Position numbers and translations under genes: made by a program. A DNA stretch of 64,000 bases, from NCBI RefSeq assembly GCF_022846255.1, contig NZ_AP025682.1; one strand, given 5' to 3'. Shown here piece after piece: positions 1 through 64,000 of this stretch. The stretch is from Escherichia coli. Its GTDB lineage: Bacteria; Pseudomonadota; Gammaproteobacteria; Enterobacterales; Enterobacteriaceae. How positions within the stretch are numbered: the first letter of the stretch is position 1; each line of letters starts with the position of its first letter. The notes beneath the pieces are model-generated. The model did no database searches, had not been told where the DNA came from, and worked only from the letters and a program-made list of their open reading frames with translations.

Positions 1-943
1 CCACCGCTTTCACCACCTGGTTCATCTCCGGCGGAAAGCCAGAAAGCAAAATTCCGGTGTTCATTCCCTGAATAATCAGCGCCCCCACCACCGAAAGCAG
101 CAGGTTAAAGCGCCCGCCCATCAGCGATCCGCCGCCAATCACCACTGCAAGAATGGCGTCCAGCTCCAGCCATAAGCCGGCGTTGTTGGCATCGGCACCG
201 CGAATATCCGCCGCCACGATAATGCCCGCAATCGCCGCACATAGCCCGCTCAACACGTAGGTGAGCATGACGATGATCCGCGTGTTTACCCCGGCATTTT
301 TTGCCGCCCGAATGTTGATACCAACGGCTTCGATAAACATCCCCAGTGCCGTTTTGCGGGTCAACAGCCAGAACAGGAGAAGCGTCAGCACCGCAATAAT
401 GACTGGCGTTGGCAGGAACAACAGCGATCCGCTGCCAAACCAGGAGAGATCCGGTGAGTTAAATGTGACGATCTGTCCGGAGGTGATCAGTTGCGCCACG
501 CCGCGCCCGGCGACCATCAGGATCAGGGTGGCGACAAACGGCTGAATTTTGAGGATCGCTACCAGTATGCCGTTCCACAATCCCGCCAGGATGCCAGTGC
601 CGAGGGCGCTTAACAAAACAATTGGCAGGCTGAATCCCGCGACCGTCATCGCAGCCGTTGTGGCTCCGGCGATAGCCATCACCGCCCCTACGGAGAGATC
701 AATCCCACCGGTGGCGATAACCAGCGTCATGCCAATCGCCAGTAGCGCAACGGGGGCCGCACGGTTAAAAATGTCGATAGGGCTACCGAACAAACGCCCA
801 TCCTGAAGCACCACCTGCCAGAAATGCGGGGCCACCAGGCTATCAACCAGCAGCACCAGCAACAGTGCCGCCAGCTGCGGCATTCCTGTTGGCCAGCGAA
901 AACGCCTTTTCGGCGGCGTAGTGTCCGGGAGAGATTGAGGCAT
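1..943 (-). CDS. ytfT: ABC transporter permease YtfT, partial (3' end lies beyond the window start); start codon at 941-943
   Basis: Reverse-strand reading frame open from position 1 to an ATG at 943, 14 bp downstream of ytfR stop; position in ytfQRT operon; hydrophobic translation on + strand antisense ORFs consistent with membrane protein. Confidence 0.8.
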   Translation of the reverse strand, partial: MPQSLPDTTPPKRRFRWPTGMPQLAALLLVLLVDSLVAPHFWQVVLQDGRLFGSPIDIFNRAAPVALLAIGMTLVIATGGIDLSVGAVMAIAGATTAAMTVAGFSLPIVLLSALGTGILAGLWNGILVAILKIQPFVATLILMVAGRGVAQLITSGQIVTFNSPDLSWFGSGSLLFLPTPVIIAVLTLLLFWLLTRKTALGMFIEAVGINIRAAKNAGVNTRIIVMLTYVLSGLCAAIAGIIVAADIRGADANNAGLWLELDAILAVVIGGGSLMGGRFNLLLSVVGALIIQGMNTGILLSGFPPEMNQVVKAV

Positions 944-956
944 CACACTGTTCTCC

Positions 957-2459
957 TTACGCCGCAATGGCGTTCATGATCGCCGGAACGGAAAGCTCTG
1001 CCAGTGGGATCTCCGCTACCTGTTTGCGATCGCGCATGATAATCACCCGGTCGGCATAGCCCACCAGCTCTTCCAGCTCGGAGGAGATCACCAGCAGCGC
1101 CAGCCCATCGGCGCACAGCGTTTCAATCAGGCGGATGATCTCGGCGTGGGCACCAACATCAATTCCGCGCGTTGGCTCGTCGAGAATCAGAAATTGCGGT
1201 CGGGTCAGTAGCCAACGTGAAAGCAACACTTTTTGCTGATTGCCGCCGGAGAGAAATTCAATCGGTTGTTCGGTGGAAGGTGTGCGAATGCCAAGCTGGC
1301 GAATAAAGCGTTCGGCAATCTCTTGCTGCTCTTTGCGGGAAATTGGTCGCAGCCAGCCGCGCTGGGCCTGGAGAGCGAGGATGATATTTTCCCGCACCGA
1401 GGCGGCGGCGATAATGCCATCGGTTTTCCTGTCTTCCGGGCAGAAGCCGATGCCCAGTACCGAAGCCTGATGTGGCGAGCGTAGCGTTTGCAGTTTGCCT
1501 TTGATCAACGCCGTGCCGCTATCAGCAGGTTTGATACCGAAGATCACTTCGGCGGTTTCGGTACGTCCTGATCCCAGCAAGCCTGCCAGACCGACGATCT
1601 CGCCGGGGCGTACTTCGAGATCAAACGGCGCGATCGTTCCTTTTTTGCCGTAATTTTTGAACGCGGCAACAGGTTTGTCGCTCAGCAATGTTCTCCCGGC
1701 ACGCTGAAGCGCGTGGGTGTCCAGTTCACGCCCCAGCATCATTTTTACCAGTTCGATCTGCGGTAGCTCGCGCGTTTCCCGACAGCCTACGAAACTGCCG
1801 TTACGTAAGACGGTGATCCGATCGCTAACCTGATAAACCTGATCGAGAAAATGAGTGACGAAGATCAGACTGACGCCGCGATCGCGAAGTTGACGCATCA
1901 GGCCAAACAGTAACTCTACTTCCTGAGTGTCGAGACTGGCGGTGGGTTCATCGAGGATCAGCACTTTGGCGGAGAGATCGATAGCCCGGCAAATGGCGAC
2001 GATTTGCTGCATCGCGACTGAAAAGCGGTTGAGCGGTTCGCGCACGTCGAGGGAGAAACCGTAAGATGCCATCAGTTCGGTGGCGCGCTTTTCTATCTCT
2101 TTACGGCGTAGAAGGCCGAAACGTTTGGGTTCGCGACCTATGAATAGATTATCAGCGACCGACATATTGGGTAGCAGGTTGACTTCCTGATAGACGGTGC
2201 CGATGCCGAGTTGTTGTGCGTGGGCGGTGTTTTTCGGTGAGATAGCCTGGCCTTCCAGCCAGATAGTGCCGCGATCGGCGTGGTATACACCGGTTAATGC
2301 TTTGATGAGCGTCGATTTTCCCGCCCCGTTTTCACCGAGCAGCGCCATGATTTCACCACGGCGCAGGCTGAAATCAACGTTGTCTAACGCTTTGACACCG
2401 GGGAAAAATTTACTTAATCCTTCGGTGCGGAGGATTTCCTGGTGTTGGTCGGTCGTCAT
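957..2459 (-). CDS. ytfR: Sugar ABC transporter ATP-binding protein YtfR (two fused ABC ATPase domains)
   Basis: 500-aa ORF with two Walker A motifs (GENGAGKST, GLLGSGRT) and ABC signature (LSGGNQQK); synteny with ytfQ. Confidence 0.95.
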   Translation of the reverse strand: MTTDQHQEILRTEGLSKFFPGVKALDNVDFSLRRGEIMALLGENGAGKSTLIKALTGVYHADRGTIWLEGQAISPKNTAHAQQLGIGTVYQEVNLLPNMSVADNLFIGREPKRFGLLRRKEIEKRATELMASYGFSLDVREPLNRFSVAMQQIVAICRAIDLSAKVLILDEPTASLDTQEVELLFGLMRQLRDRGVSLIFVTHFLDQVYQVSDRITVLRNGSFVGCRETRELPQIELVKMMLGRELDTHALQRAGRTLLSDKPVAAFKNYGKKGTIAPFDLEVRPGEIVGLAGLLGSGRTETAEVIFGIKPADSGTALIKGKLQTLRSPHQASVLGIGFCPEDRKTDGIIAAASVRENIILALQAQRGWLRPISRKEQQEIAERFIRQLGIRTPSTEQPIEFLSGGNQQKVLLSRWLLTRPQFLILDEPTRGIDVGAHAEIIRLIETLCADGLALLVISSELEELVGYADRVIIMRDRKQVAEIPLAELSVPAIMNAIAA

Positions 2460-2489
2460 GGTTTCCCCCGGTGTAAAGCGTGCTCCCAG

Positions 2490-2573
2490 TAGGCATGATA
2501 AGACGCGGTAAGCGTCGCATCAGGCTTCAGCGCACAACCGCCGGATGCGGCGCGAGCGCCTTATCCGGCCTAC
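2490..2573. repeat. BIME/REP element (two inverted REP units) in ytfR-ytfQ intergenic region
   Basis: Sequence aggcatgataagacgcggtaagcgtcgcatcaggc followed by gccggatgcggcgcgagcgccttatccggcctac, the characteristic E. coli REP palindromic unit. Confidence 0.8.
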
Positions 2574-2598
2574 GAATCGGCATCAGGCATAGCAACCC

Positions 2599-3555
2599 TC
2601 AATACCCCATATTTTTCTTCTTCTCTAACTCTTCTTTTGCGGTATCAGGCAGATAAAGGGTGGATTTGGTCAGCGTTAGCTTTTCAGGCATGGTGCCGTC
2701 TTTTTTGTATTTCTCCAGCGCGTCGAAAGCAGGACCTGCCATGTTCGGCGTCAGTTCAACGCTGGCGTTCGCTTCGCCATCAATCATCGCTTTGTAGATG
2801 TCCGGCACGCCGTCGATAGAGCCTGTCAGGATATCTTTGCCCGGTTTCAGGCCCGCTTCTTTAATTGCCTGAATTGCACCAATCACCATGTCATCGTTAT
2901 GGGCGTAAACCATGCAGATGTTTTTGCCGTTGTTTTCCGCTTTGATAAAGCTCTCCATCACTTCTTTGCCTTTGCTGCGGGTGAAGTCACCTGACTGCGA
3001 GCGGATAATTTTGATATTTGGCGCATTCTTTATGGCTTCGGCAAAGCCTTTCTTACGGTCAATGGCGACGCTGGCCCCAACGGTGCCCTGTAACTCAACC
3101 ACGTTACATGGTTTGCCGTTAACCTCTTTCACCAGCCAGTCACCGATCAACTTACCTTCGAGGATGTTGTCGGCAGTAACGGTGGTCATATAGAGAGATT
3201 TGTCTTTCACATCGATGGAACGGTCAAGCAAGAAGACCGGGATTTCGGCATCTTTCGCCTCTTTTAATACCGGTTCCCAACCCGTCGCCACCACCGGAGC
3301 GATAAAGATCGCATCCACCCCTTGTGCGACGAAGGAACGTACCGCTTTAATCTGGTTTTCCTGCTTTTGCTGACCATCGGCAATTTTCAGTGTGATACCG
3401 CGTTTTTCGGCTTCACTTTTCGCCACATTGGTTTCTGCGGCGCGCCAGCCGGATTCCGATCCGACCTGCGAAAATCCTACGGTTAATGGAGCGGCCAACG
3501 CCATAGACGACATGGCTGCCGAGACTGCAGAGACTACAAGTAAGCGTTTCCACAT
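2599..3555 (-). CDS. ytfQ: Galactofuranose-binding periplasmic protein YtfQ
   Basis: 318-aa ORF with N-terminal signal peptide (MWKRLLVVSAVSAAMSSMALA) and periplasmic sugar-binding protein fold signature; upstream of ytfR. Confidence 0.93.
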   Translation of the reverse strand: MWKRLLVVSAVSAAMSSMALAAPLTVGFSQVGSESGWRAAETNVAKSEAEKRGITLKIADGQQKQENQIKAVRSFVAQGVDAIFIAPVVATGWEPVLKEAKDAEIPVFLLDRSIDVKDKSLYMTTVTADNILEGKLIGDWLVKEVNGKPCNVVELQGTVGASVAIDRKKGFAEAIKNAPNIKIIRSQSGDFTRSKGKEVMESFIKAENNGKNICMVYAHNDDMVIGAIQAIKEAGLKPGKDILTGSIDGVPDIYKAMIDGEANASVELTPNMAGPAFDALEKYKKDGTMPEKLTLTKSTLYLPDTAKEELEKKKNMGY

Positions 3556-3864
3556 AGGGTTGTCCTCGTCGGGGTAATTATTATTGGTGAAAAGATGTTC
3601 GCGAAAAAACTATAGACAATTCGTTATGTAACGGATTGCGTTACATCACACTTCAAAAAAGTAAATAAAACGTTAATCACAAGTTTGTAATCGCTTTCAT
3701 CTCACTATGAAAAATGCGGCTACGGTTATGGATTTTCCTGCTCTGTATACCGTCTTAAAACTGGCGAAAAAGGAAAATGAAGACGAAAACAAGCGAAGAC
3801 ATTCGGCGCGAGTTGGCTATAATACTCGGCACTTGTTTGCCACATATTTTTAAAGGAAACAGAC

Positions 3865-4395
3865 ATGAGCTTACTCAACGTCCCTGCGGGTAAAGATCTG
3901 CCGGAAGACATCTACGTTGTTATTGAGATCCCGGCTAACGCAGATCCGATCAAATACGAAATCGACAAAGAGAGCGGCGCACTGTTCGTTGACCGCTTCA
4001 TGTCCACCGCGATGTTCTATCCGTGCAACTACGGTTACATCAACCACACTCTGTCTCTGGACGGTGACCCGGTTGACGTACTGGTCCCGACTCCGTACCC
4101 GCTGCAGCCGGGTTCTGTGATCCGCTGCCGTCCGGTTGGCGTACTGAAAATGACCGACGAAGCCGGTGAAGATGCGAAACTGATTGCTGTTCCGCACACC
4201 AAGCTGAGCAAAGAATACGATCACATTAAAGACGTTAACGATCTGCCAGAGCTGCTGAAAGCGCAAATCGCTCACTTCTTCGAGCACTACAAAGACCTCG
4301 AAAAAGGCAAGTGGGTTAAAGTTGAAGGTTGGGAAAACGCAGAAGCCGCTAAAGCTGAAATCGTTGCTTCCTTCGAGCGCGCCAAGAATAAATAA
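3865..4395 (+). CDS. ppa: Inorganic pyrophosphatase
   Basis: 176-aa ORF, translation matches E. coli Ppa ([38 protein letters not shown]...). Confidence 0.97.
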
Positions 4396-4749
4396 GTTCT
4401 TCTGGCGTAATAACCCTGAACGCCGGGCTTCGGTTAGTAGGGGTTTTTTTATGCCCGCAATTTATAAACTCTCTACTCCACTATTATTATTTTCAGCAGT
4501 TTAAAGGCTTGAACGGTAAGAACAAGCTAAACTCGACCACCATTTTGCTGTTCATAGCCACTTGCTGGAAGTTAGCCGGCCTCACTCATACTCACCGTTC
4601 AAAGCGTGTCCCCGTTTTACCCCTGTACATTTGTTAACGCCAGCAGAGTTTTACATGCGTTAACGGATATGGAAAGCGGCTCGGAAGGAAAAGCAAAAGG
4701 CGAGGAAGTTACAAAAAAGAATACGCGTCGTCTCGCAAAAAAATAACGC

Positions 4750-4761
4750 CACCCGCAGGTG
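4750..4761. repeat. IS4 target-site duplication (left copy), cacccgcaggtg
   Basis: 12-bp direct repeat identical to 6188-6199, immediately flanking the IS4 terminal inverted repeats. Confidence 0.85.
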
Positions 4762-6187
4762 TAATGCCGATCAGTTAAGGATCAGTTGACCGATCCAGTG
4801 GCTGTGTAAGAATCCGGAAACGCTCACTTGTTTCCGGATTTTTTTATGCACATTGGACAGGCTCTTGATCTGGTATCCCGTTACGATTCTCTGCGTAACC
4901 CACTGACTTCTCTGGGGGATTACCTCGACCCCGAACTCATCTCTCGTTGCCTTGCCGAATCAGGTACTGTAACGCTACGCAAGCGCCGTCTTCCCCTCGA
5001 AATGATGGTCTGGTGTATTGTTGGCATGGCGCTTGAGCGTAAAGAACCTCTTCACCAGATTGTGAATCGCCTGGACATCATGCTGCCGGGCAATCGCCCC
5101 TTCGTTGCCCCCAGTGCCGTTATTCAGGCCCGCCAGCGCCTGGGAAGTGAGGCTGTCCGCCGCGTGTTCACGAAAACAGCGCAGCTCTGGCATAACGCCA
5201 CGCCGCATCCGCACTGGTGCGGCCTGACCCTGCTGGCCATCGATGGTGTGTTCTGGCGCACACCGGATACACCAGAGAACGATGCAGCCTTCCCCCGCCA
5301 GACACATGCCGGGAACCCGGCGCTCTACCCGCAGGTCAAAATGGTCTGCCAGATGGAACTGACCAGCCATCTGCTGACGGCTGCAGCCTTCGGCACGATG
5401 AAGAACAGCGAAAATGAGCTTGCTGAGCAACTTATAGAACAAACCGGCGATAACACTCTGACGTTAATGGATAAAGGTTATTACTCACTGGGACTGTTAA
5501 ATGCCTGGAGCCTGGCGGGAGAACACCGCCACTGGATGATACCTCTCAGAAAGGGAGCGCAATATGAAGAGATCAGAAAACTGGGTAAAGGCGATCATCT
5601 GGTGAAGCTGAAAACCAGCCCGCAGGCACGAAAAAAGTGGCCGGGACTGGGAAATGAAGTGACAGCCCGCCTGCTGACCGTGACGCGCAAAGGAAAAGTC
5701 TGCCATCTGCTGACGTCGATGACGGACGCCATGCGCTTCCCCGGAGGAGAAATGGCGGATCTGTACAGTCATCGCTGGGAAATCGAACTGGGATACAGGG
5801 AGATAAAACAGACGATGCAACTGAGCAGGCTGACGCTGAGAAGTAAAAAACCGGAGCTTGTGGAGCAAGAGCTGTGGGGTGTCTTACTGGCTTATAATCT
5901 GGTGAGATATCAGATGATTAAAATGGCGGAACATCTGAAAGGTTACTGGCCGAATCAACTGAGTTTCTCAGAATCATGTGGAATGGTGATGAGAATGCTG
6001 ATGACATTGCAGGGCGCTTCACCGGGACGTATACCGGAGCTGATGCGCGATCTTGCAAGTATGGGACAACTTGTGAAATTACCGACAAGAAGGGAAAGGG
6101 CCTTCCCGAGAGTGGTAAAGGAGAGGCCCTGGAAATACCCCACAGCCCCGAAAAAGAGCCAGTCAGTTGCTTAACTGACTGGCATTA
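4762..6187 (+). mobile_element. IS4 insertion sequence, complete (1426 bp) with 18-bp imperfect terminal inverted repeats
   Basis: Left end taatgccgatcagttaag, right end cttaactgactggcatta (reverse complement taatgccagtcagttaag); length 1426 bp equals canonical IS4; encloses the IS4 transposase ORF; flanked by 12-bp direct repeats. Confidence 0.92.
4846..6174 (+). CDS. insG: IS4 transposase (InsG), DDE family
   Basis: Translation from ATG at 4846 ([28 protein letters not shown]...) matches IS4 transposase; ORF track start at 4828 is a TTG extension. Confidence 0.92.
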
Positions 6188-6199
6188 CACCCGCAGGTG
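6188..6199. repeat. IS4 target-site duplication (right copy), cacccgcaggtg
   Basis: Identical to 4750-4761. Confidence 0.85.
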
Positions 6200-6213
6200 G
6201 CGTGCTTTTATTA

Positions 6214-6555
6214 TTACTTATCCCTGTCTAACCAGTCGCCGCTTTCAATTAGCTTTAATCCATCGACGGGTCGTTGATAAACGTACATCCATGCACTCCC
6301 GTACGGCGTCTGAATCAACTGGCGCGCGTATTCACCGCCCCTGGTGCGCAAGGCATCAAGTTCGGCCAGCGTGGCGTTGTCAATACGATAAACTTCACCG
6401 TGTACTGTTCCGTTCCCCGGAACTGCGCCTGGATAGTGGCCCAGGCTATACAACTGGTAGTTATCGATACTGAAATCGCCCAGTAACTGGGCATTGGTCA
6501 TCCAGTGACTGTTGCCTTGTTTGTGGCGTAAACTGCCGTAGACAAATATTCGCAT
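6214..6555 (-). CDS. ytfP: Gamma-glutamylcyclotransferase-family protein YtfP
   Basis: 113-aa ORF (MRIFVYGSLRHKQGNSHWM...) with YGSL motif typical of GGCT/AIG2 fold; downstream of tamB. Confidence 0.93.
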   Translation of the reverse strand: MRIFVYGSLRHKQGNSHWMTNAQLLGDFSIDNYQLYSLGHYPGAVPGNGTVHGEVYRIDNATLAELDALRTRGGEYARQLIQTPYGSAWMYVYQRPVDGLKLIESGDWLDRDK

Positions 6556-6557
6556 TG

Positions 6558-12229
<5,672 letters not shown>

Positions 12230-12273
12230 TTACAACCTTAACCCCAATGACCGATTTTCGGGAGAGCGACACC

Positions 12274-12912
12274 ATGAGTTTATTTGATAAAAAGCATCTG
12301 GTTTCCCCCGCCGATGCCCTGCCTGGACGTAACACCCCGATGCCCGTAGCCACACTGCATGCGGTCAACGGTCACTCAATGACCAATGTACCTGACGGAA
12401 TGGAGATTGCCATTTTTGCGATGGGTTGTTTCTGGGGTGTGGAGCGTCTGTTCTGGCAGTTACCCGGCGTTTACAGCACCGCCGCAGGCTATACCGGTGG
12501 CTATACGCCAAATCCGACTTATCGGGAAGTGTGCTCCGGCGATACTGGCCATGCCGAAGCGGTGCGCATTGTTTACGATCCATCCGTCATCAGCTATGAG
12601 CAGTTGCTACAAGTATTTTGGGAGAATCACGATCCCGCCCAGGGAATGCGTCAGGGCAATGACCACGGCACGCAGTATCGTTCAGCGATTTATCCGCTGA
12701 CCCCAGAACAGGATGCCGCCGCTCGCGCCAGTCTGGAACGTTTTCAGGCGGCGATGCTTGCCGCCGATGACGATCGTCGCATCACCACGGAAATCGCTAA
12801 CGCCACACCGTTTTATTATGCCGAAGATGACCACCAGCAATATCTGCATAAAAACCCGTACGGTTACTGTGGAATTGGCGGAATTGGCGTCTGTCTGCCG
12901 CCGGAAGCATAG
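12274..12912 (+). CDS. msrA: Peptide methionine sulfoxide reductase MsrA
   Basis: 212-aa product from ATG at 12274 ([12 protein letters not shown]...GCFWGVE...) with catalytic GCFWG motif. Confidence 0.95.
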
Positions 12913-12958
12913 CGTTACGGGTACAAATGTAGATTGTTGATAAAGTGCATTTTGTTTA

Positions 12959-13057
12959 TGCCGGATACGGCGTAAACGCCTTGCCAGGCCTACAAAATCG
13001 TCCAAATTCAATATATTGCGGGGACTGCGTAGGCCTGTTCGGCATAGCGCATCAGGC
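12959..13057. repeat. BIME/REP element downstream of msrA
   Basis: tgccggatacggcgtaaacgccttgccaggcctac and gtaggcctgttcggcatagcgcatcaggc, inverted REP units. Confidence 0.75.
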
Positions 13058-13234
13058 AGTTTTTCATTTTTCAGCTGTCTGAATTTTAACCCTCTGGCGG
13101 CTTTACAGTACCTTACGCTATACTAGCCACTGAAAATGCCGGTTCACTTTCTTCGAATCGGCTTTCAATGTGTATTTCACACAAATTAATCAACTTCCCC
13201 TTCCGAGGATCTGGCCTGAAAGGTCGGATAAGAT

Positions 13235-14578
13235 ATGTTAAACAGTATTTTAGTCATACTCTGTTTGATCGCTGTAAGTGCGTTCTTCTCGATGTCCGAG
13301 ATCTCGCTTGCCGCCTCACGCAAAATCAAACTTAAACTGCTGGCTGATGAAGGCAATATAAATGCCCAACGCGTTTTGAATATGCAGGAAAATCCCGGCA
13401 TGTTCTTTACCGTGGTCCAGATCGGTCTGAACGCAGTGGCGATTCTCGGCGGTATCGTCGGTGATGCGGCATTTTCTCCAGCTTTTCACAGCCTGTTCTC
13501 CCGCTATATGTCGGCAGAACTCTCTGAGCAACTGAGCTTTATTCTCTCTTTCTCGTTAGTGACTGGCATGTTTATCCTGTTTGCGGATTTAACCCCGAAA
13601 CGCATCGGTATGATTGCGCCAGAAGCTGTGGCTTTGCGTATCATCAACCCGATGCGCTTCTGCCTGTACGTTTGCACCCCGCTGGTGTGGTTCTTCAACG
13701 GACTGGCGAACATAATCTTCCGTATTTTCAAACTGCCAATGGTACGTAAAGATGACATCACTTCTGATGACATCTACGCGGTAGTGGAAGCCGGTGCGCT
13801 GGCGGGCGTGTTACGTAAACAGGAACACGAGCTGATTGAAAACGTCTTTGAACTAGAATCCCGTACCGTTCCGTCGTCAATGACACCGCGTGAAAACGTG
13901 ATTTGGTTTGATCTCCACGAAGATGAGCAAAGTCTGAAGAATAAGGTGGCGGAACATCCGCACTCTAAGTTCCTCGTCTGTAATGAAGATATTGACCACA
14001 TCATCGGCTATGTCGATTCTAAAGACCTGCTGAACCGCGTGCTGGCTAACCAAAGCCTGGCACTGAACAGCGGCGTACAAATTCGCAACACGCTGATTGT
14101 GCCGGATACGTTAACCCTTTCAGAAGCGTTGGAAAGTTTTAAAACCGCAGGTGAAGACTTCGCGGTGATCATGAACGAGTACGCGCTGGTAGTGGGGATC
14201 ATCACCCTCAACGACGTGATGACCACGCTGATGGGCGATCTGGTCGGTCAGGGGCTGGAAGAGCAGATTGTCGCCCGTGATGAGAACTCATGGCTGATAG
14301 ATGGCGGCACTCCGATTGACGACGTCATGCGCGTGCTGGATATTGACGAGTTCCCGCAGTCGGGCAACTACGAAACCATCGGCGGCTTTATGATGTTTAT
14401 GCTGCGTAAGATCCCGAAACGCACCGATTCGGTGAAATTCGCCGGCTACAAATTTGAAGTGGTGGATATCGATAACTACCGCATCGACCAGCTGCTGGTG
14501 ACCCGAATCGACAGCAAAGCCACCGCCCTTTCGCCAAAACTGCCTGACGCTAAAGATAAAGAAGAAAGCGTCGCATAA
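13235..14578 (+). CDS. ytfL: Inner-membrane CNNM/CorC-family protein YtfL (PaeA), DUF21-CBS-CorC_HlyC
   Basis: 447-aa ORF with N-terminal TM helices and C-terminal CBS/CorC region; matches E. coli YtfL. Confidence 0.93.
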   Translation: MLNSILVILCLIAVSAFFSMSEISLAASRKIKLKLLADEGNINAQRVLNMQENPGMFFTVVQIGLNAVAILGGIVGDAAFSPAFHSLFSRYMSAELSEQLSFILSFSLVTGMFILFADLTPKRIGMIAPEAVALRIINPMRFCLYVCTPLVWFFNGLANIIFRIFKLPMVRKDDITSDDIYAVVEAGALAGVLRKQEHELIENVFELESRTVPSSMTPRENVIWFDLHEDEQSLKNKVAEHPHSKFLVCNEDIDHIIGYVDSKDLLNRVLANQSLALNSGVQIRNTLIVPDTLTLSEALESFKTAGEDFAVIMNEYALVVGIITLNDVMTTLMGDLVGQGLEEQIVARDENSWLIDGGTPIDDVMRVLDIDEFPQSGNYETIGGFMMFMLRKIPKRTDSVKFAGYKFEVVDIDNYRIDQLLVTRIDSKATALSPKLPDAKDKEESVA

Positions 14579-14655
14579 CCCCAGAAACATCAACGGCTCC
14601 TGAATCAGGAGCCGTCTTATTACTGCATAGCACTTTTTACTGCATAGCACTTTGG

Positions 14656-14862
14656 TTAAGCCATCTCTGTTTGCAGACGCATAACCTGACGGTTAACTTC
14701 GGACATCACTGACAAATGCAGCTTATCCTTCACTTTTGGGATAAGAATCTTACCCTTATCAAATTCAAAAGCGCCAACGTCCTTGATGTATAACCGTCCA
14801 CGGAACAGGATCTTTACGTACTTCGCCACCTGAAGTGGGTTGTACCGTTGGAAAATTTTCAT
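14656..14862 (-). CDS. ytfK: Small protein YtfK (DUF1107)
   Basis: 68-aa product from ATG at 14862 ([38 protein letters not shown]...) preceded by AGGAGA. Confidence 0.88.
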
Positions 14863-15186
14863 TGTTATCTCCTGCTGAGTATTACGCCTTTGCGGTGCCA
14901 CAATCGGCCCAACTATTATGAGGCGCAAATTTTAATGCCTAGTGACTATAGACTATCCGGGCAATGTTTCCACCGCGTATAACTTTTTTTACCTAAAGGT
15001 TACAATTATTCAGAATTATCTTTTTACCGAAGCGCGGTCTTCAGTATAAGCATTCATTTTTCATATGATTTGTGCGCTTGACCGCAAACTGGCATCACAC
15101 TTGCGGGAAATTCGATAAATAGCACATATGATTAAAACTCAGACCCAAGTGGTCGGATCACCTGCATATCATAAGAAGGAAACACC

Positions 15187-15744
15187 ATGACCCTACGCAA
15201 GATTCTGGCACTCACCTGCCTGCTGTTGCCGATGATGGCTTCCGCACATCAGTTCGAAACCGGTCAGCGAGTGCCGCCGATTGGCATCACCGATCGTGGC
15301 GAGTTGGTGCTTGATAAAGATCAGTTTAGCTACAAAACCTGGAACAGCGCGCAGTTAGTGGGAAAAGTGCGAGTACTGCAACATATTGCTGGTCGCACCT
15401 CTGCAAAAGAGAAAAACGCGACGCTGATTGAAGCGATTAAATCAGCGAAGTTACCGCACGATCGTTACCAGACCACCACCATTGTTAACACCGACGACGC
15501 GATTCCGGGTTCAGGGATGTTTGTGCGCAGCAGTCTGGAGAGTAATAAAAAGCTTTATCCCTGGTCGCAGTTTATTGTTGATAGCAATGGCGTCGCACGC
15601 GGTGCCTGGCAGCTGGATGAAAAAAGTTCCGCTGTAGTGGTGCTGGATAAAGACGGTCGCGTGCAATGGGCCAAAGACGGGGCACTTACTCAGGAAGAGG
15701 TGCAGCAAGTGATGGACCTGCTGCATAAATTAATTAATAAATAG
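15187..15744 (+). CDS. ytfJ: Periplasmic protein YtfJ (DUF1107/YtfJ_HI0045 family)
   Basis: 185-aa ORF with signal peptide ([20 protein letters not shown]); 3' end overlaps cysQ 3' end by 11 bp (convergent). Confidence 0.9.
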
Positions 15745-16474
15745 ACACTCTGAACCCCGGATTCAGGAACGACTCGCGCGGAGTGTAATCCAGCGGTTTA
15801 CCCTGCCAGTCGTGAACGTGCGCTCCGGCAGCTGCAGCCACAGCATGACCAGCGGCGGTATCCCAAATATTCGTTGGCCCGAAACGCGGGTACAGCTGCG
15901 CCTGTCCTTCCGCCACCAGGCAGAATTTCAGCGAAGAGCCGATGGACGTGGTCTGATGTTCGCCAAGCTGTTGCAGATACTCTTTCAGCTCCGCATCTGC
16001 ATGGGAACGGCTGATCACCACCAGCGGCGGGCGCGCATCGCGGACCTGAATCTGCTTGCGCACACCGCACTCTTCTTTCCAGGCTTTGCCTTCTGCCGCG
16101 CTGTACATTACGTTCATTACCGGCGCATACACCACACCTAAAATCGGTTTACCGTGGTCGATGAGCGCAATGTTAACGGTGAATTCGCCATTACGTTTAA
16201 TAAACTCTTTAGTACCATCCAGCGGGTCTACCAGCCAGTAACGCTGCCAGTGCTGACGGACTTCCCAACCGGGAGGATCTTCTTCAGAAAGGACCGGAAT
16301 ATCCGGTGTCAGCGTACGTAAACCGTCCATGATAACGGTGTGAGCGGCAATATCCGCTGCCGTTACCGGAGAATTGTCCGCTTTGCTGACGACGTCCATC
16401 GGTTTCGTCCCGTCGTAGACCTGCATAATGGCATCGCCTGCATTCCGTGCAAGCTGGCATACTTGATCTAACAT
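15734..16474 (-). CDS. cysQ: 3'(2'),5'-bisphosphate nucleotidase CysQ
   Basis: 246-aa ORF, inositol monophosphatase-family motifs ([15 protein letters not shown]). Confidence 0.95.
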
Positions 16475-16663
16475 TTCTCCACCTCGTCTCTGTGAGCGGT
16501 GTTAACTTATTGTTTTACTTATACCCTATCGTTAATGAATGCGCCAACTGTGATAGTGTCATCATTTTCAAAGCGTAAAATTGTGGCATTCTTCACTGTT
16601 CTATAAGTAAGACGTTTATTCTCCCTTTTCTTTCGTATTCCCGATGATAAAAGGATGTCCCTG

Positions 16664-18607
16664 ATGATTAAGTTTAGCGCAACGCTCCTGGCCACGCTGA
16701 TTGCCGCCAGTGTGAATGCAGCGACGGTCGATCTGCGTATCATGGAAACCACTGATCTGCATAGCAACATGATGGATTTCGATTATTACAAAGACACCGC
16801 CACGGAAAAATTCGGACTGGTACGTACGGCAAGCCTGATTAACGATGCCCGCAATGAAGTGAAAAACAGCGTACTGGTCGATAACGGCGATTTGATTCAG
16901 GGGAGTCCGCTGGCAGATTACATGTCGGCGAAAGGATTAAAAGCAGGTGATATTCACCCGGTCTATAAGGCATTAAATACGCTGGACTATACCGTCGGCA
17001 CGCTTGGCAACCACGAGTTTAACTACGGTCTGGATTATCTGAAAAATGCGCTGGCGGGAGCGAAATTCCCTTATGTAAATGCCAACGTCATTGACGCCAG
17101 AACCAAACAGCCAATGTTTACACCGTATTTAATTAAAGACACCGAAGTGGTCGATAAAGACGGAAAAAAACAGACGCTGAAGATTGGTTATATTGGCGTC
17201 GTCCCGCCACAAATCATGGGCTGGGATAAAGCTAATTTATCCGGGAAAGTGACGGTGAATGATATTACCGAAACCGTGCGCAAATACGTGCCTGAAATGC
17301 GCGAGAAAGGTGCCGATGTCGTTGTCGTTCTGGCGCATTCCGGGCTGTCTGCCGATCCGTATAAAGTGATGGCGGAAAACTCAGTTTATTACCTCAGTGA
17401 AATTCCGGGCGTTAACGCCATTATGTTTGGCCATGCTCACGCCGTTTTCCCAGGTAAAGATTTTGCTGATATCGAAGGGGCTGATATCGCGAAAGGCACG
17501 CTGAATGGTGTTCCGGCGGTAATGCCAGGCATGTGGGGCGATCATCTTGGTGTGGTCGACTTACAACTCAGTAATGACAGCGGTAAATGGCAGGTGACGC
17601 AGGCGAAAGCGGAAGCACGGCCGATTTACGACATCGCGAATAAAAAATCCCTCGCGGCGGAAGACAGCAAGCTGGTAGAAACACTCAAAGCCGATCACGA
17701 TGCCACACGCCAGTTCGTCAGCAAGCCAATCGGTAAATCTGCCGACAATATGTATAGCTATCTGGCGCTTGTGCAGGACGATCCGACCGTGCAGGTGGTG
17801 AACAACGCGCAAAAAGCGTATGTCGAGCATTACATTCAGGGCGATCCGGATCTGGCAAAACTGCCAGTGCTTTCAGCTGCCGCACCGTTTAAAGTTGGTG
17901 GTCGCAAAAATGACCCGGCAAGCTATGTGGAGGTGGAAAAAGGCCAGTTGACCTTCCGTAATGCCGCCGATCTTTATCTCTACCCCAATACGCTGATTGT
18001 GGTGAAAGCCAGCGGTAAAGAGGTGAAAGAGTGGCTGGAGTGCTCCGCCGGACAGTTTAACCAGATTGATCCTAACAGCACGAAACCACAGTCACTCATC
18101 AACTGGGATGGTTTCCGCACCTATAACTTTGATGTTATTGATGGTGTGAATTATCAGATTGATGTTACCCAGCCCGCCCGTTATGACGGCGAGTGCCAGA
18201 TGATTAATGCCAATGCGGAAAGGATTAAGAACCTGACCTTTAACGGCAAGCCGATTGATCCGAACGCCATGTTCCTCGTTGCCACCAATAACTATCGCGC
18301 TTACGGCGGCAAATTTGCCGGTACGGGCGACAGCCATATCGCTTTTGCTTCACCGGATGAGAACCGCTCGGTGCTGGCAGCGTGGATTGCTGATGAGTCG
18401 AAACGTGCGGGGGAAATTCACCCGGCGGCAGATAACAACTGGCGTTTAGCACCAATAGCTGGCGATAAGAAACTGGATATCCGTTTCGAAACCTCTCCGT
18501 CAGATAAAGCCGCAGCGTTTATTAAAGAGAAAGGGCAGTATCCGATGAATAAAGTCGCGACCGATGATATCGGGTTTGCGATTTATCAGGTGGATCTGAG
18601 TAAGTAA
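16664..18607 (+). CDS. cpdB: 2',3'-cyclic-nucleotide 2'-phosphodiesterase/3'-nucleotidase CpdB (periplasmic)
   Basis: 647-aa product from ATG at 16664 ([19 protein letters not shown] signal peptide), metallophosphatase + 5'-nucleotidase C-terminal domain motifs (GNHEFN). Confidence 0.95.
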
Positions 18608-18620
18608 AACACTTCTTTTT

Positions 18621-18735
18621 CGGCCTACAAATCATCAACCGCATCCGGCATTTATTGGCGGATGCGATGCTGACGCATCTTATCCGCCCTACAAGCCATG
18701 AACCGTAGTCCGGATAAGCGCAGCGCATCCGGCAG
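18621..18735. repeat. BIME/REP cluster between cpdB and ytfH
   Basis: Multiple REP-like palindromic units (cggcctacaa..., gcatccggca, cggatgcgatgctgacgcatcttatccgccctac, gtagtccggataagcgcagcgcatccggcag). Confidence 0.75.
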
Positions 18736-19116
18736 TTATGCCGCACGTTCATCCCGCACCGCTAACACCTCGGGCAAATTCAACTCAATCCAGTCCGCCA
18801 GTGCAGCAACCTTTTCGCTCACCTGCTCGCCCAGCGGCGTGAGGCTATATTCCACATGCGGCGGCACCACCGGATACGCGATACGGTTAAGAAAACCATC
18901 CTGCTCTAGCGCCTGTAACGACTGCGCAAGCATCTTTTCACTCACCCCGCCGATTTTGCGCCGCAGGTCGCTAAAGCGATGAGTACCTTCGCGTAGCGCC
19001 ACCAGAATCAACACCCCCCAACGGCTGGTGACGTGTTTCAAAACCTCGCGCGACGGACACTGTTCAGCGAAGAGATTTCCCTCTTTGAGTTGTTGCGACA
19101 GGCTAACCTGACTCAT
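18736..19116 (-). CDS. ytfH: HxlR-family transcriptional regulator YtfH
   Basis: 126-aa product from ATG at 19116 (MSQVSLSQQLKEGNLFAEQCPSREVLKHVTSRWGVLILVAL...), HxlR-type winged helix. Confidence 0.9.
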   Translation of the reverse strand: MSQVSLSQQLKEGNLFAEQCPSREVLKHVTSRWGVLILVALREGTHRFSDLRRKIGGVSEKMLAQSLQALEQDGFLNRIAYPVVPPHVEYSLTPLGEQVSEKVAALADWIELNLPEVLAVRDERAA

Positions 19117-19204
19117 TTCATACTTACCTTTTTGTATGTACTTACTAAAAGTAAGTTTAAGTGTTAGCGTATTTAAACACAAGACAAAACGATGGAGACT
19201 TCCC

Positions 19205-20065
19205 ATGATCGCTATTACTGGTGCCACTGGCCAACTTGGTCACTATGTTATTGAATCCTTGATGAAAACGGTTCCTGCCAGCCAAATAGTGGCTATCGTT
19301 CGTAATCCGGCAAAAGCACAGGTACTGACAGCACAAGGCATTACCGTGCGTCAGGCTGATTACGGCGATGAAGCCGCACTGACATCTGCGCTTCAGGGAG
19401 TGGAAAAACTACTGCTGATCTCTTCCAGCGAAGTGGGTCAACGTGCCCCGCAGCATCGTAATGTTATTAATGCCGCAAAGGCGGCCGACGTGAAATTTAT
19501 CGCTTATACCAGCCTGCTACATGCCGATTCCTCCCCGCTCGGCCTCGCCGATGAGCACATTGAGACGGAGAAAATGCTGGCTGATTCTGGCATCGTTTAC
19601 ACTCTGCTGCGCAACGGCTGGTACACCGAAAACTACCTCGCCAGCGCCCCGGCAGCACTGGAACACGGCGTATTTATCGGTGCCGCGGGCGATGGCAAAA
19701 TTGCCTCAGCAACGCGGGCTGATTATGCGGTAGCTGCGGCGCGCGTAATTAGCGAAGCCGGTCATGAAGGCAAGGTTTACGAACTGGCGGGCGATAGTGC
19801 CTGGACACTGACACAGTTAGCGGCAGAACTCACCAAACAGAGCGGCAAACCGATTACCTATCAAAACCTGAGCGAAGCCGATTTCGCTGCGGCACTGAAA
19901 AGCGTCGGACTGCCTGATGGACTGGCGGATATGCTGGCGGATTCTGACGTTGGCGCATCGAAAGGCGGTCTGTTTGATGACAGCAAAACGCTTAGCAAAT
20001 TGATTGGCCGCCCAACGACAACGTTAGCCGAAAGCGTAAGCCATCTTTTTAATGTTAATAACTAG
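19205..20065 (+). CDS. qorB: NAD(P)H:quinone oxidoreductase QorB (YtfG), NmrA-like
   Basis: 286-aa product from ATG at 19205 (MIAITGATGQLGHYVIESL...) with Rossmann GxxGxxG motif; GGAG RBS. Confidence 0.92.
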   Translation: MIAITGATGQLGHYVIESLMKTVPASQIVAIVRNPAKAQVLTAQGITVRQADYGDEAALTSALQGVEKLLLISSSEVGQRAPQHRNVINAAKAADVKFIAYTSLLHADSSPLGLADEHIETEKMLADSGIVYTLLRNGWYTENYLASAPAALEHGVFIGAAGDGKIASATRADYAVAAARVISEAGHEGKVYELAGDSAWTLTQLAAELTKQSGKPITYQNLSEADFAAALKSVGLPDGLADMLADSDVGASKGGLFDDSKTLSKLIGRPTTTLAESVSHLFNVNN

Positions 20066-20163
20066 TTAATTAAAGTGGCATCCTCCCGCATCCTCTCTGA
20101 TAATGACGGGATGCCGGGAGCAATCATGTCTGCTTCCTGAACTTTCTTCTGACAGACCAATGG

Positions 20164-21138
20164 ATGCCAGTAATGATTAGCGGCGTGCTGTACGCCCTGT
20201 TAGCAGGGTTGATGTGGGGGCTTATTTTTGTCGGGCCGTTGATCGTACCGGAATACCCGGCGATGTTGCAGTCGATGGGGCGTTACCTGGCGCTAGGGTT
20301 AATTGCGCTGCCCATTGCCTGGCTGGGACGCGTGCGTCTGCGTCAGTTGGCGCGTCGCGACTGGCTTACCGCCTTGATGCTCACCATGATGGGCAACCTT
20401 ATCTATTACTTCTGCCTTGCAAGTGCCATTCAACGTACTGGCGCGCCTGTTTCCACGATGATTATCGGCACCCTGCCGGTGGTGATTCCCGTTTTTGCCA
20501 ATCTGCTTTATAGCCAGCGCGACGGCAAACTCGCATGGGGAAAACTCGCCCCGGCACTGGTTTGTATTGGCATCGGCCTGTCGTGTGTGAATATTGCTGA
20601 GTTAAACCACGGACTCCCCGATTTTGACTGGGCACGTTATACCTCAGGCATCGTGCTAGCGTTAGTTTCCGTGGTCTGCTGGGCATGGTATGCCCTGCGC
20701 AACGCCCGCTGGCTGCGGGAAAATCCCGACAAACATCCGATGATGTGGGCGACGGCGCAGGCGCTGGTCACGCTGCCGGTTTCTCTCATCGGCTATCTCG
20801 TCGCCTGTTGCTGGCTGAATATGCAAACGCCGGACTTCTCCTTACCCTTTGGCCCCCGTCCGCTGGTGTTTATTAGTCTGATGGTTGCGATAGCCGTGCT
20901 TTGCTCATGGGTTGGCGCACTCTGCTGGAACGTCGCCAGCCAGAGATTACCGACAGTGATTCTCGGGCCGCTGATTGTTTTCGAAACGCTGGCAGGTTTG
21001 CTGTACACCTTTTTACTCCGCCAGCAAATGCCGCCGCTAATGACGCTGAGCGGTATCGCGCTGTTAGTGATTGGCGTGGTCATCGCGGTCAGAGCAAAAC
21101 CAGAAAAACCTTTAACTGAATCTGTCTCAGAAAGTTGA
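20164..21138 (+). CDS. ytfF: DMT-superfamily inner-membrane transporter YtfF (EamA domains)
   Basis: 324-aa polytopic membrane ORF; true start may be the ATG at 20173 (MISGVLYALLAG...). Confidence 0.88.
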   Translation: MPVMISGVLYALLAGLMWGLIFVGPLIVPEYPAMLQSMGRYLALGLIALPIAWLGRVRLRQLARRDWLTALMLTMMGNLIYYFCLASAIQRTGAPVSTMIIGTLPVVIPVFANLLYSQRDGKLAWGKLAPALVCIGIGLSCVNIAELNHGLPDFDWARYTSGIVLALVSVVCWAWYALRNARWLRENPDKHPMMWATAQALVTLPVSLIGYLVACCWLNMQTPDFSLPFGPRPLVFISLMVAIAVLCSWVGALCWNVASQRLPTVILGPLIVFETLAGLLYTFLLRQQMPPLMTLSGIALLVIGVVIAVRAKPEKPLTESVSES

Positions 21139-21196
21139 CACGCTGGCAGTGAGTTAAATAAGCCTCTGCTACGTAAGGGTTATAGCTTTTGCCTTA

Positions 21197-21219
21197 AAGA
21201 TGCATTTAAAATGCATCTT
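21197..21219. promoter_or_regulatory. NsrR operator upstream of ytfE
   Basis: Inverted repeat aagatgcatttaaaatgcatctt 27 bp upstream of ytfE start; matches the known NsrR binding motif form (AAGATGCATTT-N-AAATGCATCTT). Confidence 0.8.
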
Positions 21220-21245
21220 ATCTTATTAAGAATGAGGTATCAGCT

Positions 21246-21908
21246 ATGGCTTATCGCGACCAACCTTTAGGTGAACTGGCGCTCTCTATTCCTCGCGCTT
21301 CGGCTCTGTTTCGTAAATATGATATGGATTACTGCTGTGGCGGTAAGCAGACGCTGGCGCGCGCGGCGGCACGTAAAGAACTGGATGTTGACGTCATTGA
21401 AGCCGAACTGGCAAAGCTTGCTGAACAACCGATTGAGAAAGACTGGCGTAGCGCCCCGCTGGCGGAAATCATCGACCACATTATTGTGCGCTATCACGAT
21501 CGCCATCGCGAGCAGCTGCCGGAGCTGATCCTGCAAGCGACTAAAGTCGAGCGCGTTCACGCCGACAAACCAAGTGTGCCAAAAGGGCTGACAAAATACC
21601 TGACTATGCTGCATGAAGAGCTTTCCAGCCACATGATGAAAGAAGAGCAAATTCTCTTCCCGATGATTAAACAAGGCATGGGCAGCCAGGCAATGGGGCC
21701 AATCAGCGTAATGGAAAGCGAGCACGATGAAGCGGGCGAACTGCTGGAAGTGATCAAACACACCACCAATAACGTCACACCGCCGCCGGAAGCCTGCACC
21801 ACCTGGAAAGCGATGTATAACGGCATTAATGAACTGATTGATGACCTGATGGAGCACATCAGTCTGGAAAACAATGTACTATTCCCGCGCGCGCTGGCGG
21901 GTGAGTGA
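21246..21908 (+). CDS. ytfE: Iron-sulfur cluster repair di-iron protein YtfE (RIC)
   Basis: 220-aa ORF, ScdA_N plus hemerythrin-like domain; matches E. coli YtfE. Confidence 0.95.
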
Positions 21909-21952
21909 TCTAAAAGCTGGATGGCATTGCGCCATCCAGCATGATAATGCGG

Positions 21953-23365
21953 TTATTTCCGCAGTTCAGCAGCCCGCTTCTTACCAATAAACAGCCAGCC
22001 CAGCCCCAGCGCGATAAACCACAGCGGGGTAACCAGCAGCGCCTGGTGGGTGTCATCTTCCAGTGTCAACAACACCAGAACAAACACAAAGAACGCCATA
22101 CATACCCAGCACATCAGCTTGCCGAGTGGCATCTTGTAGATCGACTTCTCATGCAGATGAGGACGCTGTTTGCGATACACCAGGTACGAGCAAAGGATAA
22201 TCGTCCAGACAAACATAAACAGAATCGCGGAAACGGTTGTAATCATCGTGAACGCGCCAATCACGCTGGGATTCACATACAACATCACCACGCCGCCGAG
22301 CAGACAGATACAAGAGAAGGTCAGCCCTTTCGCGGGTACTGCGCGCTTAGAGAGTTTAGCGAACGCTTTCGGTGCCACACCTTCCTGGGCCAGGCCAAAC
22401 AGCATACGGCTGGTAGAGAAGACACCGCTGTTAGCGGAAGACGCCGCAGAGGTCAGCACCACAAAGTTGATCACGCTGGCAGCCGCAGGCAAACCTACCA
22501 ACACAAACAGTTCAACGAACGGGCTTTTCTCCGGGACTACCGAACTCCACGGCGTCACGGACATAATCACAATCAGCGAGAAGACGTAGAACATAATGAT
22601 ACGGATCGGAATGGAGTTAATCGCGCGTGGCAGTGATTTCTCCGGATCTTTGGTTTCCGCAGCTGTTGTACCTACCAGCTCAATCCCCACGAAAGCGAAA
22701 ACCGCTATCTGGAATCCGGCAAAGAAGCCGCTTAAGCCTTTCGGGAACCAGCCGCCGTCATTCCACAAATGTGTAAATGATGCTTCCACACCGGTCGGTG
22801 ACTGAAAGTGCATCGCCACCATGACCAGGCCGACAACAATCAGCGACACGATGGCGACGATTTTGATCATCGCAAACCAGAACTCCATCTCACCGAACAT
22901 TTTTACCGTGGCGAGGTTTAGAACCAGTAACAGAATGATCACGGATAACGAAGCAACCCAGTCAGAAAGCCCAGGGAACCAGAATTGCGCATAGGCGGTA
23001 ATGGCAACCACATCTGCCATACCGGTTACAACCCAGCAGAACCAGTAAGTCCAGCCGGTGAAATATCCTGCCCACGGCCCGAGTAAATCGGAAGCGAAGT
23101 CACTAAAAGATTTGTATTCCAGATTCGAAAGCAGCAATTCCCCCATTGCCCGCATCACGAAAAAGAGCATAAAACCGATGATCATATAAACGAAAATGAT
23201 CGACGGCCCGGCAAGGCTAATCGTTTTGCCGGACCCCATAAACAACCCTGTACCAATGGCACCGCCAATGGCAATAAGCTGAATATGTCGGTTTGTGAGA
23301 TTGCGCCGTAGCGACTGTTCAGCCGGAGCCTGATCATCGGCAACGACTTTTACCTGATCTACCAT
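21953..23365 (-). CDS. cycA: D-serine/D-alanine/glycine:H+ symporter CycA (APC family)
   Basis: 470-aa 12-TM amino-acid permease; matches CycA. Confidence 0.95.
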   Translation of the reverse strand: MVDQVKVVADDQAPAEQSLRRNLTNRHIQLIAIGGAIGTGLFMGSGKTISLAGPSIIFVYMIIGFMLFFVMRAMGELLLSNLEYKSFSDFASDLLGPWAGYFTGWTYWFCWVVTGMADVVAITAYAQFWFPGLSDWVASLSVIILLLVLNLATVKMFGEMEFWFAMIKIVAIVSLIVVGLVMVAMHFQSPTGVEASFTHLWNDGGWFPKGLSGFFAGFQIAVFAFVGIELVGTTAAETKDPEKSLPRAINSIPIRIIMFYVFSLIVIMSVTPWSSVVPEKSPFVELFVLVGLPAAASVINFVVLTSAASSANSGVFSTSRMLFGLAQEGVAPKAFAKLSKRAVPAKGLTFSCICLLGGVVMLYVNPSVIGAFTMITTVSAILFMFVWTIILCSYLVYRKQRPHLHEKSIYKMPLGKLMCWVCMAFFVFVLVLLTLEDDTHQALLVTPLWFIALGLGWLFIGKKRAAELRK

Positions 23366-23673
23366 GTTTTTTTCTTCCTGTACCTGTCTGTGTTGTTCAG
23401 GCTCTACGGCCTTTAGTCAGTCTATGATACGACGAATCTGTATCGGGACTCATCGATATTAGGTAACAATACGCGGGATGAATACTAAGATTTAGATCTA
23501 ATGTTAATTTTATGTTTAAAGTGAGTGTCATATCACGGTGATAACGCGAAACAGCTCACAAAAATACACGCTTACAGGGGCTTTGCAACATAAAATAGCG
23601 CCGTTTGGCAAACTGAAGGGTTTATTGCTGAATGCCTGCTCCCCTCTGGTTCGAGGGGAACAGAATGCGCTGC

Positions 23674-24294
23674 TTAGAGGATTTCCAGCAGTTCGACTTC
23701 AAACACCAGGGTGCTGAACGGAGGGATGGACGCGCCTGCGCCACGCTCGCCATATGCCAGTTCCTGCGGGATAGTCAGTTCCCATTTAGAACCTACCGGC
23801 ATCAGAGTCAGTGCTTCAATCCAGCCAGGGATCACGCCGTTAACCGGGAATTCAGCTGGCTCGCCGCGAGCAACGGAGCTGTCAAACACGGTGCCGTCGA
23901 TCAGTTTTCCGGTGTAATGAACACGAACGCGGTCGGTACGTGCCGGAATTGCGCCTTCGCCCTGGTTGATCACGCGGAATTGCAGGCCAGATTCGGTGCT
24001 ATTTACACCTTCTTTTTTGGCGTTTTCTTCCAGGTATTTCACACCTTCAGCAGCCATCGCCTGGAAACGCTGACGACGAACGGCATCGGCGCGTTCGTGG
24101 ATTTCACGCAGCGCGCGGTGCACCACATCAACCGGAACAGCCGGATGTTTGCCTTCCAGCGCATCGGCAATGCCTGCAACCAGAGCTTCTGGCAGCAGCC
24201 CTTCCAGGCCAGATTCACTCAGTTGTTGCCCTACCTGCAAACCAATGCCGTAGCTTGCTTGCGCTTCGATGGTGTCAAAAGTTGGGGTGGTCAT
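23674..24294 (-). CDS. fklB: FKBP-type peptidyl-prolyl cis-trans isomerase FklB
   Basis: 206-aa product from ATG at 24294 ([18 protein letters not shown]...) preceded by AGAAAGGAAA; FKBP domain at C-terminus. Confidence 0.93.
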
Positions 24295-24511
24295 CGTATT
24301 TCCTTTCTTAGGGTATAAAGTAGCGGGCAGCATATCAGCCACACTTCTTTGGGTAAAACTTTGTCGCGGGAATGATGACAAATCCCGGGGAAAAAGAAAC
24401 AATAGCAATATCCCGTATGAATATAATAAAGGCGGGTTTACCACGGACATCATAGCGTTAGCTTATTCATAGGCTATGATTGAGGAACAAGACGCGGAGC
24501 AGGAGGAAACC

Positions 24512-25150
24512 ATGCCCGGGCGCTTTGAACTAAAACCAACCCTGGAGAAAGTCTGGCACGCGCCGGACAATTTTCGCTTCATGGACCCGCTGCCGCCGAT
24601 GCATCGTCGGGGGATCATTATTGCCGCCATTGTATTGGTGGTCGGATTTCTGCTTCCATCTGATGATACGCCCAACGCGCCGGTGGTGACGCGTGAAGCG
24701 CAGTTAGATATTCAGTCGCAATCACAACCACCGACAGAAGAACAGCTGCGGGCGCAATTAGTCACGCCACAAAATGATCCTGATCAGGTGGCTCCGGTCG
24801 CTCCAGAACCAATACAGGAAGGCCAACCAGAAGAGCAGCCGCAAACCACCCATACGCAACCATTCCAGCCAGATAGCGGAATTGATAATCAATGGCGCTC
24901 CTATCGTGTCGAACCCGGTAAAACGATGGCGCAGCTGTTCCGCGACCACGGACTGCCCGCTACCGATGTCTATGCCATGGCGCAGGTAGAAGGCGCGGAT
25001 AAGCCACTGAGTAATTTGCAAAACGGGCAGATGGTGAAAATCCGCCAGAACGCCAGCGGCGTGGTGACGGGCTTAACCATTGATACGGGGAATAATCAAC
25101 AGGTCCTGTTTACCCGCCAGCCGGATGGCAGTTTTATTCGCGCGCGGTAG
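24512..25150 (+). CDS. ytfB: Cell-division-associated OapA-domain protein YtfB
   Basis: 212-aa product from ATG at 24512 ([23 protein letters not shown]...) preceded by AGGAGG; single TM, Pro/Gln-rich linker, C-terminal OapA region. Confidence 0.9.
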
Positions 25151-25781
25151 ATGAAGGGTCAACCAAAAGCCAGCTAAGGATCGTCTCTTTGATGACCTTA
25201 CGTCTGGCTTCCAGTGCCTGCGGTGAAACCATACTGATGTGATAAACCAGACCAAGCGTATGCTGGTTGATCAAATAATATCCCCCAAGCGCAGCAATAT
25301 TAATATTCACCTGCAATGGGTCGATATCTGGCTTAAAAATATTGTTTTTCTTCCCTTCATCCAATAAGGATTCCATTAACTGCAAGTGCGCATGGTTAAT
25401 TTCTAAAAGACGCTGTGACTTTGCATAATGCACACCCTTACTTTGATTTTCACTATGCACAATTTTTAAAAACCAGGGATTAGAAATATAATAATCCCAT
25501 GTAAAATCGATTATTTTCTCAATGGCTTTCTGTGGCGGAAGATCTGAGAAATCAAGGGCCTTTTCTTTTTGTCGAATATCGTTCCAGGTATATTCCAGTA
25601 CTTCGATAAATAAATTTTCTTTATTACCAAAGTGGTGATAAACCGTCTGTTTACTGCACCCCGCGGCCTTGACGATATTATCGACTCTGGCCCCTTCGTA
25701 ACCATATTCGGCAAATTCATTAACCGCGCATAACAGCAGCTTTTCTTTCAGGCTCTGTACGTTGCTGGTATCAAGATACAT
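25134..25781 (-). CDS. ytfA: TetR/AcrR-family transcriptional regulator (intact YtfA), divergent from the downstream operon
   Basis: 215-aa product from ATG at 25781 ([58 protein letters not shown]...) with TetR N-terminal HTH signature; 3' end overlaps ytfB 3' end. Confidence 0.85.
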
Positions 25782-25903
25782 AACGCTTCCCCACGACCTC
25801 TTCGTGGTGACTATCATAACCTGATTTGATTTCAGCTTCAGAAAAAAGGGCAAAAACTTGTACTTTCATCAGGTTATCAAATGTCCTGTGATCGCCATCG
25901 CAT

Positions 25904-25925
25904 ATCAACCAACTAGATGGTTGAT
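25904..25925. promoter_or_regulatory. Candidate TetR-type operator: 8-bp inverted repeat with 6-bp spacer (atcaacca-actaga-tggttgat) in ytfA/operon divergent intergenic region
   Basis: Perfect 8/8 inverted repeat located 69 bp upstream of the SDR gene start and within the ytfA upstream region. Confidence 0.5.
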
Positions 25926-25993
25926 CTTTTTATCCTCCAGTCGCAAGCTAATCATCACTAAGGAAACAAAATTCAAAAAAAGAGAGCTATTGT

Positions 25994-26785
25994 ATGAAAT
26001 CCACTCGTCCTGTTGCCGTGATTACCGGAGCCGCACGTGGTATTGGAAAGGGCTGTGCGCTGGAGCTTGCGCGTGGCGGATTTAATCTGCTGATTAATGA
26101 TCGTCCGGATGCGGATAGCGTAGAAAAATTACATGCCACACAACAAGAATGTCTGGCGGAAGGCGTGGAAGTGATTTGCTTCCCTGCTGATGTGGGCGAT
26201 CTCTCCCTGCATGAAGAGATGCTCGACGCAGCGCAAAACCAGTGGGGACGTCTGGACTGCCTGCTCAACAACGCAGGCATTTCAGTGAAAAAACGCGGTG
26301 ACCTTCTCGACCTCGAACCAGACAGCTTCGACCAAAATATTGCCATTAACACCCGCGCACCGTTCTTCCTTGCTCAGGCATTCAGTAAGCGCTTACTGGC
26401 ACAGCCGAAACCGGAAGCAGAACTGCCGCACCGCTCGATTATTTTCGTCAGTTCCATCAACGCCATCATGCTGGCGATGAATCGCGGCGAATATACCATT
26501 GCCAAAACTGCCGTCTCTGCCGCTGCTCGTCTGTTTGCTGCTCGCCTTTGTAATGAACAAATTGGCGTATATGAAGTGCGTCCTGGTCTCATCAAAACCG
26601 ATATGACTATTCCGGCAACGGCCTATTACGACGAACTGATTGCCAAAGGTCTGGTGCCGTGGGGACGTTGGGGTTATCCGGCTGATATTGCTTCCACTGT
26701 CCGCGCGATGGCGGAAGGTAAACTGATTTACACCTGTGGTCAGGCGGTCGCCATCGACGGCGGCTTAAGTATGCCGCGCTTCTGA
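25994..26785 (+). CDS. Short-chain dehydrogenase/reductase (SDR) family oxidoreductase
   Basis: 263-aa ORF with TGAARGIGKG cofactor-binding motif and YTIAK (YxxxK) catalytic motif. Confidence 0.85.
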   Translation: MKSTRPVAVITGAARGIGKGCALELARGGFNLLINDRPDADSVEKLHATQQECLAEGVEVICFPADVGDLSLHEEMLDAAQNQWGRLDCLLNNAGISVKKRGDLLDLEPDSFDQNIAINTRAPFFLAQAFSKRLLAQPKPEAELPHRSIIFVSSINAIMLAMNRGEYTIAKTAVSAAARLFAARLCNEQIGVYEVRPGLIKTDMTIPATAYYDELIAKGLVPWGRWGYPADIASTVRAMAEGKLIYTCGQAVAIDGGLSMPRF

Positions 26786-26794
26786 GGCTGAATC

Positions 26795-27637
26795 ATGAGA
26801 GATCTGTTACAACGCCCGGATTTATTCAGTATCAATACCGCGACACTGGGCTATAAAACGCCGCTGCCCGCCATTATTGATGCCTGCGCCGCACGCGGTA
26901 TTGGCGCCATTGCCCCCTGGCGCAGGGAGTTGCAGGGTGAAGATCTCCAGCAAATCGCCCGCCAGCTTGCTGCCAGTAACATAAACGTTTCCGGTTTGTG
27001 CCGTAGCACCTACTACACCGCACCGACGCTGGCGGAGCGCAAACTGGTGATTGACGATAACCGCCGGGCGCTGGACGACGCCGCTGTACTGAACGCCGCC
27101 TGTTATATGCAGGTGGTTGGCGGTCTGCCAATGGGAACAAAAGATCTGTACGAAGCACGGGAACAAGTGAAACAAGGGATTCGCCAGTTGCTGCCACATT
27201 CGAAAGAGGTCGGCGTGCCAATTGCACTGGAGCCACTGCACCCGATGACTGCTGCCGATCGTTCTTGTCTGTGCACGTTACGTCAGGCGCTGGACTGGTG
27301 TGATGAACTCGATCCCGATGGCGAATTTGGCCTCGGCGTGGCGGTAGATGTCTACCATGTCTGGTGGGACCCGGATCTCGCCAGTCAGATCCTGCGTGCC
27401 GGAAAACGCATCCTCGCGTTTCATGTTTCCGACTGGTTAGTGCCGACCACCGATCTGGTCAATGACCGTGGAATGCCGGGAGATGGTGTCATCAATATTC
27501 CGTCAATTCGTCGGCTGGTTGAAAACGCCGGATTTAATGGCGCTATTGAACTGGAAATATTCTCACCGTACTGGTGGCAGAAAGATATTAACAGCACGCT
27601 GGATATTAGCGTCGATCGCATCGCACATTATTGTTAA
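26795..27637 (+). CDS. Sugar phosphate isomerase/epimerase (xylose-isomerase-like TIM barrel) family protein
   Basis: 280-aa ORF starting 9 bp after SDR stop, GAGG RBS; family assignment by sequence resemblance to AP-endonuclease-2/TIM-barrel isomerases, moderate certainty. Confidence 0.75.
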   Translation: MRDLLQRPDLFSINTATLGYKTPLPAIIDACAARGIGAIAPWRRELQGEDLQQIARQLAASNINVSGLCRSTYYTAPTLAERKLVIDDNRRALDDAAVLNAACYMQVVGGLPMGTKDLYEAREQVKQGIRQLLPHSKEVGVPIALEPLHPMTAADRSCLCTLRQALDWCDELDPDGEFGLGVAVDVYHVWWDPDLASQILRAGKRILAFHVSDWLVPTTDLVNDRGMPGDGVINIPSIRRLVENAGFNGAIELEIFSPYWWQKDINSTLDISVDRIAHYC

Positions 27638-27646
27638 GGAATAATC

Positions 27647-28423
27647 ATGAGTGACCAACCCGTTCTGTTCAGCAGAGCGGCGGCTTCTTGCCGCCTGACA
27701 TTGAACCGTGAAGATAAATGTCATGCTATTAATGAAGAAATGATCGAATCTCTCGACCATTATTTAAATGAAATTGAAAATGACACGGCATTACGCTTAG
27801 TCGAATTAACGGCAACCGGCGATAAATTCTTTTGTGCGGGCGGCGATATTAAATCGTGGTCGGCCTATTCGCCATTAGATATGGGCAGAAAATGGATTAA
27901 ACGCGGTAATGACGTTTTTAATCGCCTGCGCAACTTACCCCAATTAACCGTTGCGAATCTCAACGGTCATACCATCGGTGGCGGTATTGAACTTGCCTTG
28001 TGCTGCGATATTCGTATCGCTCGCCCCGGCGCGAAATTCTCTAACCCGGAAGTGATGCTCGGCATGGTGCCAGGCTGGATGGGCATTGAGCGAGTGCTTA
28101 ATCAGGTTGGTCCTGTGGTCGGTCGCCAGATGCTGATGCTGGGTAAACGCCTGACGGCGCAGGAAGCTCAGACAGCGAATTTAATTGATGAAGTGGTAGA
28201 AAAAGAACAGGTGGAAAGCTGGATGGCGAACCAGTTAGCGCAGCTGGAAAAATGTGGTCCGGTGGCACTGGCACATATTAAGCAACTGATTCTGGCGCTG
28301 GAAAATAAACACGCCGATTACTCCCACCAGTTACTGGCTGGATTAATGTCCGCCACTCAGGATTGCCAACAGGCGACGCACGCATTTGCCGAAAAAGCCG
28401 GCGTGAGCTTCCACAATCAATAA
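27647..28423 (+). CDS. Enoyl-CoA hydratase/isomerase (crotonase-fold) family protein
   Basis: 258-aa ORF with crotonase motifs (FCAGGDIK; NGHTIGGGIELALCCDIRIA); AAGGA RBS. Confidence 0.85.
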   Translation: MSDQPVLFSRAAASCRLTLNREDKCHAINEEMIESLDHYLNEIENDTALRLVELTATGDKFFCAGGDIKSWSAYSPLDMGRKWIKRGNDVFNRLRNLPQLTVANLNGHTIGGGIELALCCDIRIARPGAKFSNPEVMLGMVPGWMGIERVLNQVGPVVGRQMLMLGKRLTAQEAQTANLIDEVVEKEQVESWMANQLAQLEKCGPVALAHIKQLILALENKHADYSHQLLAGLMSATQDCQQATHAFAEKAGVSFHNQ

Positions 28424-28432
28424 GGAAATTGT

Positions 28433-29974
28433 ATGCGTAAGTTATCAACCGCCGAGACACTGGCGGCGCAAATTCAGGACGGCGCAACCATTGCCATTAG
28501 CGGCAACGGCGGCGGTATGGTGGAAGCTGACCATATTCTGGCCGCCATTGAAGCGCGCTTTCTGCAAACCGGACACCCGCGCGATCTGACATTAATCCAC
28601 TCGCTGGGTATTGGCGATCGCGACAGCAAAGGCACTAACCGTTTTGCTCACGCCGAAATGCTCAAACGCATTATTGCCGGACATTTTACCTGGTCGCCCA
28701 AGATGCAGGAACTGGTGAAAAGCAATGCTATTGAAGCCTACTGTTTCCCTGGTGGCGTAATTCAGGCACTGCTGCGGGAGATCGGTGCCGGACGTCCGGG
28801 GCTTTTTACCCACGTTGGGCTGGGATCGTTTGTTGATCCACGCAATGGTGGCGGTAAGTCGAATGAATGCACTACCGACGACCTGGTAGAACTGATTGAA
28901 ATCGACGGTGAGACCAAACTTCGTTATCGCCCTTTCAAAGTGGACTACGCGATTTTGCGCGGCACCTATGCCGATCCGCGTGGCAACGTCAGCCTCGAAG
29001 AAGAGGCGATTGATATGGATAGCTATTCGATGGCGCTGGCAGCACACAACAGCGGCGGCAAAGTGTTCGTACAGGTCCGCGATGTGCTGGAAGCAGGTAC
29101 CATTGAACCACGTCGGGTCAAACTACCAGGAATTCTGGTCGATGGCATCGTTGAGCACCGCGAACAACCGCAAACCTATCTTGGTGGTTACGACCTGACG
29201 ATCAGCGGTCAACATCGCCGTCTAAGTTCTAACGACGCTATTGAACTGGTTAGTCATCCGGTGCGTCGCCTGATTGCCCGTCGGGCAGCGCGGGAACTGG
29301 TGGCAGGCGCTTCAACCAACTTTGGCTTTGGTATTCCCGGCGGTATTCCTGGGGTTGCACTGCGCGAAGGCGTGCCTTATCAAAGTTTGTGGCTGAGTGT
29401 AGAACAGGGTGTACATAACGGCATGATGCTGGATGATGCTCTGTTCGGCTGCGCCCGTAACGCCGATGCCATTATTCCATCACTCGATCAATTCGAATTC
29501 TACAGTGGCGGCGGTATCGATATCACCTTCCTCGGCATGGGAGAGATGGATCGGTACGGTAACGTCAACGTATCCCATCTCAATGGCAATCTCATTGGCC
29601 CCGGCGGCTTCCTCGAAATTGCGCAAAACGCCCGTAAAGTGGTGTTCTGCGGTACGTTTGACGCCAAAGGCAGCAAGATTGATGTAACGCCTGATGGCCT
29701 GCATATCGCCCAGTCAGGTCAAATCCCCAAACTGGTTACCCAGGTGGAAAAAATTACTTTTAGCGCCGCATACGCACAGCAAAGCAGTCAGGAAGTGCTG
29801 TATATCACCGAACGTGCGGTATTCCAGTTAACGGCAGAAGGCGTTGAATTAATTGAGATCGCCCCTGGCGTAGAGATTGACCGCGACATTCTGCCGTATA
29901 TGGCCTTCCGTCCGATTATCAGGCACCCACGCCTGATGGAAAGTAGCCTGTTTACGCCAATGGAGGATGCATGA
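28433..29974 (+). CDS. Family I CoA-transferase, fused alpha/beta type (YdiF-like acyl-CoA:acetate CoA-transferase)
   Basis: 513-aa ORF with glycine-rich N-terminus (ATIAISGNGGGMVEADHIL), resembles E. coli YdiF-type short-chain acyl-CoA transferases; AAGGA RBS. Confidence 0.8.
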   Translation: MRKLSTAETLAAQIQDGATIAISGNGGGMVEADHILAAIEARFLQTGHPRDLTLIHSLGIGDRDSKGTNRFAHAEMLKRIIAGHFTWSPKMQELVKSNAIEAYCFPGGVIQALLREIGAGRPGLFTHVGLGSFVDPRNGGGKSNECTTDDLVELIEIDGETKLRYRPFKVDYAILRGTYADPRGNVSLEEEAIDMDSYSMALAAHNSGGKVFVQVRDVLEAGTIEPRRVKLPGILVDGIVEHREQPQTYLGGYDLTISGQHRRLSSNDAIELVSHPVRRLIARRAARELVAGASTNFGFGIPGGIPGVALREGVPYQSLWLSVEQGVHNGMMLDDALFGCARNADAIIPSLDQFEFYSGGGIDITFLGMGEMDRYGNVNVSHLNGNLIGPGGFLEIAQNARKVVFCGTFDAKGSKIDVTPDGLHIAQSGQIPKLVTQVEKITFSAAYAQQSSQEVLYITERAVFQLTAEGVELIEIAPGVEIDRDILPYMAFRPIIRHPRLMESSLFTPMEDA

Positions 29975-32043
29975 GTCAGCTTGATGAGGCCATCCTTGAT
30001 GCACTGACACACGTTACTTTCCCAAAGGGTTTTGCACAGGCAGAACCCGCATGGGTTGTCACGGTAGACGGTGTTGATTACCCACTCTGGAAAACAGATG
30101 CCCTGGTAGTCGGCAGTGGTGCAGCCGGGCTACGTGCAGCTGTGGAACTTAAACGCCGCCAGCAAAATGTGTTAATCGCCACCGCCGGGTTATATATGGG
30201 GACATCGGCATGTTCTGGCTCTGATAAACAAACACTGTTTACCGCCGCTACCGCGGGCAACGGCGACAACTTCGCCAAACTGGCAGAGGCACTGGCGAGC
30301 GGTGGGGCGATGGATCACGACACCGCTTATGTTGAAGCGGTAGGTTCTCTGCACACTCTTGGCGGGTTGCAATATCTTGGTCTGGAATTACCGGAAGATC
30401 GCTATGGCGCGATTCTTCGTTATCAAACCGACCATGACGAAGCCGGGCGTGCAACCTCGTGTGGGCCGCGTACCTCAAGGTTAATGGTGAAAGTGCTGCT
30501 GGAAGAAGTACAGCGTCTTGCTATCCCAATGTTGGCCAGTGCAACAGTGATTAAACTGCTGCATCAGCGTGACGAAAACGGTGAAGACCGTGTGGCGGGG
30601 GCAATCCTCGCGACCGGTCATCGCGCCCATAACCCATGGGGGCTGGCAATTGTGACTGCGCCCAATGTGGTACTGGCAACAGGCGGGCCTGGCGAGCTTT
30701 ATCGCGACAGTGTGTATCCACACAAATGTTTCGGCTCGCTGGGGCTGGCGCTGGAGGAAGGTCTGACGTTAACGAATCTGACTGAAAGCCAGTTTGGTAT
30801 AGGCACACCGCGCAGCACGTTTCCGTGGAATTTGTCCGGCACCTATGTACAGGTGATCCCATATATCTATTCCGTGGATGCCGGGGGCAACGAGTATAAC
30901 TTCCTCGCGGATTACTATCGCACCACCCAGGAGCTGGCTTCAAACATTTTCCGTAAAGGCTATCAGTGGCCGTTCCACGCCACGCGGGTAATGGATTTTG
31001 GCTCCAGCTTGTTAGATATGGCAGTAGCGCAAGAGCAGCAACATGGTCGTCAGGTATTTATGGATTTCAATCGTAATCCAGAACCTGTGCCGGGTGACCT
31101 ACCGTTCTCATTAGATCGACTGGACGACGACGTTCGCGCGTATCTGGAAAATAACGACGCTCTGGCACCATCGCCCATCGAACGCCTGCAACAAATGAAT
31201 CCTCTGTCTATCTCGCTGTATAAGATGCACGGTTACGATCTCATCACGCAGCCATTGCAGTTTGCCATGAATAATCAGCACATGAATGGCGGCATTGAAG
31301 TCGATATCTGGGGACAAACATCTCTGCCCGGTTGTTTTGCGGTGGGGGAAGTTGCTGGCACACACGGCGTCACCCGACCTGGCGGCGCGGCGTTGAATGC
31401 CGGGCAGGTTTTTGCTGTTCGTCTGGCGCGCTTTATTGGTTGCACGCAAAAGCGGAATATTGATGGAGATATTGCACAGCTGGCAGCTCCGGCACTGGCT
31501 TCTATAAGAGAGATCATTACTCAGGCGCACGATAACGGGTCCGGGATGCCGTTGTCGGTTGTGAGAGAAAAAATTCAGGCACGAATGTCTGACTATGCGG
31601 GATTTATTTGCCATGCCGATAAAGTCCGACGTGCCACTCGTGATGCCCTGCTATTGAACGAATTTGTCCAACGACATGGATTGGCAATCAAACATGTGGG
31701 TGAAGTTGCCGAGCTGTTTATGTGGCGGCATATGGCGCTGACTTCTGCCGCGGTATTAACACAATTAACGCATTATATTGATGCTGGTGGTGGTAGCCGT
31801 GGGGCGCGTATGGTTATTGATCCACAAGGCAAATGCCTACCACAAACTCGTCGCGGCGCAAAAGAAGAATGGCGTTTTCGCTCTGAACTCGCTGAAGACA
31901 AAAATCACAAATTAACAATTCAATATTCGCAAGGTTCTTTTATTACCGAAGTAAAGTCTTTACGTATGCAACCGTGTATTAACGGTATTTACTTTGAAAA
32001 AAACTGGCCAGACTTTTTAAAGGGAGACATTTACACACAATAA
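29971..32043 (+). CDS. FAD-dependent oxidoreductase, fumarate reductase/succinate dehydrogenase/L-aspartate oxidase flavoprotein superfamily, with long C-terminal extension
   Basis: 690-aa ORF; dinucleotide-binding motif (DALVVGSGAAGLRAAVEL) and C-terminal FAD-binding signature (CFAVGEVAGTHGVTRPGGAALNAGQVF); start ATG overlaps upstream stop (ATGA); GGAGG RBS. Confidence 0.8.
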   Translation: MSQLDEAILDALTHVTFPKGFAQAEPAWVVTVDGVDYPLWKTDALVVGSGAAGLRAAVELKRRQQNVLIATAGLYMGTSACSGSDKQTLFTAATAGNGDNFAKLAEALASGGAMDHDTAYVEAVGSLHTLGGLQYLGLELPEDRYGAILRYQTDHDEAGRATSCGPRTSRLMVKVLLEEVQRLAIPMLASATVIKLLHQRDENGEDRVAGAILATGHRAHNPWGLAIVTAPNVVLATGGPGELYRDSVYPHKCFGSLGLALEEGLTLTNLTESQFGIGTPRSTFPWNLSGTYVQVIPYIYSVDAGGNEYNFLADYYRTTQELASNIFRKGYQWPFHATRVMDFGSSLLDMAVAQEQQHGRQVFMDFNRNPEPVPGDLPFSLDRLDDDVRAYLENNDALAPSPIERLQQMNPLSISLYKMHGYDLITQPLQFAMNNQHMNGGIEVDIWGQTSLPGCFAVGEVAGTHGVTRPGGAALNAGQVFAVRLARFIGCTQKRNIDGDIAQLAAPALASIREIITQAHDNGSGMPLSVVREKIQARMSDYAGFICHADKVRRATRDALLLNEFVQRHGLAIKHVGEVAELFMWRHMALTSAAVLTQLTHYIDAGGGSRGARMVIDPQGKCLPQTRRGAKEEWRFRSELAEDKNHKLTIQYSQGSFITEVKSLRMQPCINGIYFEKNWPDFLKGDIYTQ

Positions 32044-32135
32044 TTTTCAATATTTCCTCTGTACCTGATTTTTATTGCCTATTACATGGAAATACCAACA
32101 ACCAGGGTTTATTAATATAATTAAAAGGTTTAAAA

Positions 32136-33413
32136 ATGAATAAAATAAAGAATTATCGATGGCATATGATTGCCCTCGTATGCTTTATCACTGTAATCAA
32201 TTATCTGGACAGAACGGCGTTAGGTATTGCGGCTCCAACGATTATGGAGACAACCGGAATAACCAAAGAACAATATTCATGGATTGTCAGTGCATTCCAG
32301 TTGGCCTATACATTGGGGCAACCGATAATGGGCTTCTTTATTGATACCGTGGGTCTGAAGTTAAGTTTTGCGATATGTGCCGCAATCTGGGGCCTGGCGA
32401 CAATGGGGCATGCCTTGACAGGAACATGGTCAGGTCTGGCATTTATGCGCGCCCTGATGGGTTTCAGCGAAGCATCGGCAATTCCTGCGGGTGTAAAAAC
32501 CGCATCAACATGGTTCCCGGCAAAAGAGCGTGGCGTGGCGACAGGTGTATTCAATATGGGTACCTCACTCGGCGCGATGCTTGCTCCACCGTTGATTGCC
32601 TGGTGCATTATGTTTCATAGCTGGCAATTTGCGTTTATTGTCTCAGGTAGCCTTGCTTTACTCGCGGCTTTATTTTGGTTCTTTTGTTATAAAGATCCAA
32701 AAGATGCTAAACGCCTTTCTGATGAAGAGCGCCACTATATTGAGTCTGGGCAAGAACAGCATCTTAAAACAGATAAGAAAGAAAAAACGTCAATCAAGCA
32801 TATCCTCAGCCAACGTAATTTCTGGGGGATTGGCATCGCGCGTTTTCTCGCTGACCCGGCATGGGGAACCATTAACTTCTGGGTACCGATTTTCTTCGTC
32901 GAAACGCTGCATTTTAGCCTGAAAGAAATTGCCATGTTCGTCTGGCTGCCTTTCCTGCTGGGCGATCTCGGCTGTTTAGCCAGTGGTTTTGTCGCGAAGT
33001 TCTTCCACGATCGCGGCGTGAGTTTAATTAACTCACGAAGAATTACCTTCACTATTGCAGCCGTCATTATGATGACGATTGGTCTGGTGAGTATTGTCGA
33101 AAATCCCTACATCGCCGTATTACTGATTAGCATTGGCGCATTCTCGCATCAATGTCTTTCTACTGTTGCAGCAACTCTGGGCGGTGACCTATTCAAAAAA
33201 GACGAAGTAGCTACCGCTGTGGGTATGGCAGGAGCCTGTGCATGGAGCGGTCAGTTGATTTTCAACCTGTTTATCGGGGCATTCGTTCACATTATTGGCT
33301 TCGCGCCGTTCTTTATTGCCCTGGCTTTCTTTGACATTATTGGCGCCATTGCGCTGTGGATGCTTATCAAAGTTAAAGACGAAGAACCACAAGTACAGTT
33401 AGCGACAAGCTAA
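32136..33413 (+). CDS. MFS transporter, anion:cation symporter (ACS) family (hexuronate/aldonate-type)
   Basis: 425-aa 12-TM ORF with MFS signature (YLDRTALGIAAP; GxLxDRxG-like loop), resembles ExuT/DgoT-type organic anion permeases. Confidence 0.85.
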   Translation: MNKIKNYRWHMIALVCFITVINYLDRTALGIAAPTIMETTGITKEQYSWIVSAFQLAYTLGQPIMGFFIDTVGLKLSFAICAAIWGLATMGHALTGTWSGLAFMRALMGFSEASAIPAGVKTASTWFPAKERGVATGVFNMGTSLGAMLAPPLIAWCIMFHSWQFAFIVSGSLALLAALFWFFCYKDPKDAKRLSDEERHYIESGQEQHLKTDKKEKTSIKHILSQRNFWGIGIARFLADPAWGTINFWVPIFFVETLHFSLKEIAMFVWLPFLLGDLGCLASGFVAKFFHDRGVSLINSRRITFTIAAVIMMTIGLVSIVENPYIAVLLISIGAFSHQCLSTVAATLGGDLFKKDEVATAVGMAGACAWSGQLIFNLFIGAFVHIIGFAPFFIALAFFDIIGAIALWMLIKVKDEEPQVQLATS

Positions 33414-33422
33414 TTATTTTAC

Positions 33423-33464
33423 ATAGAAACGCTATAATTTAGCTTTGTAGCGTTTCTATTTTTC
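33423..33464 (+). terminator. Rho-independent terminator after MFS transporter gene (possibly bidirectional)
   Basis: Perfect 11-bp stem atagaaacgct ... agcgtttctat followed by tttttct. Confidence 0.6.
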
Positions 33465-33555
33465 TCATAAATTAAACGTCTCTTCCAAAACGTTCAGTAT
33501 CTACTGGCATTGCTTCGCAAATTTATGATTTAGCGAATATATCTAAATAACTATT

Positions 33556-34824
33556 CTAAATTGCCCCCCTGAACGCCTCTGCCATTAACTCTTGCTCACG
33601 ACCAGGTAATCGAAGACGCTCGGCAATGATTCGCCACTGACTGACAATCCCTCTAAAATTAGCAATAATGTCATCTGCTTCTGTCAAACCAAGTCGAAAA
33701 TAATCCACAACTTCTCGAGCTAATTCCAAATCAAGTGCATTATCATTTTCTGTAATATTGAGTTTTAGACCGTCAGACCTGGCAACAGGATTCAAATCAT
33801 ATGCCTCAGAAAGCCGCCAACCTTTTCCCGGTATCAAGATATATCCATGATTACGTAAATGGTCATCGGTATTAGAAACAAGAATATTAAAAACAATCCT
33901 GGACCAGAGTTCCTTAAGGTCAGTATTAGTCTGCGCTCCATGTCTGATAAGAACATCTGCTAATTCCAGATAACTCACACCTGTAGAGGCATCTTCACCA
34001 TCCTGATGCCTGGTTAGTGTCATAGCCGAAGCAAAATGCAGACGCCTTCCCGCATTAGTGCGGTCAAAACGACGAACCATAAAACAATGGTAATTGCTGG
34101 CAAATTTATGCGCCTGAGCAGGTGCAACATTCAGTCCACAGCCAACAGCAAGTGCATTAACGACCATTTCCCATCCACCAACATCATACTCATCTTTTAC
34201 ACTGGGAAATTTAGCGATGTAGAGATACCCAGCTTCATCAACAACACTGGCTTTCGGACGTGTCCCCCCTAATGATCCCCCCGGAGCGATTAGCATTCTT
34301 AACCATTTTTGCCCCATTAGCTCTTTATTATCAGGATCTTCTTCAATTGCCCGGCTAGCCCTTTCCAGACTCGCTATTTCGGTAAATGGTGGGGCTGCAA
34401 CATCAATGCGATTATCAAGAAACTCTCCAGCGTCTTCACGTTTGTATCGAAGAGCCCCAACCCGATAAAGATCATGAACACCTAGTAGATAATCAGACTC
34501 ATAAAGGTGGGAGTCTTTATCACATAACCCGTCTCGAATATCCCTCTCAAAACGACGCTTCATTAGCATACGCCCCCAACGATCCGGGCAGGAATCACTA
34601 AATGCACCAAATTTATCCTTTGGAGGAATTGGGTACTGTGCTCCCTCATACAACATTATTTCAGGATCTAACTGAATGAAATTAAGTGAAGGATCTGCAA
34701 GCGCCTTTTTATCGTACTCAAACTCAAATATCTCACGCGTCCGAGTGCGGCGACTGTGTAAATAACCAATCCGCTCCGGACCATCCAGGCCTTCCCAATC
34801 CGCATACACTCCGATTAATGCCAT
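33556..34824 (-). CDS. HipA-family serine/threonine kinase (type II toxin-antitoxin toxin candidate)
   Basis: 422-aa ORF; HipA N-terminal motif (FSDSCPDRWGRMLMKRR resembles HipA FDNLLPDSPIVRDRIVKRY), glycine-rich loop (IAPGGSLGGTRPKASVV), catalytic motif (LVSNTDDHLRNHGYIL); AAGGAAA RBS; starts 2 nt after upstream HTH gene stop. Confidence 0.85.
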   Translation of the reverse strand: MALIGVYADWEGLDGPERIGYLHSRRTRTREIFEFEYDKKALADPSLNFIQLDPEIMLYEGAQYPIPPKDKFGAFSDSCPDRWGRMLMKRRFERDIRDGLCDKDSHLYESDYLLGVHDLYRVGALRYKREDAGEFLDNRIDVAAPPFTEIASLERASRAIEEDPDNKELMGQKWLRMLIAPGGSLGGTRPKASVVDEAGYLYIAKFPSVKDEYDVGGWEMVVNALAVGCGLNVAPAQAHKFASNYHCFMVRRFDRTNAGRRLHFASAMTLTRHQDGEDASTGVSYLELADVLIRHGAQTNTDLKELWSRIVFNILVSNTDDHLRNHGYILIPGKGWRLSEAYDLNPVARSDGLKLNITENDNALDLELAREVVDYFRLGLTEADDIIANFRGIVSQWRIIAERLRLPGREQELMAEAFRGAI

Positions 34825-34826
34825 AA

Positions 34827-35318
34827 TTAATTTCCTTTTAACGGTTTTTTTATCGGTTTTAATAGTGCTGCAAGAGAGGTTGATGTTTCTCCTGTAATAG
34901 ATGGCGTTGAGCCTTCTGCCAGTGCTGTTAAATCCGTGGTGAGTAAACCTTCTTTCTCATACCTCGTTTGAAAAGGGTCTGTCTGAATACCTTCTTCATT
35001 TTTACCTGATGAACGAGAAAGCCCTCTTTTTTTAATCAAACGGGAATCCTGGAGCTGACGCCCTAAGTCGTCTTCAGCTGCAAGCTTATTTAAATCCGTT
35101 TCCAGGCCCAAAACCTGCATCACAGACAAATATGCCCCTATCGTGACCCCTGCACTTCCTGACTCCAGAGAGCGCAATGTTATTGGCGACATCCCAGCAC
35201 GTTCAGCAACTTGCTTTGCGGTAAGCCTGCGTCGTAAACGAGCAAGTTTCAGCCGCTCACCAAATTCACTAAGCATCTGATTCGTATAAGGGAGTAACGG
35301 TGCTGTTTTTTTACCCAT
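34827..35318 (-). CDS. XRE-family HTH protein, HipB-like antitoxin candidate with ~90-aa Ser/Thr-rich C-terminal extension
   Basis: 163-aa ORF; HTH_XRE region ([32 protein letters not shown]); immediately upstream of and co-oriented with the HipA-like gene; no clear SD at the first ATG, alternative start at Met15 (35276) possible. Confidence 0.75.
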
Positions 35319-35338
35319 AGTGATAATATTTTATCTTT

Positions 35339-35359
35339 TTATGGCTATGATAGCCATAA
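35339..35359. promoter_or_regulatory. Candidate operator: perfect 10-1-10 palindrome ttatggctat-g-atagccataa upstream of HipB-like gene
   Basis: Perfect inverted repeat 21-41 bp upstream of the HTH gene start codon in an AT-rich promoter region. Confidence 0.55.
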
Positions 35360-35664
35360 TATTAGCATTTATTGGATTGAACGCACCTGCAAAGCGTTCA
35401 AGATTACGAAAGTGATGATATTTTATCCTTTTATATATAAAAACAATAAAATAACAGCGCATTCATATATAACATATTGTTTTTATTATCATACAAGGGA
35501 GACGATCGCTGTATTGATGCTTTTGTCGTGTTTTACGCGTAAAAAACATGACACGAACTACCAGCGGCGAGGCTGGGGGCCAGGTATGGGTACTGCGAAC
35601 TTTTTATAAAAGGAATAACAAGAGATTTATGGAGGGAACGTCTGTTTCTGCGGTTTTTATCACT

Positions 35665-35697
35665 TAAAAGCAAAACGCCGACCACTGGTCGGCGTTT
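35665..35697 (-). terminator. Rho-independent terminator of rpsF-priB-rpsR-rplI operon
   Basis: Stem aacgccgacca/tggtcggcgtt followed on the minus strand by ttttgctttt, 23 bp downstream of rplI stop. Confidence 0.75.
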
Positions 35698-35719
35698 TTA
35701 CGTCTCGTTGAATAACGAA

Positions 35720-36181
<462 letters not shown>

Positions 36182-36210
36182 TCAAAGTCGTATTAATGGA
36201 CCGTGACCGA

Positions 36211-36757
<547 letters not shown>

Positions 36758-36763
36758 CAGAAA

Positions 36764-37177
<414 letters not shown>

Positions 37178-37486
37178 TTATTCAGCCTCCTGTCTGGGTC
37201 AGCCGAATCCCGGGGAGGCAAGGAACGTGTTAAAGGTCGGCTGAAAAATGACGCGTTATAGTACTGACATACCCCGCTAAACTCAAGGCCAGCCGACAAA
37301 TAAATCTCATCCTTCACCAAATCGTACTAACACGCTGATTTGAAGTTCATCACACTTCATCATGGTGTTTTTTTGAACAACTGCATCAGAAATGGTCACC
37401 ATCCACTTCTTTATCATTGATTAAAATTAAATCAGAAGATCACCACAAGAGGAGAGCACACAAAGTCAGCCGTCGAGGAGGTATCT

Positions 37487-37762
37487 ATGTTCAGCCGTGT
37501 TTTAGCCCTTCTGGCTGTGCTTTTGCTAAGTGCAAATACATGGGCAGCCATTGAAATTAATAACCACCAGGCCAGAAATATGGACGATGTGCAAAGCTTA
37601 GGCGTGATTTATATCAATCATAATTTCGCCACTGAAAGCGAAGCGCGTCAGGCATTAAATGAAGAGACAGATGCGCAGGGCGCAACGTACTACCACGTGA
37701 TTCTGATGCGGGAACCGGGGAGTAACGGCAATATGCACGCCAGCGCGGATATTTATCGCTAG
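37487..37762 (+). CDS. yjfY: DUF1471-family periplasmic small protein YjfY (YdgH/BhsA/McbA-like)
   Basis: 91-aa ORF with signal peptide (MFSRVLALLAVLLLSANTWA). Confidence 0.85.
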   Translation: MFSRVLALLAVLLLSANTWAAIEINNHQARNMDDVQSLGVIYINHNFATESEARQALNEETDAQGATYYHVILMREPGSNGNMHASADIYR

Positions 37763-37890
37763 CACCAGGTATAACCAACGAAACATTGCCATAGTTTGCT
37801 TTGCCCCCTTTTCAGGGGGCTTTTTTTGAAAAACGGCTGCGGACTTAGACCAGTTATCTCCCGAAGAAGGAAATCTCCGCAGCGCGTGTT

Positions 37891-38577
37891 TTACTTCTGC
37901 CCGTAATAGGCGTTGGGACCGTGCTTACGCATGAAGTGTTTATTCATGAGATAGCTGTCGATGTGATTCAGTTGCGGGTTAATGCCGCGGGCAATCCACG
38001 CCATTTTCGCCACTTCTTCCATCACCACCGCGTTATGCACCGCATCGTGAGCATCTTTCCCCCAGGCGAATGGCCCGTGCTGATACACCACAATTCCCGG
38101 CGTATGCAGCGGCTCGGCGTCACCCAGCGTTTCGATAATCACTTTGCCAGTGTTTAGCTCGTATTCCCCCTGCACTTCTTCTTCGCTTAACCCGCGCGTA
38201 CAGGGGATATCGCCAAAGAAGTAGTCAGCGTGCGTGGTGCCTAATGCCGGGATAGCCAGCCCCGCCTGCGCCCATGCGGTGGCATGCGTGGAATGGGTAT
38301 GGACAATGCCGCCAAGCGACGGATAACGGCGGTAGAGTTCAAGATGCGTCGCGGTGTCGGAAGACGGACGATACTCCCCTTCCACCACCTTGCCGCTCAT
38401 ATCAACCACCACCATATCGTCTGCTTTCATGGTTTCGTAGGCAACGCCGCTGGGCTTGATCACCACCAGCCCGCGTTCGCGGTCAATGGCGCTGACGTTG
38501 CCCCAGGTAAAGGTCACCAGCCCGTAGCGCGGCAGATCCATATTGGCTTCAAATACCTGCTGTTTTAGCTTTTGCAT
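37891..38577 (-). CDS. ulaF: L-ribulose-5-phosphate 4-epimerase UlaF
   Basis: 228-aa product from ATG at 38577 ([34 protein letters not shown]...), class II aldolase/adducin fold. Confidence 0.94.
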
Positions 38578-39431
38578 TATGCCGCCTCCACCATGCCGGC
38601 TTTGGCCATGCGCGCTTTCACCCAATCACGCGCTTTCGCCACTTCTGCCGCCGGGTCTTCCGCCGTTTCGCTCCACATCTCAATCAGGTACGGCCCGCAA
38701 TAACCACTCTGTTTGAGCGTTTCGAAGCAACGTTCGAAATCCACTACACCTTCGCCAAACGGGACGTTTTTGAAGACGCCTGGTTTGGTGTCTTTCACAT
38801 GCACCGCGACGATATGCCCGATCCCGGCCTGCAACTCCATCTGCACGTCGTTGTCCCACGCCGACAAGTTGCCGATATCCGGGTAGAGCTGGAACCACGG
38901 GTTGTTAAGATAGTGCGCGTAACCCAGCGCCTTGCTGATGGAGTTCATCAACGGGTAATCCATGATCTCCATCGCCAGCGTCACCTGCGCGCGGCTTGCC
39001 ATCTCAACGCTCTCTTTCAGGCCGTCACGGAAACGACGACGCGTTTCGTTATTGGCTTCCTGATAGTAAACGTCGTAGCCCGCCAGTTGGATCACGCGAA
39101 TACCGACATCCTGGGCGAACTGGATAGCTTTGCGCATAATCTCCAGCCCCTGCGCCCGCACTGCGTCATCTTCGCTGCCCAGCGGGAAACGACGATGAGC
39201 AGAAAGGCACATGGACGGTACGCGCACGCCGGTTTCAACAATCGCGTTCACCAGTGCCAGACGCTGCTCGCAGCTCCAGTCGAGGCGCGAAAGGCGATCG
39301 TCCGTTTCATCTACTGACATCTCGACAAAATCGAAGCCTAACGTTTTTGCCAGTTGCAGTCGTTCCAGCCAGCACTCCCCAGCGGGGAGCGCTTTTTCGT
39401 AGATGCCAAGCGGGATTTGTTTGGACAACAT
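38577..39431 (-). CDS. ulaE: L-ribulose-5-phosphate 3-epimerase UlaE
   Basis: 284-aa ORF matching UlaE; stop overlaps ulaF start by 1 nt. Confidence 0.95.
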
Positions 39432-39440
39432 ATCCGCTCC

Positions 39441-40091
39441 TTAGCCCCACAGTTCAGCGATGGAACGTTTGAACTGACGTGCGGCCTCCACCGGAGAAGC
39501 GGCATCACGAATGCTGCGACCAGCGATAAACACATGAATCGGAATGCCTTTAAACAACGGCAGATCTTCCAGCGCCAGACCACCGGTGACGGTGACTTTG
39601 AAGCCCATATCGGAAAGACGTTTGATCGCGGTGATATCCGCTTCACCCCATGCCACGCCTGCGGCCTGCGCGTCACGGCTGCGGTGATAAACCACCTGCC
39701 CAATGCCTGCGTCGCGCCACTGCTGCGCCTGTTCCCAGGTCCAGTAGCCGGTCAATTCGATCTGCACGTCGCCATTAAACTCTTTTGCCACGTCCAGCGC
39801 GCCTTTGGCGGTGTTGATATCCGCACAGCAAATTACGGTCACCCAGTCAGCGTTGGCTTCGAAGCACATGCGAGAAAGGATTTTGCCTGCATCGGCAATT
39901 TTGGCGTCAGCCAGTACGATTTTGTGCGGGTACAGCGCTTTCAGGTCACGAACCGCACGCACGCCTTCGCCTACGCAAAGAATGGTGCCCACTTCGATAA
40001 TGTCGACTTCTTCGGCAATCAGGCGAGTGGTTTCGTAGGCGCTATCCATAGTCTGGTTGTCCAGCGCGACTTGCAACATCGGTAATGACAT
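39441..40091 (-). CDS. ulaD: 3-keto-L-gulonate-6-phosphate decarboxylase UlaD
   Basis: 216-aa product from ATG at 40091 ([36 protein letters not shown]...). Confidence 0.94.
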
Positions 40092-40104
40092 GTTCAATTC
40101 CTTC

Positions 40105-40569
40105 TTAAGCTGCCGCGTTGGTGCGGTCAATGAGATCCAGTACTTCCTGCTCGGTACGGCAGGCACGTAAACGGTCGAAATTGGCTTCATCTTCAAACAG
40201 GTTGACGATCTGCATGATGCCCACTTCCTGATGCGTGTTGGCATCGACCGCCGCCATGGTGATGAGGATATCCACCGGATCGTTATCTTCGTGGTTGAAC
40301 TCCAGCGGCTTTTTCAGCGTCACCAGCGCAAAACCAGTTTTCTTAACCCCCTCTTCCGGGCGTCCATGCGGCATTGCCAGGCCGGGTGCGAGCACAAAGT
40401 ACGGGCCGTGCTGTTCAACCGCATCCAGAATCGCCTGGTAGTAACGCGGCTCTACCACATCTGCCGCTACCAGCAGATCAACGCCGATTTTCACTGCGTC
40501 CTGCCATGTCTCTGCTTCCGCTTGCAAGCGGATAGATTTATTTTCAGCCAGCGAATCACGTAATTTCAT
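40105..40569 (-). CDS. ulaC: Ascorbate-specific PTS EIIA component UlaC
   Basis: 154-aa ORF matching UlaC ([33 protein letters not shown]...). Confidence 0.95.
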
Positions 40570-40578
40570 GGCGCGTCC

Positions 40579-40884
40579 TTACTTCACGTCCTGCGGGAAA
40601 TGCTCTTTGATCACTTCCAGCAGTTTCGGGCCAAAATCAGCAGGAGAGAGCATGTTGCGCACGCCAACCACATATTTGTTGCCGGTCACGGTGATTTCGC
40701 CCGCAATATGGGTAGAAGCGATGATGATATCCGCACCGCTCAACTCGCTTTTGTATTCGCCAACCGCGCAGCTGTTTACCGTGTGGTCGATGTTCGACTG
40801 GGTTAAAAACTGGTCCACTTTCATTTTCATGATCATGGAACTGCCTTGTCCGTTACCACACACAGCCAGAATACGTACGGTCAT
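40579..40884 (-). CDS. ulaB: Ascorbate-specific PTS EIIB component UlaB
   Basis: 101-aa product ([23 protein letters not shown]...) with phospho-Cys motif CGNG. Confidence 0.94.
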
Positions 40885-40899
40885 AATCAAAACTCCTTA

Positions 40900-42651
<1,752 letters not shown>

Positions 42652-43716
42652 ATGAGTAAAGTGAAAAGTATCACCCGTGAGTCCTGGATCCTGAGCACTT
42701 TCCCGGAGTGGGGTAGCTGGCTGAATGAAGAAATTGAGCAAGAGCAGGTCGCACCTGGCACTTTCGCAATGTGGTGGCTCGGCTGTACCGGGATCTGGTT
42801 GAAATCAGAAGGCGGTGCCAACGTTTGTGTTGATTTTTGGTGCGGTACTGGCAAACAAAGCCACGGTAACCCGTTAATGAAACAGGGTCACCAGATGCAG
42901 CGCATGGCTGGCGTGAAAAAACTGCAGCCAAACCTGCGCACCACCCCGTTTGTTCTTGATCCGTTTGCGATTCGCCAGATCGACGCGGTACTGGCGACTC
43001 ACGATCACAACGATCATATCGACGTTAACGTCGCTGCTGCCGTGATGCAGAACTGTGCTGATGACGTACCGTTCATTGGACCGAAAACCTGCGTTGATTT
43101 GTGGATTGGCTGGGGCGTACCGAAAGAGCGTTGCATCGTCGTTAAACCGGGCGACGTAGTGAAGGTAAAAGACATTGAAATTCATGCACTTGACGCTTTC
43201 GACCGCACGGCACTGATCACCCTGCCTGCCGATCAAAAAGCAGCTGGCGTACTGCCGGACGGCATGGACGATCGCGCGGTGAACTATCTGTTCAAAACCC
43301 CAGGCGGTACCCTGTATCACAGCGGCGATTCCCACTACTCTAACTACTATGCAAAACATGGTAATGAGCATCAGATCGACGTGGCTTTAGGTTCATACGG
43401 CGAAAACCCACGCGGTATTACCGACAAAATGACCAGTGCTGATATCTTGCGTATGGGCGAAGCGCTGAATGCGAAAGTAGTGATCCCGTTCCACCACGAT
43501 ATCTGGTCAAACTTCCAGGCCGATCCGCAAGAGATCCGCGTGCTGTGGGATATGAAAAAAGATCGCCTGAAGTATGGCTTCAAGCCGTTTATCTGGCAGG
43601 TCGGCGGCAAATTTACCTGGCCGCTGGATAAAGACAACTTCGAGTACCACTATCCGCGTGGTTTCGATGATTGCTTCACTATTGAACCAGATCTGCCGTT
43701 CAAGTCGTTCCTGTAA
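42652..43716 (+). CDS. ulaG: L-ascorbate-6-phosphate lactonase UlaG (metallo-beta-lactamase fold)
   Basis: 354-aa product from ATG at 42652 ([21 protein letters not shown]...) with HDHNDH metal-binding motif. Confidence 0.95.
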
Positions 43717-43823
43717 TCTGTCGCTTGTACCGGATAGCGTGGAGATGCTCGCGCTATCCGGCATAGTATTTCCTGGCTATTTCAAATATCATCTAAAAAA
43801 ATCAAATTTTATCGGAATAGCTC

Positions 43824-44579
43824 ATGACTGAAGCACAAAGACATCAAATCCTCCTGGAAATGCTCGCACAATTGGGCTTTGTGACCGTTGAGAAAGTCGT
43901 TGAGCGTCTGGGAATTTCGCCTGCCACTGCACGACGCGATATCAATAAACTTGACGAAAGCGGCAAACTGAAAAAAGTGCGCAATGGCGCAGAAGCTATT
44001 ACCCAACAGCGCCCGCGCTGGACGCCGATGAATCTGCATCAAGCGCAGAATCACGATGAAAAAGTACGTATTGCTAAAGCGGCCTCGCAGCTGGTTAATC
44101 CGGGCGAAAGCGTAGTCATCAACTGCGGCTCCACCGCGTTTCTGCTTGGGCGGGAAATGTGTGGCAAGCCAGTGCAAATCATCACTAATTATCTACCGCT
44201 GGCAAATTACCTGATCGATCAGGAGCATGACAGCGTGATCATTATGGGCGGACAGTACAACAAAAGTCAGTCCATCACTTTAAGCCCGCAAGGCAGCGAA
44301 AACAGTCTCTATGCCGGGCACTGGATGTTTACCAGCGGCAAAGGACTGACAGCAGAAGGGTTGTATAAAACCGATATGCTGACGGCAATGGCAGAGCAGA
44401 AGATGCTGAGCGTGGTAGGGAAACTGGTGGTACTGGTTGATAGCAGTAAGATTGGCGAACGCGCGGGAATGCTTTTTAGCCGTGCCGATCAAATCGATAT
44501 GCTGATCACTGGCAAAAATGCTAACCCGGAAATCCTGCAACAGCTGGAAGCGCAAGGGGTCAGCATTCTGCGTGTTTAA
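43824..44579 (+). CDS. ulaR: DeoR-family transcriptional repressor UlaR
   Basis: 251-aa ORF ([45 protein letters not shown]...) with DeoR HTH. Confidence 0.95.
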
Positions 44580-45325
44580 AGATGCTGGAGGAAAAATGTC
44601 ACGGCAGCATCTAACGCCTCAGGCGTAATGCGGTGACGCACGCCTGGCTGCCATGAACAGGTTAGCAGTTTATCCCGCCCCGTCTCGCTTAAGGCCTGCT
44701 GCAAACGTAGTGATTCGTCGGCAGGCACGACGTCATCGTCAAGGCCATGCCACAGCAGTAGAGGTCTGTCACCAAGTTGTTCCAGGTGGTTTGTCGCTTC
44801 CCACTCTGCCAGCGGCGCGACAATGTTATTGAATTCATTCTGCTGTGCTGCCGTTTCAGGTATCAGCGGTGGAAACAGTGAACGGGCGAGCGATGTAAAA
44901 TAGCCCGATCCCATCATGCTGGCGGTACATTTTACCGTGGGGTGGCGAGCGGTAATTCCCAGTGCCGTCATCGCGCCCATCGACGCGCCACCGACTGCCA
45001 GACGGTCATCACGCAGCCAGTTTTCTTCGGCTATTGCCGCACGTAAGGTAGTGAATTCCTGCATACTTTGTAGCAAGATTTGCCAGAATTGATTTAACCG
45101 CCACGCTGCGTCGCCACTAAAACGGCTACCGTGATCGGGCGCATCCGGCATGATCACCCGCAAACCAGCCTGCGCCAGCGCAACGGAAAAATAGCTATAC
45201 ACCAGACTGGACGAAGTAAAGCCGTGATAAAAAATCACACACGGTAACGGGGTATCTTTTTGCCCGACAGGATAAGCATGAAGAACGGGAATATCTGCCA
45301 GCTCGCGTGATTCTATTTCAATCAT
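44576..45325 (-). CDS. yjfP: Alpha/beta-hydrolase esterase YjfP
   Basis: 249-aa ORF with GxSxG nucleophile elbow (GGASMGA); 3' end overlaps ulaR stop. Confidence 0.92.
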
Positions 45326-45506
45326 CTGTCTCTCCTTTTTGTCTGGTATGACATGAAGAAATCCTTAGCACAAGTTTCTGCTGGCGGTATTAGTTCATAA
45401 TGTTGAGATGTGGGTTACGCTTTCGTCACGTTTTCATTCGAAAATCGCGTACCAGGTAACAATTCGGGAACATTCCCCCAAAGTTAAATTAATAAGGCAC
45501 TACACT

Positions 45507-45836
45507 ATGGTTAGCAGGAAACGTAATAGCGTTATTTACCGGTTTGCCAGTTTATTATTGGTGTTGATGTTAAGTGCCTGTAGCGCACTGCAAGGTACGC
45601 CACAGCCAGCACCGCCAGTAACGGACCATCCGCAAGAGATTCGCCGCGACCAGACGCAAGGGTTACAGCGAATAGGTAGCGTAAGCACGATGGTTCGGGG
45701 TTCTCCGGATGACGCATTAGCAGAAATCAGAGCGAAAGCTGTCGCTGCAAAAGCTGATTATTACGTTGTCGTCATGGTGGACGAAACCATCGTGACAGGA
45801 CAGTGGTATTCACAAGCCATTTTGTACCGTAAATAA
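45507..45836 (+). CDS. bsmA: Biofilm stress and motility lipoprotein BsmA (YjfO)
   Basis: 109-aa product from ATG at 45507 (MVSRKRNSVIYRFASLLLVLMLSACSA...) with lipobox LSAC. Confidence 0.88.
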   Translation: MVSRKRNSVIYRFASLLLVLMLSACSALQGTPQPAPPVTDHPQEIRRDQTQGLQRIGSVSTMVRGSPDDALAEIRAKAVAAKADYYVVVMVDETIVTGQWYSQAILYRK

Positions 45837-45984
45837 ATCAGACAACTTACATAGTCAGCTTTACATTGCTTTGCGTCCCTATGCGTTTACCTGTGCACAA
45901 TAAATTACCGGCTGGAAGCTCGGGCGTTTATTACCGCGATGGAATGCCCTGCAACATGTGGGGAAACGAAAAATGGAGCTGACG

Positions 45985-46260
45985 ATGAAACAATTACTTG
46001 CCTCACCCTCGCTGCAATTAGTGACTTATCCTGCGAGCGCCACGGCACAGTCTGCAGAATTCGCCAGTGCTGACTGCGTGACGGGCCTGAATGAAATAGG
46101 TCAGATCTCAGTTAGCAATATTTCAGGGGATCCGCAGGACGTGGAACGTATCGTGGCGTTAAAGGCCGATGAACAAGGTGCGTCATGGTACCGCATTATT
46201 ACCATGTACGAAGACCAGCAGCCTGATAACTGGCGCGTACAGGCGATACTGTATGCGTGA
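45985..46260 (+). CDS. yjfN: DUF1471-family small periplasmic protein YjfN
   Basis: 91-aa product from ATG at 45985 (MKQLLASPSLQLVTYPASATAQSAEF...). Confidence 0.85.
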   Translation: MKQLLASPSLQLVTYPASATAQSAEFASADCVTGLNEIGQISVSNISGDPQDVERIVALKADEQGASWYRIITMYEDQQPDNWRVQAILYA

Positions 46261-46284
46261 GTGTCATCTACAGCAAATGAACAA

Positions 46285-46319
46285 TGCCGGATGCGGCGCG
46301 AGCGCCTTGTCCGGCCTAC
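46285..46319. repeat. REP element downstream of yjfN
   Basis: tgccggatgcggcgcgagcgccttgtccggcctac. Confidence 0.8.
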
Positions 46320-46376
46320 AATTTTAAAATATTTCATTTAGTTAATCGAAACCAGCGTCGCATCAGTCGTATACGC

Positions 46377-48002
46377 TTACAAACACACTCCTCCCGTCGC
46401 CCGCAGCAATAAATCATTCTGGATCTGCTCTGACAACCGTACGCCGCCGCGCGTATCTAACATCAACTTACACCACGCCTGCGCCATTGGCGGAGAGGCA
46501 TATTTCAACATTTGCGCACCGCAGCCCAGCAGGAATAGCTGATGAGTAATCTCTCGCCCCAATTCTTCAGCTGGCTTACGCAGCTGCTGCTGTAAACGAC
46601 GAACCGCGCGATCAAAATAGCGATCCTGCCCTTTCACTTCCACAAATGCTTCCGACAATAAGTCGTATACGCCCGCTTGCTTATTGAGAACGCGCAGCAC
46701 ATCCAGGCACATAATATTGCCGGAACCTTCCCAAATACTGTTTACCGGCATCTCCCGGTAAAGCCGCGGCAGCTCGCTCTCCTCGCAATAACCAATGCCG
46801 CCCAGCACCTCCATCGCTTCGGCCACAAACGGAATGCCACGTTTGCAGATCACAAATTTCGCCGCAGGCGTAAATAAACGCGCCCACAGAGCTTCTTTGG
46901 CATCGGCGCGCCGGTCCCACGCTCGCGCAAGACGAAACAGCAACGCCGTTTGCCCTTCAAGCTGAAGTGCCATGCGACTTAAGACATGACGCATAAGAGG
47001 CTGTTGGATCAATGGATTACCAAAAACATGGCGTTGATGTGCATGGTAAATCGCCAGCGAAAATGCACGGCGCATCATGGCATGGCTACCCAGGGCACAA
47101 TCAAAACGCGTCATCCCACCCATTTTCAGGATCAGACGAATTCCTTCCCCTTCCTGCCCCAACAACCAGCCAATGGCATCCTGAAACTCCACTTCGCAGC
47201 TGGCGTTAGAGCGATTACCCAGCTTATCTTTCAGCCGCTCGAGGCGAATCGCGTTGCGTTGCCCGTCAGGCAAAAAGCGCGGCACAAAAAAGCAGGACAA
47301 ACCGCCCGCGGTCTGTGCCAGCACCAGATGCGCATCGCTTTGCGGCACCGAGAAAAACCATTTATGCCCCACCAGCCGATAAGAACCATCGTCCAGACGC
47401 TCTGCGCGGGTGGTGTTGCTCATGACATCGGAACCGCCCTGCTTTTCCGTCATTCCCATGCCGATCAACAAGCCACGTTTTTGCCCACCTGGCAATAAGT
47501 GAGAATCGTAGCGATCGCTCAGCAGCGGCGTGGTCCAGTCCTGAAACGGCGCGGGTAACATCTGTAACAACAATGGCGTGGCGGCAAAGGTCATCGTTAT
47601 CGGACATAACGACCCAGCCTCAACCTGCGCATGTAACATAAAACGCGCCGCGCGCGCCACAAATGCGCCGGAGCGAGCGTCTTCTTCCCAGGCAAGATTG
47701 TGCACCCGATTGGTACATAGCGCCTGCATCAGCAGGTGCCAGGCGGGGTGAAAACGCACATCGTCCAGACGGCGTCCTTGCGCATCGTAGCGCAATAATT
47801 CAGGCGGATTCACATTCGCCAGCCGCCCCAGCTCAAGGGATTCAGCCGTTCCTAACTGCTGACCAATACTGGCTAGAAAATCGCTATCCCAGCCAGCACC
47901 TTCACGCGTTACCGCTTCGCAAAGCGCGCCATCAGACAGGTATAAGTTGCTGTTATTTAATGGTATAGGTTGATTAAAAACGGTGTGAGTTTGCCAGTGC
48001 AC
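46377..48002 (-). CDS. aidB: Isovaleryl-CoA dehydrogenase-like adaptive-response protein AidB
   Basis: 541-aa product from in-frame GTG at 48002 (VHWQTHTVFNQPIPLNNSNLYLSDGALCEAV...), acyl-CoA dehydrogenase fold. Confidence 0.92.
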   Translation of the reverse strand: MHWQTHTVFNQPIPLNNSNLYLSDGALCEAVTREGAGWDSDFLASIGQQLGTAESLELGRLANVNPPELLRYDAQGRRLDDVRFHPAWHLLMQALCTNRVHNLAWEEDARSGAFVARAARFMLHAQVEAGSLCPITMTFAATPLLLQMLPAPFQDWTTPLLSDRYDSHLLPGGQKRGLLIGMGMTEKQGGSDVMSNTTRAERLDDGSYRLVGHKWFFSVPQSDAHLVLAQTAGGLSCFFVPRFLPDGQRNAIRLERLKDKLGNRSNASCEVEFQDAIGWLLGQEGEGIRLILKMGGMTRFDCALGSHAMMRRAFSLAIYHAHQRHVFGNPLIQQPLMRHVLSRMALQLEGQTALLFRLARAWDRRADAKEALWARLFTPAAKFVICKRGIPFVAEAMEVLGGIGYCEESELPRLYREMPVNSIWEGSGNIMCLDVLRVLNKQAGVYDLLSEAFVEVKGQDRYFDRAVRRLQQQLRKPAEELGREITHQLFLLGCGAQMLKYASPPMAQAWCKLMLDTRGGVRLSEQIQNDLLLRATGGVCL

Positions 48003-48085
48003 TGTGTCTCCCTCCATCAATGGCAGTCACCCTTAGTATGGTCACTGCCATGGATTCATGACAGAAAGAGATTGCTAAAACATTC

Positions 48086-49249
48086 TTATCCAGCAATGTA
48101 ATGCGGAACGAAACGTGAGGTGTCTTTGGTGATCAACGTGTTATCTTCACGGATCCCCATTCCGCACGCTTCATCATCGACAATCCAGCTACCGATGAGT
48201 GTGTAGCTATCGCCAAATCGCGGCAGAGGTTGAAACGCCTGGTAGATCATCGGTTCATCGGCGTAATCACCATCAGCGTGGTCAACGACGTTATTCTGAC
48301 CGTCGAAAATGGTGACGTTTCCGCCTTCGCGCGAGTAAATCGGTTTACGCACATAGCTTTCGCCAGCGGCAATCTGCGGTTTTTCACCATCGAACCAGGA
48401 TGCAAGAAGGTTAGGATGACCAGGGAAGAAGCGCCAAAGCAGCGGCATTAGCCCTTTATTACTCAAGATACTTTTCCATAACGGCTCCACCCATTGCTCA
48501 CGACGCTTGCGCAGCAGCGGGCCGTTATCGTCACGCATCATCCACTCCAGCGGATACAGCTTAAATGCACGCTGGATGACATTATCATCAAGATCGGTCA
48601 GTACGCCGCCGACGCCCAAACCGAGCTCTTCAATGTAGATAAACCGAGACTCCTGCCCTGCCTGCTGGGCGCAGTCCTGCAAGTACAGCACGGTACTCCT
48701 GTCTTCGTCGGTGTCCTGACAGCAGCAAAAATAAAACGGTTCCCGACTGTAAAGCTCGCTAAAACGTGAAATCAGGCGTTCCTGAATGGCATTGTACTGA
48801 TCGGCATCACGCGGAATAACGCCGCTGCGCCGGGCATCTTCCAGCCACAACCACTGGAAATAAGCCGACTCGTACAATGAAGTTGGCGTATCGGCGTTGT
48901 ACTCCAGCAACTTAACCGGTGCATTACCACACCAGGCAAAATCCATCCGGCCATACAACGAAGGATCGCGTGCGCGCCAGCTTTCGGCGATCACATCCCA
49001 GTACAACGGCGGGATCGCCAGTTGCGTCAGGATCTCTTCATCTTTAACCGCGCGATCCACCACCTCAAGGCACATCTGATGCAGTTCCGCAGTCGGTTTT
49101 TCGATCTGCTCTTCAATCTGGCGCAGAGTAAAACGGTAAGCCCGACTCTCATCCCAATAGATTTCATTGTCGATGATATGAAAGTCAAATCCGTTATCGG
49201 CGGCAATCCGGTCCAGATCCCGCCGCACAGGAACGTTGTGTCTCAGCAT
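48086..49249 (-). CDS. yjfC: Glutathionylspermidine-synthase-like protein YjfC (ATP-grasp)
   Basis: 387-aa product from ATG at 49249 (MLRHNVPVRRDLDRIAADNGFDFHIIDNEIYWDE...) preceded by GGAGG. Confidence 0.9.
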   Translation of the reverse strand: MLRHNVPVRRDLDRIAADNGFDFHIIDNEIYWDESRAYRFTLRQIEEQIEKPTAELHQMCLEVVDRAVKDEEILTQLAIPPLYWDVIAESWRARDPSLYGRMDFAWCGNAPVKLLEYNADTPTSLYESAYFQWLWLEDARRSGVIPRDADQYNAIQERLISRFSELYSREPFYFCCCQDTDEDRSTVLYLQDCAQQAGQESRFIYIEELGLGVGGVLTDLDDNVIQRAFKLYPLEWMMRDDNGPLLRKRREQWVEPLWKSILSNKGLMPLLWRFFPGHPNLLASWFDGEKPQIAAGESYVRKPIYSREGGNVTIFDGQNNVVDHADGDYADEPMIYQAFQPLPRFGDSYTLIGSWIVDDEACGMGIREDNTLITKDTSRFVPHYIAG

Positions 49250-49251
49250 GA

Positions 49252-49890
49252 TTAGCCTCCCCAATGCCCACGGGCGCTGGAAGAACGACCATAGCCGCCG
49301 CGAGAAACGGTTGACGCTTTTTTGGTGGTAAAGCCGCCCGAAGAGTAAGACTCTTTTTTGCCAGAACCGGAGCGCCAGGAGTAATCACCGGAAGTGTTGC
49401 GCCAGACGGGGCGGGAAGCAAATGAGGATCCGCCGCTGTTATAGACGAACGGCTCATCGCGATCTTTACGAATAACCCGGCTTAACAAAAATCCAGAAAC
49501 GACCGGGATCCAACTCTGTTCAACATTGTCGTAGTAGCAATTTTCGTACTTAGACTGACAATTCTGCTGAGTCATATTCTTCGGAACATCGGCATAAAAC
49601 GCCGCTTTGGCGTTGTTCCAGCCATGAGCACAGATATCTGAATTATTACCATCATCAATACAATCCTGCACAGTCGCGTAAAACGTTCCGTCGCCGTCGT
49701 TATCGACATCGCCACTATCGCCACAACCTTTCAATACGAAAAAAGCGGCACCGCTCATTAGTGCCAACGTTAAGTATTTTTGTGCGTAGCGATTGCGGCG
49801 CGGCTCAAAAGGATTATGCGGTCTACCAATGCGACTGATTGCCCCATGTCCGATATTTTTGTTATTTCTGGATTTGCGTTTTCTGGCCAT
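49252..49890 (-). CDS. yjfM: DUF1190-family protein YjfM
   Basis: 212-aa ORF with N-terminal basic stretch, TM segment and Gly/Ser-rich C-terminus. Confidence 0.88.
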   Translation of the reverse strand: MARKRKSRNNKNIGHGAISRIGRPHNPFEPRRNRYAQKYLTLALMSGAAFFVLKGCGDSGDVDNDGDGTFYATVQDCIDDGNNSDICAHGWNNAKAAFYADVPKNMTQQNCQSKYENCYYDNVEQSWIPVVSGFLLSRVIRKDRDEPFVYNSGGSSFASRPVWRNTSGDYSWRSGSGKKESYSSGGFTTKKASTVSRGGYGRSSSARGHWGG

Positions 49891-49899
49891 GATCGTCCA

Positions 49900-50298
49900 T
49901 TACCATGTCATACAAGCTGCGTTAAAAATACCGCCAGCCAGCGCGGCGGTTCCCATAAACATTCCTGCTGCGGTATTGTGATTAATAATTTTTTCGCTTA
50001 ATGCGGGCATATAAAGCCTGACGCCAGCAAAAACGAGTAATTGAATCACCAGAGCAATCCCGCCCCATGCGAAATAGTCTGGAATACTCACCGCATTGAT
50101 TGCCGCACTGGATAAGGGGATCACGTACCCCAACAATGTTCCGCTGAACGCCAGTGCCGCCGCGGTGTTATTGTTTTTGATTAACTGCCATTCGTTGTGC
50201 GGTGTAATTTTGGAGTAGATAAACAGGAAAATAATCACCATCGCCACGCCAATAAAAAAATAAGCGCTAAAGACAAGAAGTGAATCCAGTATATGCAT
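49900..50298 (-). CDS. yjfL: UPF0719 inner-membrane protein YjfL
   Basis: 132-aa product from ATG at 50298 (MHILDSLLVFSAYFFIGVAMVIIFLFIY...) preceded by AAGGA. Confidence 0.88.
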   Translation of the reverse strand: MHILDSLLVFSAYFFIGVAMVIIFLFIYSKITPHNEWQLIKNNNTAAALAFSGTLLGYVIPLSSAAINAVSIPDYFAWGGIALVIQLLVFAGVRLYMPALSEKIINHNTAAGMFMGTAALAGGIFNAACMTW

Positions 50299-50315
50299 CG
50301 TAAACGTCCTTGTAA

Positions 50316-50975
50316 TTAACCAATAATATGAAGTGATGTCAGCGGGATATCGACCCCCAGCGCGCGCGAAAATAACCACTCCGGCTCGCCGAGATCATTA
50401 AAAGATTCCTCACCATTTAACAGCAGATATTCGTAAGTATCTTCGGTCACTTGCCGTTGATAGCCCATGGTAAAATTATGCACTTCCCATTTGGCATGGT
50501 TTTGATTTTCTACTTTTTCCAGCATGTAGACGGGTTCGATATTTCCCGGTTCTTCGCTGTTAAAAAATCGCTGCCAGCGTTTTTCCTGCCAGTTTAAGGT
50601 CATTGCCCCCATCACTTTGGCGTTGATCGCCTCGCGCCAGTGACTCTCTTTACTGATACCGTAGCTCTCTTCATAGACAAAGAGCTTGATATCATCAATG
50701 TCATCAATATCTTCGCCGCCAGTGGTATTGATTTGCAGGAACTCATCGCCCGAAGTGTAGTAACGGAAAATCTGGCTACCCCCGCCCAGATCGATGCAAC
50801 TGACGGCGGCCACGGTATATTCCTCACCCGGCAGCGCAATCAGCAATGCATCTTCCAGCAAACGAAACGCTAACGTATCGAGCGTAAAACCACTATTGAG
50901 ATGCAGACCCAACGGACCGCGAGCGATAGCAGGCTTATTATCCTTGCCAAACAGACGCTGGAAAAAACCAGACAT
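50316..50975 (-). CDS. yjfK: DUF2491-family protein YjfK
   Basis: 219-aa ORF matching YjfK (MSGFFQRLFGKDNKPAIARGPLGLHLNSGFTLDT...). Confidence 0.9.
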   Translation of the reverse strand: MSGFFQRLFGKDNKPAIARGPLGLHLNSGFTLDTLAFRLLEDALLIALPGEEYTVAAVSCIDLGGGSQIFRYYTSGDEFLQINTTGGEDIDDIDDIKLFVYEESYGISKESHWREAINAKVMGAMTLNWQEKRWQRFFNSEEPGNIEPVYMLEKVENQNHAKWEVHNFTMGYQRQVTEDTYEYLLLNGEESFNDLGEPEWLFSRALGVDIPLTSLHIIG

Positions 50976-51024
50976 ATTTTATCCTTAAAATAGTTGCCAG
51001 CCTTGCAGTGAGGCTGGCAAAAAA

Positions 51025-51723
51025 TTACTCGCCCTGTTGGCGTTGCAGTCTTGCTAATACATCCTGGGCGCTACTTTTATTGCTACCGCCAATTCCGGCT
51101 TCCGCCAGCTTTTCATCGAGATCGCGACCGTCTGCGACTTTTTCCAACTGTGCGGCAGCATCCAGGCGAGCCTGACGTTCGGCCTGACGCGTTTGCAGGC
51201 GTTTTAAGGATTCTGCCGCTGTCGAAACGCTGGAAGATGCGCCAACAGTAGAGGTCGTTACAGCCTGTTGTGCACGCTGCATGGCTTCAGTGGCTTTAAC
51301 GACTTCCATTTGCTGCTCAAACTGAGCGATACGCTGCGCTGTCGCTGTAACTGCTTTTTCCACGCCATCACGAGAGACTTCCAGATTCGACAACACTTGC
51401 TCTTCAGCGGTAATGAGATTCTCAAGGCGCGCGATTTCTTCAGCAACTTCGTTAATCAACGACGGATTCACGTTCTTGCTTAACGCTTCCAGCGCACGAG
51501 CTTCCAGACTGGCTTTACGCTCACGTAAATCTTTCAGCTTATCGTGACTTAATTTCACTCGCGCCAGCAGATCAACGCGAGATTTTCCGGCTTTATCGAG
51601 TTCAGTTTTTGCGTCACGAATATGCTGTTCCAGCATGCGCACGCCCTGGTTTTCTTCAATGGACTCTTCCGCCTGGGAGATAAACGATTTCCCCAGCGTA
51701 AATAAACTTTTTAAAATCCCCAT
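51025..51723 (-). CDS. yjfJ: PspA/IM30-family protein YjfJ
   Basis: 232-aa coiled-coil ORF (MGILKSLFTLGKSFISQAEESIEENQGVRMLEQHIRDAK...). Confidence 0.9.
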   Translation of the reverse strand: MGILKSLFTLGKSFISQAEESIEENQGVRMLEQHIRDAKTELDKAGKSRVDLLARVKLSHDKLKDLRERKASLEARALEALSKNVNPSLINEVAEEIARLENLITAEEQVLSNLEVSRDGVEKAVTATAQRIAQFEQQMEVVKATEAMQRAQQAVTTSTVGASSSVSTAAESLKRLQTRQAERQARLDAAAQLEKVADGRDLDEKLAEAGIGGSNKSSAQDVLARLQRQQGE

Positions 51724-51741
51724 AAATACCCGTCCTTGTAA

Positions 51742-52143
51742 TTAGTGTGAATATTCTTCTGTAATTTCAGCCAGATCCAATGCGTTATCTACCAGCGAAG
51801 TTATCTCAAGCAGGATATCTTCAAGAGAAGATTTAAGCGATAACGCACCGAAAACAATGTAATACTCTTCCTGTTGCACGCTGGAGATCCCTACCGATGA
51901 CAACGGCATCATCTTCTGATTTCTTAATAAGAAGGTATTAAATTCATCTGGATTGCTGATACTACTTACCGGACAAATAAAGGTTTCGATAATCATTTGG
52001 CGGGAAGTAAAAAGAATATTGATTTGCAAATCGCCATAATCATTCATTTTAATAATTAATGCGCTTTCGCTATTTGTTACATCAATATTTTGTTCAGGTA
52101 CAGTTTGCAGCGCCGTCGCCAGCGCCAACGGATTCCATGTCAT
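51742..52143 (-). CDS. yjfI: DUF2170-family protein YjfI
   Basis: 133-aa ORF matching YjfI. Confidence 0.88.
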   Translation of the reverse strand: MTWNPLALATALQTVPEQNIDVTNSESALIIKMNDYGDLQINILFTSRQMIIETFICPVSSISNPDEFNTFLLRNQKMMPLSSVGISSVQQEEYYIVFGALSLKSSLEDILLEITSLVDNALDLAEITEEYSH

Positions 52144-52269
52144 ATATTATTCCATATAGATTAAGTTTAAATATTAATAAAATGAATATTTGCAGTACGT
52201 AATTATCTTACCAGCTATAGACAAAAAAAAACCATCCAAATCTGGATGGCTTTTCATAATTCAGAGGAA

Positions 52270-53001
52270 CTAGCTGCGCTGACGAACCGCTTCAAATAAG
52301 CAAATTCCGGTTGCAACCGAAACGTTCAGGGAAGAAACACTTCCTGCCATTGGGATGCTGATCAACTCATCGCAATGTTCACGGGTCAGGCGACGCATAC
52401 CTTCACCTTCCGCGCCCATCACCAGCGCCAGGCGTCCGGTCATTTTGCTCTGATAGAGTGTATGATCCGCCTCGCCTGCCGTACCGACGATCCAGATATT
52501 CTCTTCCTGCAACATACGCATGGTGCGCGCCAGATTAGTCACCCGAATCAGCGGAACGCTTTCTGCCGCACCACAGGCCACTTTTTTCGCCGTGGCGTTG
52601 AGCTGTGCGGAGCGATCTTTCGGCACAATCACCGCATGAACACCAGCGGCGTCCGCGCTACGCAGGCACGCGCCGAGGTTGTGCGGATCGGTTACGCCAT
52701 CGAGGATCAGCAGGAACGGTTGATCGAGCGAAGCGATCAGATCCGGCAGATCGTTTTCCTGATACTGCCGTCCTGGCTTCACACGAGCGATAATGCCCTG
52801 ATGCACGGCACCGTCGCTTTTCTCATCGAGATATTGGCGGTTTGCCAACTGGATAACCACGCCCTGAGACTCAAGGGCGTGAATCAGCGGTAACAGACGT
52901 TTATCTTCACGGCCTTTTAAAATAAAGACTTCCTGAAAACGTTCAGGGGCGCGCTCCAGCAGGGCCTGCACTGCATGGATGCCGTAAATCATTTCGCTCA
53001 T
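52270..53001 (-). CDS. rlmB: 23S rRNA (guanosine2251-2'-O)-methyltransferase RlmB (SpoU family)
   Basis: 243-aa ORF matching RlmB ([33 protein letters not shown]...). Confidence 0.95.
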
Positions 53002-53025
53002 TAATGTACTCGTTGTTTACGTTTT

Positions 53026-53054
53026 GCCGGGAGCGCCACGCTTGCCCGGCCTAC
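53026..53054. repeat. REP-like palindromic unit between rnr and rlmB
   Basis: gccgggagcgccacgcttgcccggcctac. Confidence 0.6.
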
Positions 53055-53091
53055 GGATAATTCACCCTCTTCTGTTTGAAGAGGGTAATGA

Positions 53092-55533
53092 TCACTCTGC
53101 CACTTTTTTCTTCGCCGCACGCTTCGCTTTGGTCGCTGCGGCTATTTTCTGCGTTTTCGCCGATGGCTTTTTCGCTTTTCTCGCGTCTTTCTTCGCTGCT
53201 TTCGGCTTCGGTTTTTTCTCGCCGCGGAAGGCGCTGTCTGGCTCAAAGTTGACCTTTTTGCCGACCTGACGCCGCTTGCCGCCTTTTTTGCCTGCATCGC
53301 CTTTTTTCGCTTTCTCGCGCGCCGTTTTACCGACGTTGCGCGGTGCGCGTTCGCTGGAGATCAGGCTAAAGTCGATTTTGCGCTCGTCCATATTAACCGC
53401 TTCGACGCGAACTTCCACGCGATCGCCCAGGCGATAAGTCTGGCCGCTGGATTCACCCATCAGGCGTTGCCCTACCTGGTCAAAGCGATAGTAGTCATTG
53501 TCCAGCGAAGAGACATGGACCAGACCATCAATGAACAAGTCGTCCAGACGGACGAAGAAGCCAAAGCCAGTGACGCTGGAAATTACGCCTTTAAAGACGT
53601 TACCTACCTGGTCGAGCATGAAGTCACACTTTAGCCAGTCAGACACATCGCGCGTTGCTTCATCGGCACGACGTTCCGCCATCGAACAGTGCTGACCCAG
53701 TTGCAGCATCTCTTCCATCGAATAATGGTAGCCGCCGGTTTCAGTGGTGTTGCCCTGATGCCCCTGCTCTTTCGCCAGCAGATATTTAATGGCGCGGTGC
53801 AACGTCAGGTCAGGATAACGACGAATCGGCGAAGTAAAGTGCGCATAGGACTGCAATGCCAGACCGAAGTGACCACGGTTTTCCGGATCGTAAATCGCCT
53901 GTTTCATCGAGCGCAAAAGCATGGTTTGCAGCATTTCTGCATCAGGACGATCGGCAACCGATTCCAGTAACTCTGCATAGTCGCGCGGTTCCGGCTTGTT
54001 ACCGCCCGGCAATTCCAGCCCCAGCTCCGCCAGCACTGAACGGAAAGAGGTAATCGCTTCGGTGCTCGGCTTGTCGTGAATACGGAACAGTGCCGGTTCT
54101 TTGGCTTTCTCAACGAAACGCGCCGCCGAGATATTCGCCAGAATCATGCACTCTTCAATTAACTTGTGGGCGTCGTTACGCTGAGTCTGTTCGATACGTT
54201 CAATACGGCGTTCAGCGTTGAAAATGAACTTCGCTTCTTCGCTCTCAAATGAGATCCCACCGCGTTCTTCACGGGCTTTATCCAGCACTTTATAGAGGTT
54301 ATGTAACTCTTCGAGATGCTTAACCAGCGGCGCATACTGCTCGCGCAGATCCTGATCGCCTTGCAGTATATGCCAGACTTTGGTGTAGGTCAGACGCGCG
54401 TGAGAACTCATCACCGCTTCGTAGAATTTGTAGCCAGTCAGGCGGCCTTTCGACGAAACCGTCATCTCGCACACCATACACAGGCGGTCTACCTGCGGGT
54501 TGAGCGAGCACAGGCCGTTAGAGAGCACTTCCGGCAGCATCGGGATAACCTGCGAAGGGAAGTACACCGACGTACCACGATTACGCGCTTCTCTGTCCAG
54601 CGGCGTTGGCGGACGCACATAGTAGCTGACGTCGGCAATCGCGACCCATAAACGCCAGCCGCCGCCGCGTTTTTTCTCACAGTAAACTGCATCGTCAAAG
54701 TCACGGGCGTCTTCGCCATCAATGGTGACCAGCGGTAAATCGCGCAGATCGACACGGCCCACTTTTGCTTCTTCCGGCACTTCTTCTTTCAGCCCGGCAA
54801 CCTGTTGCTCAACAGCCTGCGGCCAGATGTACGGAATTTCATGGGTACGCAGAGCAATATCAACCGCCATGCCGGTGCCCATATTATCGCCCAGCACTTC
54901 GACGATTTTACCCACCGCTTTGGTACGGCGAGTCGGGCGTTGAGTCAGTTCAACCACCACCACAAAGCCCATCCGCGCGCCCATGATCTGATCGGGCGGG
55001 ATTAAGATATCGAAGCTCAGACGGCTATCGTCAGGAACCACAAAGCCGACGCCCGCTTCGGTGAAGTAGCGACCAACAATCTGGCTGGTTTTTGGCACCA
55101 GTACGCGGACAATACGCGCTTCACGACGACCTTTACGGTCAGCGCCCAGCGGCTGAGCCAGCACCTGATCGCCATGAATGCAGGTTTTCATCTGCTCGCT
55201 GGAGAGATACAAATCATCTTTACGCCCTTCAACTCGCAGAAAGCCGTAGCCATCACGGTGGCCAATAACGGTACCTTTCACCAGGTCGAGGCGTTCCGGC
55301 AGCGCATAGCACTGACGGCGAGTGAAGACCAGTTGACCATCGCGCTCCATCGCGCGCAGGCGGCGACGCAGGCCTTCAAGCTGCTCTTCGCCTTCAATGT
55401 GCAGTTCTACCGCCAGCTCATCACGGCTGGCCGGTTTTTCACGTTTGGTTAAATGTTCGAGGATAAATTCCCGACTAGGGATGGGATTCGCGTATTTTTC
55501 AGCTTCGCGTTCCTGGAAAGGATCTTGTGACAT
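53092..55533 (-). CDS. rnr: Ribonuclease R (3'-5' exoribonuclease) with Lys-rich C-terminal tail
   Basis: 813-aa product from ATG at 55533 ([28 protein letters not shown]...) preceded by GGAGG; ORF track start at 55575 is an upstream extension. Confidence 0.94.
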
Positions 55534-55571
55534 CTCGGTTCCTCCGTTGTCATCTCTGATGAAGATTTTCG

Positions 55572-55997
55572 TCACTCCACCAGCAATAATTTATAAAGCG
55601 GTTGATTCTCTTCAACCAAATCGGCAAGCGTGTAGTTATCCAGTTCCGTAAGAAAACTTTGCACGGCCTTAGAAAGCGCCTGTTTCAACCGACAGGCAGG
55701 TGTAATGTGGCAAAACTCACTGCTGCAATTCACCAGCGATAAGGGCTCCAGCTCGCGCACCACATCACCAATACGTATTGCACTCGCCGGTTTACCCAAG
55801 CGAATGCCGCCATTTTTTCCACGAACAGCAGTCACGTAGCCGGCACGACTAAGTTGATTGATTATTTTGACCATATGATTACGGGAGACGCCGTAGACGT
55901 CAGTCACTTCAGAAATACTGGTCATCCGCCCTTCTGGCAATGACGCCATGTAGATCAGCGCACGTAATCCGTAATCAGTGAAACTCGTTAACTGCAC
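55572..55997 (-). CDS. nsrR: Nitric-oxide-sensing Rrf2-family repressor NsrR
   Basis: 141-aa ORF ([55 protein letters not shown]...) with three C-terminal Cys ligands. Confidence 0.95.
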
Positions 55998-56201
55998 ATC
56001 AACCTCAAAAGGGAAATCGGGGAAAAATACATTTATATTGATGATAAACCAGCCACAAGCTGTGTCGCTAATTTATTTCAGTTCGGGGAAGGAAAAAAGC
56101 GAGGATTTAACACTGTGTCGGATAGCGTAATGGCTTAACCGACACAGCAATGTATCACACTGTTAGCCCGGCAGGCAAAATATCTGCCAGGCGTACCAGA
56201 A

Positions 56202-57503
<1,302 letters not shown>

Positions 57504-57603
57504 TCAAAATCACCGTTTGCTTAAAAATGGATTCTACCATCGCTTTTTCAGAGTTACAGCACTTTTTGCACTCAAAAATGACCTCGATCAGTCTGTTTTT
57601 TGT

Positions 57604-57801
57604 TCAGCCAATCGTTTTCCTCAACATGTAGTAGACCACAACGCCCGCAACCACAAGTCCACCGCCAAAACGACGTAAAATATTATCGGGCAAATTGGTC
57701 ATCGCAGAGATCATCTTCTTCCATGCCTTCGGGTAAAGCATCGGCCCTAAACCTTCCAGTACCAAAACCAGGGCAAGCGCCAGCCAGATTGTCGAATTCA
57801 T
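57604..57801 (-). CDS. yjeT: DUF2065-family small membrane protein YjeT
   Basis: 65-aa two-TM ORF (MNSTIWLALALVLVLEGLGPMLYPKAWKKMISAMT...). Confidence 0.85.
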   Translation of the reverse strand: MNSTIWLALALVLVLEGLGPMLYPKAWKKMISAMTNLPDNILRRFGGGLVVAGVVVYYMLRKTIG

Positions 57802-57812
57802 TCATTATCCTT

Positions 57813-57856
57813 ATAGAAAAAGAAAACCACCGACATCCCTGAGGATGCGGTGGCTT
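57813..57856 (-). terminator. Rho-independent terminator downstream of hflC (end of hfq-hflXKC transcript)
   Basis: Hairpin ccaccgacatcc/ggatgcggtgg; on the minus strand the stem is followed by ttttctttttct. Confidence 0.7.
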
Positions 57857-57882
57857 TATTGACCTGTACCGCAGTCGTTATA

Positions 57883-58887
57883 TTAACGCGTTGCGGAAGT
57901 CGGCGTCTTCATGTAGCGGAAGAAATCGCTGTCCGGGCTCATGACCATCACGTCCTGATTGCCAGAGAAGCTGTTCTCATAAGCACGCAGGCTACGGATG
58001 AATGCGTAGAAGTCCGGATCTTTACTGAATGCATCAGCAAACAGTTTGGCTGCTTCGGCATCGCCTTCACCACGCATGATGCGGCCCTGACGCTCAGCTT
58101 CTGCCAGCGTTCTGGTCACTTCATAGTCGGCAGTCGCGCGCAGTTTTTCCGCTTCTTCCTGACCTTGTGAACGGTGACGACGCGCTACCGCTTCACGCTC
58201 GGCGCGCATACGGTTGTAGATCGCTTCAGACACTTCGGTCGGCAGGTTGATCTGCTTAATTCGCACATCGACAACTTCAATACCCAGCGCCGCCATACTG
58301 TTCGGGTTGATGACCGGAACTTTACCCTTCGTCTCAGCCGTTACGCGCTCTGCCGCTTCGGCAATGGCGTTATCTGCTGCCGGGGTAGTAACTTCATCTT
58401 CTGTACCCGCAGAACCGGAGTTCAGCGCGTCACGTACTTCGAGGGTCAGACGACCACGGGAATCGGTGACGATGTCTTTCACGTCCAGGCGACCAATTTC
58501 AGAACGCAGACGGTCAGAGAACTTACGTTTCAACAGCACTTCCGCTTGCGAAATGTCGCCACCACCCGTTGCCAGGTAGTAACGGCTGAAATCGCTGATG
58601 CGCCATTTGATGTAAGAGTCGACGATCAGGTCTTTCTTCTCTTTGGTCACAAAGCGGTCGGCCTGGTTGTCCATGGTCTGAATACGTGCGTCGAGCATTT
58701 TCACCGTTTCAATGAACGGTATCTTGAAATGCAGACCCGGCTCATAAACCAGAGGTTTGTTGTCATCGTCACGCAGTACCTTACCAAAACGCAGCGTAAT
58801 ACCGCGCTCACCTTCTTTGACGACAAAGACAGACATGTAAAGCACTACCAGCACGATGATGATAATCGCGATAACTGACTTACGCAT
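57883..58887 (-). CDS. hflC: Modulator of FtsH protease HflC (SPFH/band-7)
   Basis: 334-aa ORF matching HflC. Confidence 0.96.
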   Translation of the reverse strand: MRKSVIAIIIIVLVVLYMSVFVVKEGERGITLRFGKVLRDDDNKPLVYEPGLHFKIPFIETVKMLDARIQTMDNQADRFVTKEKKDLIVDSYIKWRISDFSRYYLATGGGDISQAEVLLKRKFSDRLRSEIGRLDVKDIVTDSRGRLTLEVRDALNSGSAGTEDEVTTPAADNAIAEAAERVTAETKGKVPVINPNSMAALGIEVVDVRIKQINLPTEVSEAIYNRMRAEREAVARRHRSQGQEEAEKLRATADYEVTRTLAEAERQGRIMRGEGDAEAAKLFADAFSKDPDFYAFIRSLRAYENSFSGNQDVMVMSPDSDFFRYMKTPTSATR

Positions 58888-58889
58888 CG

Positions 58890-60149
58890 TTATTCCCCCT
58901 GACGCTGGTAGTCGTTACGCTGCGCGTTGGCGCGGCGTTGGTCCATAATATCGCCCTGACTGGTGGACGACGTGTTGCTTGCTCCACTGGTTGTGGAGGA
59001 AGAGGCTGGCGGCAGACGCAGCAGATTGCTGGCACCGTTATCGCTCTTCGCCGCAGGGGCGTTACCACCTTTCAGCATCTGGTCTAACGGCAGAACCATC
59101 AGGTTGCCACCTTTGTCGTTAACCAGCACTTTGCGGGTGTTGCCCAACACTTTTTCCATCGTCTCGATATACAGACGCTCGCGAGTAATTTCCGGCGCGG
59201 CTTTATATTCCGGCAGAAGTTTAGCAAAGCGCGCCACTTCACCCTGAGCTTCCAGGATGGTCTGGGCCTTGTACGCACGCGCCTCTTCGAGGATACGTTG
59301 CGCCTGACCGTTCGCACGCGGCTGAACTTCGTTGGTATACGCTTCTGCTTCACGAATGTATTGCTGTTCGTTTTCACGCGCGGCAATCGCATCGTCAAAC
59401 GCCGCTTTTACTTCTTCTGGCGGACGAGCTGCCTGGAAGTTGACGTCCAGCAGCGTGATACCCATGTCATACGGACGAATCGTCTCTTCCAGTTCGCGCT
59501 GAGTATCGCTACGAATCACGGTACGACCTTCCGTCAGAATGCGGTCCATGGTGTATTTACCGATAACCCCGCGTAGGGCGCTGTCGGTAGCCTGACGCAG
59601 GCTGTCATCCGGGCTGGTCACGCTATACAGATATTTTTCCGGATCGGTGACGCGGTACTGCACGTTCATCTCAACGCGCACTACGTTCTCGTCCGACGTC
59701 AGCATCACACCAGAAGCTGCCAGTTCACGCACGGCTTCCACGTTCACCGGTTTGACTTCGTCAATAAACGTCGGTTTCCAGTTCAGACCCGGCTCAACCA
59801 GATGGCTGAATTTACCAAAGCGTGTTACCACGCCGCGTTCGGCTTCTTTAATGGTATAGAAACCACTGGCCGCCCAGATAATGACAATCGCTGCCGCTGC
59901 GATGGTAACGACGCGACCGCCAAGCTGCGGGCGCGGGCCTTGCGATGAACTGCCACCGCCAGATCCGGTGCCTTTACCGCCGCCCAGACCACCGAGCTTT
60001 TTGCTCAGTTTGCGGAAGATATCATCTAAATCAGGTGGCCCTTGATCGCGACCGCCTTTGTTTCCATTTCCCTCAGAGTTGCCGCCAGGTTTGCTGCTTC
60101 CCCACGGGTCGCGGTCTTGTCCGTTATTACCGGGCTGATTCCACGCCAT
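58890..60149 (-). CDS. hflK: Modulator of FtsH protease HflK (SPFH/band-7)
   Basis: 419-aa ORF matching HflK with Gly-rich N-terminus. Confidence 0.96.
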   Translation of the reverse strand: MAWNQPGNNGQDRDPWGSSKPGGNSEGNGNKGGRDQGPPDLDDIFRKLSKKLGGLGGGKGTGSGGGSSSQGPRPQLGGRVVTIAAAAIVIIWAASGFYTIKEAERGVVTRFGKFSHLVEPGLNWKPTFIDEVKPVNVEAVRELAASGVMLTSDENVVRVEMNVQYRVTDPEKYLYSVTSPDDSLRQATDSALRGVIGKYTMDRILTEGRTVIRSDTQRELEETIRPYDMGITLLDVNFQAARPPEEVKAAFDDAIAARENEQQYIREAEAYTNEVQPRANGQAQRILEEARAYKAQTILEAQGEVARFAKLLPEYKAAPEITRERLYIETMEKVLGNTRKVLVNDKGGNLMVLPLDQMLKGGNAPAAKSDNGASNLLRLPPASSSTTSGASNTSSTSQGDIMDQRRANAQRNDYQRQGE

Positions 60150-60234
60150 GTTTGTGCTCCATATTTGTTATGCGGTGATCCCTGTTGTCTTTCGACGCCA
60201 GAGGATATGACTCCACGCTTCAGACGCTACGCCG

Positions 60235-61515
60235 TTAGATCAGGTAATCGATCAACGCCGGTTCTTGTTTGCAGAGGCGACGCCAGTCAACGATCGGCAT
60301 ACGAACTTGCAGACTTACGCTGCCGTCCTCCTCCATCCACTCTTTTTCTATTGCCTGAAGCTGATAAAAACGACTTCTCAGGCGCCCTTCCTGCGGCGGC
60401 AGACGCAATGTATGCTGCGCCACCTCGCCGGAAAGACGCTCCGTCAAAGCCTGAAAAAGCTGTGGTATCCCCGCTCCGGTCTGTGCGGAAAGCCAGACAC
60501 GGATCGGTTTGTTCTCTTCATCTCTGTCAATACGCGGTTCGAAATCGTCCAGCATATCGATCTTGTTCATCACCAGCAGGGTTGGGATCTCGTGAGCGTC
60601 GATCTCTTCAAGAACCGTATTCACCGCTTCGATGTTTTCTTGTACACGCACATCCGCCGCGTCAATGACGTGCAGCAGCAATGTGGCTTGCCGCGTCTCT
60701 TGTAACGTGGCTTTAAATGCCGCCACCAGATCATGCGGCAGGTGGCGAATAAACCCTACGGTATCTGCCAACACGGTTTCACCGACATCCGCAACGTCAA
60801 TACGCCGCAACGTCGGGTCGAGGGTGGCAAACAACTGGTCTGCCGCGTAGACCCGCGCTTCGGTGATGCGATTGAAAAGAGTAGATTTACCGGCGTTGGT
60901 ATATCCCACCAGCGAAACAGTAGGAACGTCGGCTTTGATACGCGATTGCCGCCCCTGCTCACGCTGCTTTTCAACTCTTTCCAGGCGCGACTGTATCTGC
61001 ACGATGCGATTACGCAACAAACGACGGTCGGTTTCGAGCTGGGTTTCACCCGGACCACGCAAACCAATCCCGCCTTTCTGTCTTTCAAGGTGGGTCCAGC
61101 CACGCACCAGGCGCGTAGCCAGATGGCGCAACTGCGCCAGCTCAACCTGCAACTTACCCTCATGGGTACGCGCACGTTGGGCGAAAATATCTAAAATAAG
61201 GCCGGTGCGGTCGATGACACGACACTCGCACAAACGTTCCAGGTTACGCTCTTGCGCCGGGCTCAGGGCATGGTCAAAAAGTACGACCGAAGCACCCGTC
61301 GCTTTGACAGCTTCCGCAATTTCAACTGCTTTACCTTCACCTACAAAATACTTTGGGTGCGGCGCTTTACGGCTACCGGTAATCACCTGCAATGCTTCGA
61401 CACCGGCGGAAGAGACCAGAGATTCAAACTCCTGGAGGTCTTCCATATCTTTGTCTTGCGTAAAATAGATGTGTACCAGTACCGCCTGCTCACCAGCATC
61501 ATAACGGTCAAACAA
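60235..61515 (-). CDS. hflX: Ribosome-associated GTPase HflX
   Basis: 426-aa ORF with G1 motif GYTNAGKST. Confidence 0.96.
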
Positions 61516-61590
61516 GCGTATAACCCTCTAAATAGATCAGCGGGGAACGCAGGATCGCTGGCTCCCCGTGTAAAAAAACAGCATGAAACC

Positions 61591-61911
<321 letters not shown>

Positions 61912-61984
61912 TTATATGCTTATTTGTACTTTGAACCTTTCGATTCTGAAAAAATTGCGCACGATACGTCTCAATTGTACACAT

Positions 61985-62935
61985 TCAGCCTGCGATAGCA
62001 CCAACAACCTGTAATACATCGTCACGCGCCTGTTCTGGTTTTTCACTGTCAAGCCAGTGAACCCCTTCCCAACCACGCAGCCAGGTTATCTGCCGCTTCG
62101 CCAACTGTCTCGTGGCGCAAACACCTCGATAAACCATTTCATCGTATGAGATTTCGCCTTCAAGGTAAGACCACATCTGGCGATAACCCACGCAACGAAT
62201 GGAAGGCAAATCCGTATGCAAATCTCCTCGGGCAAAAAGCGCCCGGACTTCTGCTTCAAAACCTGAAGCCAACATCTGATGAAAACGCTGCTCAATTCGT
62301 TGATGGAGCAGTTCACGGCTCGCCGGGGCGATGGCGAACTGATGCACCTGATACGGTAGAGCGTCTCCTGACGTTTGCGTCAGTTCCGTTAAAGTTTTAC
62401 CCGAAATGAAAAAAACTTCCAGTGCCCGGGAAAGCCTTTGTGGATCATTTGGATGAATCCTTGCTGCCGCAACCGGATCGATCTCCTGAAGTTGACGATG
62501 CAATGACTCCCAACCTTGCTCTGCCGCCTGTTGCTCAATTCTGGCCCGTACTTCCGGGTCTGCCGACGGTAGCGGCGACAACCCTTCCAGCAATGCCTTG
62601 AAATACAACATCGTACCGCCCACTAATAGTGGGATCCGCCCCGCCGCGGTGATATCGGCCATTTCCGCCAGCGCATCGCGGCGAAAATCAGCAGCCGAGT
62701 AAGCCTGCGACGGATCGCGAATATTCAGCAATCGGTGCGGCGCGGCGAGTAACTCTTCAGCGTTCGGCTTCGCCGTCCCGATATCCATCCCTTTGTAAAT
62801 AAGGGCAGAATCAACGCTTATCAACTCTACTGGTAAAATTTTACGCAGCTCAATGGCTAACGCCGTTTTACCGGAGGCCGTCGGCCCCATCAAAAAAATC
62901 GCCTTAGGCAGGCTCGCCTTACTGATATCACTCAT
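61985..62935 (-). CDS. miaA: tRNA dimethylallyltransferase MiaA
   Basis: 316-aa ORF with P-loop GPTASGKT. Confidence 0.96.
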
Positions 62936-64000
62936 CTTTCAGGGCTTTTATCGCCGGATGTAAATCAACAGATTGTAACAGACCACCCGGCGGCGTTTTC
63001 ACAAGTTGCGGACATAACCGTTCCACGTCCGCCAGCAGGGTTATGGCCTGTGCCATTGACCACTGCGCATGTTCGCTCATCAGATTTCGTGCAATCCACT
63101 GCGCAATATTGCCAGGTTCGAATACGGACTGCTTCGCCAGGTAGCCTATCAGTTCAGGAATCAAGATTTGTAAATTTTGTTGGCGTAAGGGTAAAGGCAC
63201 GGCCCTGATGGTCACATGCTGCGCATCGGACTGGAAATCAATACCCAGTTCCGCCAGGGCAGACTGCGCTTTTTCTAATGCCGATTTTTCTTCGCCAGAA
63301 ACTTTTAGCCGCAACGGAATAAGCAGCGGTTGGGCGCAAACTGGCACTTCACCCGGCGTCAATTGTGCCTGACGCAGCCAACGTTCTGCCACTGGCAAGG
63401 ATAAAAGTGAAATGTTGCCATCGCGCTCCAGCAACGCACAGTCGGAATGGACGATAGTCAGTACCCGACCAAAACTCTGACTGTTCGCCGCAAGTGCAGG
63501 TTCCTGCGGTTCTGGCGCTTTTGGTTTTTGCATCGGCGCGGGCGTTTGCAAAAGCTGGCGATACACTTCACCTTGCTGTTTCTGGTAACCAGGCTGCGCA
63601 TTCGGCCAGGGGGCAGCCGGACGACTGTCTGAGGCGGGCGCAGGAGAGTAGCGCGGAGCTACCGGCTCACGAACTGCCGGTTCAGCAAAGTGATTGCGCC
63701 CCGCCGCCACGCGATTTTCCGGAATGGCACGCGGTGCAGGTTGTGGTTCATCGTCCAGCGGTAGCGGCGTTTCCAGTTGCTGTTGTAGCACGCTCAGCAC
63801 GCCCTGATAGATAAAGTCATGCACCAGACGCGACTGATGGAAACGCACTTCGTGTTTGGCAGGGTGCACGTTGACGTCCACCTGATGCGGGTCGATCTCC
63901 AGATACAACACAAATGCCGGTTGCTGATCGGCCCCCAGTTTGTCTTCGCAGGCCTGGCGGATCGCGTGATTGATCAGGCGATCGCGCATCATGCGACCGT
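62928..64000 (-). CDS. mutL: DNA mismatch repair protein MutL, C-terminal part (5' end beyond window)
   Basis: Open reading frame continues to window end; translation matches MutL C-terminal dimerisation region; stop overlaps miaA start by 8 bp. Confidence 0.9.

Follow-up and report, generated by a model that had tools for sequence, protein, structure and literature searches.

A probable relic of the chpS-chpB toxin-antitoxin operon, with a later IS4, in the ppa-ytfP gap of an Escherichia coli genome

The gap between ytfP and ppa is a known variable locus of Escherichia coli. Across 47 genomes, Pastorello et al. (2013, mBio, PMC3735183) found chpBS at this place in 53%, esiB in 15% and neither in 32%, and noted that short direct repeats of partially inverted symmetry stand on either side of esiB. 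The chpBS genes have also been linked, as an accessory gene pair, to isolates from healthcare-associated bacteraemia (PMC6096937). A chromosomal toxin-antitoxin (TA) system that decays within E. coli is already known in ccdO157 (Mine et al. 2009, Genetics, cited in the review PMC2654758), and in that review the variable distribution of TA systems in E. coli was inferred to reflect recent integration.

The locus analyzed here is the one treated in the 2013 passage, and it shows the same three states: in our counts over 5426 complete E. coli genomes, chpSB is found in 57%, esiB in ~3%, and neither in ~39%. The three-state polymorphism is already published, and the finding is to that extent an ordinary one. 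What lies beyond the passage of PMC3735183 on this locus is a chpB relic in the "neither" and esiB states, the corresponding evidence from E. albertii and other genera, and an IS4 within the repeat. The open-access literature text that we searched yielded no description of the chpB relic, which, together with its age and the conserved cargo site, adds modestly to what was known. The ccdO157 system resembles chpSB in being a chromosomal type II TA system that degenerates in E. coli, with inactive copies in part of the population, and differs from it in that CcdAB does not belong to the MazEF/ChpBIK family and sits at a different locus. The loss of chpSB takes the form of a single, apparently old deletion allele with fixed breakpoints, common to E. 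coli and E. albertii. The inactivating mutations of ccdO157 are said to be many and independent.

The window, by which we mean the whole stretch of 64,000 nucleotides of E. coli DNA that was analyzed (GCF_022846255.1, NZ_AP025682.1), carries the genes ytfQ, ppa, ytfP, and tamB around a spacer and an IS4 element (Table 1). This arrangement is the reverse of the K-12 order, which in the MG1655 record runs tamB-ytfP-chpS-chpB-ppa-ytfQ; the statement in an earlier, sequence-only reading that chpS and chpB lie between ytfP and ppa in K-12 is therefore correct. The window ppa is identical over 531/531 nt to the gene annotated as ppa in strains GF130 and C25, and the ytfP of E. coli B has 100% nucleotide identity to that of the window. 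The neighborhood as a whole is like that of phylogroup B2 strains such as LF82.

Table 1. Coordinates of the features discussed, counted from the first nucleotide of the window.
Feature	Position	Strand	Remarks
ytfQ	2599-3555	-	ORF in window
ppa (inorganic pyrophosphatase), left flank	3865-4395	+	176-aa ORF
Non-coding spacer, 366 bp	4396-4761		Between ppa and IS4
ppa intrinsic terminator and K-12-type chpB-ppa spacer	4396-4469	+	95% identity to K-12 over 74 nt
AT-rich joint over the first deletion, with a trace of the chpB stop and last codons	4470-4500	-	
chpB pseudogene fragment with in-frame stop	4501-4569	-	K-12 chpB nt 54-122, codons ~19-41
Diverged joint over the second deletion	4570-4612	-	From global alignments
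Homologue of the distal K-12 ytfP-chpS intergenic region	4613-4745		88% identity over 153 nt including the hairpin
Left part of the ytfP terminator hairpin, split by IS4	4746-4761	-	4750-4761 is the left duplicate
IS4, complete, 1426 bp	4762-6187	+	Transposase ORF 4846-6174 (442 aa)
Right duplicate (6188-6199), hairpin remainder (6200-6203), and gap to the ytfP stop codon	6188-6213	-	
ytfP, right flank	6214-6555	-	113-aa ORF
tamB	6558-10337	-	
HipA_C kinase, 422 aa	33556-34824	-	Pfam HipA_C E = 3e-45, 154.8 bits vs cut-off 30.5
HTH protein, 163 aa	34827-35318	-	Pfam HTH_31 E = 7e-11

No intact chpS or chpB ORF is present in the 64-kb window. The sequence-only reading had described the ppa-ytfP interval as empty of both genes and of anything resembling them; the first part of this stands, while the second does not, since a single ChpB-like remnant, of the kind that the reading itself had named as evidence against its view, was recovered within 4396-4749 by tblastn, blastn, and alignment. 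A tblastn search with K-12 ChpB matched 4568 down to 4479 on the minus strand, which is the syntenic strand (E = 1e-5), covering residues 19-48 at 60% identity (18/30) with one in-frame stop and the translation PASGYEQQNGGRV*LVLTVQAF. Consistent with this, K-12 chpSB DNA searched by blastn against the whole window gave 4569-4501 as its sole match (83% identity, E = 1.1e-14), and any other ChpB- or ChpS-like match is absent from the window.

To place this fragment, IS4 and one copy of its target duplicate were cut out in silico and the resulting 380-bp spacer was aligned to the 886-bp ytfP-chpS-chpB-ppa interval of K-12. The alignment consists of three colinear blocks of homology on the same strand. 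Positions 1-74 of the IS4-free spacer correspond to the ppa terminator and the chpB-ppa spacer (95% identity, E = 2e-30), positions 106-174 to nt 54-122 of chpB (83%, E = 9e-17), and positions 218-370 to the distal ytfP-chpS intergenic region and the ytfP terminator (88%, E = 2e-51). The first of these blocks folds as a hairpin followed by a U-run, and no other part of the spacer is picked up by megablast in chpSB-positive genomes. Colinear blocks, the correct strand, and the blastn match to chpB all indicate descent from a chpSB operon at the syntenic ytfP-ppa site.

The window allele has only a short chpB fragment (69 nt), and the joints between its blocks are too diverged to give base-exact breakpoints. 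The first joint, 4470-4500, is more diverged here than in the relics of E. coli B and of strain SCPM-O-B-8794 (an "E. coli" that is the representative of a separate GTDB species), in both of which homology to K-12 runs on through the final ~11 nt of chpB (TTATTCCACCA). In E. albertii and SCPM-O-B-8794 the stretch homologous to the chpB fragment spans chpB nt 42-145. In the second joint, positions 4591-4603 may correspond to chpB codons 7-11 (12/13 nt), a match that is weak by itself. Taking the better-preserved alleles together, the relic equals K-12 forward positions 3-162, ~498-601 (chpB nt 42-145), and ~797-886, the last of which comprises the spacer and the final ~11 nt of chpB. The missing sequence is accounted for by two deletions: ~195-215 bp internal to chpB, and a second of ~310-335 bp that takes the 5' end of chpB, the whole of chpS, and the 49 bp immediately before the chpS ATG.

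What remains is unable to encode either toxin or antitoxin. In place of a PemK/MazF-fold ORF of ~116 aa there is only a recognizable stretch of ChpB residues ~19-48, with an in-frame stop and without a start codon. For the ChpS antitoxin, an AbrB/SpoVT-type protein of ~83 aa whose gene immediately precedes and overlaps that of the toxin, the best match anywhere in the window has E = 0.06 and none falls in the spacer, and in the alignment chpS is wholly deleted. The 49 bp deleted before the chpS ATG would be expected to hold the chpSB promoter. Among the chpSB-bearing loci of the other genera, the DNA becomes homologous to that of K-12 from about -34 relative to the chpS ATG, within the part that the relic has lost, which suggests that a conserved chpS promoter/operator probably lay in the deleted segment. 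Compared with the K-12 chpS-chpB operon (chpBIK, MazEF-family, type II), the relic thus has the same site and strand and 83-95% nucleotide identity in its surviving blocks, and differs in lacking the antitoxin gene and the promoter-proximal region and in retaining only ~20-30% of the toxin gene, with a stop codon within that remainder.

The IS4 element is complete and in all respects like the ISfinder IS4 family prototype (1426 bp, duplications of 11-13 bp), with the same length, ends, and transposase, a 12-bp duplication, and no unusual feature. Its terminal inverted repeats, of the imperfect ~18-bp kind known from IS4, agree at 17/20 terminal bases, and its transposase is recognized as an IS4-family DDE enzyme (NCBIfam NF033592, 304.5 bits vs a cut-off of 115). 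The target duplication CACCCGCAGGTG is perfect over 12 bp at 4750-4761 and 6188-6199, in agreement with the sequence-only reading, which had reported intact target duplications and concluded that the absence of chpSB was probably not an IS4-mediated deletion. That conclusion holds as well: the duplication is perfect and the IS4-free spacer matches the spacers of empty alleles, which argues that the loss of chpSB was independent of IS4.

IS4 has inserted into the intrinsic terminator of ytfP, at its loop and inner stem. When IS4 and one duplicate are removed, the rebuilt hairpin ACGCCACC-CGCA-GGTGGCGT has a folding energy of -17.6 kcal/mol and is followed on the ytfP strand by UUAUUUUUUU; it is 89-100% conserved across nearly all of the Enterobacteriaceae loci that were fetched. 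The target consensus of IS4 has long been given as AAA-N20-TTT. We compared this insertion with five further IS4 copies, located at mug-rpoD, tynA-feaB, fumC-fumB, galP-metK, and the ytfP-ppa site of GF130, and these five lie in terminators of the form A-run / GC-hairpin / T-run with duplications of 12-13 bp. All six sites are in terminator-like hairpins adjoining or between gene 3' ends and are consistent with the consensus, so that the ytfP terminator is the usual type of IS4 target and the choice of site here is typical for the element. A literature search on target choice by IS4 found nothing.

The window IS4 is 100% identical to the mug-rpoD copy of strain 675SK2. GF130, the sole other complete E. 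coli genome with IS4 at this place, carries it at the same nucleotide, and the two copies differ at 14/1426 positions, which marks them as independent insertions. The window's exact arrangement is absent from the other complete E. coli genomes. Origin from a GF130-like ancestor with the order relic-IS4-esiB was considered and rejected because of these 14 differences and the identity of the window copy to a copy at another locus.

The relic is common in E. coli. Scored over the 365 bp to the left of IS4, its spacer is present in 2315/5426 complete genomes, and chpSB in 3098/5426. The two were counted in separate searches, each with a median of one place per genome, and the counts sum to 5413, which looks like a near-clean dimorphism of relic and intact operon at about 43:57. 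E. coli B has the relic and K-12 the intact operon. The breakpoints agree among all relic alleles that were aligned, namely those of the window, E. coli B, FDAARGOS_1259, STEC299, GF130, C25, SCPM-O-B-8794, and the type strain of E. albertii. In E. coli B, FDAARGOS_1259, and C25 the empty spacer measures 379-380 bp, against 380 bp in the window without IS4, and over all alleles measured the size stays at 379-381 bp. In the relics of E. albertii and SCPM-O-B-8794 the chpB fragment was missed by tblastn at default settings and recovered by DNA alignment and blastn.

The relic alleles differ from one another by 10-16%. Between the window and E. coli B the relic is 88% identical, compared with 93% at four-fold degenerate sites (ppa, ytfP, and tamB pooled), and between the window and E. 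albertii it is 84% identical, compared with 84-87% at the four-fold sites of ppa and ytfP and 64% at those of tamB. Divergence at about the level of nearby four-fold sites fits a roughly neutral evolution of the relic. The deletion allele would accordingly appear to be old, or else to have been carried from one species to another by recombination. The much higher four-fold identity of ytfP and ppa than of tamB in E. albertii hints at local exchange, and the E. albertii relic could be an interspecies import.

In order to polarize the change, we scanned one genome per species with a YtfP query and searched the fetched loci by tblastn and blastn. Intact chpSB is found at the identical site in E. 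whittamii, two unnamed Escherichia species, and "E. coli" E69, and outside the genus in a Lelliottia sp., Enterobacter asburiae, two Pseudocitrobacter, Kluyvera genomosp. 1, and isolate RIT691. In these intact loci of other species chpS starts 213-218 bp past the ytfP stop, and the ChpS and ChpB proteins from outside Escherichia have 63-78% amino acid identity to those of K-12. Independent relics with other breakpoints exist as well: Citrobacter sedlakii retains the upstream region and the chpB 3' end, and Enterobacter cloacae DSM 26481 retains the promoter and the chpS 5' end, beside unrelated cargo. In many further genera the spacer is short (~100-170 bp) and clean, without any trace of chpSB. 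The same-site operons in other Escherichia and in several further genera show that presence is ancestral and absence derived; ancestral presence at the ytfP-ppa site is secure for Escherichia and is probably older than the genus. The patchy distribution among genera could also reflect horizontal replacement by way of the conserved flanks instead of strict vertical descent. In the sequence-only reading the absence of chpSB was called the native state of this lineage. If this is taken to mean that the lineage never had the operon, it is contradicted by the relic itself, by the relic in E. albertii, and by the intact operons at the same site, and the lineage appears instead to have inherited an ancient loss of chpSB.

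We therefore consider it very probable that the ppa-ytfP spacer is a non-functional relic of the chpS-chpB operon, in which the loss of chpSB is old and IS4 came later and independently. Under this history two deletions would have wrecked chpSB, one of ~195-215 bp within chpB and one of ~310-335 bp over the 5' end of chpB, chpS, and the promoter-proximal 49 bp, leaving a chpB fragment of ~70-100 nt with a stop, the distal upstream region, and both flanking terminators. We infer that the toxin gene was hit first, since this order would be the viable route. The deletions would predate the divergence of the relic alleles of E. coli, and the relic is found in E. albertii as well. Later, IS4 would have entered the ytfP terminator hairpin, duplicating 12 bp and deleting nothing. 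Its insertion would shift the U-tract of the ytfP terminator to 1.4 kb from ytfP, and an inward-facing terminator-like hairpin at the right end of IS4 (6183-6158) probably takes over termination of the tamAB-ytfP unit.

For the present state of the window we give somewhat under an even chance to an origin in a second step from an esiB-bearing haplotype. In this history esiB (~1.65 kb) once separated the relic from ytfP, until recombination between the hairpin repeats on its two sides removed it. EsiB is a secretory IgA-binding protein with Sel1 repeats, and its gene is also present in GF130. In STEC299, whose relic allele is 99.7% identical to that of the window, a 1.47-kb esiB follows the relic on its ytfP side and has a copy of the terminator hairpin at each end, the two copies being direct repeats, an arrangement likewise described in the passage of Pastorello et al. 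(2013, PMC3735183) on esiB. Spacer alleles of at least 95% identity to the window occur in 169 genomes, about as many as the ~187/5426 that carry esiB, and the only complete genome that combines the window-type allele with an empty site is C25. The window may just as well show the site as it was before the arrival of esiB, however. The repeats are only ~20 bp long, a tblastn search with EsiB over the 64-kb window gave no match and so no trace of the gene, and the link between allele and esiB consists of similar counts plus two examples.

A broader reading concerns the persistence of the two main states. The intact operon and the relic might form an ancient trans-species polymorphism, shared by E. 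coli, E. albertii, and other Escherichia and kept either by balancing selection or by continual exchange of alleles at a hot spot for cargo whose anchor is the nearly invariant ytfP terminator hairpin. We regard this as an unlikely possibility; if true, the variable distribution of chpSB would come from an old loss and the shuffling of alleles and not from the recent horizontal gain assumed for chromosomal TA systems of E. coli (PMC2654758).

It is improbable that the relic has been kept for an acquired function, be it that of an sRNA or a small protein or that of insulating the convergent transcription units of ppa and tamAB-ytfP from each other. Persistence since before the relic alleles of E. 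coli split, at a stable size of 379-381 bp, would be expected of such a function, but the relic diverges as fast as neighboring four-fold sites or faster. An Rfam scan of 3500-6700 (E <= 1) placed no RNA family on the relic, and matches in a consensus promoter scan of the spacer were at chance level. The sole small ORF, running from 4606/4671 to 4746-4748, was rejected as a gene, being frameshifted or altered in other alleles. In the same Rfam scan an S15-leader match inside ppa (17.9 bits vs a cut-off of 39.5) was taken as chance.

More improbable still is that the lineage never had chpSB and that the spacer is ordinary intergenic DNA. Such a history would account for the missing ORFs, for the many genomes free of IS4 that are also without chpSB, and for the clean spacers common in other genera, but it leaves unexplained both a chpB fragment and the chpS upstream region, matching K-12 in order and strand, and a spacer of ~380 bp where trace-free sites have ~100-170 bp. 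That IS4 itself removed chpSB, by an adjacent deletion or by recombination between IS4 copies, is hardly credible: the element does sit in an interval devoid of chpSB, but its target duplication is perfect, the IS4-free E. coli B, FDAARGOS_1259, and C25 share the spacer, the part to the left of IS4 is held by 2315 genomes, and the only other complete genome with IS4 here, GF130, has a different variant.

A second TA-like locus lies elsewhere in the window. The sequence-only reading had mentioned a hipBA-like pair, and such a pair is indeed present ~29 kb from the ppa-ytfP locus, composed of a HipA_C kinase and, directly upstream, an Xre-type HTH partner that ends 2 bp ahead of the kinase start. 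In the RefSeq annotation of LF82 these genes appear as a HipA-family toxin and an HTH protein, and the pair occurs in 1040/5426 genomes. No HipA N-terminal domain (Pfam) scored above threshold in the kinase, and the NCBIfam YjjJ equivalog model gave 37 bits against a cut-off of 401. By these domain scores the pair is not an equivalog of K-12 HipA or YjjJ, and "hipBA-like" is the right level of claim.

For the annotation of this site, the result means that the ppa-ytfP gap is to be described as a chpB pseudogene relic plus IS4 and not as a clean absence, a correction of small practical value. More generally, the gap is a conserved cargo site in Enterobacteriaceae, and terminator hairpins are targets of IS4. 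The ancestral presence and derived absence of chpSB run against the inference of recent integration (PMC2654758), at least for this system. In association studies (e.g., PMC6096937), chpSB would mark one of two old haplotypes at the locus, and the presence or absence of a TA system among isolates can go back to a single old deletion allele surviving alongside the intact operon.

The gap between ytfP and ppa is a cargo hot spot across the Enterobacteriaceae. Among the ytfP loci fetched across genera (L007-L086, locus coordinates ~4340 onward) it measures ~100-170 bp when empty and 0.9-3.9 kb when occupied, and the toxin-antitoxin operon chpSB is one of several cargoes found there. The three small proteins that it carries in E. 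cloacae had no match in Pfam.

Features and cargo of the ytfP-ppa gap, and the accessory block near rplI
Feature	Locus	Coordinates	Position or carrier
chpSB			ytfP-ppa gap
TonB-dependent receptor and beta-propeller protein			ytfP-ppa gap; several Citrobacter
Hcp or Hcp-DUF6883 fusions			ytfP-ppa gap; C. youngae, Salmonella arizonae
Chemoreceptor			ytfP-ppa gap; Silvania confinis (S. hatchlandensis and Enterobacter soli ORFs equal in size)
Three small proteins			ytfP-ppa gap; E. cloacae (E. mori ORFs equal in size)
esiB islet, ~1.65 kb	L002 (STEC299)	3366-5035	between chpB relic and ytfP
esiB islet, ~1.65 kb	L005 (GF130)	5889-7569	between chpB relic and ytfP
chpSB relic	L029 (Citrobacter sedlakii)	4340-4687	
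chpSB relic	L035 (Enterobacter cloacae DSM 26481)	~6050-6170	adjoining ppa
ytfP terminator hairpin	L001 (K-12)	1747-1774	
Accessory block	window	27647-35318	adjoins rplI

Decay of chpSB has occurred more than once in this gap. The relics in C. sedlakii and E. cloacae DSM 26481 are of independent origin, and their breakpoints differ from those of the Escherichia relic: the former retains the upstream region and the chpB 3' end, the latter the promoter and the chpS 5' end. The esiB-linked haplotype includes the relic allele of the window, which itself has no esiB.

The terminator hairpin of ytfP, ~28 nt long, is 89-100% identical in nearly all genera fetched (L007-L086), while the intergenic DNA around it is far less conserved; in three loci (L013, L014, L019) it lies ~130 bp farther away from ytfP. 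Duplicate copies of this hairpin flank esiB and differ in their loops, with CGCA in the left copy and CGAA in the right. The hairpin is also a target of IS4: two independent insertions, one in the window and one in GF130, lie at the same nucleotide. The window's hairpin, split by the element, occupies 4746-4761 and 6200-6203. All six IS4 sites examined (the window and loci L005, L006, L088, L089, and L090) were hairpins resembling intrinsic terminators, with an A-run, a GC stem, and a T-run; at each, gene 3' ends adjoin or flank the element, and the duplications of 12-13 bp span the inner stem and loop.

The accessory block near rplI encodes an enoyl-CoA hydratase, a CoA-transferase, an FAD-binding oxidoreductase, an MFS transporter, and a hipBA-like pair. 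Of 5426 E. coli genomes, 1040 carry its segment at 33400-35500, which covers the end of the MFS gene and the hipBA-like pair. Since this segment is 99.8% identical to that of LF82, a phylogroup B2 strain, the comparison suggests a B2 background for the window strain.

Within the 3' end of the ppa coding sequence, positions 4330-4386 weakly matched the Rfam family of the ribosomal S15 leader, scoring 17.9 bits where the gathering score is 39.5 (E = 0.54); this was attributed to chance.

Compared with E. albertii (L012), four-fold-site identity in the window is 84-87% for ytfP and ppa versus 64% in the adjoining tamB 3' region. This difference hints at interspecies recombination around the hot spot, or at codon-bias constraint in ppa.

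Follow-up and report, generated by a model that had tools for sequence, protein, structure and literature searches.

In the 64-kb stretch of DNA analyzed here (hereafter, the window), an insertion sequence lies in the spacer between two convergent genes, ppa and ytfP, and disrupts neither of them. The ppa gene (3865–4395, plus strand) encodes an inorganic pyrophosphatase of 176 aa. The opposite strand carries ytfP (6214–6555, minus strand; stop codon at 6214–6216), which encodes a 113-aa protein of the gamma-glutamylcyclotransferase family and is the last gene of tamA-tamB-ytfP; tamB (6558–10337, minus strand) is located 2 nt before it. These assignments were based on Pfam and on how these genes are annotated in matching E. 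coli genomes. The earlier note on this DNA had placed the element in a 3' region shared by ppa and ytfP. The convergent spacer was confirmed, but the region is not a generic one: folding revealed that ppa has its own terminator-like hairpin with a U7 tract (approximately 4412–4451, plus strand), about 300 bp upstream of the element. A scan of positions 3600–6800 against Rfam detected no sRNA in the ppa–ytfP spacer. A match to the S15 leader inside ppa scored 17.9 bits, below the gathering score of 39.5, and was rejected as due to chance.

The element occupies positions 4762–6187 on the plus strand and is 1426 bp long, according to a re-reading of the sequence, a script check, and comparison with other copies. 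Its left inverted repeat, IRL (TAATGCCGATCAGTTAAG; 4762–4779, plus strand), and right inverted repeat, IRR (TAATGCCAGTCAGTTAAG; 6170–6187, minus strand, given in the inward reading, i.e., as the reverse complement), were delimited by script and agree throughout except at positions 8 and 9 (16 of 18 matching). The repeat search showed the 12-mer CACCCGCAGGTG directly at both boundaries, at 4750–4761 on the left and 6188–6199 on the right, and the two copies of this target duplication were identical at 12 of 12 positions. The 12-mer occurs just twice on both strands of the window, and the chance of such a match at both exact boundaries is about 4^-12. It is also palindromic in itself (CACC-CGCA-GGTG). 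A target duplication of about one helical turn (11–13 bp) is characteristic of IS4, and those at other IS4 copies measured 11, 12, or 13 bp; for the IS4 family as a whole, a duplication of approximately 10 bp is considered a hallmark (PMC2266710). The earlier note had described a 1426-bp IS4 with 18-bp inverted repeats differing at two positions and 12-bp direct duplications, situated 26 bp past the ytfP stop codon. All of these features were confirmed, the 26 nt corresponding to 6188–6213; the note had named non-identity of the flanking 12-mers as one observation that would speak against it, and re-inspection revealed no difference between them.

Compared with the IS4 copy of K-12 (NC_000913.3, 4502090–4503515; insG, b4278), the element was identical at 1421 of 1426 nt (99.65%; 5 nt differ), and the transposase shared 440 of 442 aa with InsG, the changes being G304A and R326L. 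By the ISfinder convention, copies with more than 95% nucleotide and more than 98% amino acid identity belong to the same IS, and both values exceed these thresholds. The K-12 copy is likewise 1426 bp long, with unchanged IRL and IRR strings, a 12-bp duplication, and a 442-aa transposase; however, it occupies another site, yjgZ–nanX, with a non-palindromic AAA-N20-TTT sequence. The gene for the InsG-like transposase of the window (4846–6174, plus strand; 442 aa) was delineated by ORF, Pfam, and motif checks. The frame is also open from a TTG at 4828, giving 448 aa, a longer form that RefSeq adopts for some copies. Two Pfam models, Nterm_IS4 (E = 3e-33) and DDE_Tnp_1 (E = 9e-32), were both covered over their full length. 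The catalytic residues D133, D209, and E314 are present, with spacers of 75 and 104 residues, and so is the second motif, Y307-R310-E314-K321, so that both the DDE and YREK signatures are intact. The single-ORF transposase and both spacings agree with the patterns D(60–110)D(100–150)E and Y(2)R(3)E(6)K described for the IS4 family (PMC2266710). The element is IS4 itself, an ordinary intact copy of an already known E. coli insertion sequence; the intact 442-aa transposase reported previously and the attribution to IS4 proper, rather than to another family member, were upheld.

IS4 is widespread in the species: of 5426 complete E. coli genomes, 2686 contained matches, at a total of 5493 places; the median per genome was one, and the highest number was 32. 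The window copy was identical at every nucleotide to that of strain 675SK2 at mug/rpoD and differed by 1 nt from that at tynA/feaB in strain CFSAN061762, and more 100% matches were obtained in further genomes. The occurrence of identical copies at another locus, in another strain, and in further genomes suggests that the variant is in circulation and probably mobile and active; with its intact ORF and ends, the window copy may itself be competent for transposition.

The uninterrupted site was reconstructed by removing IS4 and one copy of the duplication; this exact pre-insertion sequence was not observed in any genome searched. The reconstructed site reads ...GCAAAAAAATA-ACGCCACC-CGCA-GGTGGCGT-GCTTTTATTATTA, after which comes the stop codon of ytfP; the layout of the target is AAAAAAA-TA-ACGCCACC-CGCA-GGTGGCGT-GC-TTTT. 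On the ytfP strand, it was predicted to fold into an 8-bp GC-rich stem (ACGCCACC/GGUGGCGU) with a tetraloop, followed by UAUUUUUUU, and the hairpin begins 16 nt past the stop codon. Thus, the reconstructed site has the GC-rich stem-loop and immediate U-tract just 3' of a gene that define an intrinsic terminator. A homologous hairpin follows ytfP in K-12 as well. The duplicated 12 bp correspond to the top four stem pairs and the loop. In the window, the hairpin is split: the ppa-side half (4737–4749) retains the A7 run (4737–4743) and the outer stem TAACGC, and the ytfP-side half (6200–6213) consists of GCGTGC and TTTTATTA. Of the 8-bp stem, each flank retains no more than 4 bp, and the terminator no longer appeared when the interrupted 3' region of ytfP was folded. 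The target of IS4 is the apex of the predicted intrinsic terminator hairpin of ytfP, a point that the earlier note did not contain, and its suggestion that termination of ytfP could be affected gains support from this position. With the A-run on the opposite side, the native hairpin is potentially a bidirectional terminator. Taken together, a canonical and intact IS4 has very probably transposed into the apex of a hairpin that, judging from its predicted fold, would serve as the intrinsic terminator at the end of tamA-tamB-ytfP.

The distribution of alleles at this locus was examined in the 5426 complete E. coli genomes. An uninterrupted ppa–ytfP arrangement, counted where a single contiguous match spanned 80% or more of the reconstructed site, was present in 5191 of them, and the exact configuration of the window was found in no other complete genome among those searched. 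This distribution fits a lineage-specific event that is probably recent; together with the perfect duplications, it also supports the previous description of a simple, probably recent insertion. None of the 5426 genomes matched the reconstructed site at 100%, and exact CACCCGCAGGTG followed without interruption by GCGTGC was detected neither in them nor in the GTDB species representatives. The earlier note had proposed a search of reference genomes for the empty site; the uninterrupted arrangement was thereby found in abundance, but a single exact 12-mer without esiB was not. The nearest empty site, that of strain C25, also lacks esiB and has one mismatch in the loop, CGAA, with A for the C of the window. 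The sequence expected for the uninterrupted allele is AACGCCACCCG(C/A)AGGTGGCGTGC.

A total of 186 genomes, 153 of which matched at 99% identity or higher, had the CGCA form of the loop, always beside esiB and as the ppa-side member of a hairpin pair, esiB being bracketed by two near-identical hairpin copies. A longer single-hairpin CGCA pattern gave no match in the GTDB species representatives. A 21-mer CGCA pattern matched 53 non-Escherichia species, most of them beta- or gammaproteobacteria, and was set aside as uninformative for the history of the locus. The best matches to the left flank of the window, A37, A3, A26, and Q5 (99.6%), all carry esiB; for the window, the best matches were A37, Q5, LF82, and H22 (99.1–99.6%). 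The CGCA/esiB strains Nissle 1917, LF82, and ATCC 25922 belong to phylogroup B2.

Three complete genomes, those of GF130, Q5, and N32, also have IS4 in the homologous 12-bp apex. In GF130, esiB lies between IS4 and ytfP, the element has the orientation seen in the window, and the same 12-mer is duplicated; the IS4 differs from that of the window by 14 nt. Strain Q5 has the same arrangement with esiB, the same duplicated 12-mer, and an IS4 identical to that of GF130, inserted in the opposite orientation. N32 is K-12-like, with chpSB on the ppa side; its IS4, 1 nt different from that of the window, lies in the opposite orientation in a hairpin with the loop CGAA. Over the 897 bp from ppa to the hairpin, C25 differs from the window at 3 positions, A37 at 6, and GF130 at 7, and neither C25 nor A37 has IS4 at the hairpin. 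Because the insertion is missing from strains that resemble the window no less closely than GF130 does, the hits are, on this comparison, independent IS4 events at one apex, at least four in all including that of the window. The hits in the three other strains involve two IS4 variants and three locus configurations. Insertion in both orientations is consistent with a symmetrical target. Descent of the window and GF130 insertions from one ancestral event was considered and found unlikely, given the absence of IS4 in C25 and A37 and the 14 nt between the variants; in addition, each variant occurs at other loci, and the GF130 variant is found in Q5 in the opposite orientation. The loop base that distinguishes CGCA from CGAA was also rejected as a determinant of targeting, because N32 carries IS4 in the CGAA form.

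The proximity of the window to the esiB-bearing CGCA strains suggests that its lineage may once have carried esiB and that the history of the locus may include loss of this gene. An alternative to a plain insertion at a single hairpin is, therefore, that IS4 hit the ppa-proximal hairpin of an esiB-bearing ancestor and that esiB was later deleted by recombination between the hairpin remnant on the right of IS4 and the second copy beside ytfP, which would leave an insertion combined with a deletion scar. The occurrence of the CGCA loop only beside esiB in those 186 genomes, and never in a single-hairpin site without esiB, speaks for this scenario, as do the esiB-bearing top matches of the left flank and the two near-identical hairpins around esiB; GF130 and Q5 provide examples of IS4 hitting the ppa-side hairpin. 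However, retention of the C in the right duplication would require a crossover within approximately 7 bp (AGGTGGC). Moreover, C25, which lacks esiB, is the closest strain over the ppa–hairpin interval (3 differences per 897 bp, compared with 6–7 for A37 and GF130), and the window IS4 is 14 nt away from the GF130/Q5 variant. Three orders of events fit the data equally well: loss of esiB and then IS4 insertion, IS4 insertion and then loss of esiB by recombination between the hairpins, and a point mutation in the loop followed by IS4 insertion. The first and third of these are as good as the order that the alternative requires, and we regard that alternative as unlikely, at about one chance in a handful. 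Whichever order applies, IS4 itself arrived by simple insertion and produced a perfect duplication. A deletion of esiB mediated by IS4 from an adjacent position was rejected, as the right duplication has C, the base of the ppa-side hairpin, where the ytfP-side hairpin has A.

Import of the IS4-bearing segment by homologous recombination from a strain already carrying the insertion appeared improbable. The region is a recombination mosaic, in which the left flank is closest to A37 and Q5 (99.6%), tamAB to unrelated strains (99.2%), and positions 39–64 kb to H22 and A37 (99.5%), which speaks for such an import; yet no donor with this configuration was found in the 5426 complete genomes or in 80 metagenome loci, and the identity of the feature would be unchanged even if the import had occurred. 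Finally, the chance that the element is a different member of the IS4 family, or that its flanking repeats are coincidental, is negligible: nothing was found in favor of either, and 99.65% identity to K-12 IS4 over 1426 bp and duplications matching at 12 of 12 positions at the exact boundaries of the inverted repeats, with the 12-mer nowhere else in 64 kb, stand against them. Transposition of IS4 into the predicted terminator hairpin of ytfP is the preferred reading.

Megablast matches of other IS4 copies ran 20–27 bp into the flanks of the window, and the contexts of these copies were inspected. The IS4 copies at tynA/feaB, fumA/fumC, and mug/rpoD are likewise located in the apex of an A-run/GC hairpin/T-run, 20–72 bp from the neighboring stop codons, and are flanked by 12- or 13-bp duplications. 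The target preference was then surveyed using 46 distinct left flanks of IS4, taken from fetched loci and from metagenome contigs that were scanned for the left end of IS4, with random positions of the window as background; an A-run was defined as four or more A and a palindromic apex as one with arms of four or more. The profile of the 46 sites peaked at positions -21 to -18, where A accounted for 65–89% of sites, was C-rich at -15 to -9, and had G in 76% of sites at both -4 and -1. An A-run at about -21 to -18 was present at 32 of 46 sites (70%), compared with 6.6% of background positions, and a palindromic apex at 24 of 46 (52%, compared with 7.8%). Both features occurred together at 17 of 46 sites against 0.5% of the background (binomial p = 5e-28).

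The classical target consensus of IS4 is AAA-N20-TTT. The window site has the same symmetrical arms, A7-N6-[12 bp]-N6-T4, corresponding to AAA-N24-TTT, and its A-run lies 1–2 nt farther from the duplication than the consensus position. Specificity of the target arms has been noted (PMC2266710). The hairpin is favored by IS4 but is not obligatory, because the K-12 copy occupies an AAA-N20-TTT site without a palindrome. These results show that the IS4 transposase prefers symmetrical A-run/GC-rich palindrome/T-run targets resembling bidirectional terminators, and the ytfP site was very probably chosen for this reason; a staggered cut would then have duplicated the central 12 bp, i.e., a 4-bp stem top, the loop, and the second 4-bp stem top. 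The survey offers a compact description of target choice in IS4, which sharpens the old consensus and overturns nothing.

Both ends of IS4 contain inward-facing, terminator-like hairpins. The one at the left end (4808–4845, plus strand), detected by inverted-repeat search and folding, has a stem of approximately 15 bp (AAGAAUCCGGAAAC/GUUUCCGGAUUUUU) followed by U7 and abuts the transposase ATG. The segment 4800–4850 folded at -22 kcal/mol (z = -5.25), and none of 200 shuffled sequences folded as well. A candidate sigma-70-like promoter of the transposase gene (4786–4813, plus strand), identified by consensus match only, consists of TTGACC, a 16-nt spacer, TG, and AAGAAT, with a -10 element that overlaps the 5' arm of the left-end hairpin. 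For the right end (6148–6183, minus strand), repeat search and folding detected the hairpin GCCAGUCAGUU-AAGC-AACUGACUGGC, followed by UCUUUUUC, with 11 perfect pairs and a loop of 4 (-18.7 kcal/mol, z = -3.96).

The predicted consequences of the insertion for transcription follow from this arrangement of hairpins. The native ytfP terminator would be destroyed in both directions. After the insertion, the next strong structure beyond ytfP in the predicted folds is the right-end hairpin of IS4 with its UCUUUUUC, which would stop most read-through from ytfP about 60–66 nt past the stop codon. Transcription arriving from the ppa side would be stopped by the left-end hairpin just ahead of the transposase ATG: transcripts initiated outside the element would form the whole hairpin and terminate, and those from the candidate promoter of the element itself would lack its 5' arm. 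One bidirectional host terminator would thus be exchanged for two inward-facing ones of IS4, and, on the predicted structures, the IS4 end hairpins probably take over the terminator role at ytfP. For ytfP and ppa, the net consequence is probably small and the insertion nearly neutral, because the inward hairpins with U-tracts would stand in for the native terminator; such a replacement would explain why these insertions are tolerated. The ytfP transcript is predicted to extend about 30 nt farther at its 3' end and to stop inside IS4, which is relevant for transcript mapping of tamAB-ytfP in this strain.

A recent survey reported that terminator-like hairpins are over-represented just outside and inside the ends of insertion sequences, which was read as a means of limiting transposase expression (bioRxiv 10.1101/2025.07.22.666184). 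In its accessible text, the analysis is statistical and at the family level, the strongest named signal is that of IS200/IS605, and IS4 is mentioned once. The left-end hairpin of the window IS4, with U7 at the ATG, matches the pattern described there. The splitting of a host terminator by IS4 and its substitution by terminators of the element are proposed here and go beyond what that text presents.

A broader reading, which we put forward tentatively and rate at somewhat below even odds, is that IS4 is a terminator-seeking insertion sequence, which recognizes the symmetrical A-run/GC-hairpin/T-run architecture of bidirectional terminators, inserts at the apex in either orientation, and substitutes its own pair of inward-facing terminators; the ytfP terminator, hit independently at least four times, would then be a recurrent hot spot. 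Within this reading, it is possibly the structure rather than the sequence that is recognized. If the reading is correct, the terminator swap would keep the insertions nearly neutral and, at the same time, insulate the transposase gene. Our literature search found no paper stating that IS4 targets terminators. The closest parallels differ in the nature of the target. Like IS4 here, IS186, a member of the IS4 family, inserts in both orientations within a palindromic flank around a duplicated core (PMC5009759); however, its target is GGGG(N6/7)CCCC, with G4/C4 arms, a core of 6–7 bp, and another duplication length, and is not terminator-like. IS1397, ISKpn1, ISRm22 (also of the IS4 family), and other REP-targeting elements similarly insert in extragenic palindromes (PMC1525189), but their targets are repeated REP elements, whereas those of IS4 here are unique A-run/hairpin/T-run terminators.

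For the window itself, the insertion is one more copy of a textbook IS in an intergenic spacer; what the analysis adds is the identification of the target as the apex of the predicted ytfP terminator, the recurrence of hits at this hot spot, and a quantification of the target choice of IS4. The ppa–ytfP spacer was also found to be polymorphic, with at least three states (plain, chpSB, and esiB), and, because IS4 insertion recurs at its hairpin, it would be prone to homoplasy if used as a strain-typing marker.

Comparison of the ppa-ytfP spacer (window 4396-4761 and 6188-6213) with loci L001, L005, L006, L088, L142, and L143 demonstrated that it is a polymorphic locus with multiple states in E. 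coli. The plain spacer state was observed in strain C25 and in the window, while in K-12 and N32 the chpS-chpB toxin-antitoxin pair was located inside the spacer. In 186 genomes, including those of Nissle 1917 and LF82, the spacer contained esiB, the product of which is a secretory-IgA-binding protein. On either side of the esiB gene lay a copy of the ytfP terminator hairpin, the two being almost identical and having the loops CGCA and CGAA. The presence of such copies on both sides of the gene suggests that esiB is gained or lost via recombination at the hairpin.

The 21-mer AACGCCACCCGCAGGTGGCGT, representing the single-hairpin form with the CGCA loop, had exact matches in 53 non-Escherichia species representatives (loci L089-L141), chiefly Burkholderiales and other beta- and gammaproteobacteria. 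Its occurrence outside Escherichia probably results from convergence on a generic, GC-rich terminator hairpin.

Two further features were considered on the ppa side of the element. A 25-codon ORF, MESGSEGKAKGEEVTKKNTRRLAKK, was found on the plus strand at 4673-4750, with its TAA stop codon adjoining the terminator hairpin. In K-12, this stop codon is lost through a 1-nt difference in the A-run, and the corresponding position has no annotation; the ORF probably does not represent a gene. Rfam gave a weak hit to the ribosomal S15 leader at 4330-4386 (+), within the 3' end of ppa; it scored 17.9 bits, where the gathering score is 39.5 (E = 0.54), and was taken as a chance match.

For every large part of the window, identity to the nearest complete E. 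coli genome in the collection was no higher than ~99.1-99.6%. The closest strains changed along the window by segment, from A37 and Q5 to 13P477T and others, then to LF82 and finally to H22. Because the highest identity was only at this level and the best-matching strain varied between segments, the source of the window is an unsampled lineage of mosaic history, close to LF82, Nissle 1917, and similar strains.

Among the other IS4 copies, full-length elements without a duplication common to the left and right flanks were detected in four metagenome contigs (L031, L051, L055, and L056); in L051, the right flank came from a different terminator-like site. These copies fit either rearrangement by IS4-IS4 recombination or assembly chimeras. 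In addition, many E. coli genomes carried a relative annotated as "IS4 family transposase" (search hits H148-H158), in which only 81% of the element was matched, in two pieces spanning ~1145 bp with ~98% identity. This relative looks like a widespread IS4 derivative with an internal deletion.

Follow-up and report, generated by a model that had tools for sequence, protein, structure and literature searches.

The cysQ/ytfJ junction of Escherichia coli: an ancestral tail-to-tail overlap and a candidate cysQ 3'-end stem-loop within ytfJ

In Escherichia coli K-12, the convergent genes cysQ and ytfJ stand apart, with the orphan gene ytfI between them. In the window (the whole 64,000-nucleotide stretch of E. 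coli DNA analyzed here), the two genes overlap at their 3' ends. Which arrangement is the older, and where can the elements that form the two transcript ends lie? The compact form has no intergenic DNA, so whatever acts beyond the stop codon of one gene must be located in the other. Our reading as a whole, which we hold to be highly probable, is that the compact junction is ancestral, that ytfI was inserted later, and that an element for the cysQ 3' end probably lies within ytfJ.

The overlap in the window and across Enterobacteriaceae

ytfJ (15187-15744, plus strand) encodes 185 amino acids and ends in a TAG codon at 15742-15744. Its product is a periplasmic YtfJ family protein (PF09695 YtfJ_HI0045, E=1.5e-77 in Pfam) with the C-terminus ...LLHKLINK*. 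cysQ (15734-16474, minus strand; 246 amino acids) has its TAA stop codon read at 15736-15734 and encodes 3'(2'),5'-bisphosphate nucleotidase (PF00459 Inositol_P, E=8.6e-52 in Pfam), which ends in ...NPGFRVSIY*. An earlier note, made from the letters of this DNA, had placed an 11-bp overlap of the two genes at 15734-15744 with no ytfI between them; the open reading frame list and the sequence agree exactly with the overlap, which reads TTAATAAATAG and contains both stop codons. Nothing lies between the genes, and no ytfI homologue is found there. The two genes are on opposite strands, share 3' coding nucleotides, and are coding to the stop in both frames, as expected of a convergent overlapping pair. 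The Pfam domains of both proteins extend near their ends, and the C-termini are conserved up to the stops in 74 other species (YtfJ ...HKLLxK*, CysQ ...NPGFRVSIY*). Because of this conservation, the overlap is real and is neither a chance feature nor the result of a mis-called stop. E. coli Nissle 1917 is 100% identical to the window over a 1,288-bp stretch covering cysQ and ytfJ, and the RefSeq annotation of that identical DNA likewise shows the two genes overlapping.

The earlier note had placed ytfI between cysQ and ytfJ in K-12, and this was correct: in MG1655 the order is cysQ at 4436755-4437495 (plus), ytfI (b4215) at 4437707-4438645 (plus), and ytfJ at 4438708-4439262 (minus), with ytfI separating the two genes. 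Alignment with K-12 by blastn defined a clean indel. Two window segments, 13000-15729 and 15734-19000, match K-12 at 98.5% identity and flank the islet there, and the breakpoints and junction sequences leave 4 bp in the window (15730-15733, the empty insertion site) in place of a 1,225-bp segment found in K-12 only (NC_000913.3 4437496-4438720), which carries ytfI. This islet has a GC content of 34.6%, compared to 50.1% for its flanks, and variant alleles have 32-33%. The native C-terminus of CysQ (...VSIY*) is kept in both the window and K-12, and the protein differs at one of 246 residues. K-12 YtfJ is one residue shorter, ending in ...LLQKLLK* where the window has ...LLHKLINK*.

Species-representative genomes were scanned with YtfJ, and 80 of 268 relatives, all Enterobacteriaceae, were compared, with both stop codons located in each. 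cysQ and ytfJ overlap by 11, 7, or 4 bp in 74 of these 80 species loci. The 11-bp form (TYARTAAATAG) is found in Escherichia whittamii and two other Escherichia species, Citrobacter, Salmonella enterica subsp. arizonae, Klebsiella, Raoultella, and Kosakonia; the 7-bp form in Enterobacter, Lelliottia, Leclercia, and Pluralibacter; and the 4-bp form in Yokenella, Trabulsiella, and Kluyvera (K. ascorbata and K. georgiana). A protein search also identified YtfJ of 185 amino acids, as expected where the genes overlap, in E. marmotae, E. fergusonii, S. bongori, S. enterica, and C. rodentium. That search was word-indexed and reaches close relatives only; distant synteny was taken from the representative search and from contigs. 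No ytfI was found at the orthologous site in 79 of the 80 species loci, the exception being a genome labelled E. coli. Because the overlap is present in 74 of 80 species loci, genome comparison identifies it as the ancestral state and ytfI as an insertion, with no deletion in the window.

The site is empty, with cysQ and ytfJ contiguous, in about 3,800 of 5,426 complete E. coli genomes, and 1,623 (approximately 30%), including O157:H7 and O55:H7 strains, carry DNA similar to the K-12 islet. The earlier note had left open whether ytfI is an insertion specific to the K-12 lineage or was deleted here. The outgroups show that it is an insertion, but the restriction to K-12 does not hold given the 1,623 carriers. 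K-12 has the derived, minority state at this junction, and maps of cysQ and ytfJ 3' ends made in K-12 for that reason do not apply to other enterics or to the majority of E. coli. As it was first written, the finding matters little, being a known orphan-gene polymorphism with the window in the common ancestral state.

A stem-loop inside ytfJ

The sole modestly new item, as far as sequence analysis can carry it, is a synonymously constrained stem-loop of ytfJ beyond the cysQ stop. It lies at 15701-15725 in ytfJ codons 172-180, with arms at 15716-15725 and 15701-15710, and the minus strand is favored. In the cysQ-sense RNA it reads UGCAGCAGGU-CCAUC-ACUUGCUGCA and starts 8 nt beyond the cysQ stop. 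The stem is 9-10 bp long, and its free energy is -14.6 kcal/mol for the window sequence and averages -18.4 kcal/mol across species; folding of the minus-strand region at this position gave z=-2.35. RNAalifold returned one helix of 8 pairs for the 74 species, UGCAGCAG(G)-N7-(C)CUGCUGCA. Pairing is essentially invariant in the 74 overlapping species, and every one of the 584 sequence-by-pair cells holds a standard pair. A U tract 3' of the stem is absent on either side (the next bases are CACCUCUUCCUG, with a mean of 3.9 T per 10 nt), and the consensus terminator scan did not call the 15701-15725 stem-loop. With a classical intrinsic terminator it shares a GC-rich hairpin soon after the cysQ stop; it differs in having no U tract and, because of this, would not be one. 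We consider the stem-loop a likely candidate for a 3'-end-forming or protective element of the cysQ mRNA.

Synonymous entropy is near zero in 4 of the 131 conserved degenerate ytfJ codons, and three of the four are in the arms (V172 GTG, Q173 CAG, and L179 CTG). Q174, A177, and L178 also have low entropy, while the other Leu codons in ytfJ have 1.2-2.3 bits. Comparably invariant codons in cysQ number 6 of 200. Synonymous constraint at the stem-loop is clearly elevated, with codon bias as a confounder, and such bias contributes to the invariance of the arms because CTG and CAG are the codons that enterics prefer for Leu and Gln. The main rival explanation takes this further: the stem-loop would have no nucleic-acid function and would be a by-product of the conserved peptide VQQV..ALLH written in the favored codons CAG and CTG, which are reverse complements of each other. 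We regard this as unlikely, though it has evidence on its side. Six of the eight pairs never vary (uninformative either way as covariation), neither strand has a U tract, and the distant homologues without the hairpin are also without the QQ...LL residues. Against it, other conserved Leu and Gln codons in ytfJ vary freely, and invariance of this degree is confined to the few codons counted above, three of the four in ytfJ being in the arms. Moreover, where pairs do vary, the changes are compensatory or give G.U, and never a mismatch on the minus strand: one pair changes from G-C to A-U in three sequences.

Comparison of junction types also bears on the by-product explanation. Distant YtfJ homologues and their contigs were inspected, of which three are non-syntenic and two are syntenic (L090 and L092). 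The stem-loop is kept in L090, which has a 39-bp overlap. It is absent from L092, where a 52-bp spacer separates the genes and contains a strong hairpin; the loss of the in-frame hairpin from a syntenic genome that has one between the genes argues against a mere by-product. The stem-loop is also absent from the three non-syntenic ytfJ homologues. The distant homologues without it differ in amino acids at the same codons as well, so absence there is weak evidence. A further argument against the by-product explanation comes from loci in which cysQ and ytfJ have been split by inserted DNA, since every insert brings a replacement hairpin adjoining cysQ; in each of these occupied alleles a strong hairpin stands 4-20 nt beyond the cysQ stop. 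The 39-bp overlap of L090, an enterobacterial genome (3068-3106; GCA_051783725.1), results from a 16-residue C-terminal extension of YtfJ that is antisense of the cysQ tail.

A second explanation accepts a function but assigns it elsewhere. The stem-loop could serve the ytfJ-sense RNA, as a stabilizer or a translational pause near the stop, or could be a palindrome in the DNA to which a dimeric protein binds, with no part in cysQ at all. Free energy does not discriminate between the strands (-18.4 versus -18.8 kcal/mol), and the plus-strand form is slightly more stable in 48 of 74 species. The sequence is a near-perfect palindrome (TGCAGCAGG-N7-CCTGCTGCA), and K-12, whose cysQ transcripts stop short of the stem-loop, has kept it unaltered. 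That retention is also expected for a function in cysQ because the insertion is recent. In favor of the minus strand, all four one-sided changes (in the window, L007, L033, and L015) give G.U on the cysQ-sense strand and C.A on the ytfJ-sense strand, a strand assignment that depends on about three independent G.U events. In ytfJ mRNA the stem-loop is also part of the translated sequence, 17 nt upstream of the stop, and would be opened by passing ribosomes, and its presence or absence follows the type of cysQ junction. A role for ytfJ-sense RNA or for a DNA-binding protein is accordingly improbable in our judgment.

A role in cysQ 3'-end formation or protection is the reading that we prefer. 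In its full form, put forward tentatively as possible, cysQ/ytfJ would be a natural case of a 3'-end element (a protective or terminating stem-loop, or a positioner of polymerase collisions) held within an opposing coding sequence by synonymous purifying selection throughout the family. Each insert that splits the genes would then have to supply or duplicate a hairpin on the cysQ side, the inserts in question being ytfI in E. coli, a pentapeptide-repeat gene in E. albertii, a radical-SAM pair in C. youngae, and a peptidase in Kluyvera.

Transcript ends and known systems

In the proposed mechanism, an element for the 3' end of cysQ mRNA would be encoded in the ytfJ reading frame and fixed by selection on synonymous sites. 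cysQ transcripts terminated by Rho or by collision may be trimmed back to the stem-loop, or the stem-loop may position the converging RNA polymerases. Both possibilities have precedents. Rho-dependent transcripts carry protective 3' stem-loops without a U-rich stretch (Dar & Sorek 2018, NAR, PMC6061677). The stem-loop in ytfJ is like these in its free energy (approximately -18 kcal/mol), its place just past a stop codon, and the absence of a U-rich stretch after it. On that strand, three of the 50-nt windows among the first four after the stem are C-rich and G-poor (C/G ratio 1.6-2.1), which is weak evidence for a rut-like region because an antisense gene strand is commonly rich in C. Unlike the protective stem-loops, this candidate lies inside the coding sequence of a convergent neighbor and is kept by synonymous constraint.

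A stem-loop has also been reported to be required for setting where RNA polymerases collide between convergent genes (Wang, Watters, Ju, Liu, bioRxiv 10.1101/2022.10.23.513370). As in the bidirectional terminators of that study, cysQ and ytfJ converge on one palindromic stem-loop at their boundary, which transcripts from both directions can form. Typical bidirectional terminators are intergenic and flanked by A/U tracts, whereas this one is in an open reading frame and has no tracts. Its position in the frame and the lack of A/U tracts mean that it cannot end the ytfJ mRNA without producing non-stop transcripts.

The ytfJ side gave a different result. The earlier note had reasoned that overlapping 3' ends imply a terminator for each gene inside the coding sequence of the other. 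For cysQ this has some support in the conserved stem-loop in ytfJ, a candidate without a U tract; for ytfJ it was not borne out, as cysQ has no conserved structure in the corresponding place. RNAalifold found none in cysQ downstream of the ytfJ stop on either strand, and a second alignment extending 130 nt into cysQ gave only weak, scattered long-range pairs on both strands. Synonymous constraint was not detected in cysQ codons 236-246. Because cysQ lacks a conserved structure, ytfJ transcripts would probably extend antisense into cysQ and be halted there by Rho or by head-on collision.

The consensus scan did call a small hairpin, CUGAAUCCGGGGUUCAG, at 15750-15766 on the minus strand, in the cysQ codons for L-N-P-G-F-R and with a T-rich tail running through the cysQ stop. 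It was rejected as a conserved cysQ terminator: it is found in Escherichia only, lies upstream of the stop of cysQ itself, and has no RNAalifold consensus in the 74 species. In most genera the same P-G-F-R codons give another hairpin, CCCGG/CCGGG, in a shifted register. The hairpin matches a terminator consensus only and is probably incidental.

Published K-12 data describe the occupied junction. Term-seq placed the primary cysQ 3' end at 4437540/4437542 (Adams et al. 2021, PMC7815308, supplementary files 1 and 2). This end lies 45-47 nt downstream of the cysQ stop codon and follows the hairpin of the islet by 4-6 nt. The same study reported a Rho termination region downstream of ytfJ, antisense to ytfI, and its bicyclomycin data place Rho termination regions inside ytfI on both strands, at 4437751 (plus) and 4438394 (minus) (PMC7815308, supplementary file 2). 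The regions in ytfI fit Rho silencing of transcription that enters the AT-rich islet from cysQ and from ytfJ.

For the compact arrangement, synonymous recoding of ytfJ codons 172-180 may affect cysQ expression. If the stem-loop is functional, the junction would be a simple and tractable case of overlapping convergent genes that define their transcript ends without intergenic DNA.

The ytfI islet and other inserts at the cysQ stop

The presence/absence polymorphism of ytfI is already in the literature. ytfI was described as a K-12-specific, H-NS-bound insertion missing from SE11 and SE15 (Higashi et al. 2016, PLoS Genet, PMC4720273, S10 Fig), with H-NS binding at K-12 ytfI reported by ChAP-seq (PMC4720273). 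The locus and polymorphism in the window are the same, the window being a further empty-site strain, and the AT-richness of the islet is in keeping with that description. Three strains were compared in that study and the change was not polarized. The present analysis adds the ancestral empty state (from 74 species), the presence of the islet in several diverged alleles (80-100% nucleotide identity) in approximately 30% of E. coli, and unrelated inserts at the same spot.

Identity of the 1,623 E. coli islets to that of K-12 is at least 99% in 366, 95-99% in 1,207, 90-95% in 29, and 80-90% in 21. The allele classes are far more diverged from one another than the flanking genes are (L003 and L008). 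No Pfam family was found for YtfI. A PADLOC match of YtfI to Cas6b is weak (E=8e-4) and was set aside as meaningless. Searches for YtfI homologues in phage and genuine plasmid records returned none. The only matches filed under plasmids were in PLSDB: NZ_CP141089.1 (4.94 Mb) and NZ_CP134663.1 (4.90 Mb), which are chromosome-sized E. coli records in a plasmid collection, and a 655-kb replicon present under two accessions.

The six of 80 species loci in which cysQ and ytfJ do not overlap have unrelated inserts at the cysQ stop. One, the E. coli-labelled genome, has a variant of ytfI. E. albertii NBRC 107761 has a 1,504-bp insert with 33% GC that encodes a 385-amino acid pentapeptide-repeat protein (L010:5556-7059; also L002:2499-4002). 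Citrobacter youngae ATCC 29220 has a 2.1-kb insert encoding two proteins (L047:5559-7678), and two Kluyvera species have an insert of 905 bp that is not AT-rich and encodes an S11 D-Ala-D-Ala carboxypeptidase-like protein (L061:5556-6459 and L064:5556-6460). The sixth, K. intermedia, has a 71-bp spacer with a related CAGCAG/CTGCTG hairpin (L070:5556-5626). The unrelated 1,504-bp pentapeptide-repeat insert is also present in two of the 5,426 complete E. coli genomes.

No clear target-site duplication or attachment site was found for the islet. No integrase or transposase is encoded in the 1.2-kb islet, which is flanked by at most a 4-nt TYAR repeat. When the junctions of four insert types were compared for target-site duplications, TYAR at the cysQ stop was not convincing. 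The sole clear duplication, a 42-bp copy of the end of ytfJ with the native hairpin, adjoins cysQ in C. youngae.

From these comparisons we conclude that cysQ and ytfJ were tail to tail with a 4-11 bp overlap before the genera of Enterobacteriaceae diverged. A foreign, AT-rich islet of approximately 1.2 kb with the orphan gene ytfI then entered some E. coli lineages at the cysQ stop codon. The insertion swapped the last codons of ytfJ (...HKLLNK* to ...QKLLK*) and brought its own hairpins, and the islet was never present in the window. That the lineage of the window (phylogroup B2, Nissle-like) once had ytfI and that a deletion made the overlap secondarily is extremely improbable: islets of this type are polymorphic and can be lost, as in strain ETEC1738, where an IS1-mediated deletion took ytfI and part of ytfJ, but the same 11-bp sequence and YtfJ C-terminal pattern occur family-wide, with the overlap in 74 of 80 species and in other Escherichia, so that a deletion would need to re-create the overlap sequence exactly; the islet has 34.6% GC against 50% in its flanks, and the sole loss observed, that of ETEC1738, left a scar of IS1 and a truncated ytfJ. 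Under the history of insertion that we prefer, individual strains may conceivably have returned to the empty allele by homologous recombination, and the overlap would still not be secondary.

In ETEC1738 (NZ_CP122768.1, L085:3001-4294), IS1 stands 215 bp after cysQ, and most of the islet and the 3' third of ytfJ are gone; ytfJ is annotated there as a pseudogene. We considered this partial islet as an intermediate of insertion and rejected that in favor of an IS1-mediated deletion.

The two proteins of the C. youngae insert are a 298-amino acid membrane protein with a Cys/Gly/Ser-rich repeat end (...SSCGGSSCGGSSCSGSSCGGSGCGGCGGD) and a 350-amino acid radical-SAM/SPASM enzyme, which has weak PADLOC matches to viperin models owing to the radical-SAM core. 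Together the two resemble a peptide-maturation system.

Some records appear to be filed under the wrong organism. The two complete E. coli genomes with the pentapeptide-repeat insert are SCPM-O-B-7615 and SCPM-O-B-9504; because their cysQ is only 88% identical to that of the window, the two are probably E. albertii-like and deposited under the name E. coli. A contig labelled Chryseobacterium sp. 18061 (L030, CACSKA010000007.1) has a typical Enterobacteriaceae locus, with YtfJ 81% and CysQ 90% identical to the window, and the assembly is probably mislabelled or contaminated.

Follow-up and report, generated by a model that had tools for sequence, protein, structure and literature searches.

A perfect palindrome upstream of ytfE in Escherichia coli and its reading as the known operator of NsrR

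The palindrome and its match to the NsrR motif

A 23-nt palindrome ahead of ytfE, in a 64,000-nt stretch of DNA (the window), is almost certainly the operator at which NsrR controls this gene. The site, at 21197-21219, reads exactly AAGATGCATTTAAAATGCATCTT. Its arms (21197-21207 and 21209-21219) were identified by a repeat finder as 11 nt each, 100% complementary and separated by a 1-nt gap, which is the 11-1-11 architecture by which NsrR operators are defined (PMC5320621). The 3' end of the operator lies 26 nt before the ATG of ytfE (21246), inside a ytfF-ytfE spacer of ~107-110 nt. The operator is already known, and the regulation that it serves is textbook knowledge rather than a discovery. 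The features that carry the argument are the following.

21197-21219, no strand: NsrR operator of ytfE, perfect 11-1-11 inverted repeat AAGATGCATTT-A-AAATGCATCTT
21197-21207, plus strand: upstream (left) NsrR half-site AAGATGCATTT, 15.68 of 15.76 bits on an 11-bp half-site matrix
21209-21219, minus strand: downstream (right) NsrR half-site, AAGATGCATTT on the minus strand; contains the G/A polymorphism at 21213
20173-21138, plus strand: ytfF (DMT transporter), upstream neighbour; its stop codon, 21136-21138, overlaps a TTGACA
21234-21237, plus strand: Shine-Dalgarno sequence GAGG of ytfE, conserved among the 93 aligned loci
21246-21908, plus strand: ytfE (RIC) coding sequence, the regulated gene (NF008221; RefSeq annotation)
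55572-55997, minus strand: nsrR, cognate repressor gene, 141 aa, GTG start, stop codon included in the coordinates

When the window was searched for AAGATGCATTTNAAATGCATCTT with three or fewer mismatches, the sole match was 21197-21219, and 0 of 100 dinucleotide shuffles contained any such match. By chance, 64 kb should contain ~0.015 perfect 11-1-11 palindromes of whatever sequence; two others of this type are present in the window, both G+C-rich and located between gene ends.

A total of 27 NsrR sites of the 11-1-11 type have been reported for E. coli CFT073 (Mehta et al., 2015; PMC5320621, Table 4). Symmetric weight matrices were constructed from these published sites, leaving out that of ytfE, and the whole window was scanned. 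On the matrix of the 25 other published sites, 21197-21219 scored 31.45 of 31.59 possible bits, above every one of the training sites (12.2-26.8 bits) and ~14 bits above the runner-up position in the window (17.67 bits). Similarly, it scored 30.32 bits on a matrix of 15 ChIP-positive sites and 32.44 bits on a matrix of six classic promoters (hcp, hmp, ygbA, yeaR, tehA, and the nrfA region). The exact score distribution gives a probability of 8e-14 per position for a score as good as this one, or 5e-9 expected per window. The test is partly circular, as ytfE contributed to the matrix by which the published list was itself selected, but the site leads by far too much for this to affect the outcome. 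The operators of those six promoters share the 11-1-11 arrangement and the half-site consensus AAGATGYATTT with the ytfE site but are more degenerate, scoring 12-27 bits against 31.45 on the same matrix. An earlier note on this DNA had read the inverted repeat as the NsrR motif and had named the motif scan beforehand as the point on which that reading could fail; with a score above that of every training site, and with a sequence identical to the published CFT073 site, the reading stands.

The regulated gene and the gene for its repressor

The window is E. coli chromosome. Of 5426 complete E. coli genomes, 5416 match the interval 20900-22000, the best being FDAARGOS_536 at 99.9% identity (RefSeq), and the gene order in a RefSeq genome of 99.9% identity is ytfF, ytfE, cycA. 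The open reading frame at 21246-21908 encodes YtfE, as indicated by a match to NCBIfam NF008221 at 417.7 bits against a cutoff of 254. The window also encodes NsrR, ~34.4 kb from ytfE, in a gene that lies between purA and rnr according to the RefSeq annotation of a near-identical genome. This gene was located first by tblastn; the NCBIfam match of its product (NF008240, 292.8 bits, with the cutoff at 182) and the RefSeq annotation confirm it independently. The encoded NsrR is full length and retains its cysteine motif, as for an intact repressor. Its start codon (55995-55997) is GTG instead of ATG.

The closest solved relative of the window NsrR is that of Streptomyces coelicolor (5N07, and the DNA complex 7B0C; E = 5e-19). 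IscR, an E. coli paralogue in the Rrf2 family, has the same fold as NsrR; its known motifs are unrelated in sequence to the NsrR motif. The window NsrR falls short of the IscR equivalog cutoff (55.6 versus 207.55 bits) and exceeds that of NsrR.

Published control of ytfE by NsrR

The ytfE site of strain CFT073 is the identical 23-mer, lies under a ChIP-seq peak, and has the best PatSer score of that genome (ln P = -25.13; PMC5320621, Table 4). The target gene and the flanking ytfF and ytfE are likewise those of the window, and no difference between the two sites is detectable. In CFT073, ytfE is up 69.6-fold in the presence of nitrate-derived nitric oxide (NO) (PMC5320621), and in an nsrR mutant of Salmonella its mRNA is up 544-fold (PMC2884951). 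NsrR itself is known as an Fe-S repressor that is inactivated by NO, and reviews present it as a direct regulator of ytfE (PMC8593673). In EHEC, a fragment of ~180 bp that extends from ~21078 into the first codons of ytfE drives a reporter that responds to NO (PMC7336997). In the crystal structure of a homologous protein, [4Fe-4S]-NsrR of S. coelicolor on the hmpA1 operator, a dimer is likewise bound to a 23-bp pseudo-palindrome (7B0C; PMC9338935), although the sequence of that operator, AACACGAATATCATCTACCAATT, differs from the ytfE site. Occupancy of the window site by NsrR is thus predicted by transfer from CFT073 ChIP-seq on an identical sequence, and the response of ytfE to NsrR and NO in the window is presumed from literature on the same or orthologous sequence. 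The earlier note had also called ytfE, downstream of the site, a classic NsrR target and had pointed to nsrR in the same window; both statements hold, as does its assessment that the site is expected biology and a useful internal control.

The K-12 ytfE site occupies the same locus, 26 nt before the ATG, and shares 22 of 23 bases with the window (Rodionov et al., 2005, Fig. S2). A single base, A at 21213 where the window has G, keeps the K-12 palindrome from being perfect.

Conservation across Enterobacteriaceae

Conservation of the ytfE site in six enterobacteria has already been shown (Rodionov et al., 2005, Fig. S2). Here, one genome per species was scanned for codons that spell MDYCCGG, a motif of YtfE, a criterion independent of the operator. 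The scan returned 120 loci, 93 of which are enterobacterial-type YtfE as judged by the N-terminus, representing ~20 named genera. An NsrR-type site of 23.8-31.0 bits is present 24-27 nt before the ytfE start codon in 93 of 93 enterobacterial loci. Among the other 27 loci, most of them from outside the Enterobacteriaceae, 25 could be scored and none exceeded 8.5 bits; these 27 include a Kluyvera georgiana locus cut off upstream of the gene and a few spurious matches. Two enterobacterial loci (Enterobacter wuhouensis and Klebsiella grimontii) were too near the locus end and were left unscored.

When the 93 loci were anchored on the site, the operator was the most conserved intergenic block, at 1.0-2.0 bits per column. 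Deviations from the half-site consensus totaled 25 in the upstream arm and 99 in the downstream arm among the 93 sequences, a four-fold difference in variability, with the caveat that the conservation and deviation counts come from related species and are non-independent events.

Two enterobacterial-type ytfE starts with an NsrR operator were recovered under unexpected names, one on a 254-nt contig labelled Alkalicoccobacillus porphyridii and one in an assembly labelled Chryseobacterium sp. 18061. Both are probably cases of contamination or mislabelling in public assemblies.

A second conserved block is found upstream of the operator (21168-21184, plus strand; 1.0-1.9 bits per column over 21175-21184). 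Its consensus in the 93 Enterobacteriaceae is TGCCCCT-AA-AGGGGTA, and E. coli retains one heptamer only, AGGGTTA, at 21176-21182. The family consensus resembles a 7-2-7 NarL/NarP site, judging from the heptamer consensus of these regulators. If transcription started at about 21219-21220, the centre of the block would lie ~44 nt upstream. A candidate NarP site was marked in the published ytfE alignment (Rodionov et al., 2005, Fig. S2).

Position of the operator relative to the core promoter

The earlier note had located the site downstream of the likely promoter and ahead of the ytfE start. A sigma-70 promoter scan of 21000-21400 returned 0 matches, and hence none wholly upstream of the site, and the best -10-like hexamer in the spacer lies inside the palindrome; the placement of the site downstream of the promoter is probably wrong. 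Two -10 candidates come into consideration.

21207-21212, plus strand: candidate -10 hexamer TAAAAT at the operator centre, the best -10-like hexamer in the spacer (7.4 bits), its role inferred
21219-21224, plus strand: alternative -10 candidate TATCTT (in most genera TATATT), its first base being the last of the operator

The hexamer within the site is also the best -10-like sequence in 63 of the 93 species. It is TAAAAT in 71, TAATAT in 19, and TATAAT in 3 sequences, such that TAWWAT accounts for 93/93 with T1, A2, A5, and T6 constant; changes within this hexamer break the palindrome, yet these four positions are kept. For the alternative, the AT at 21220-21221, which lies outside the palindrome, is invariant in 93/93 loci, whereas the mirror-image flank is variable. 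Neither candidate is accompanied by a good -35 element, and a simple sigma-70 model, based on consensus frequencies, did not separate the two and gave no strong promoter at any point of the spacer. No mapped start site or promoter position for ytfE was found in the literature searched, the primary papers being outside its reach, and ytfE is not among the entries in the ROSE paper's supplement. Since the operator would lie on the core promoter with either of the -10 candidates, occlusion of RNA polymerase is the mode of repression that we consider fairly likely.

The central TTTAAAA of the ytfE site is nearly invariant, whereas in the S. coelicolor complex the central 7 bp are without base contacts and can be changed freely (PMC9338935). 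Taken together, these observations fit a second constraint on the operator centre, which could be a -10 element or DNA shape.

Alternatively, the operator could act as a roadblock downstream of its promoter, with NsrR blocking elongation or promoter escape of RNA polymerase that starts upstream, for example from the TTGACA at 21135-21140. This hexamer is a perfect match to a -35 element, and the -10 candidate within the site has only a weak one. However, TTGACA lacks a usable -10 partner, with those at spacings of 15-19 bp scoring only -2.6 to 0.0 bits; it overlaps the ytfF stop codon; its columns carry 0.1-0.5 bits among the 93 species; and it is absent from a divergent E. coli strain in which the operator is retained within a spacer 83% identical to that of the window. 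Moreover, the promoter scan was empty upstream of the site. In the abstract of Bodenmiller and Spiro from 2006, the -10 element of three promoters, those of ytfE, hmpA, and ygbA, is reportedly described as overlapped by the repeat. TTGACA was rejected as the -35 element of ytfE, and a roadblock is considered quite improbable relative to an operator that overlaps the core promoter.

Protein site versus RNA hairpin

A palindrome of this size could also function in RNA, as an intrinsic terminator of ytfF or as a leader hairpin of ytfE, rather than as a binding site for a protein. A terminator scan does flag the site, with 10 pairs followed by a T-rich tail, and the RNA of 21190-21245 folds at -15.5 kcal/mol (z = -3.15). 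Any palindrome, however, outfolds its shuffles, and the stem has just 3 G-C pairs. If a hairpin were selected, paired positions would be expected to change together; instead, 42 of the 93 sequences have a broken pair 7-17 (C/A), 27 a broken pair 4-20, and 20 a broken pair 10-14, with no compensatory change, and perfect palindromes make up only 18 of the 93. Rather, variation at the site tracks the half-site degeneracy AAGATGYATTT across the 93 sequences. The lack of covariation between paired positions indicates two protein half-sites, with the terminator flag and the fold as by-products of the palindrome. The ChIP-seq data from CFT073, furthermore, record protein on DNA of identical sequence (PMC5320621). 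An RNA-level role is thus very improbable. The probability that the site is a chance AT-rich palindrome or the target of another regulator is negligible, given that nothing specific speaks for this beyond the AT-rich character of intergenic DNA, that only 5e-9 equally good matches are expected per window, that the position is fixed in 93 loci from ~20 genera, and that published ChIP-seq and genetics assign the ytfE site to NsrR (PMC5320621, PMC2884951, PMC8593673).

Alleles of the operator within E. coli

The ytfF-ytfE spacer of ~110 nt, with the site, was found in 5416 of 5426 E. coli genomes. The base at 21213 is G in the window, which makes the palindrome perfect, and A in K-12, where the repeat is the imperfect AAGATGCATTTAAAATACATCTT. 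Allele-specific 40-mers assigned the G allele to 964 and the A allele to 4212 of the 5426 complete E. coli genomes. At the equivalent position in the 93 enterobacterial sequences, 48 carry G and 45 carry A, and either base is allowed by the Y/R degeneracy of the motif as published.

In strain DETEC-E601, a symmetric pair of changes (GTA...TAC) likewise leaves the palindrome perfect. In E. coli GF4-3, from a guinea fowl, the ytfF-ytfE spacer is 83% identical to that of the window, and the operator is retained as AAGATGCATTTAATATGCATCTT. The ytfF gene of this strain is annotated as extending ~33 nt further into the aligned spacer, ending ~59 nt, as opposed to ~107 nt, before the ytfE start. GF4-3 is probably a divergent Escherichia lineage filed under E. 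coli.

Other motif matches and palindromes in the window

The second-best NsrR match in the window is 42485-42507, TAATTGCATTACACATTCAATTT, in the divergent ulaG-ulaA intergenic region. Its 17.67 bits correspond to P = 4.9e-7, so that chance alone would yield 0.03 such matches in 64 kb and about 2.6 in a genome, and the CFT073 NsrR ChIP-seq paper makes no mention of ula genes (PMC5320621). As a further NsrR site it was rejected, its score being borderline and without ChIP support; it is most likely a chance AT-rich match. An NsrR-like half-site, AAAATACATTT, is present at 56024-56034 (13.4 of 15.8 bits), 26 nt upstream of the GTG of nsrR. It was not accepted as evidence of autoregulation, as ~1 such match is expected per window by chance and no ChIP peak has been reported there. 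A half-site match at 12942 is likewise at chance expectation and was discarded.

Two G+C-rich perfect palindromes have the look of terminators, possibly bidirectional. One, AAAACGCCGACCACTGGTCGGCGTTTT at 35672-35698, is directly downstream of rplI; the other, ACGGCTCCTGAATCAGGAGCCGT at 14593-14615, is between paeA and ytfK.

A segment of ~10 kb at 25150-35320 encodes a TetR-family regulator, a CoA-transferase, an oxidoreductase, MFS genes, and a hipA-like toxin with an HTH partner. It is complete in only 1645 of 5426 E. coli genomes, with the best match, strain 536, at 99.3%, indicating that the DNA between ytfB and rplI is accessory and variable. The HTH gene that partners the hipA-like toxin is preceded, at a distance of ~20 nt, by a perfect 10-1-10 palindrome (TTATGGCTATGATAGCCATAA, 35339-35359), which may be an autoregulatory operator. 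Near it, a direct repeat, ATATTTTATC(C)TTTTAT, occurs at ~35326 and ~35419.

Proposed mechanism and implications

When nitric oxide is absent, a dimer of holo-NsrR, an iron-sulfur repressor of the Rrf2 family, would occupy the two 11-bp half-sites and keep ytfE off. The NsrR would be supplied by the gene 34 kb away in the window. The core promoter presumably lies beneath the site, with TAAAAT at its centre and a probable start site at its 3' edge, and NsrR on the operator would exclude RNA polymerase by promoter occlusion. Nitric oxide would nitrosylate the cluster and release NsrR from DNA, such that ytfE would be strongly induced. Its product is a di-iron protein that repairs damaged Fe-S clusters.

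The biology of NsrR and ytfE has been in the literature since 2005-2006 and is already exploited in NO-reporter strains. The main value of the present analysis is that of an internal control, with a 23-bp operator, its target gene, and the distant gene for its repressor read from raw sequence. The small additions are the fixed position of the operator throughout the family, the absence of hairpin covariation, its probable overlap with the core promoter, and the frequencies of its alleles in E. coli. It is conceivable, if rather unlikely, that the minority G allele at 21213 binds NsrR more tightly and that the variability of the downstream arm reflects lineage-specific tuning of the operator and -10 element. 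If this were true, the G allele would confer a higher NO threshold for the induction of ytfE in the lineages that carry it.

Follow-up and report, generated by a model that had tools for sequence, protein, structure and literature searches.

What does an intact TetR-family regulator control at a locus of which Escherichia coli K-12 keeps only a remnant, and on which DNA would it act? The window analysed here (the whole stretch of E. coli DNA, 64,000 nucleotides) carries such a regulator gene, ytfA. A first reading, made from the sequence alone, had taken ytfA to be full length and divergent from a six-gene catabolic operon, and had named two inverted repeats in the shared intergenic region as candidate operators. 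We compared the gene, the operon and both repeats with orthologous and more distant loci. The features considered are listed in Table 1.

Table 1. Features of the ytfA locus, in coordinates of the window
Feature	Position	Strand	Basis or remarks
ytfA, full-length TetR-family regulator gene, 215 aa	25134..25781	-	Translation, Pfam, AF2 model, RefSeq
Predicted regulator promoter	25813..25841	-	Prediction; -10 TATGAT (25818..25813), -35 CTGAAG (25841..25836), TSS ~25806
Second inverted repeat	25816..25877		Perfect 10-mer; ATAACCTGAT (25816-25825), ATCAGGTTAT (25868-25877)
Conserved box CTTTCATCAGGTTATCAAATGTCC, upstream of CRP-like site	25863..25886
CRP-like site TGTGA-tcgcca-TCGCA (TGTGATCGCCATCGCA)	25887..25902		9/10 core positions
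Predicted YtfA operator ATCAACCA-ACTAGA-TGGTTGAT	25904..25925		Window sequence, conservation, motif/helix tracking
Predicted operon promoter	25921..25957	+	Prediction; -35 TTGATC (25921-25926), 17-bp spacer, -10 CAAGCT (25944-25949), TSS ~25956-25957
Gene 1, short-chain dehydrogenase/reductase	25994..26785	+	NCBIfam PRK12745 ('3-ketoacyl-ACP reductase')
Gene 2, xylose-isomerase-like TIM-barrel (AP_endonuc_2)	26795..27637	+	Close to S. meliloti SMc04130 (PDB 3ju2)
Gene 3, enoyl-CoA hydratase/isomerase (crotonase)	27647..28423	+
Gene 4, family-I CoA transferase, YdiF-like	28433..29974	+	PDB 2ahu, 5e-114
Gene 5, 690-aa flavoprotein, fumarate-reductase/L-aspartate-oxidase type	29971..32043	+	FAD_binding_2
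Gene 6, MFS transporter	32136..33413	+	Related to D-galactonate transporter subfamily (organic-acid uptake)
Intrinsic terminator ending the operon	33423..33467	+	15-bp-stem terminator at 33423-33459; T-run after the stem

Regulators of the TetR family have about 9-10 helices overall and a C-terminal domain for ligand binding and dimerisation; they sit as homodimers on palindromic operators and are relieved by small molecules. The ytfA open reading frame starts with an ATG at 25781, and the identical gene is annotated in RefSeq as a TetR/AcrR family regulator (WP_001350383.1). A Pfam search matched residues 19-61 of the product to TetR_N (PF00440, E = 3e-14) and residues 83-201 to TetR_C_29 (E = 6e-30), which bears out the claim of an intact regulator. 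The AF2 model (pLDDT 96.8) has 12 helical segments in an all-helical TetR fold, so that the N-terminal TetR_N HTH is joined to an all-helical C-terminal domain as in other members of the family. A sequence search of the PDB returned 119 TetR-family matches, and the best Foldseek matches of the model were TetR-family throughout (TM up to 0.82). The predicted recognition helix is SKQTVYHHF.

The best match was DIP1788 of Corynebacterium diphtheriae (PDB 3npi, a structural-genomics TetR protein), both by sequence (1.4e-16 over residues 14-207) and by structure (TM 0.82, covering both domains). This protein is only 24% identical and itself uncharacterised, and therefore no function can be transferred from it to YtfA. 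Among the nearest folds, that of RutR binds uracil and those of FadR and KstR2 bind acyl-CoAs. Homology gave no conclusion on the class of ligand: the sequence matches reach into the C-domain of the acyl-CoA-binding FadR and KstR2, and the structure search ranks both of these folds below 3npi and RutR. YtfA was not classed with the acyl-CoA-responsive regulators Bacillus FadR and KstR2 because of this lower ranking and because the NCBIfam model of Bacillus FadR scored 47.4 bits against a cut-off of 200. The name 'KstR2', which some sources give to the Salmonella orthologues of YtfA, is likewise not backed by the scores.

In K-12, ytfA is indeed a fragment, as the sequence-only reading had said: b4205 is a 402-bp pseudogene that aligns only from about codon 82 on and retains codons ~82-215, and yjfZ stands in place of the HTH-coding part, the intergenic region and the whole operon. 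The operon is also absent from O157 Sakai. About 58% of E. coli, and more than half of the complete genomes, carry the locus; these include B2 commensals and pathogens, NC101 for example. It is also present in some Salmonella enterica and in several other Enterobacterales. The divergent regulator with its SDR-TIM-ECH-CoAT-FAD-MFS operon was found in E. coli, E. whittamii, E. albertii, Salmonella, K. spallanzanii, Entomohabitans and Leminorella, and the same divergent pair accompanies two metagenomic orthologues (60% and 57% identity). Besides this window, the regulator-operon pair occurs in 9 taxa and in three different chromosomal contexts. For TetR-family proteins, a divergent neighbour across at most some 200 bp of intergenic DNA points to a local regulator; here the genes are divergent, the intergenic region is 212 bp and the linkage is kept across taxa. 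Because neither the operon nor the N-terminal half of ytfA exists in K-12, the regulator and its pathway fall outside the standard E. coli knowledge base, and searches by gene name, accession, PDB code and enzyme combination found nothing in the literature on full-length YtfA or the operon.

The six genes of the operon do lie on the plus strand (25994-33413) opposite minus-strand ytfA, with intergenic gaps of 9, 9, 9, -4 and 92 bp. Searches of NCBIfam, Pfam and the PDB for the pathway yielded generic enzyme names only. The operon may encode a CoA-dependent, beta-oxidation-like route for a carboxylate. A cluster in Albidovulum has counterparts of the SDR, TIM-barrel and CoA transferase genes, with an acyl-CoA dehydrogenase replacing the flavoprotein; this comparison is suggestive, hinting only at an acyl-CoA/enoyl-CoA redox step. 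The earlier suggestion that the ligand of the regulator may point to the substrate of the operon is reasonable, but a CoA-thioester intermediate is just as conceivable as the effector.

Both repeats proposed as operators are present in the intergenic region. The 8-bp inverted repeat with its 6-bp spacer is exact at 25904-25925, and when it is read as 11-bp arms, 10/11 positions pair. For the 10-bp repeat, the right arm is where it had been placed, and the left arm lies at 25816-25825 and not at 25817-25826. When the 212-bp intergenic region was shuffled 2000 times with its dinucleotides kept, a perfect 8-bp inverted repeat with a spacer of at most 10 arose in 2.8% of the shuffles and a 10-bp one with a spacer of 11-60 in 0.65%. 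Neither repeat is decisive by shuffle statistics alone; it is conservation that tells them apart. Across 11 orthologous control regions, which range from Escherichia to the 57%-identity orthologue, the palindrome is nearly unchanged while its flanks diverge, and its core is invariant in alignments of 8-10 taxa. The exact 22-mer is present in the 423-bp intergenic region of Entomohabitans, which is otherwise unrelated. Among 3133 E. coli genomes that carry the locus, a 30-nt stretch with the palindrome is at least 95% identical in about 3086, and in 1567 of the carriers the surrounding 81 bp are just 80-90% identical. The palindrome occurs once per genome in these carriers.

The second repeat pairs perfectly in no alleles but this one and that of E. 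whittamii; other E. coli alleles keep 7-8 of the 10 pairs, with no compensating changes, and in other genera it is unrecognisable. Such decay without compensation does not support it as a second operator, as had been proposed. Under the promoter model given below, the repeat lies outside both predicted transcripts. It was discarded both as an operator and as a structure.

The half-site CAACCA/TGGTTG recurs beside homologues of 34-40% identity in Alphaproteobacteria. Sites of the form CAACCA-N2/N6-TGGTTG flank 9 of the 12 alphaproteobacterial homologues, and 38 matches (~16 sites) were counted against 0.6 expected. The loci with the motif encode the helix NKQLVYHHF, comparable to SKQTVYHHF in E. 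coli, and the three without it encode NKR(M/L)(I/L)YHHF. When this KQ/KR rule was applied to five newly fetched loci, the motif was present in 3/3 of the KQ type and absent in 2/2 of the KR type. Motif presence therefore tracks the predicted recognition helix: loci of the KQxVYHHF type have the motif and those of the KR type are without it. The spacing differs between relatives (N2 or N6), and one dimer cannot read both alike, which bears on the stoichiometry of binding. In Alpha- and Gammaproteobacteria the motif adjoins YtfA homologues whatever the neighbouring genes are. These vary: in Belnapia, the homologues have an ABC transporter and a 3-hydroxybenzoate 6-monooxygenase as neighbours, and other distant homologues adjoin still different genes. 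As the regulons of the distant homologues differ, a ligand cannot be transferred from their neighbours, and this approach was dropped. Three independent comparative lines, namely the conservation of the palindrome, its travelling with the regulator and the tracking of the motif by the helix, uphold the 8-6-8 palindrome as the cognate predicted operator. These data suggest that the 22-bp palindrome is very probably the operator of YtfA.

Two further elements, both overlooked in the sequence-only reading, bear on how such an operator would work. The first is a CRP-like site one base from the palindrome. It adjoins the operator in all orthologous control regions, where 8-10 of the 10 core positions match and the position of the mismatch varies, and in Leminorella it is a perfect TGTGA-N6-TCACA. 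In the 64-kb window, 2 matches with at most one mismatch, this site among them, were found against ~1.9 expected by chance; the match is thus not significant at the scale of the window, and its support comes from position and conservation. The box upstream of it has columns TTCA, GTTA and AA (operon strand) that are invariant or nearly so across genera. Inspection by eye gave no convincing match of this box to a second CRP site or to an FNR or IHF site.

The second element is the likely -35 of the operon promoter. A consensus scan found no strong sigma-70 promoter in the intergenic region. In 10 control regions, an invariant 'GCA' and a CAnnnT hexamer lie exactly 17 bp past TTGATC, and the spacing of CRP-like site, palindrome, TTGATC, 17-bp spacer and CAnnnT is identical. 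The proposed -10 matches at 2/6 positions in E. coli. Counted from the predicted TSS, the CRP centre would be at -61.5 (or -60.5) and the operator at -52 to -31, so that the predicted operator likely overlaps the -35. At one locus (L090), the CRP centre and the -35 are likewise 26.5 bp apart despite an N2-type operator, and a second operator lies past the predicted TSS. For the regulator gene, Escherichia, Salmonella, Klebsiella and Leminorella all have the predicted -10 TATGAT unchanged; the hexamer is TATAGT in the 60% orthologue and TATAAT in Entomohabitans, always ~30 bp upstream of the ATG. Its distance from the palindrome is 62 bp in E. coli and ~270 bp in Entomohabitans, which makes autoregulation via the palindrome doubtful.

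For the YtfA system we infer DNA binding, repression, promoter and TSS positions, CRP dependence and ligand response from these comparisons. The reading that we prefer, with a probability of roughly 0.7, is that intact YtfA would be a local TetR repressor acting on the 22-bp palindrome and released by an effector, and would give the operon a CRP-dependent, lac-like AND logic. A YtfA dimer, or possibly a pair of dimers, would bind ATCAACCA-N6-TGGTTGAT at 25904-25925. The promoter-proximal arm holds the likely -35 TTGATC and the distal arm is one base from the CRP-like site predicted near -61.5. In this position, YtfA would stand in the way of RNA polymerase, of CRP-dependent recruitment, or of both. 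A small-molecule effector on the C-terminal domain, either an imported organic acid or a CoA-thioester intermediate, would release YtfA, and the operon would be expressed when its substrate is present and cAMP-CRP is active.

YtfA might instead bind the palindrome without being a simple repressor of the operon, which we consider unlikely. It could activate the operon, alone or together with CRP, given that co-regulators also use the spot that the palindrome takes up between a CRP site in class-I position and the -35; however, the overlap with the -35, kept in all orthologues, and the second operator past the predicted TSS in L090 both fit repression. It could be mainly an autoregulator, through a minus-strand promoter embedded in the palindrome (TTGATA-17-GACATT). 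The minus-strand arm TTGATA does match a -35 at 5/6 positions, but GACATT is not conserved as a -10, the A at position 2 being lost in Salmonella and Entomohabitans, and the palindrome is well removed from the regulator's conserved TATGAT promoter. Or it could regulate many distant genes, for which there is precedent, as some TetR-family regulators are multi-target (PMC6790063) and RutR binds many sites (PMC2475637); yet a BLAST search of the 3133 E. coli genomes, with a sensitivity of about 19-20 nt, found no second near-identical copy of the operator.

Far less probable is that the palindrome works as an RNA hairpin and not as an operator, namely as an attenuator or intrinsic terminator within a leader whose promoter would lie upstream of 25904. 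The arms never vary, and thus conservation alone cannot separate protein binding from hairpin formation. A terminator scan flags 25904-25925, followed by CTTTTTATCC, and the RNA fold of the palindrome has -9 kcal/mol (z = -3.1). However, the T-run varies (Entomohabitans has TGGTTGATCCAGATTT), only 3/8 pairs of the weak stem are G-C, and Rfam holds no match to the hairpin. No position of the arms shows a compensatory change, and the invariance is at the DNA level even amid unrelated flanks. The same half-sites also occur by unrelated genes near KQ-helix homologues, upstream or downstream of them, with varied spacings that would break a common hairpin. Finally, the palindrome could be the target of another, unlinked DNA-binding protein and lie next to ytfA by coincidence, which is highly improbable because the motif stays beside YtfA homologues in both classes and follows the recognition helix of the linked TetR protein.

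Taken as a local repressor, YtfA resembles several known systems. The closest characterised fold is that of RutR (YcdC), the regulator of pyrimidine catabolism in E. coli (TM 0.75-0.84; sequence match 4e-7). The RutR operator, TTGACCAnnTGGTCAA, has an ACCA-nn-TGGT core (PMC2475637), and the box of the YtfA subfamily, TCAACCAnnTGGTTGA, has this core too. Like the RutR operator, the box measures 16 bp, and the two agree at key positions 4 and 13; between them, positions 2-3 are exchanged, as are 14-15. Both proteins would be small-ligand-responsive TetR regulators of catabolic operons, the ligand response of YtfA being predicted. The enterobacterial YtfA site has a 6-bp spacer in contrast to the 2-bp spacer of RutR, and RutR is multi-target whereas YtfA is seemingly single-target. 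The two proteins are ~21% identical in structural alignments and differ in their C-terminal Pfam family, and the RutR equivalog models score YtfA far below the NCBIfam cut-offs (TIGR03613, 37.8 bits against 368; PRK15008, 33.6 against 230). YtfA was therefore rejected as a RutR orthologue: in its predicted operator it resembles RutR at the DNA level, yet it is no RutR.

The divergent regulator, the intergenic region of ~200 bp, the predicted palindromic operator over the target promoter and the expected derepression by a ligand recall TetR-tetA, AcrR-acrAB and QacR-qacA. Unlike these, the target of YtfA would be a catabolic operon and not an efflux pump, the single operator seems clear of the regulator's own promoter, and a CRP-like site adjoins it. 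The predicted class-I CRP centre at -61.5, the weak core promoter, the substrate-specific repressor at the promoter and the AND logic would be shared with lac-type promoters. The repressor would be of the TetR and not the LacI type, and its operator, in the predicted positions, would follow the CRP site and precede the -10, in overlap with the -35 and not with +1.

The architecture is textbook, and its value is hence practical and not conceptual. The predicted operator, the predicted CRP-dependent promoter and the helix-to-motif rule put tools at hand, namely a reporter, probes for EMSA and a derepressed mutant, with which the inducer and the substrate may be reached, and the correlation of motif and helix is a testable specificity rule for a TetR_C_29 subfamily. 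A wider reading, tentative and in our view at less than even odds, is that the operon under YtfA and CRP is an undescribed CoA-dependent pathway for a gut-relevant organic acid, and that YtfA defines a TetR subfamily with an operator code (KQxVYHHF helix, ACCA-N2/N6-TGGT) extending from Alpha- to Gammaproteobacteria. If this reading is true, loss from K-12 and O157 would explain why the operon was never studied, the effector of YtfA would name the nutrient, and the operator code would allow regulons to be predicted for hundreds of uncharacterised homologues.

The regulator was found intact at 215 aa with an N-terminal TetR HTH, as the sequence-only reading had described it; Pfam places TetR_N at residues 19-61 (3e-14) and TetR_C_29 at residues 83-201 (6e-30), and RefSeq annotates a TetR/AcrR family regulator. 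The surrounding region (25000-26100) is 100% identical to NC101, NGF1 and other B2-type genomes. An AlphaFold2 model built with 77 homologues was all-helical and confident (pLDDT 96.8), and its top PDB match was the uncharacterised DIP1788 (3npi; TM 0.82), followed by E. coli RutR, the closest characterised fold, and then by FadR- and KstR2-type proteins. The name 'HTH-type transcriptional repressor KstR2', given by some sources to the Salmonella and Leminorella orthologues, was not supported by the profile and structure-match scores and looks like annotation carry-over. The 3′ ends of ytfB and the regulator gene overlap by 17 bp (25134-25150), and this is annotated likewise in NC101 and K-12.

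Features of the ytfA locus and its flanks
Feature	Position	Strand	Details
ytfB	24476..25150	plus	convergent with regulator gene
Regulator ORF	25134..25781	minus	ATG at 25781; 215 aa
Second repeat	25816-25825 / 25868-25877		10-bp pair
Upstream box	25863-25886		CTTTCATCAGGTTATCAAATGTCC; just 5′ of CRP-like site
CRP-like site	25887-25902		TGTGA-tcgcca-TCGCA; one base upstream of palindrome; 9/10 core positions
Palindrome	25904-25925		8-bp arms, 6-bp spacer
Six-gene operon	25994-33413	divergent from regulator	SDR, xylose-isomerase-like TIM barrel, enoyl-CoA hydratase, YdiF-like CoA transferase, flavoprotein, MFS
Promoter-like sequence	32016-32044		TTTAAA-17-AATAAT
Intergenic gap	32044-32135		92 bp
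Operon-closing terminator	33423-33459		15-bp stem
HipA/HTH gene pair	33556-35318	minus	422 aa and 163 aa
Other CRP-like match	37339-37354		TTTGAAGTTCATCACA

Two inverted repeats had been proposed as operators in the 212-bp intergenic region. The palindrome was found exactly as located; the 10-bp pair exists, with its left arm one base from the position first assigned. In 2000 dinucleotide shuffles of the region, repeats of palindrome quality arose in 2.8% and those of second-repeat quality in 0.65%, so that statistics alone favour the second repeat. Conservation, as judged from the alignments, reverses this ranking. The second repeat is perfect only in the window allele and E. whittamii, falls to 7-8/10 in other E. 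coli alleles with compensating changes absent, and is unrecognisable in other genera; it was therefore rejected as an operator. Its ends overlap independently conserved elements, namely the regulator -10 (TATGAT) and the upstream box.

Three lines of evidence, a phylogenetic footprint, a motif that travels with the regulator and covariation with the recognition helix, indicate that the palindrome is very probably the operator of YtfA. Firstly, the regulator-operon pair is also present in E. whittamii, E. albertii, Salmonella, Klebsiella spallanzanii, Entomohabitans, Leminorella and two metagenomic orthologues (60% and 57% protein identity), and the block GATCAACCATCT(A/G)GTTGGTTG is invariant across the control-region alignments while its flanks diverge. 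The Entomohabitans intergenic region (423 bp) is otherwise unrelated, yet contains the exact 22-mer about 65 bp away from the operon's first gene, the same distance as in the window. Of 5426 complete E. coli genomes, 3133 carry the control region, always as a single copy; a 30-nt operator stretch is at least 95% identical in about 3086 of these carriers, whereas the 81 bp around it show only 80-90% identity in 1567. No second near-identical operator copy was found in any of the 3133 genomes, at a BLAST sensitivity of about 19-20 nt.

Secondly, alphaproteobacterial homologues (Belnapia, Tistrella, Ferrovibrio, Oceanibaculum and others; 34-40% identity) have different neighbours, including an ABC transporter and 3-hydroxybenzoate monooxygenase, and at 9 of 12 loci CAACCA-N2/N6-TGGTTG sites closely flank the gene, on one side or both. 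The 38 motif matches at homologue loci, about 16 sites, compare with 0.6 expected from the rest of the 1.1 Mb of fetched DNA. Thirdly, motif-bearing loci encode the helix NKQLVYHHF, resembling SKQTVYHHF of E. coli, and the three motif-less loci NKRMIYHHF or NKRLLYHHF. Among loci not used in deriving this rule, the motif was present in the gene flank in 3/3 of KQ type and 0/2 of KR type.

Beside the distant homologues the box is mostly 16-18 bp, (A)TCAACCA-nn-TGGTTGA(T), and the enterobacterial form has the 6-bp spacer. The two forms are linked through tandem TGGT-TGGT, which creates both registers in Belnapia and in common E. coli alleles. The RutR operator, TTGACCAnnTGGTCAA (PMC2475637), has in common with the YtfA-type box the ACCA-nn-TGGT core and critical positions 4 and 13 (PMC2475637). 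At many homologue loci (L011, L014-L017, L019, L021 and L091, from Alphaproteobacteria and metagenomes) two operator-like sites bracket the gene, one upstream and the other at its 3′ end or shortly beyond, ahead of the following same-strand gene; such two-site loci suggest regulator-first operons with two control points. The 57%-identity metagenomic locus (L090) has two operators in one control region (7686-7768). One, located at the operon start just after the predicted TSS, is a perfect 22-bp palindrome, CAACCAACCGATCGGTTGGTTG; the other is an N2-type box that adjoins a CRP-like site and overlaps a perfect TTGACA.

CRP-like matches with at most one mismatch are about as frequent in the whole window as chance predicts (two found, 1.9 expected), yet all orthologous control regions keep the site beside the palindrome at 8-10/10; its mismatch shifts between half-sites, and the Leminorella site is perfect. 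The other match lies between ribosomal-protein genes and yjfY/ula. The TTCA, GTTA and AA columns of the upstream box are conserved across genera; by eye it fits no CRP, FNR or IHF consensus. Another factor may bind it, or it may serve as an UP-like element.

A consensus scan of the control region found no promoter. The promoter-proximal palindrome arm ends in TTGATC, and exactly 17 bp on, in all taxa, is a CAnnnT hexamer with an invariant 'GCA' column; it reads CAAGCT in Escherichia and either CATTTT or CATCTT in the other taxa. We infer that these are the operon -35 and -10, in which case transcription would start near 25956, with CRP centred at -61.5 (-60.5 in two taxa) and the operator spanning -52 to -31. 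The metagenomic locus with the N2-type operator keeps the 26.5-bp distance from CRP centre to -35. This arrangement fits repression at a weak, CRP-dependent promoter: YtfA at the operator would repress, and CRP would activate.

That YtfA acts instead as activator, autoregulator or multi-target regulator, or that another protein binds the palindrome, is possible but less well supported. Autoregulation through the palindrome is doubtful, because the regulator's conserved -10 stays about 30 bp from the ATG in all taxa, leaving 62 bp between it and the palindrome in E. coli and about 270 bp in Entomohabitans. A terminator or attenuator RNA hairpin, flagged by a terminator scan and folding at -9 kcal/mol, is unlikely, as the stem is weak, the T-run is unconserved, Rfam gives no match and the motif stands beside unrelated genes at varying spacings.

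The divergent layout was confirmed, the six genes running opposite to the regulator with spacings of 9, 9, 9, -4 and 92 bp. The flavoprotein (690 aa) is of fumarate-reductase type and the transporter is kin to the D-galactonate subfamily; together the enzymes suggest that an organic acid is taken up, activated by transfer of CoA and processed in steps resembling beta-oxidation. An Albidovulum cluster partly resembles the operon and encodes an acyl-CoA dehydrogenase where the operon has the flavoprotein. Sequence-database searches gave no characterised close relatives of the operon proteins, and a literature search found no paper on the operon or the full-length regulator. Either the substrate or a CoA thioester could be the effector, homology favouring neither. 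The promoter-like sequence, located where the flavoprotein gene ends, lies ahead of the operon's only sizeable gap, and an internal promoter may serve the MFS gene.

K-12 ytfA (b4205) is, as the sequence-only reading had it, a short fragment, a 402-bp annotated pseudogene aligning only from codon ~82; yjfZ stands in place of the HTH domain, intergenic region and operon. The yjfZ state is shared by O157 Sakai, where an IS609 element also lies between yjfZ and ytfB (L088, 26842-28589) and ytfA is not annotated. Since Salmonella has the operon state at the same ytfB-rplI position, and E. albertii and E. whittamii also carry it, the K-12 fragment is best read as a deletion scar. Between the operon terminator and rplI are a HipA-family toxin gene and, upstream of it, an HTH gene. 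In Salmonella an EamA transporter gene occupies this place, so the right flank of the island is variable.

The main interpretation thus holds, less one of the proposed operators and extended by a CRP-like site and a promoter model: a conserved divergent pair with its probable operator, repression being predicted from sequence, is a typical local TetR repressor system beside a catabolic operon. Its practical interest lies in its predicted control of an unstudied accessory pathway, which most E. coli carry and K-12 lacks.

Follow-up and report, generated by a model that had tools for sequence, protein, structure and literature searches.

Very probably, the interval between ytfB and rplI in Escherichia coli has long housed a catabolic operon under TetR control and is not an insertion site. 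In the window, a 64,000-nucleotide stretch of contig NZ_AP025682.1, the locus found there is real, though largely an ordinary variable locus: mostly an old regulator-controlled acid-degrading operon, with a toxin-antitoxin pair added later (Table 1). The gene content and order proposed in a first-pass annotation, made from the sequence alone, agree with how RefSeq annotates a 99.3%-identical genome, in which the order runs TetR, six-gene operon, hipA-like gene, HTH gene, and rplI. The five enzyme genes are tightly joined by ORF coordinates, with 9-nt gaps or, where the flavoprotein start overlaps the CoA-transferase stop, a 4-nt overlap, and the MFS gene is preceded by a 92-bp spacer. The block had been given the limits 25782 to 35700, which alignment against K-12 replaces with 25537 to 35666.

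Table 1. Features of the ytfB-rplI interval, with positions in the window
Feature	Position	Strand	Basis
TetR/AcrR regulator, full-length	25134-25781	-	RefSeq annotation; TetR-family NCBIfam matches
Divergent promoter region, 212 bp	25782-25993		Candidate operator palindrome inside
Short-chain dehydrogenase/reductase (SDR), PRK12745-type "3-ketoacyl-ACP reductase"	25994-26785	+	NCBIfam NF009386; PDB 4da9
Xylose-isomerase-like TIM barrel ("sugar phosphate isomerase/epimerase family")	26795-27637	+	PDB 3qc0/3ju2; annotation
Crotonase-type enoyl-CoA hydratase/isomerase (ECH)	27647-28423	+	NCBIfam enoyl-CoA hydratase families
Fused family-I acyl-CoA:acetate/3-ketoacid CoA-transferase, YdiF/FadX type	28433-29974	+	PDB 2ahu; NCBIfam FadX
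Soluble flavoprotein, 690 aa, fumarate reductase/succinate dehydrogenase/aspartate oxidase superfamily	29971-32043	+	Pfam FAD_binding_2
MFS transporter, relative of the organic-anion (D-galactonate transporter) subfamily	32136-33413	+	TIGR00893
Intrinsic terminator 3' of MFS gene; left edge of variable slot	33423-33459	+	15-pair stem and T-run
Putative HipA-superfamily Ser/Thr kinase toxin (published name hipA-2)	33556-34824	-	Pfam HipA_C
Putative HTH (XRE-type) antitoxin/repressor, 163 aa (published name xre-3)	34827-35318	-	Pfam HTH_31
hipBA promoter/operator candidates	35319-35434		Direct repeat and palindrome (repeat search, sequence reading)
Conserved tail downstream of rplI; terminator hairpin at 35672-35698	35667-35719	-	Regained homology; hairpin search
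rplI	35720-36169	-	RefSeq annotation
Segment exchanged for 1,082 bp in K-12-type genomes	25537-35666 (10,130 bp)		blastn breakpoints

Ancestry of the operon and its remnant in K-12

The TetR gene and six-gene operon form an intact core between ytfB and rplI in 3114 of 5426 complete E. coli genomes (57%). The block is also syntenic in 6 other species, with the order TetR-SDR-TIM-ECH-CoAT-FAD-MFS found between the same two genes in E. albertii, E. whittamii, two further Escherichia lineages, Klebsiella spallanzanii, and Entomohabitans. Nucleotide identity of the operon follows that of the flanks (86 to 94% versus 91 to 93% in E. albertii; 69 to 78% versus 80 to 82% in Entomohabitans), and across four outgroups the more diverged the flanks, the more diverged the operon. 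This scaling weighs against a mobile operon having entered the site independently in Escherichia, K. spallanzanii, and Entomohabitans, followed by continual replacement with foreign alleles. Also against it are the GC3 of the Klebsiella enzyme genes, raised to 0.63 to 0.71 as if adjusted to the host, the absence of mobility genes and repeats, and the improbability of illegitimate insertion at an identical site in three genera. We consider independent entry quite unlikely, although several observations fit it. Distribution among Enterobacteriaceae is patchy: most species representatives gave no operon match in a search that detects close relatives only, and ancestry therefore requires many independent losses. 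Clusters related to the operon occur in Alpha- and Betaproteobacteria, and a related TIM-SDR-(acyl-CoA dehydrogenase)-CoAT-TetR cluster is widespread in Pseudomonas and Paraburkholderia. Divergence from the TRAP allele within E. coli is mosaic and high (98.8% identity in tetR versus 88.4% in the 3' half of the FAD gene), and E. coli GF4-3 and Escherichia sp. MOD1-EC7003 carry a deep second allele (74 to 85% nucleotide identity) between ~95 to 99% identical flanks; in GF4-3, a MaoC dehydratase gene takes the place of the crotonase-type hydratase gene. Given this uneven divergence and second allele, import between lineages at the site clearly happens too.

The preferred reading, an old resident operon, has a counterpart in what K-12 retains. 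Homology between K-12 and the window ends at 25536. The K-12 pseudogene ytfA, annotated as "missing N-terminus," is a fragment with 96.6% identity to the 3' portion of its intact form, the window's TetR gene. It is followed by a collinear 102-bp SDR relic (blastn E-value of 2e-21) with two in-frame stops and then by yjfZ, in a module identical to that downstream of the MFS gene in one locus variant (L005). This junction is common to 2227 of the 5426 genomes (41%). The first-pass annotation had described the flanks as nearly adjacent in K-12, which is imprecise, as ~1.1 kb holding yjfZ intervenes and ytfA is a 5'-truncated pseudogene there. Compared with the window, the K-12 ytfA'-yjfZ region has the same flanks (ytfB and the rplI terminator) and keeps the SDR relic; it has lost the TetR 5' end, promoter, and operon, and it carries yjfZ, which the window lacks. 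The truncated TetR gene and decayed SDR fragment together make up a deletion scar. Since the SDR relic is ~20% diverged, unlike the adjoining TetR relic, a simple single recent deletion is insufficient; one old double deletion would have taken out the promoter, the 5' end of the TetR gene, and almost the entire operon, leaving the scar seen in K-12 and O157. With its relic decayed by ~20%, the presence/absence polymorphism may be older than E. coli and kept by niche-dependent selection.

These remnants bear directly on the first-pass proposal that the K-12-like arrangement is ancestral and that the ~9.5-kb block was inserted into it as a composite whose pieces had been acquired separately. The block is indeed missing in 41% of E. 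coli, including K-12, its genes vary in GC, and the hipBA and TRAP/MFS cassettes are truly separate pieces. However, because of the collinear relics in K-12, the proposal is contradicted for the ~8-kb core (TetR, five enzymes, and MFS), which moreover occupies the same place in other species and genera, diverging there about as much as the flanks do, has a GC pattern conserved across genera, and includes ytfA itself as part of the unit. We therefore regard such an insertion as very unlikely. The alternative that the first-pass annotation had itself raised, an ancestral block deleted in K-12-like strains, is what the evidence points to for the core operon.

The TetR gene accompanies the operon in all other genera examined. 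The divergent spacer contains a 22-bp palindrome, ATCAACCAACTAGATGGTTGAT, at 25904-25925, a candidate TetR operator. No other block of the spacer is as well conserved between E. coli and K. spallanzanii, and Entomohabitans has an exact match to it. A divergent TetR-family HTH regulator and a conserved palindrome are together the features expected of a TetR-repressed divergent catabolic operon, to which this locus appears to conform. Because the candidate operator is conserved across genera, we assign ytfA to the operon unit: full-length ytfA, the putative divergently transcribed regulator, is part of the block and not the conserved core flank it was first taken for. The TetR protein probably binds the palindrome and would keep the six genes repressed as long as its ligand is absent.

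Base composition and exchange of modules

Composition of the block was compared with that of the 38 other ORFs of the window (GC, 0.532 ± 0.023; GC3, 0.581 ± 0.056). It is non-uniform, and clearly atypical only in hipA/HTH and in ytfA, the most AT-rich gene (GC, 0.41; z, -5.2). The MFS, ECH, and hipBA-like genes and the spacer upstream of the latter had been called distinctly AT-rich by eye. This holds for hipA and HTH (GC, 0.445; GC3, 0.336 and 0.341, with z of -4.4 and -4.3; codon-bias z, +3.5 and +3.7) and for the spacers (0.26 to 0.36); the MFS gene is only moderately low (GC, 0.465; z, -2.9), with normal codon usage (z, +0.3) and a low GC1 of 0.488, and ECH falls within the normal range (GC, 0.493, z, -1.7; GC3 z, -1.2). 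The SDR, TIM, CoA-transferase, and FAD genes, which had served as the contrast, are typical in GC and codon usage. Since the other genera carrying the operon show the same three dips (TetR, MFS, and ECH), these are an old operon property and not evidence for recent patchwork. It is possible, if doubtful, that the mosaic composition is unrelated to acquisition throughout and reflects gene-specific constraints only (membrane-protein amino acids, low-expressed regulators, and AT-rich spacers). The low GC1 but normal codon bias of the MFS gene and the retention of the three dips across genera agree with such constraints, which leave hipA/HTH unexplained, however: a GC3 of 0.34 with a codon-bias z of +3.5 is a signal at silent sites, and the two genes are sporadic, with 72 to 81% identical homologues in distant genera.

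Locus variants break at 32034, ~33440-33459, and 35666. The TRAP variant is homologous up to 32034, so that 32035 to ~33459 is an exchangeable transporter cassette, and TRAP QMP genes replace the MFS gene in 1446 of the 5426 genomes (27%). Between the MFS and rplI terminators, the slot is either vacant or occupied by yjfZ (present in 2524 genomes) or hipBA (1040 genomes; 19%), the latter always at one junction, with the MFS|hipA junction itself found in 1041. The MFS terminator hairpin has a homologue in the B and yjfZ variants, sequences diverging after the hairpin, and all variants regain homology at 35666/35667, the common right boundary. We propose that the transporter cassette was swapped, MFS for TRAP, that in the window's lineage the slot received a horizontally acquired two-gene hipBA-like cassette, and that variants would spread from strain to strain when the conserved sequences on either side undergo homologous recombination. 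Because whatever fills the slot has the same exact limits, at two terminators, as fits such recombination, no integrase is needed, and integrase, tRNA, and repeats are therefore not expected.

The earlier report that no integrase, tRNA, or direct repeats mark the junctions was borne out. In no variant does the annotation show an integrase or recombinase between ytfB and rplI, with the sole exception of IS609 in the O157 type; no tRNA lies in positions 15000 to 45000 of the window; and the repeat search found no terminal repeats flanking the hipBA piece, only short chance repeats around it. A classical genomic island of the integrase/tRNA type was rejected on these absences, on the typical composition of the five enzyme genes, and on the synteny in other species. 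Of the composite structure suggested at first, the foreign hipBA pair and the exchangeable MFS/TRAP cassette stand, while a recent patchwork origin of the core operon does not.

The hipBA-like pair

The toxin-antitoxin locus is already known as hipA-2/xre-3 (TA28) of adherent-invasive E. coli NRG857c, placed next to a "fatty-acid cluster" in the passages of Bustamante and Vidal (2020; PMC7232551) that concern it. There it is treated as an item of a toxin-antitoxin inventory, with a shorter antitoxin (98 aa versus 163 aa here); hipA-2 is reported by qRT-PCR to be induced by bile salts and in macrophages, and the CFT073 genes are given as pseudogenes. The K-12 deletion scar, cross-genus synteny, TRAP/MFS swap, and yjfZ alternative are not mentioned in those passages. 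The module is 99.8% identical in LF82.

The hipA-like protein matches Pfam HipA_C (PF07804) at residues 184 to 397 (E, 5e-45) and carries the motifs GGSLGGTRPK, DDHLRN, and YDLNP, in line with a HipA_C kinase domain that has a Gly-rich loop, a D-x-H-x-x-N catalytic loop, and a Mg-binding Asp. Its catalytic loop aligns with that of K-12 HipA, to which it is 27% identical over 132 aa (E, 1e-5). In a search of PDB sequences at an E of ≤1e-3, HipT was matched (E, 2.5e-8) and K-12 HipA was not found. Membership in the classical, GltX-targeting HipA clade, which calls for close kinship with K-12 HipA extending to N-subdomain-1, was rejected on the 27% identity, a Couple_hipA E of 0.25, and a YjjJ model score of 37 bits against a cutoff of 401. 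The co-oriented HTH gene lies 2 nt upstream of hipA, and its product matches Pfam HTH_31 (E, 7e-11) and has a 65% identical partner in Enterobacter. The two-gene unit, with its adjacent HTH antitoxin gene, is conserved in 7 genera (Enterobacter, Yersinia, Salmonella, Pluralibacter, Serratia, Alcaligenes, and Burkholderia) in unrelated contexts, including ICE, P4-like, and plasmid settings, and relatives of the kinase (72 to 81% identical) are scattered over Gamma- and Betaproteobacteria. The pair is thus a compositionally foreign piece, acquired separately and added later beside the operon.

Two candidate promoter/operator elements lie upstream of the HTH start: a direct repeat of 24 nt (copies at 35319-35342 and 35411-35434, 92% identical) and a 21-bp palindrome, TTATGGCTAT-C-ATAGCCATAA, at 35339-35359. 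By analogy with other HipA-family kinases, kinase left free would phosphorylate a translation factor and thereby halt growth; the HTH protein would neutralize the kinase and, via the repeats at 35319-35434, act as the repressor of its own promoter. An accessory TrpS paralogue adjoins the Enterobacter kinase homologue, and on this account the kinase might target TrpS. HipA-2 may belong to a distinct HipA family and might help guard the locus against deletion.

Predicted pathway and comparison with known systems

The SDR matches NCBIfam NF009386 (420 bits; cutoff, 250) and PDB 4da9 (E, 1e-56), and the TIM-barrel protein matches PDB 3qc0/3ju2 (SMc04130, of unknown function; E, 7e-85). ECH matches NCBIfam enoyl-CoA hydratase families (E, 1e-44), every match falling under its curated cutoff. 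The CoA-transferase matches PDB 2ahu (YdiF) over residues 8 to 508 (E, 5e-114), and both pcaI-like and pcaJ-like halves were detected (NCBIfam), as in a family I enzyme with fused subunits; FadX itself was rejected because its equivalog score is below the cutoff (E, 1e-113; 381 bits versus 750). The flavoprotein matches Pfam FAD_binding_2 (E, 1e-24) and, distantly, NadB/FrdA, with conserved H...GG and HG..R segments, all Frd/Sdh/NadB NCBIfam models being far under their cutoffs. Its gene is intact in the window and has an internal stop in the closest genome. No FrdB-like or membrane-anchor gene was found among the ORFs and annotation of the operon, and a membrane-bound fumarate reductase/succinate dehydrogenase complex was rejected for this lone FAD_binding_2 protein without Fe-S or anchor subunits. 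The transporter matches TIGR00893 (E, 1.5e-93), below its cutoff.

A literature search found no paper or experiment assigning a substrate to the operon. From the families encoded, an organic anion would be imported via the MFS transporter, or via TRAP in other strains, and turned into a CoA thioester by the YdiF-type CoA-transferase. The thioester would be handled by beta-oxidation-like chemistry involving the hydratase, the SDR dehydrogenase, and the TIM-barrel isomerase/epimerase, while the fumarate-reductase-like flavoprotein would act on its C=C/C-C bond. The operon may thus encode an uncharacterized CoA-dependent pathway in which a gut organic acid yields an acyl-CoA or enoate that a soluble, fumarate-reductase-like flavoprotein reduces or oxidizes, possibly with alternative MFS/TRAP uptake and an interchangeable hydratase (crotonase or MaoC). 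That such a pathway, a polymorphism older than E. coli, and a distinct HipA family should all hold together is somewhat unlikely.

Both parts of the locus resemble known systems. In classical K-12 HipBA, the HipA kinase phosphorylates GltX and HipB has 88 aa. The pair described here shares with it an HTH gene tightly coupled upstream of a HipA_C kinase gene, and the catalytic-loop and Mg-binding motifs align; the antitoxin, however, is twice as long as HipB, with an unrelated Ser/Thr/Lys-rich tail. The operon appears to share its design with the carnitine-pathway operon caiTABCDE and with the ydiF-ydiO cluster, namely a transporter, a CoA-transferase (a YdiF homologue here), an enoyl-CoA hydratase, and an enoyl/acyl-CoA-directed flavoprotein. 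It differs from both in that its flavoprotein belongs to the FrdA/NadB superfamily (FAD_binding_2) and not to the acyl-CoA dehydrogenases, in the addition of an SDR and a xylose-isomerase-like TIM barrel, and in having a TetR regulator.

Gene content of the ytfB-rplI interval

An ORF map of window 22000-39000 agreed with the RefSeq annotation of E. coli AF16, the closest sequenced genome to the window (99.3% identical), and the gene identities named in the first-pass annotation proved correct. The order begins with fklB/bamJ, followed by ytfB and the features tabulated here. The five enzyme genes are spaced by 9-nt gaps or a 4-nt overlap; between the last of them and the MFS gene lie 92 bp. 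The FAD-protein gene is intact in the window, but its AF16 counterpart (L001, 6972-9044) is interrupted by an internal stop and carries a pseudogene annotation. The sole Rfam match, the RpsF leader, is the expected ribosomal-protein autoregulatory element.

Features of the ytfB-rplI interval and its surroundings (window coordinates), with base composition and codon bias as z-scores against other long ORFs
Feature	Coordinates	Strand	GC (z)	GC3 (z)	Codon-bias z
TetR/AcrR gene	25134-25781	minus	0.412 (-5.2)	0.452 (-2.3)	+2.2
22-bp palindrome	25904-25925
SDR	25994-26785	plus
Xylose-isomerase-like TIM barrel	26795-27637	plus
Enoyl-CoA hydratase	27647-28423	plus	0.493 (-1.7)	0.514 (-1.2)	+0.5
Fused CoA-transferase	28433-29974	plus
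FAD protein, 690 aa	29971-32043	plus
MFS transporter	32136-33413	plus	0.465 (-2.9)	0.481 (-1.8)	+0.3
MFS terminator	33423-33459
HipA-family kinase, convergent with the operon	33556-34824	minus	0.445 (-3.8)	0.336 (-4.4)	+3.5
HTH protein, 163 aa	34827-35318	minus	0.445 (-3.8)	0.341 (-4.3)	+3.7
rplI terminator hairpin	35672-35698
rplI-rpsR-priB-rpsF, beyond the HTH gene
RpsF leader (RF02893, 110 bits), upstream of rpsF	37157-37241	minus

Ancestry of the core operon and the K-12 junction

We asked how the composition of these genes compares with that of 38 other long ORFs of the window (GC 0.532±0.023, GC3 0.581±0.056; whole-window GC, 0.514). The base-composition mosaic previously claimed for this block holds for the hipBA-like pair and is mild for the MFS gene, while the hydratase gene stays within the normal range in GC and GC3. 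The SDR, TIM, CoA-transferase, and FAD genes lie in the normal range, and spacers have a GC of 0.26 to 0.36. The TetR gene, full-length ytfA, had been taken as a core flank; it is instead the most deviant gene in GC. Dips at TetR, MFS, and hydratase genes also occur in Escherichia whittamii, Klebsiella spallanzanii, and Entomohabitans, and in Klebsiella the enzyme genes are shifted upward to a GC3 of 0.63 to 0.71 while TetR and MFS are still low. Since the dips are shared with other species and genera, the pattern is old and intrinsic to the operon, not a mark of recent assembly.

We scanned one genome per species with the CoA-transferase as query and mapped the resulting loci by tblastn. The order TetR, SDR, TIM barrel, hydratase, CoA-transferase, FAD protein, MFS was placed in the ytfB-rplI interval of six further genomes: E. 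albertii, E. whittamii (with nothing between the MFS and rplI terminators), Escherichia sp. MOD1-EC7003, a cryptic-clade genome labelled "E. coli" (in its TRAP form), K. spallanzanii, and Entomohabitans teleogrylli. In the four species compared, nucleotide identity of the operon to the window follows that of the flanks: E. albertii (flanks 91 to 93%, operon 86 to 94%), E. whittamii (91 to 95%, 85 to 95%), Entomohabitans (80 to 82%, 69 to 78%), and K. spallanzanii (68 to 95%, 71 to 82%). Vertical descent combined with many losses would fit this parallel. Operon alleles are also replaced horizontally: MOD1-EC7003 and E. coli GF4-3 (L086, 3206-13419) carry a deep second allele at 74 to 85% nucleotide identity between flanks at ~95 to 99%, and identity to the TRAP allele within E. 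coli is mosaic, falling from 98.8% in tetR to 88.4% in the 3′ half of the FAD gene. The segment from hipBA to rplI is still 96% identical in both GF4-3 and MOD1-EC7003. In the GF4-3 operon the crotonase gene is missing and a gene for a MaoC dehydratase follows MFS, as if the hydratase step had been taken over by a non-homologous enzyme. The MaoC gene is present on the MOD1-EC7003 contig too, which starts too late to cover the crotonase position; Entomohabitans has both hydratase types (further loci of this comparison: L011 and L010, 15197-15676).

Homology of K-12 to the window ends at 25536, within the TetR gene, and ytfA in K-12 is annotated as a TetR gene without its N-terminus. Next in K-12 is a 102-bp SDR relic (L002, 2542-2643), collinear with SDR codons at window 26083-26184 and about 79 to 80% identical to them, followed by the yjfZ module that lies downstream of an intact MFS gene in another E. 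coli variant (L005). The relic has two in-frame stops, and the even spread of its differences over codon positions (8/5/8) marks a decayed pseudogene. Given the truncated TetR, the relic, and the yjfZ module, the K-12 arrangement appears to be derived from a yjfZ-type operon locus by deletion of two segments. Altogether, the ~8-kb core reads as ancestral and as deleted in K-12-type strains. The idea that the block is a patchwork of insertions stands for hipBA and the transporter cassette and fails for this core; with K-12 as the reference, a deletion in K-12 was seen as an "insertion" and a pseudogene remnant, ytfA, as a core gene.

The TetR remnant of K-12 agrees with the E. coli B allele and shares 96.6% identity with the window, the SDR relic differs by about 15 to 21% from every intact allele with which it aligns, and scar haplotypes differ among themselves by up to 8%. 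The scar may be very old, with flanking recombination having refreshed the TetR side, or else the relic is of other origin. The deep allele of GF4-3 and MOD1-EC7003, tested as its source, gave no match to the relic. In O157:H7 EC4115 (L006, 2286-3933), the TetR remnant is interrupted by IS609 (tnpA plus tnpB/insQ) at a point equivalent to window 25241, and IS609 lies within the remnant in O157-type and many other scar-type genomes.

Locus states and the hipBA-like pair

We defined structural states by megablast of window 24000-37500 against 5426 complete E. coli genomes and mapped breakpoints in one example per state. The core operon is present in 3114 genomes (57%) and the K-12-type junction in 2227 (41%). 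The TRAP cassette was found in 1446 (27%) and the MFS-type states combined in 1655 (31%), with yjfZ in 2524 (46.5%), hipBA in 1040 (19%), and the MFS-hipA junction in 1041 (19%). Every state regains homology at window 35666/35667, immediately before the rplI terminator hairpin. The TRAP state parts from the window at 32034, within the final FAD codons. In yjfZ-type loci and in E. coli B, whose slot is empty, the sequence departs from the window right after the MFS terminator. A search for integrase, tRNA, and repeats at the window locus found none, as the first-pass annotation had reported. Slot variants with identical boundaries at two terminators could be swapped between genomes by homologous recombination, so the lack of such elements is expected.

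The yjfZ gene (L002, 2808-3602) is one alternative filler of the slot (window 33460-35666) and does not occur in this window. It encodes a DUF2686 protein and was put forward (PMC11057252) as a "conserved signature" of E. coli/Shigella and so as a universal qPCR marker, yet about half of complete E. coli genomes lack it. The promoter region (25782-25993) is 84.9% identical to the E. coli B allele (L003, 2779-2990), with neighbouring genes at 95 to 97%, a divergence as large as that of E. albertii. This allele is a further sign of fine-scale recombination mosaicism at the locus.

The hipBA-like pair is chromosomal and single-copy in every carrier among the complete genomes and joins the MFS-type operon at one junction; among the rare exceptions is GF4-3, which has it after the MaoC gene. 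These three features point to a single insertion event, which would make the hipA-2 pair of B2/AIEC/UPEC-type strains a single-origin addition fixed beside the MFS-type operon. PMC7232551 already describes the locus as hipA-2/xre-3 (TA28) of AIEC NRG857c, with the genes as pseudogenes in CFT073; some other genomes likewise have a split or truncated hipA (H37; the 389-aa cluster P0002). In the window kinase the HipA_C domain is complete (E 5e-45) and the catalytic motifs are intact; its identity to K-12 HipA is no more than 27% over 132 aa, and its best PDB match is HipT (E 2.5e-8). Candidate operators upstream of the HTH start are a direct repeat of 24 nt and a palindrome of 21 bp.

Kinase homologues at 72 to 81% identity occur in Enterobacter, Salmonella, Yersinia, Serratia, Pseudomonas, Stenotrophomonas, and Burkholderia, and on plasmids in Azotobacter and Pantoea. 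The HTH-kinase unit is kept across genera with different neighbours in each, in some within ICE-like or P4-satellite/defence regions. PADLOC returned only weak HTH matches and no defence-system assignment, and no close HipA-2 homologue was found in the phage collection. The Enterobacter pair (81% identical; L087-L090, 4265-5269) lies inside a defence/P4-satellite island (SymE, HNH/Mrr, HsdR, Psu, Ogr/Delta). The gene immediately upstream of it encodes an accessory TrpS paralogue of 334 aa, a possible hint that TrpS is a target of this kinase family. The paralogue was not seen beside the pair in six other genera; with adjacency limited to Enterobacter, TrpS as target was not confirmed and is kept only as a lead.

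Predicted function of the operon

The SDR belongs to the PRK12745 family (score above cut-off), the hydratase to the crotonase family, and the CoA-transferase is a YdiF homologue (E 5e-114). The FAD protein (FAD_binding_2) is a distant FrdA/NadB relative in which the His and Arg segments are conserved; the operon encodes no Fe-S partner for it. The MFS protein is related, below cut-off, to the organic-anion D-galactonate-transporter subfamily. The nearest PDB structures to the TIM barrel (3qc0, 3ju2/SMc04130, and 7vpf) have no assigned function, and literature on 7VPF and SMc04130 gave nothing relevant. Within the divergent tetR/SDR promoter region, no block is better conserved across E. coli, Klebsiella, and Entomohabitans than the 22-bp palindrome ATCAACCAACTAGATGGTTGAT, the candidate TetR operator.

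We infer a TetR-repressed pathway in which a carboxylate would be imported, activated by CoA transfer, and processed via hydratase, dehydrogenase, and flavoprotein steps. Our literature search found no paper or fitness data set naming a substrate and no paper for the NRG857c locus tags. One candidate, the acyl-CoA deoxyribonate pathway of Klebsiella michiganensis, has a different gene set (CoA-synthetase, thiolase, glycerate kinase) and was rejected. The analysis thus names a regulator and a candidate operator for a conserved six-gene operon carried by most complete E. coli genomes. The operon looks like an ordinary catabolic one within an already known variable locus, the annotation of which is refined here with current concepts unchanged. 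Related clusters of TIM barrel, SDR, CoA-transferase, and TetR genes are common in Pseudomonas, Paraburkholderia, and Caballeronia; the P. putida example has an acyl-CoA dehydrogenase in place of the FrdA-like protein of the E. coli operon.
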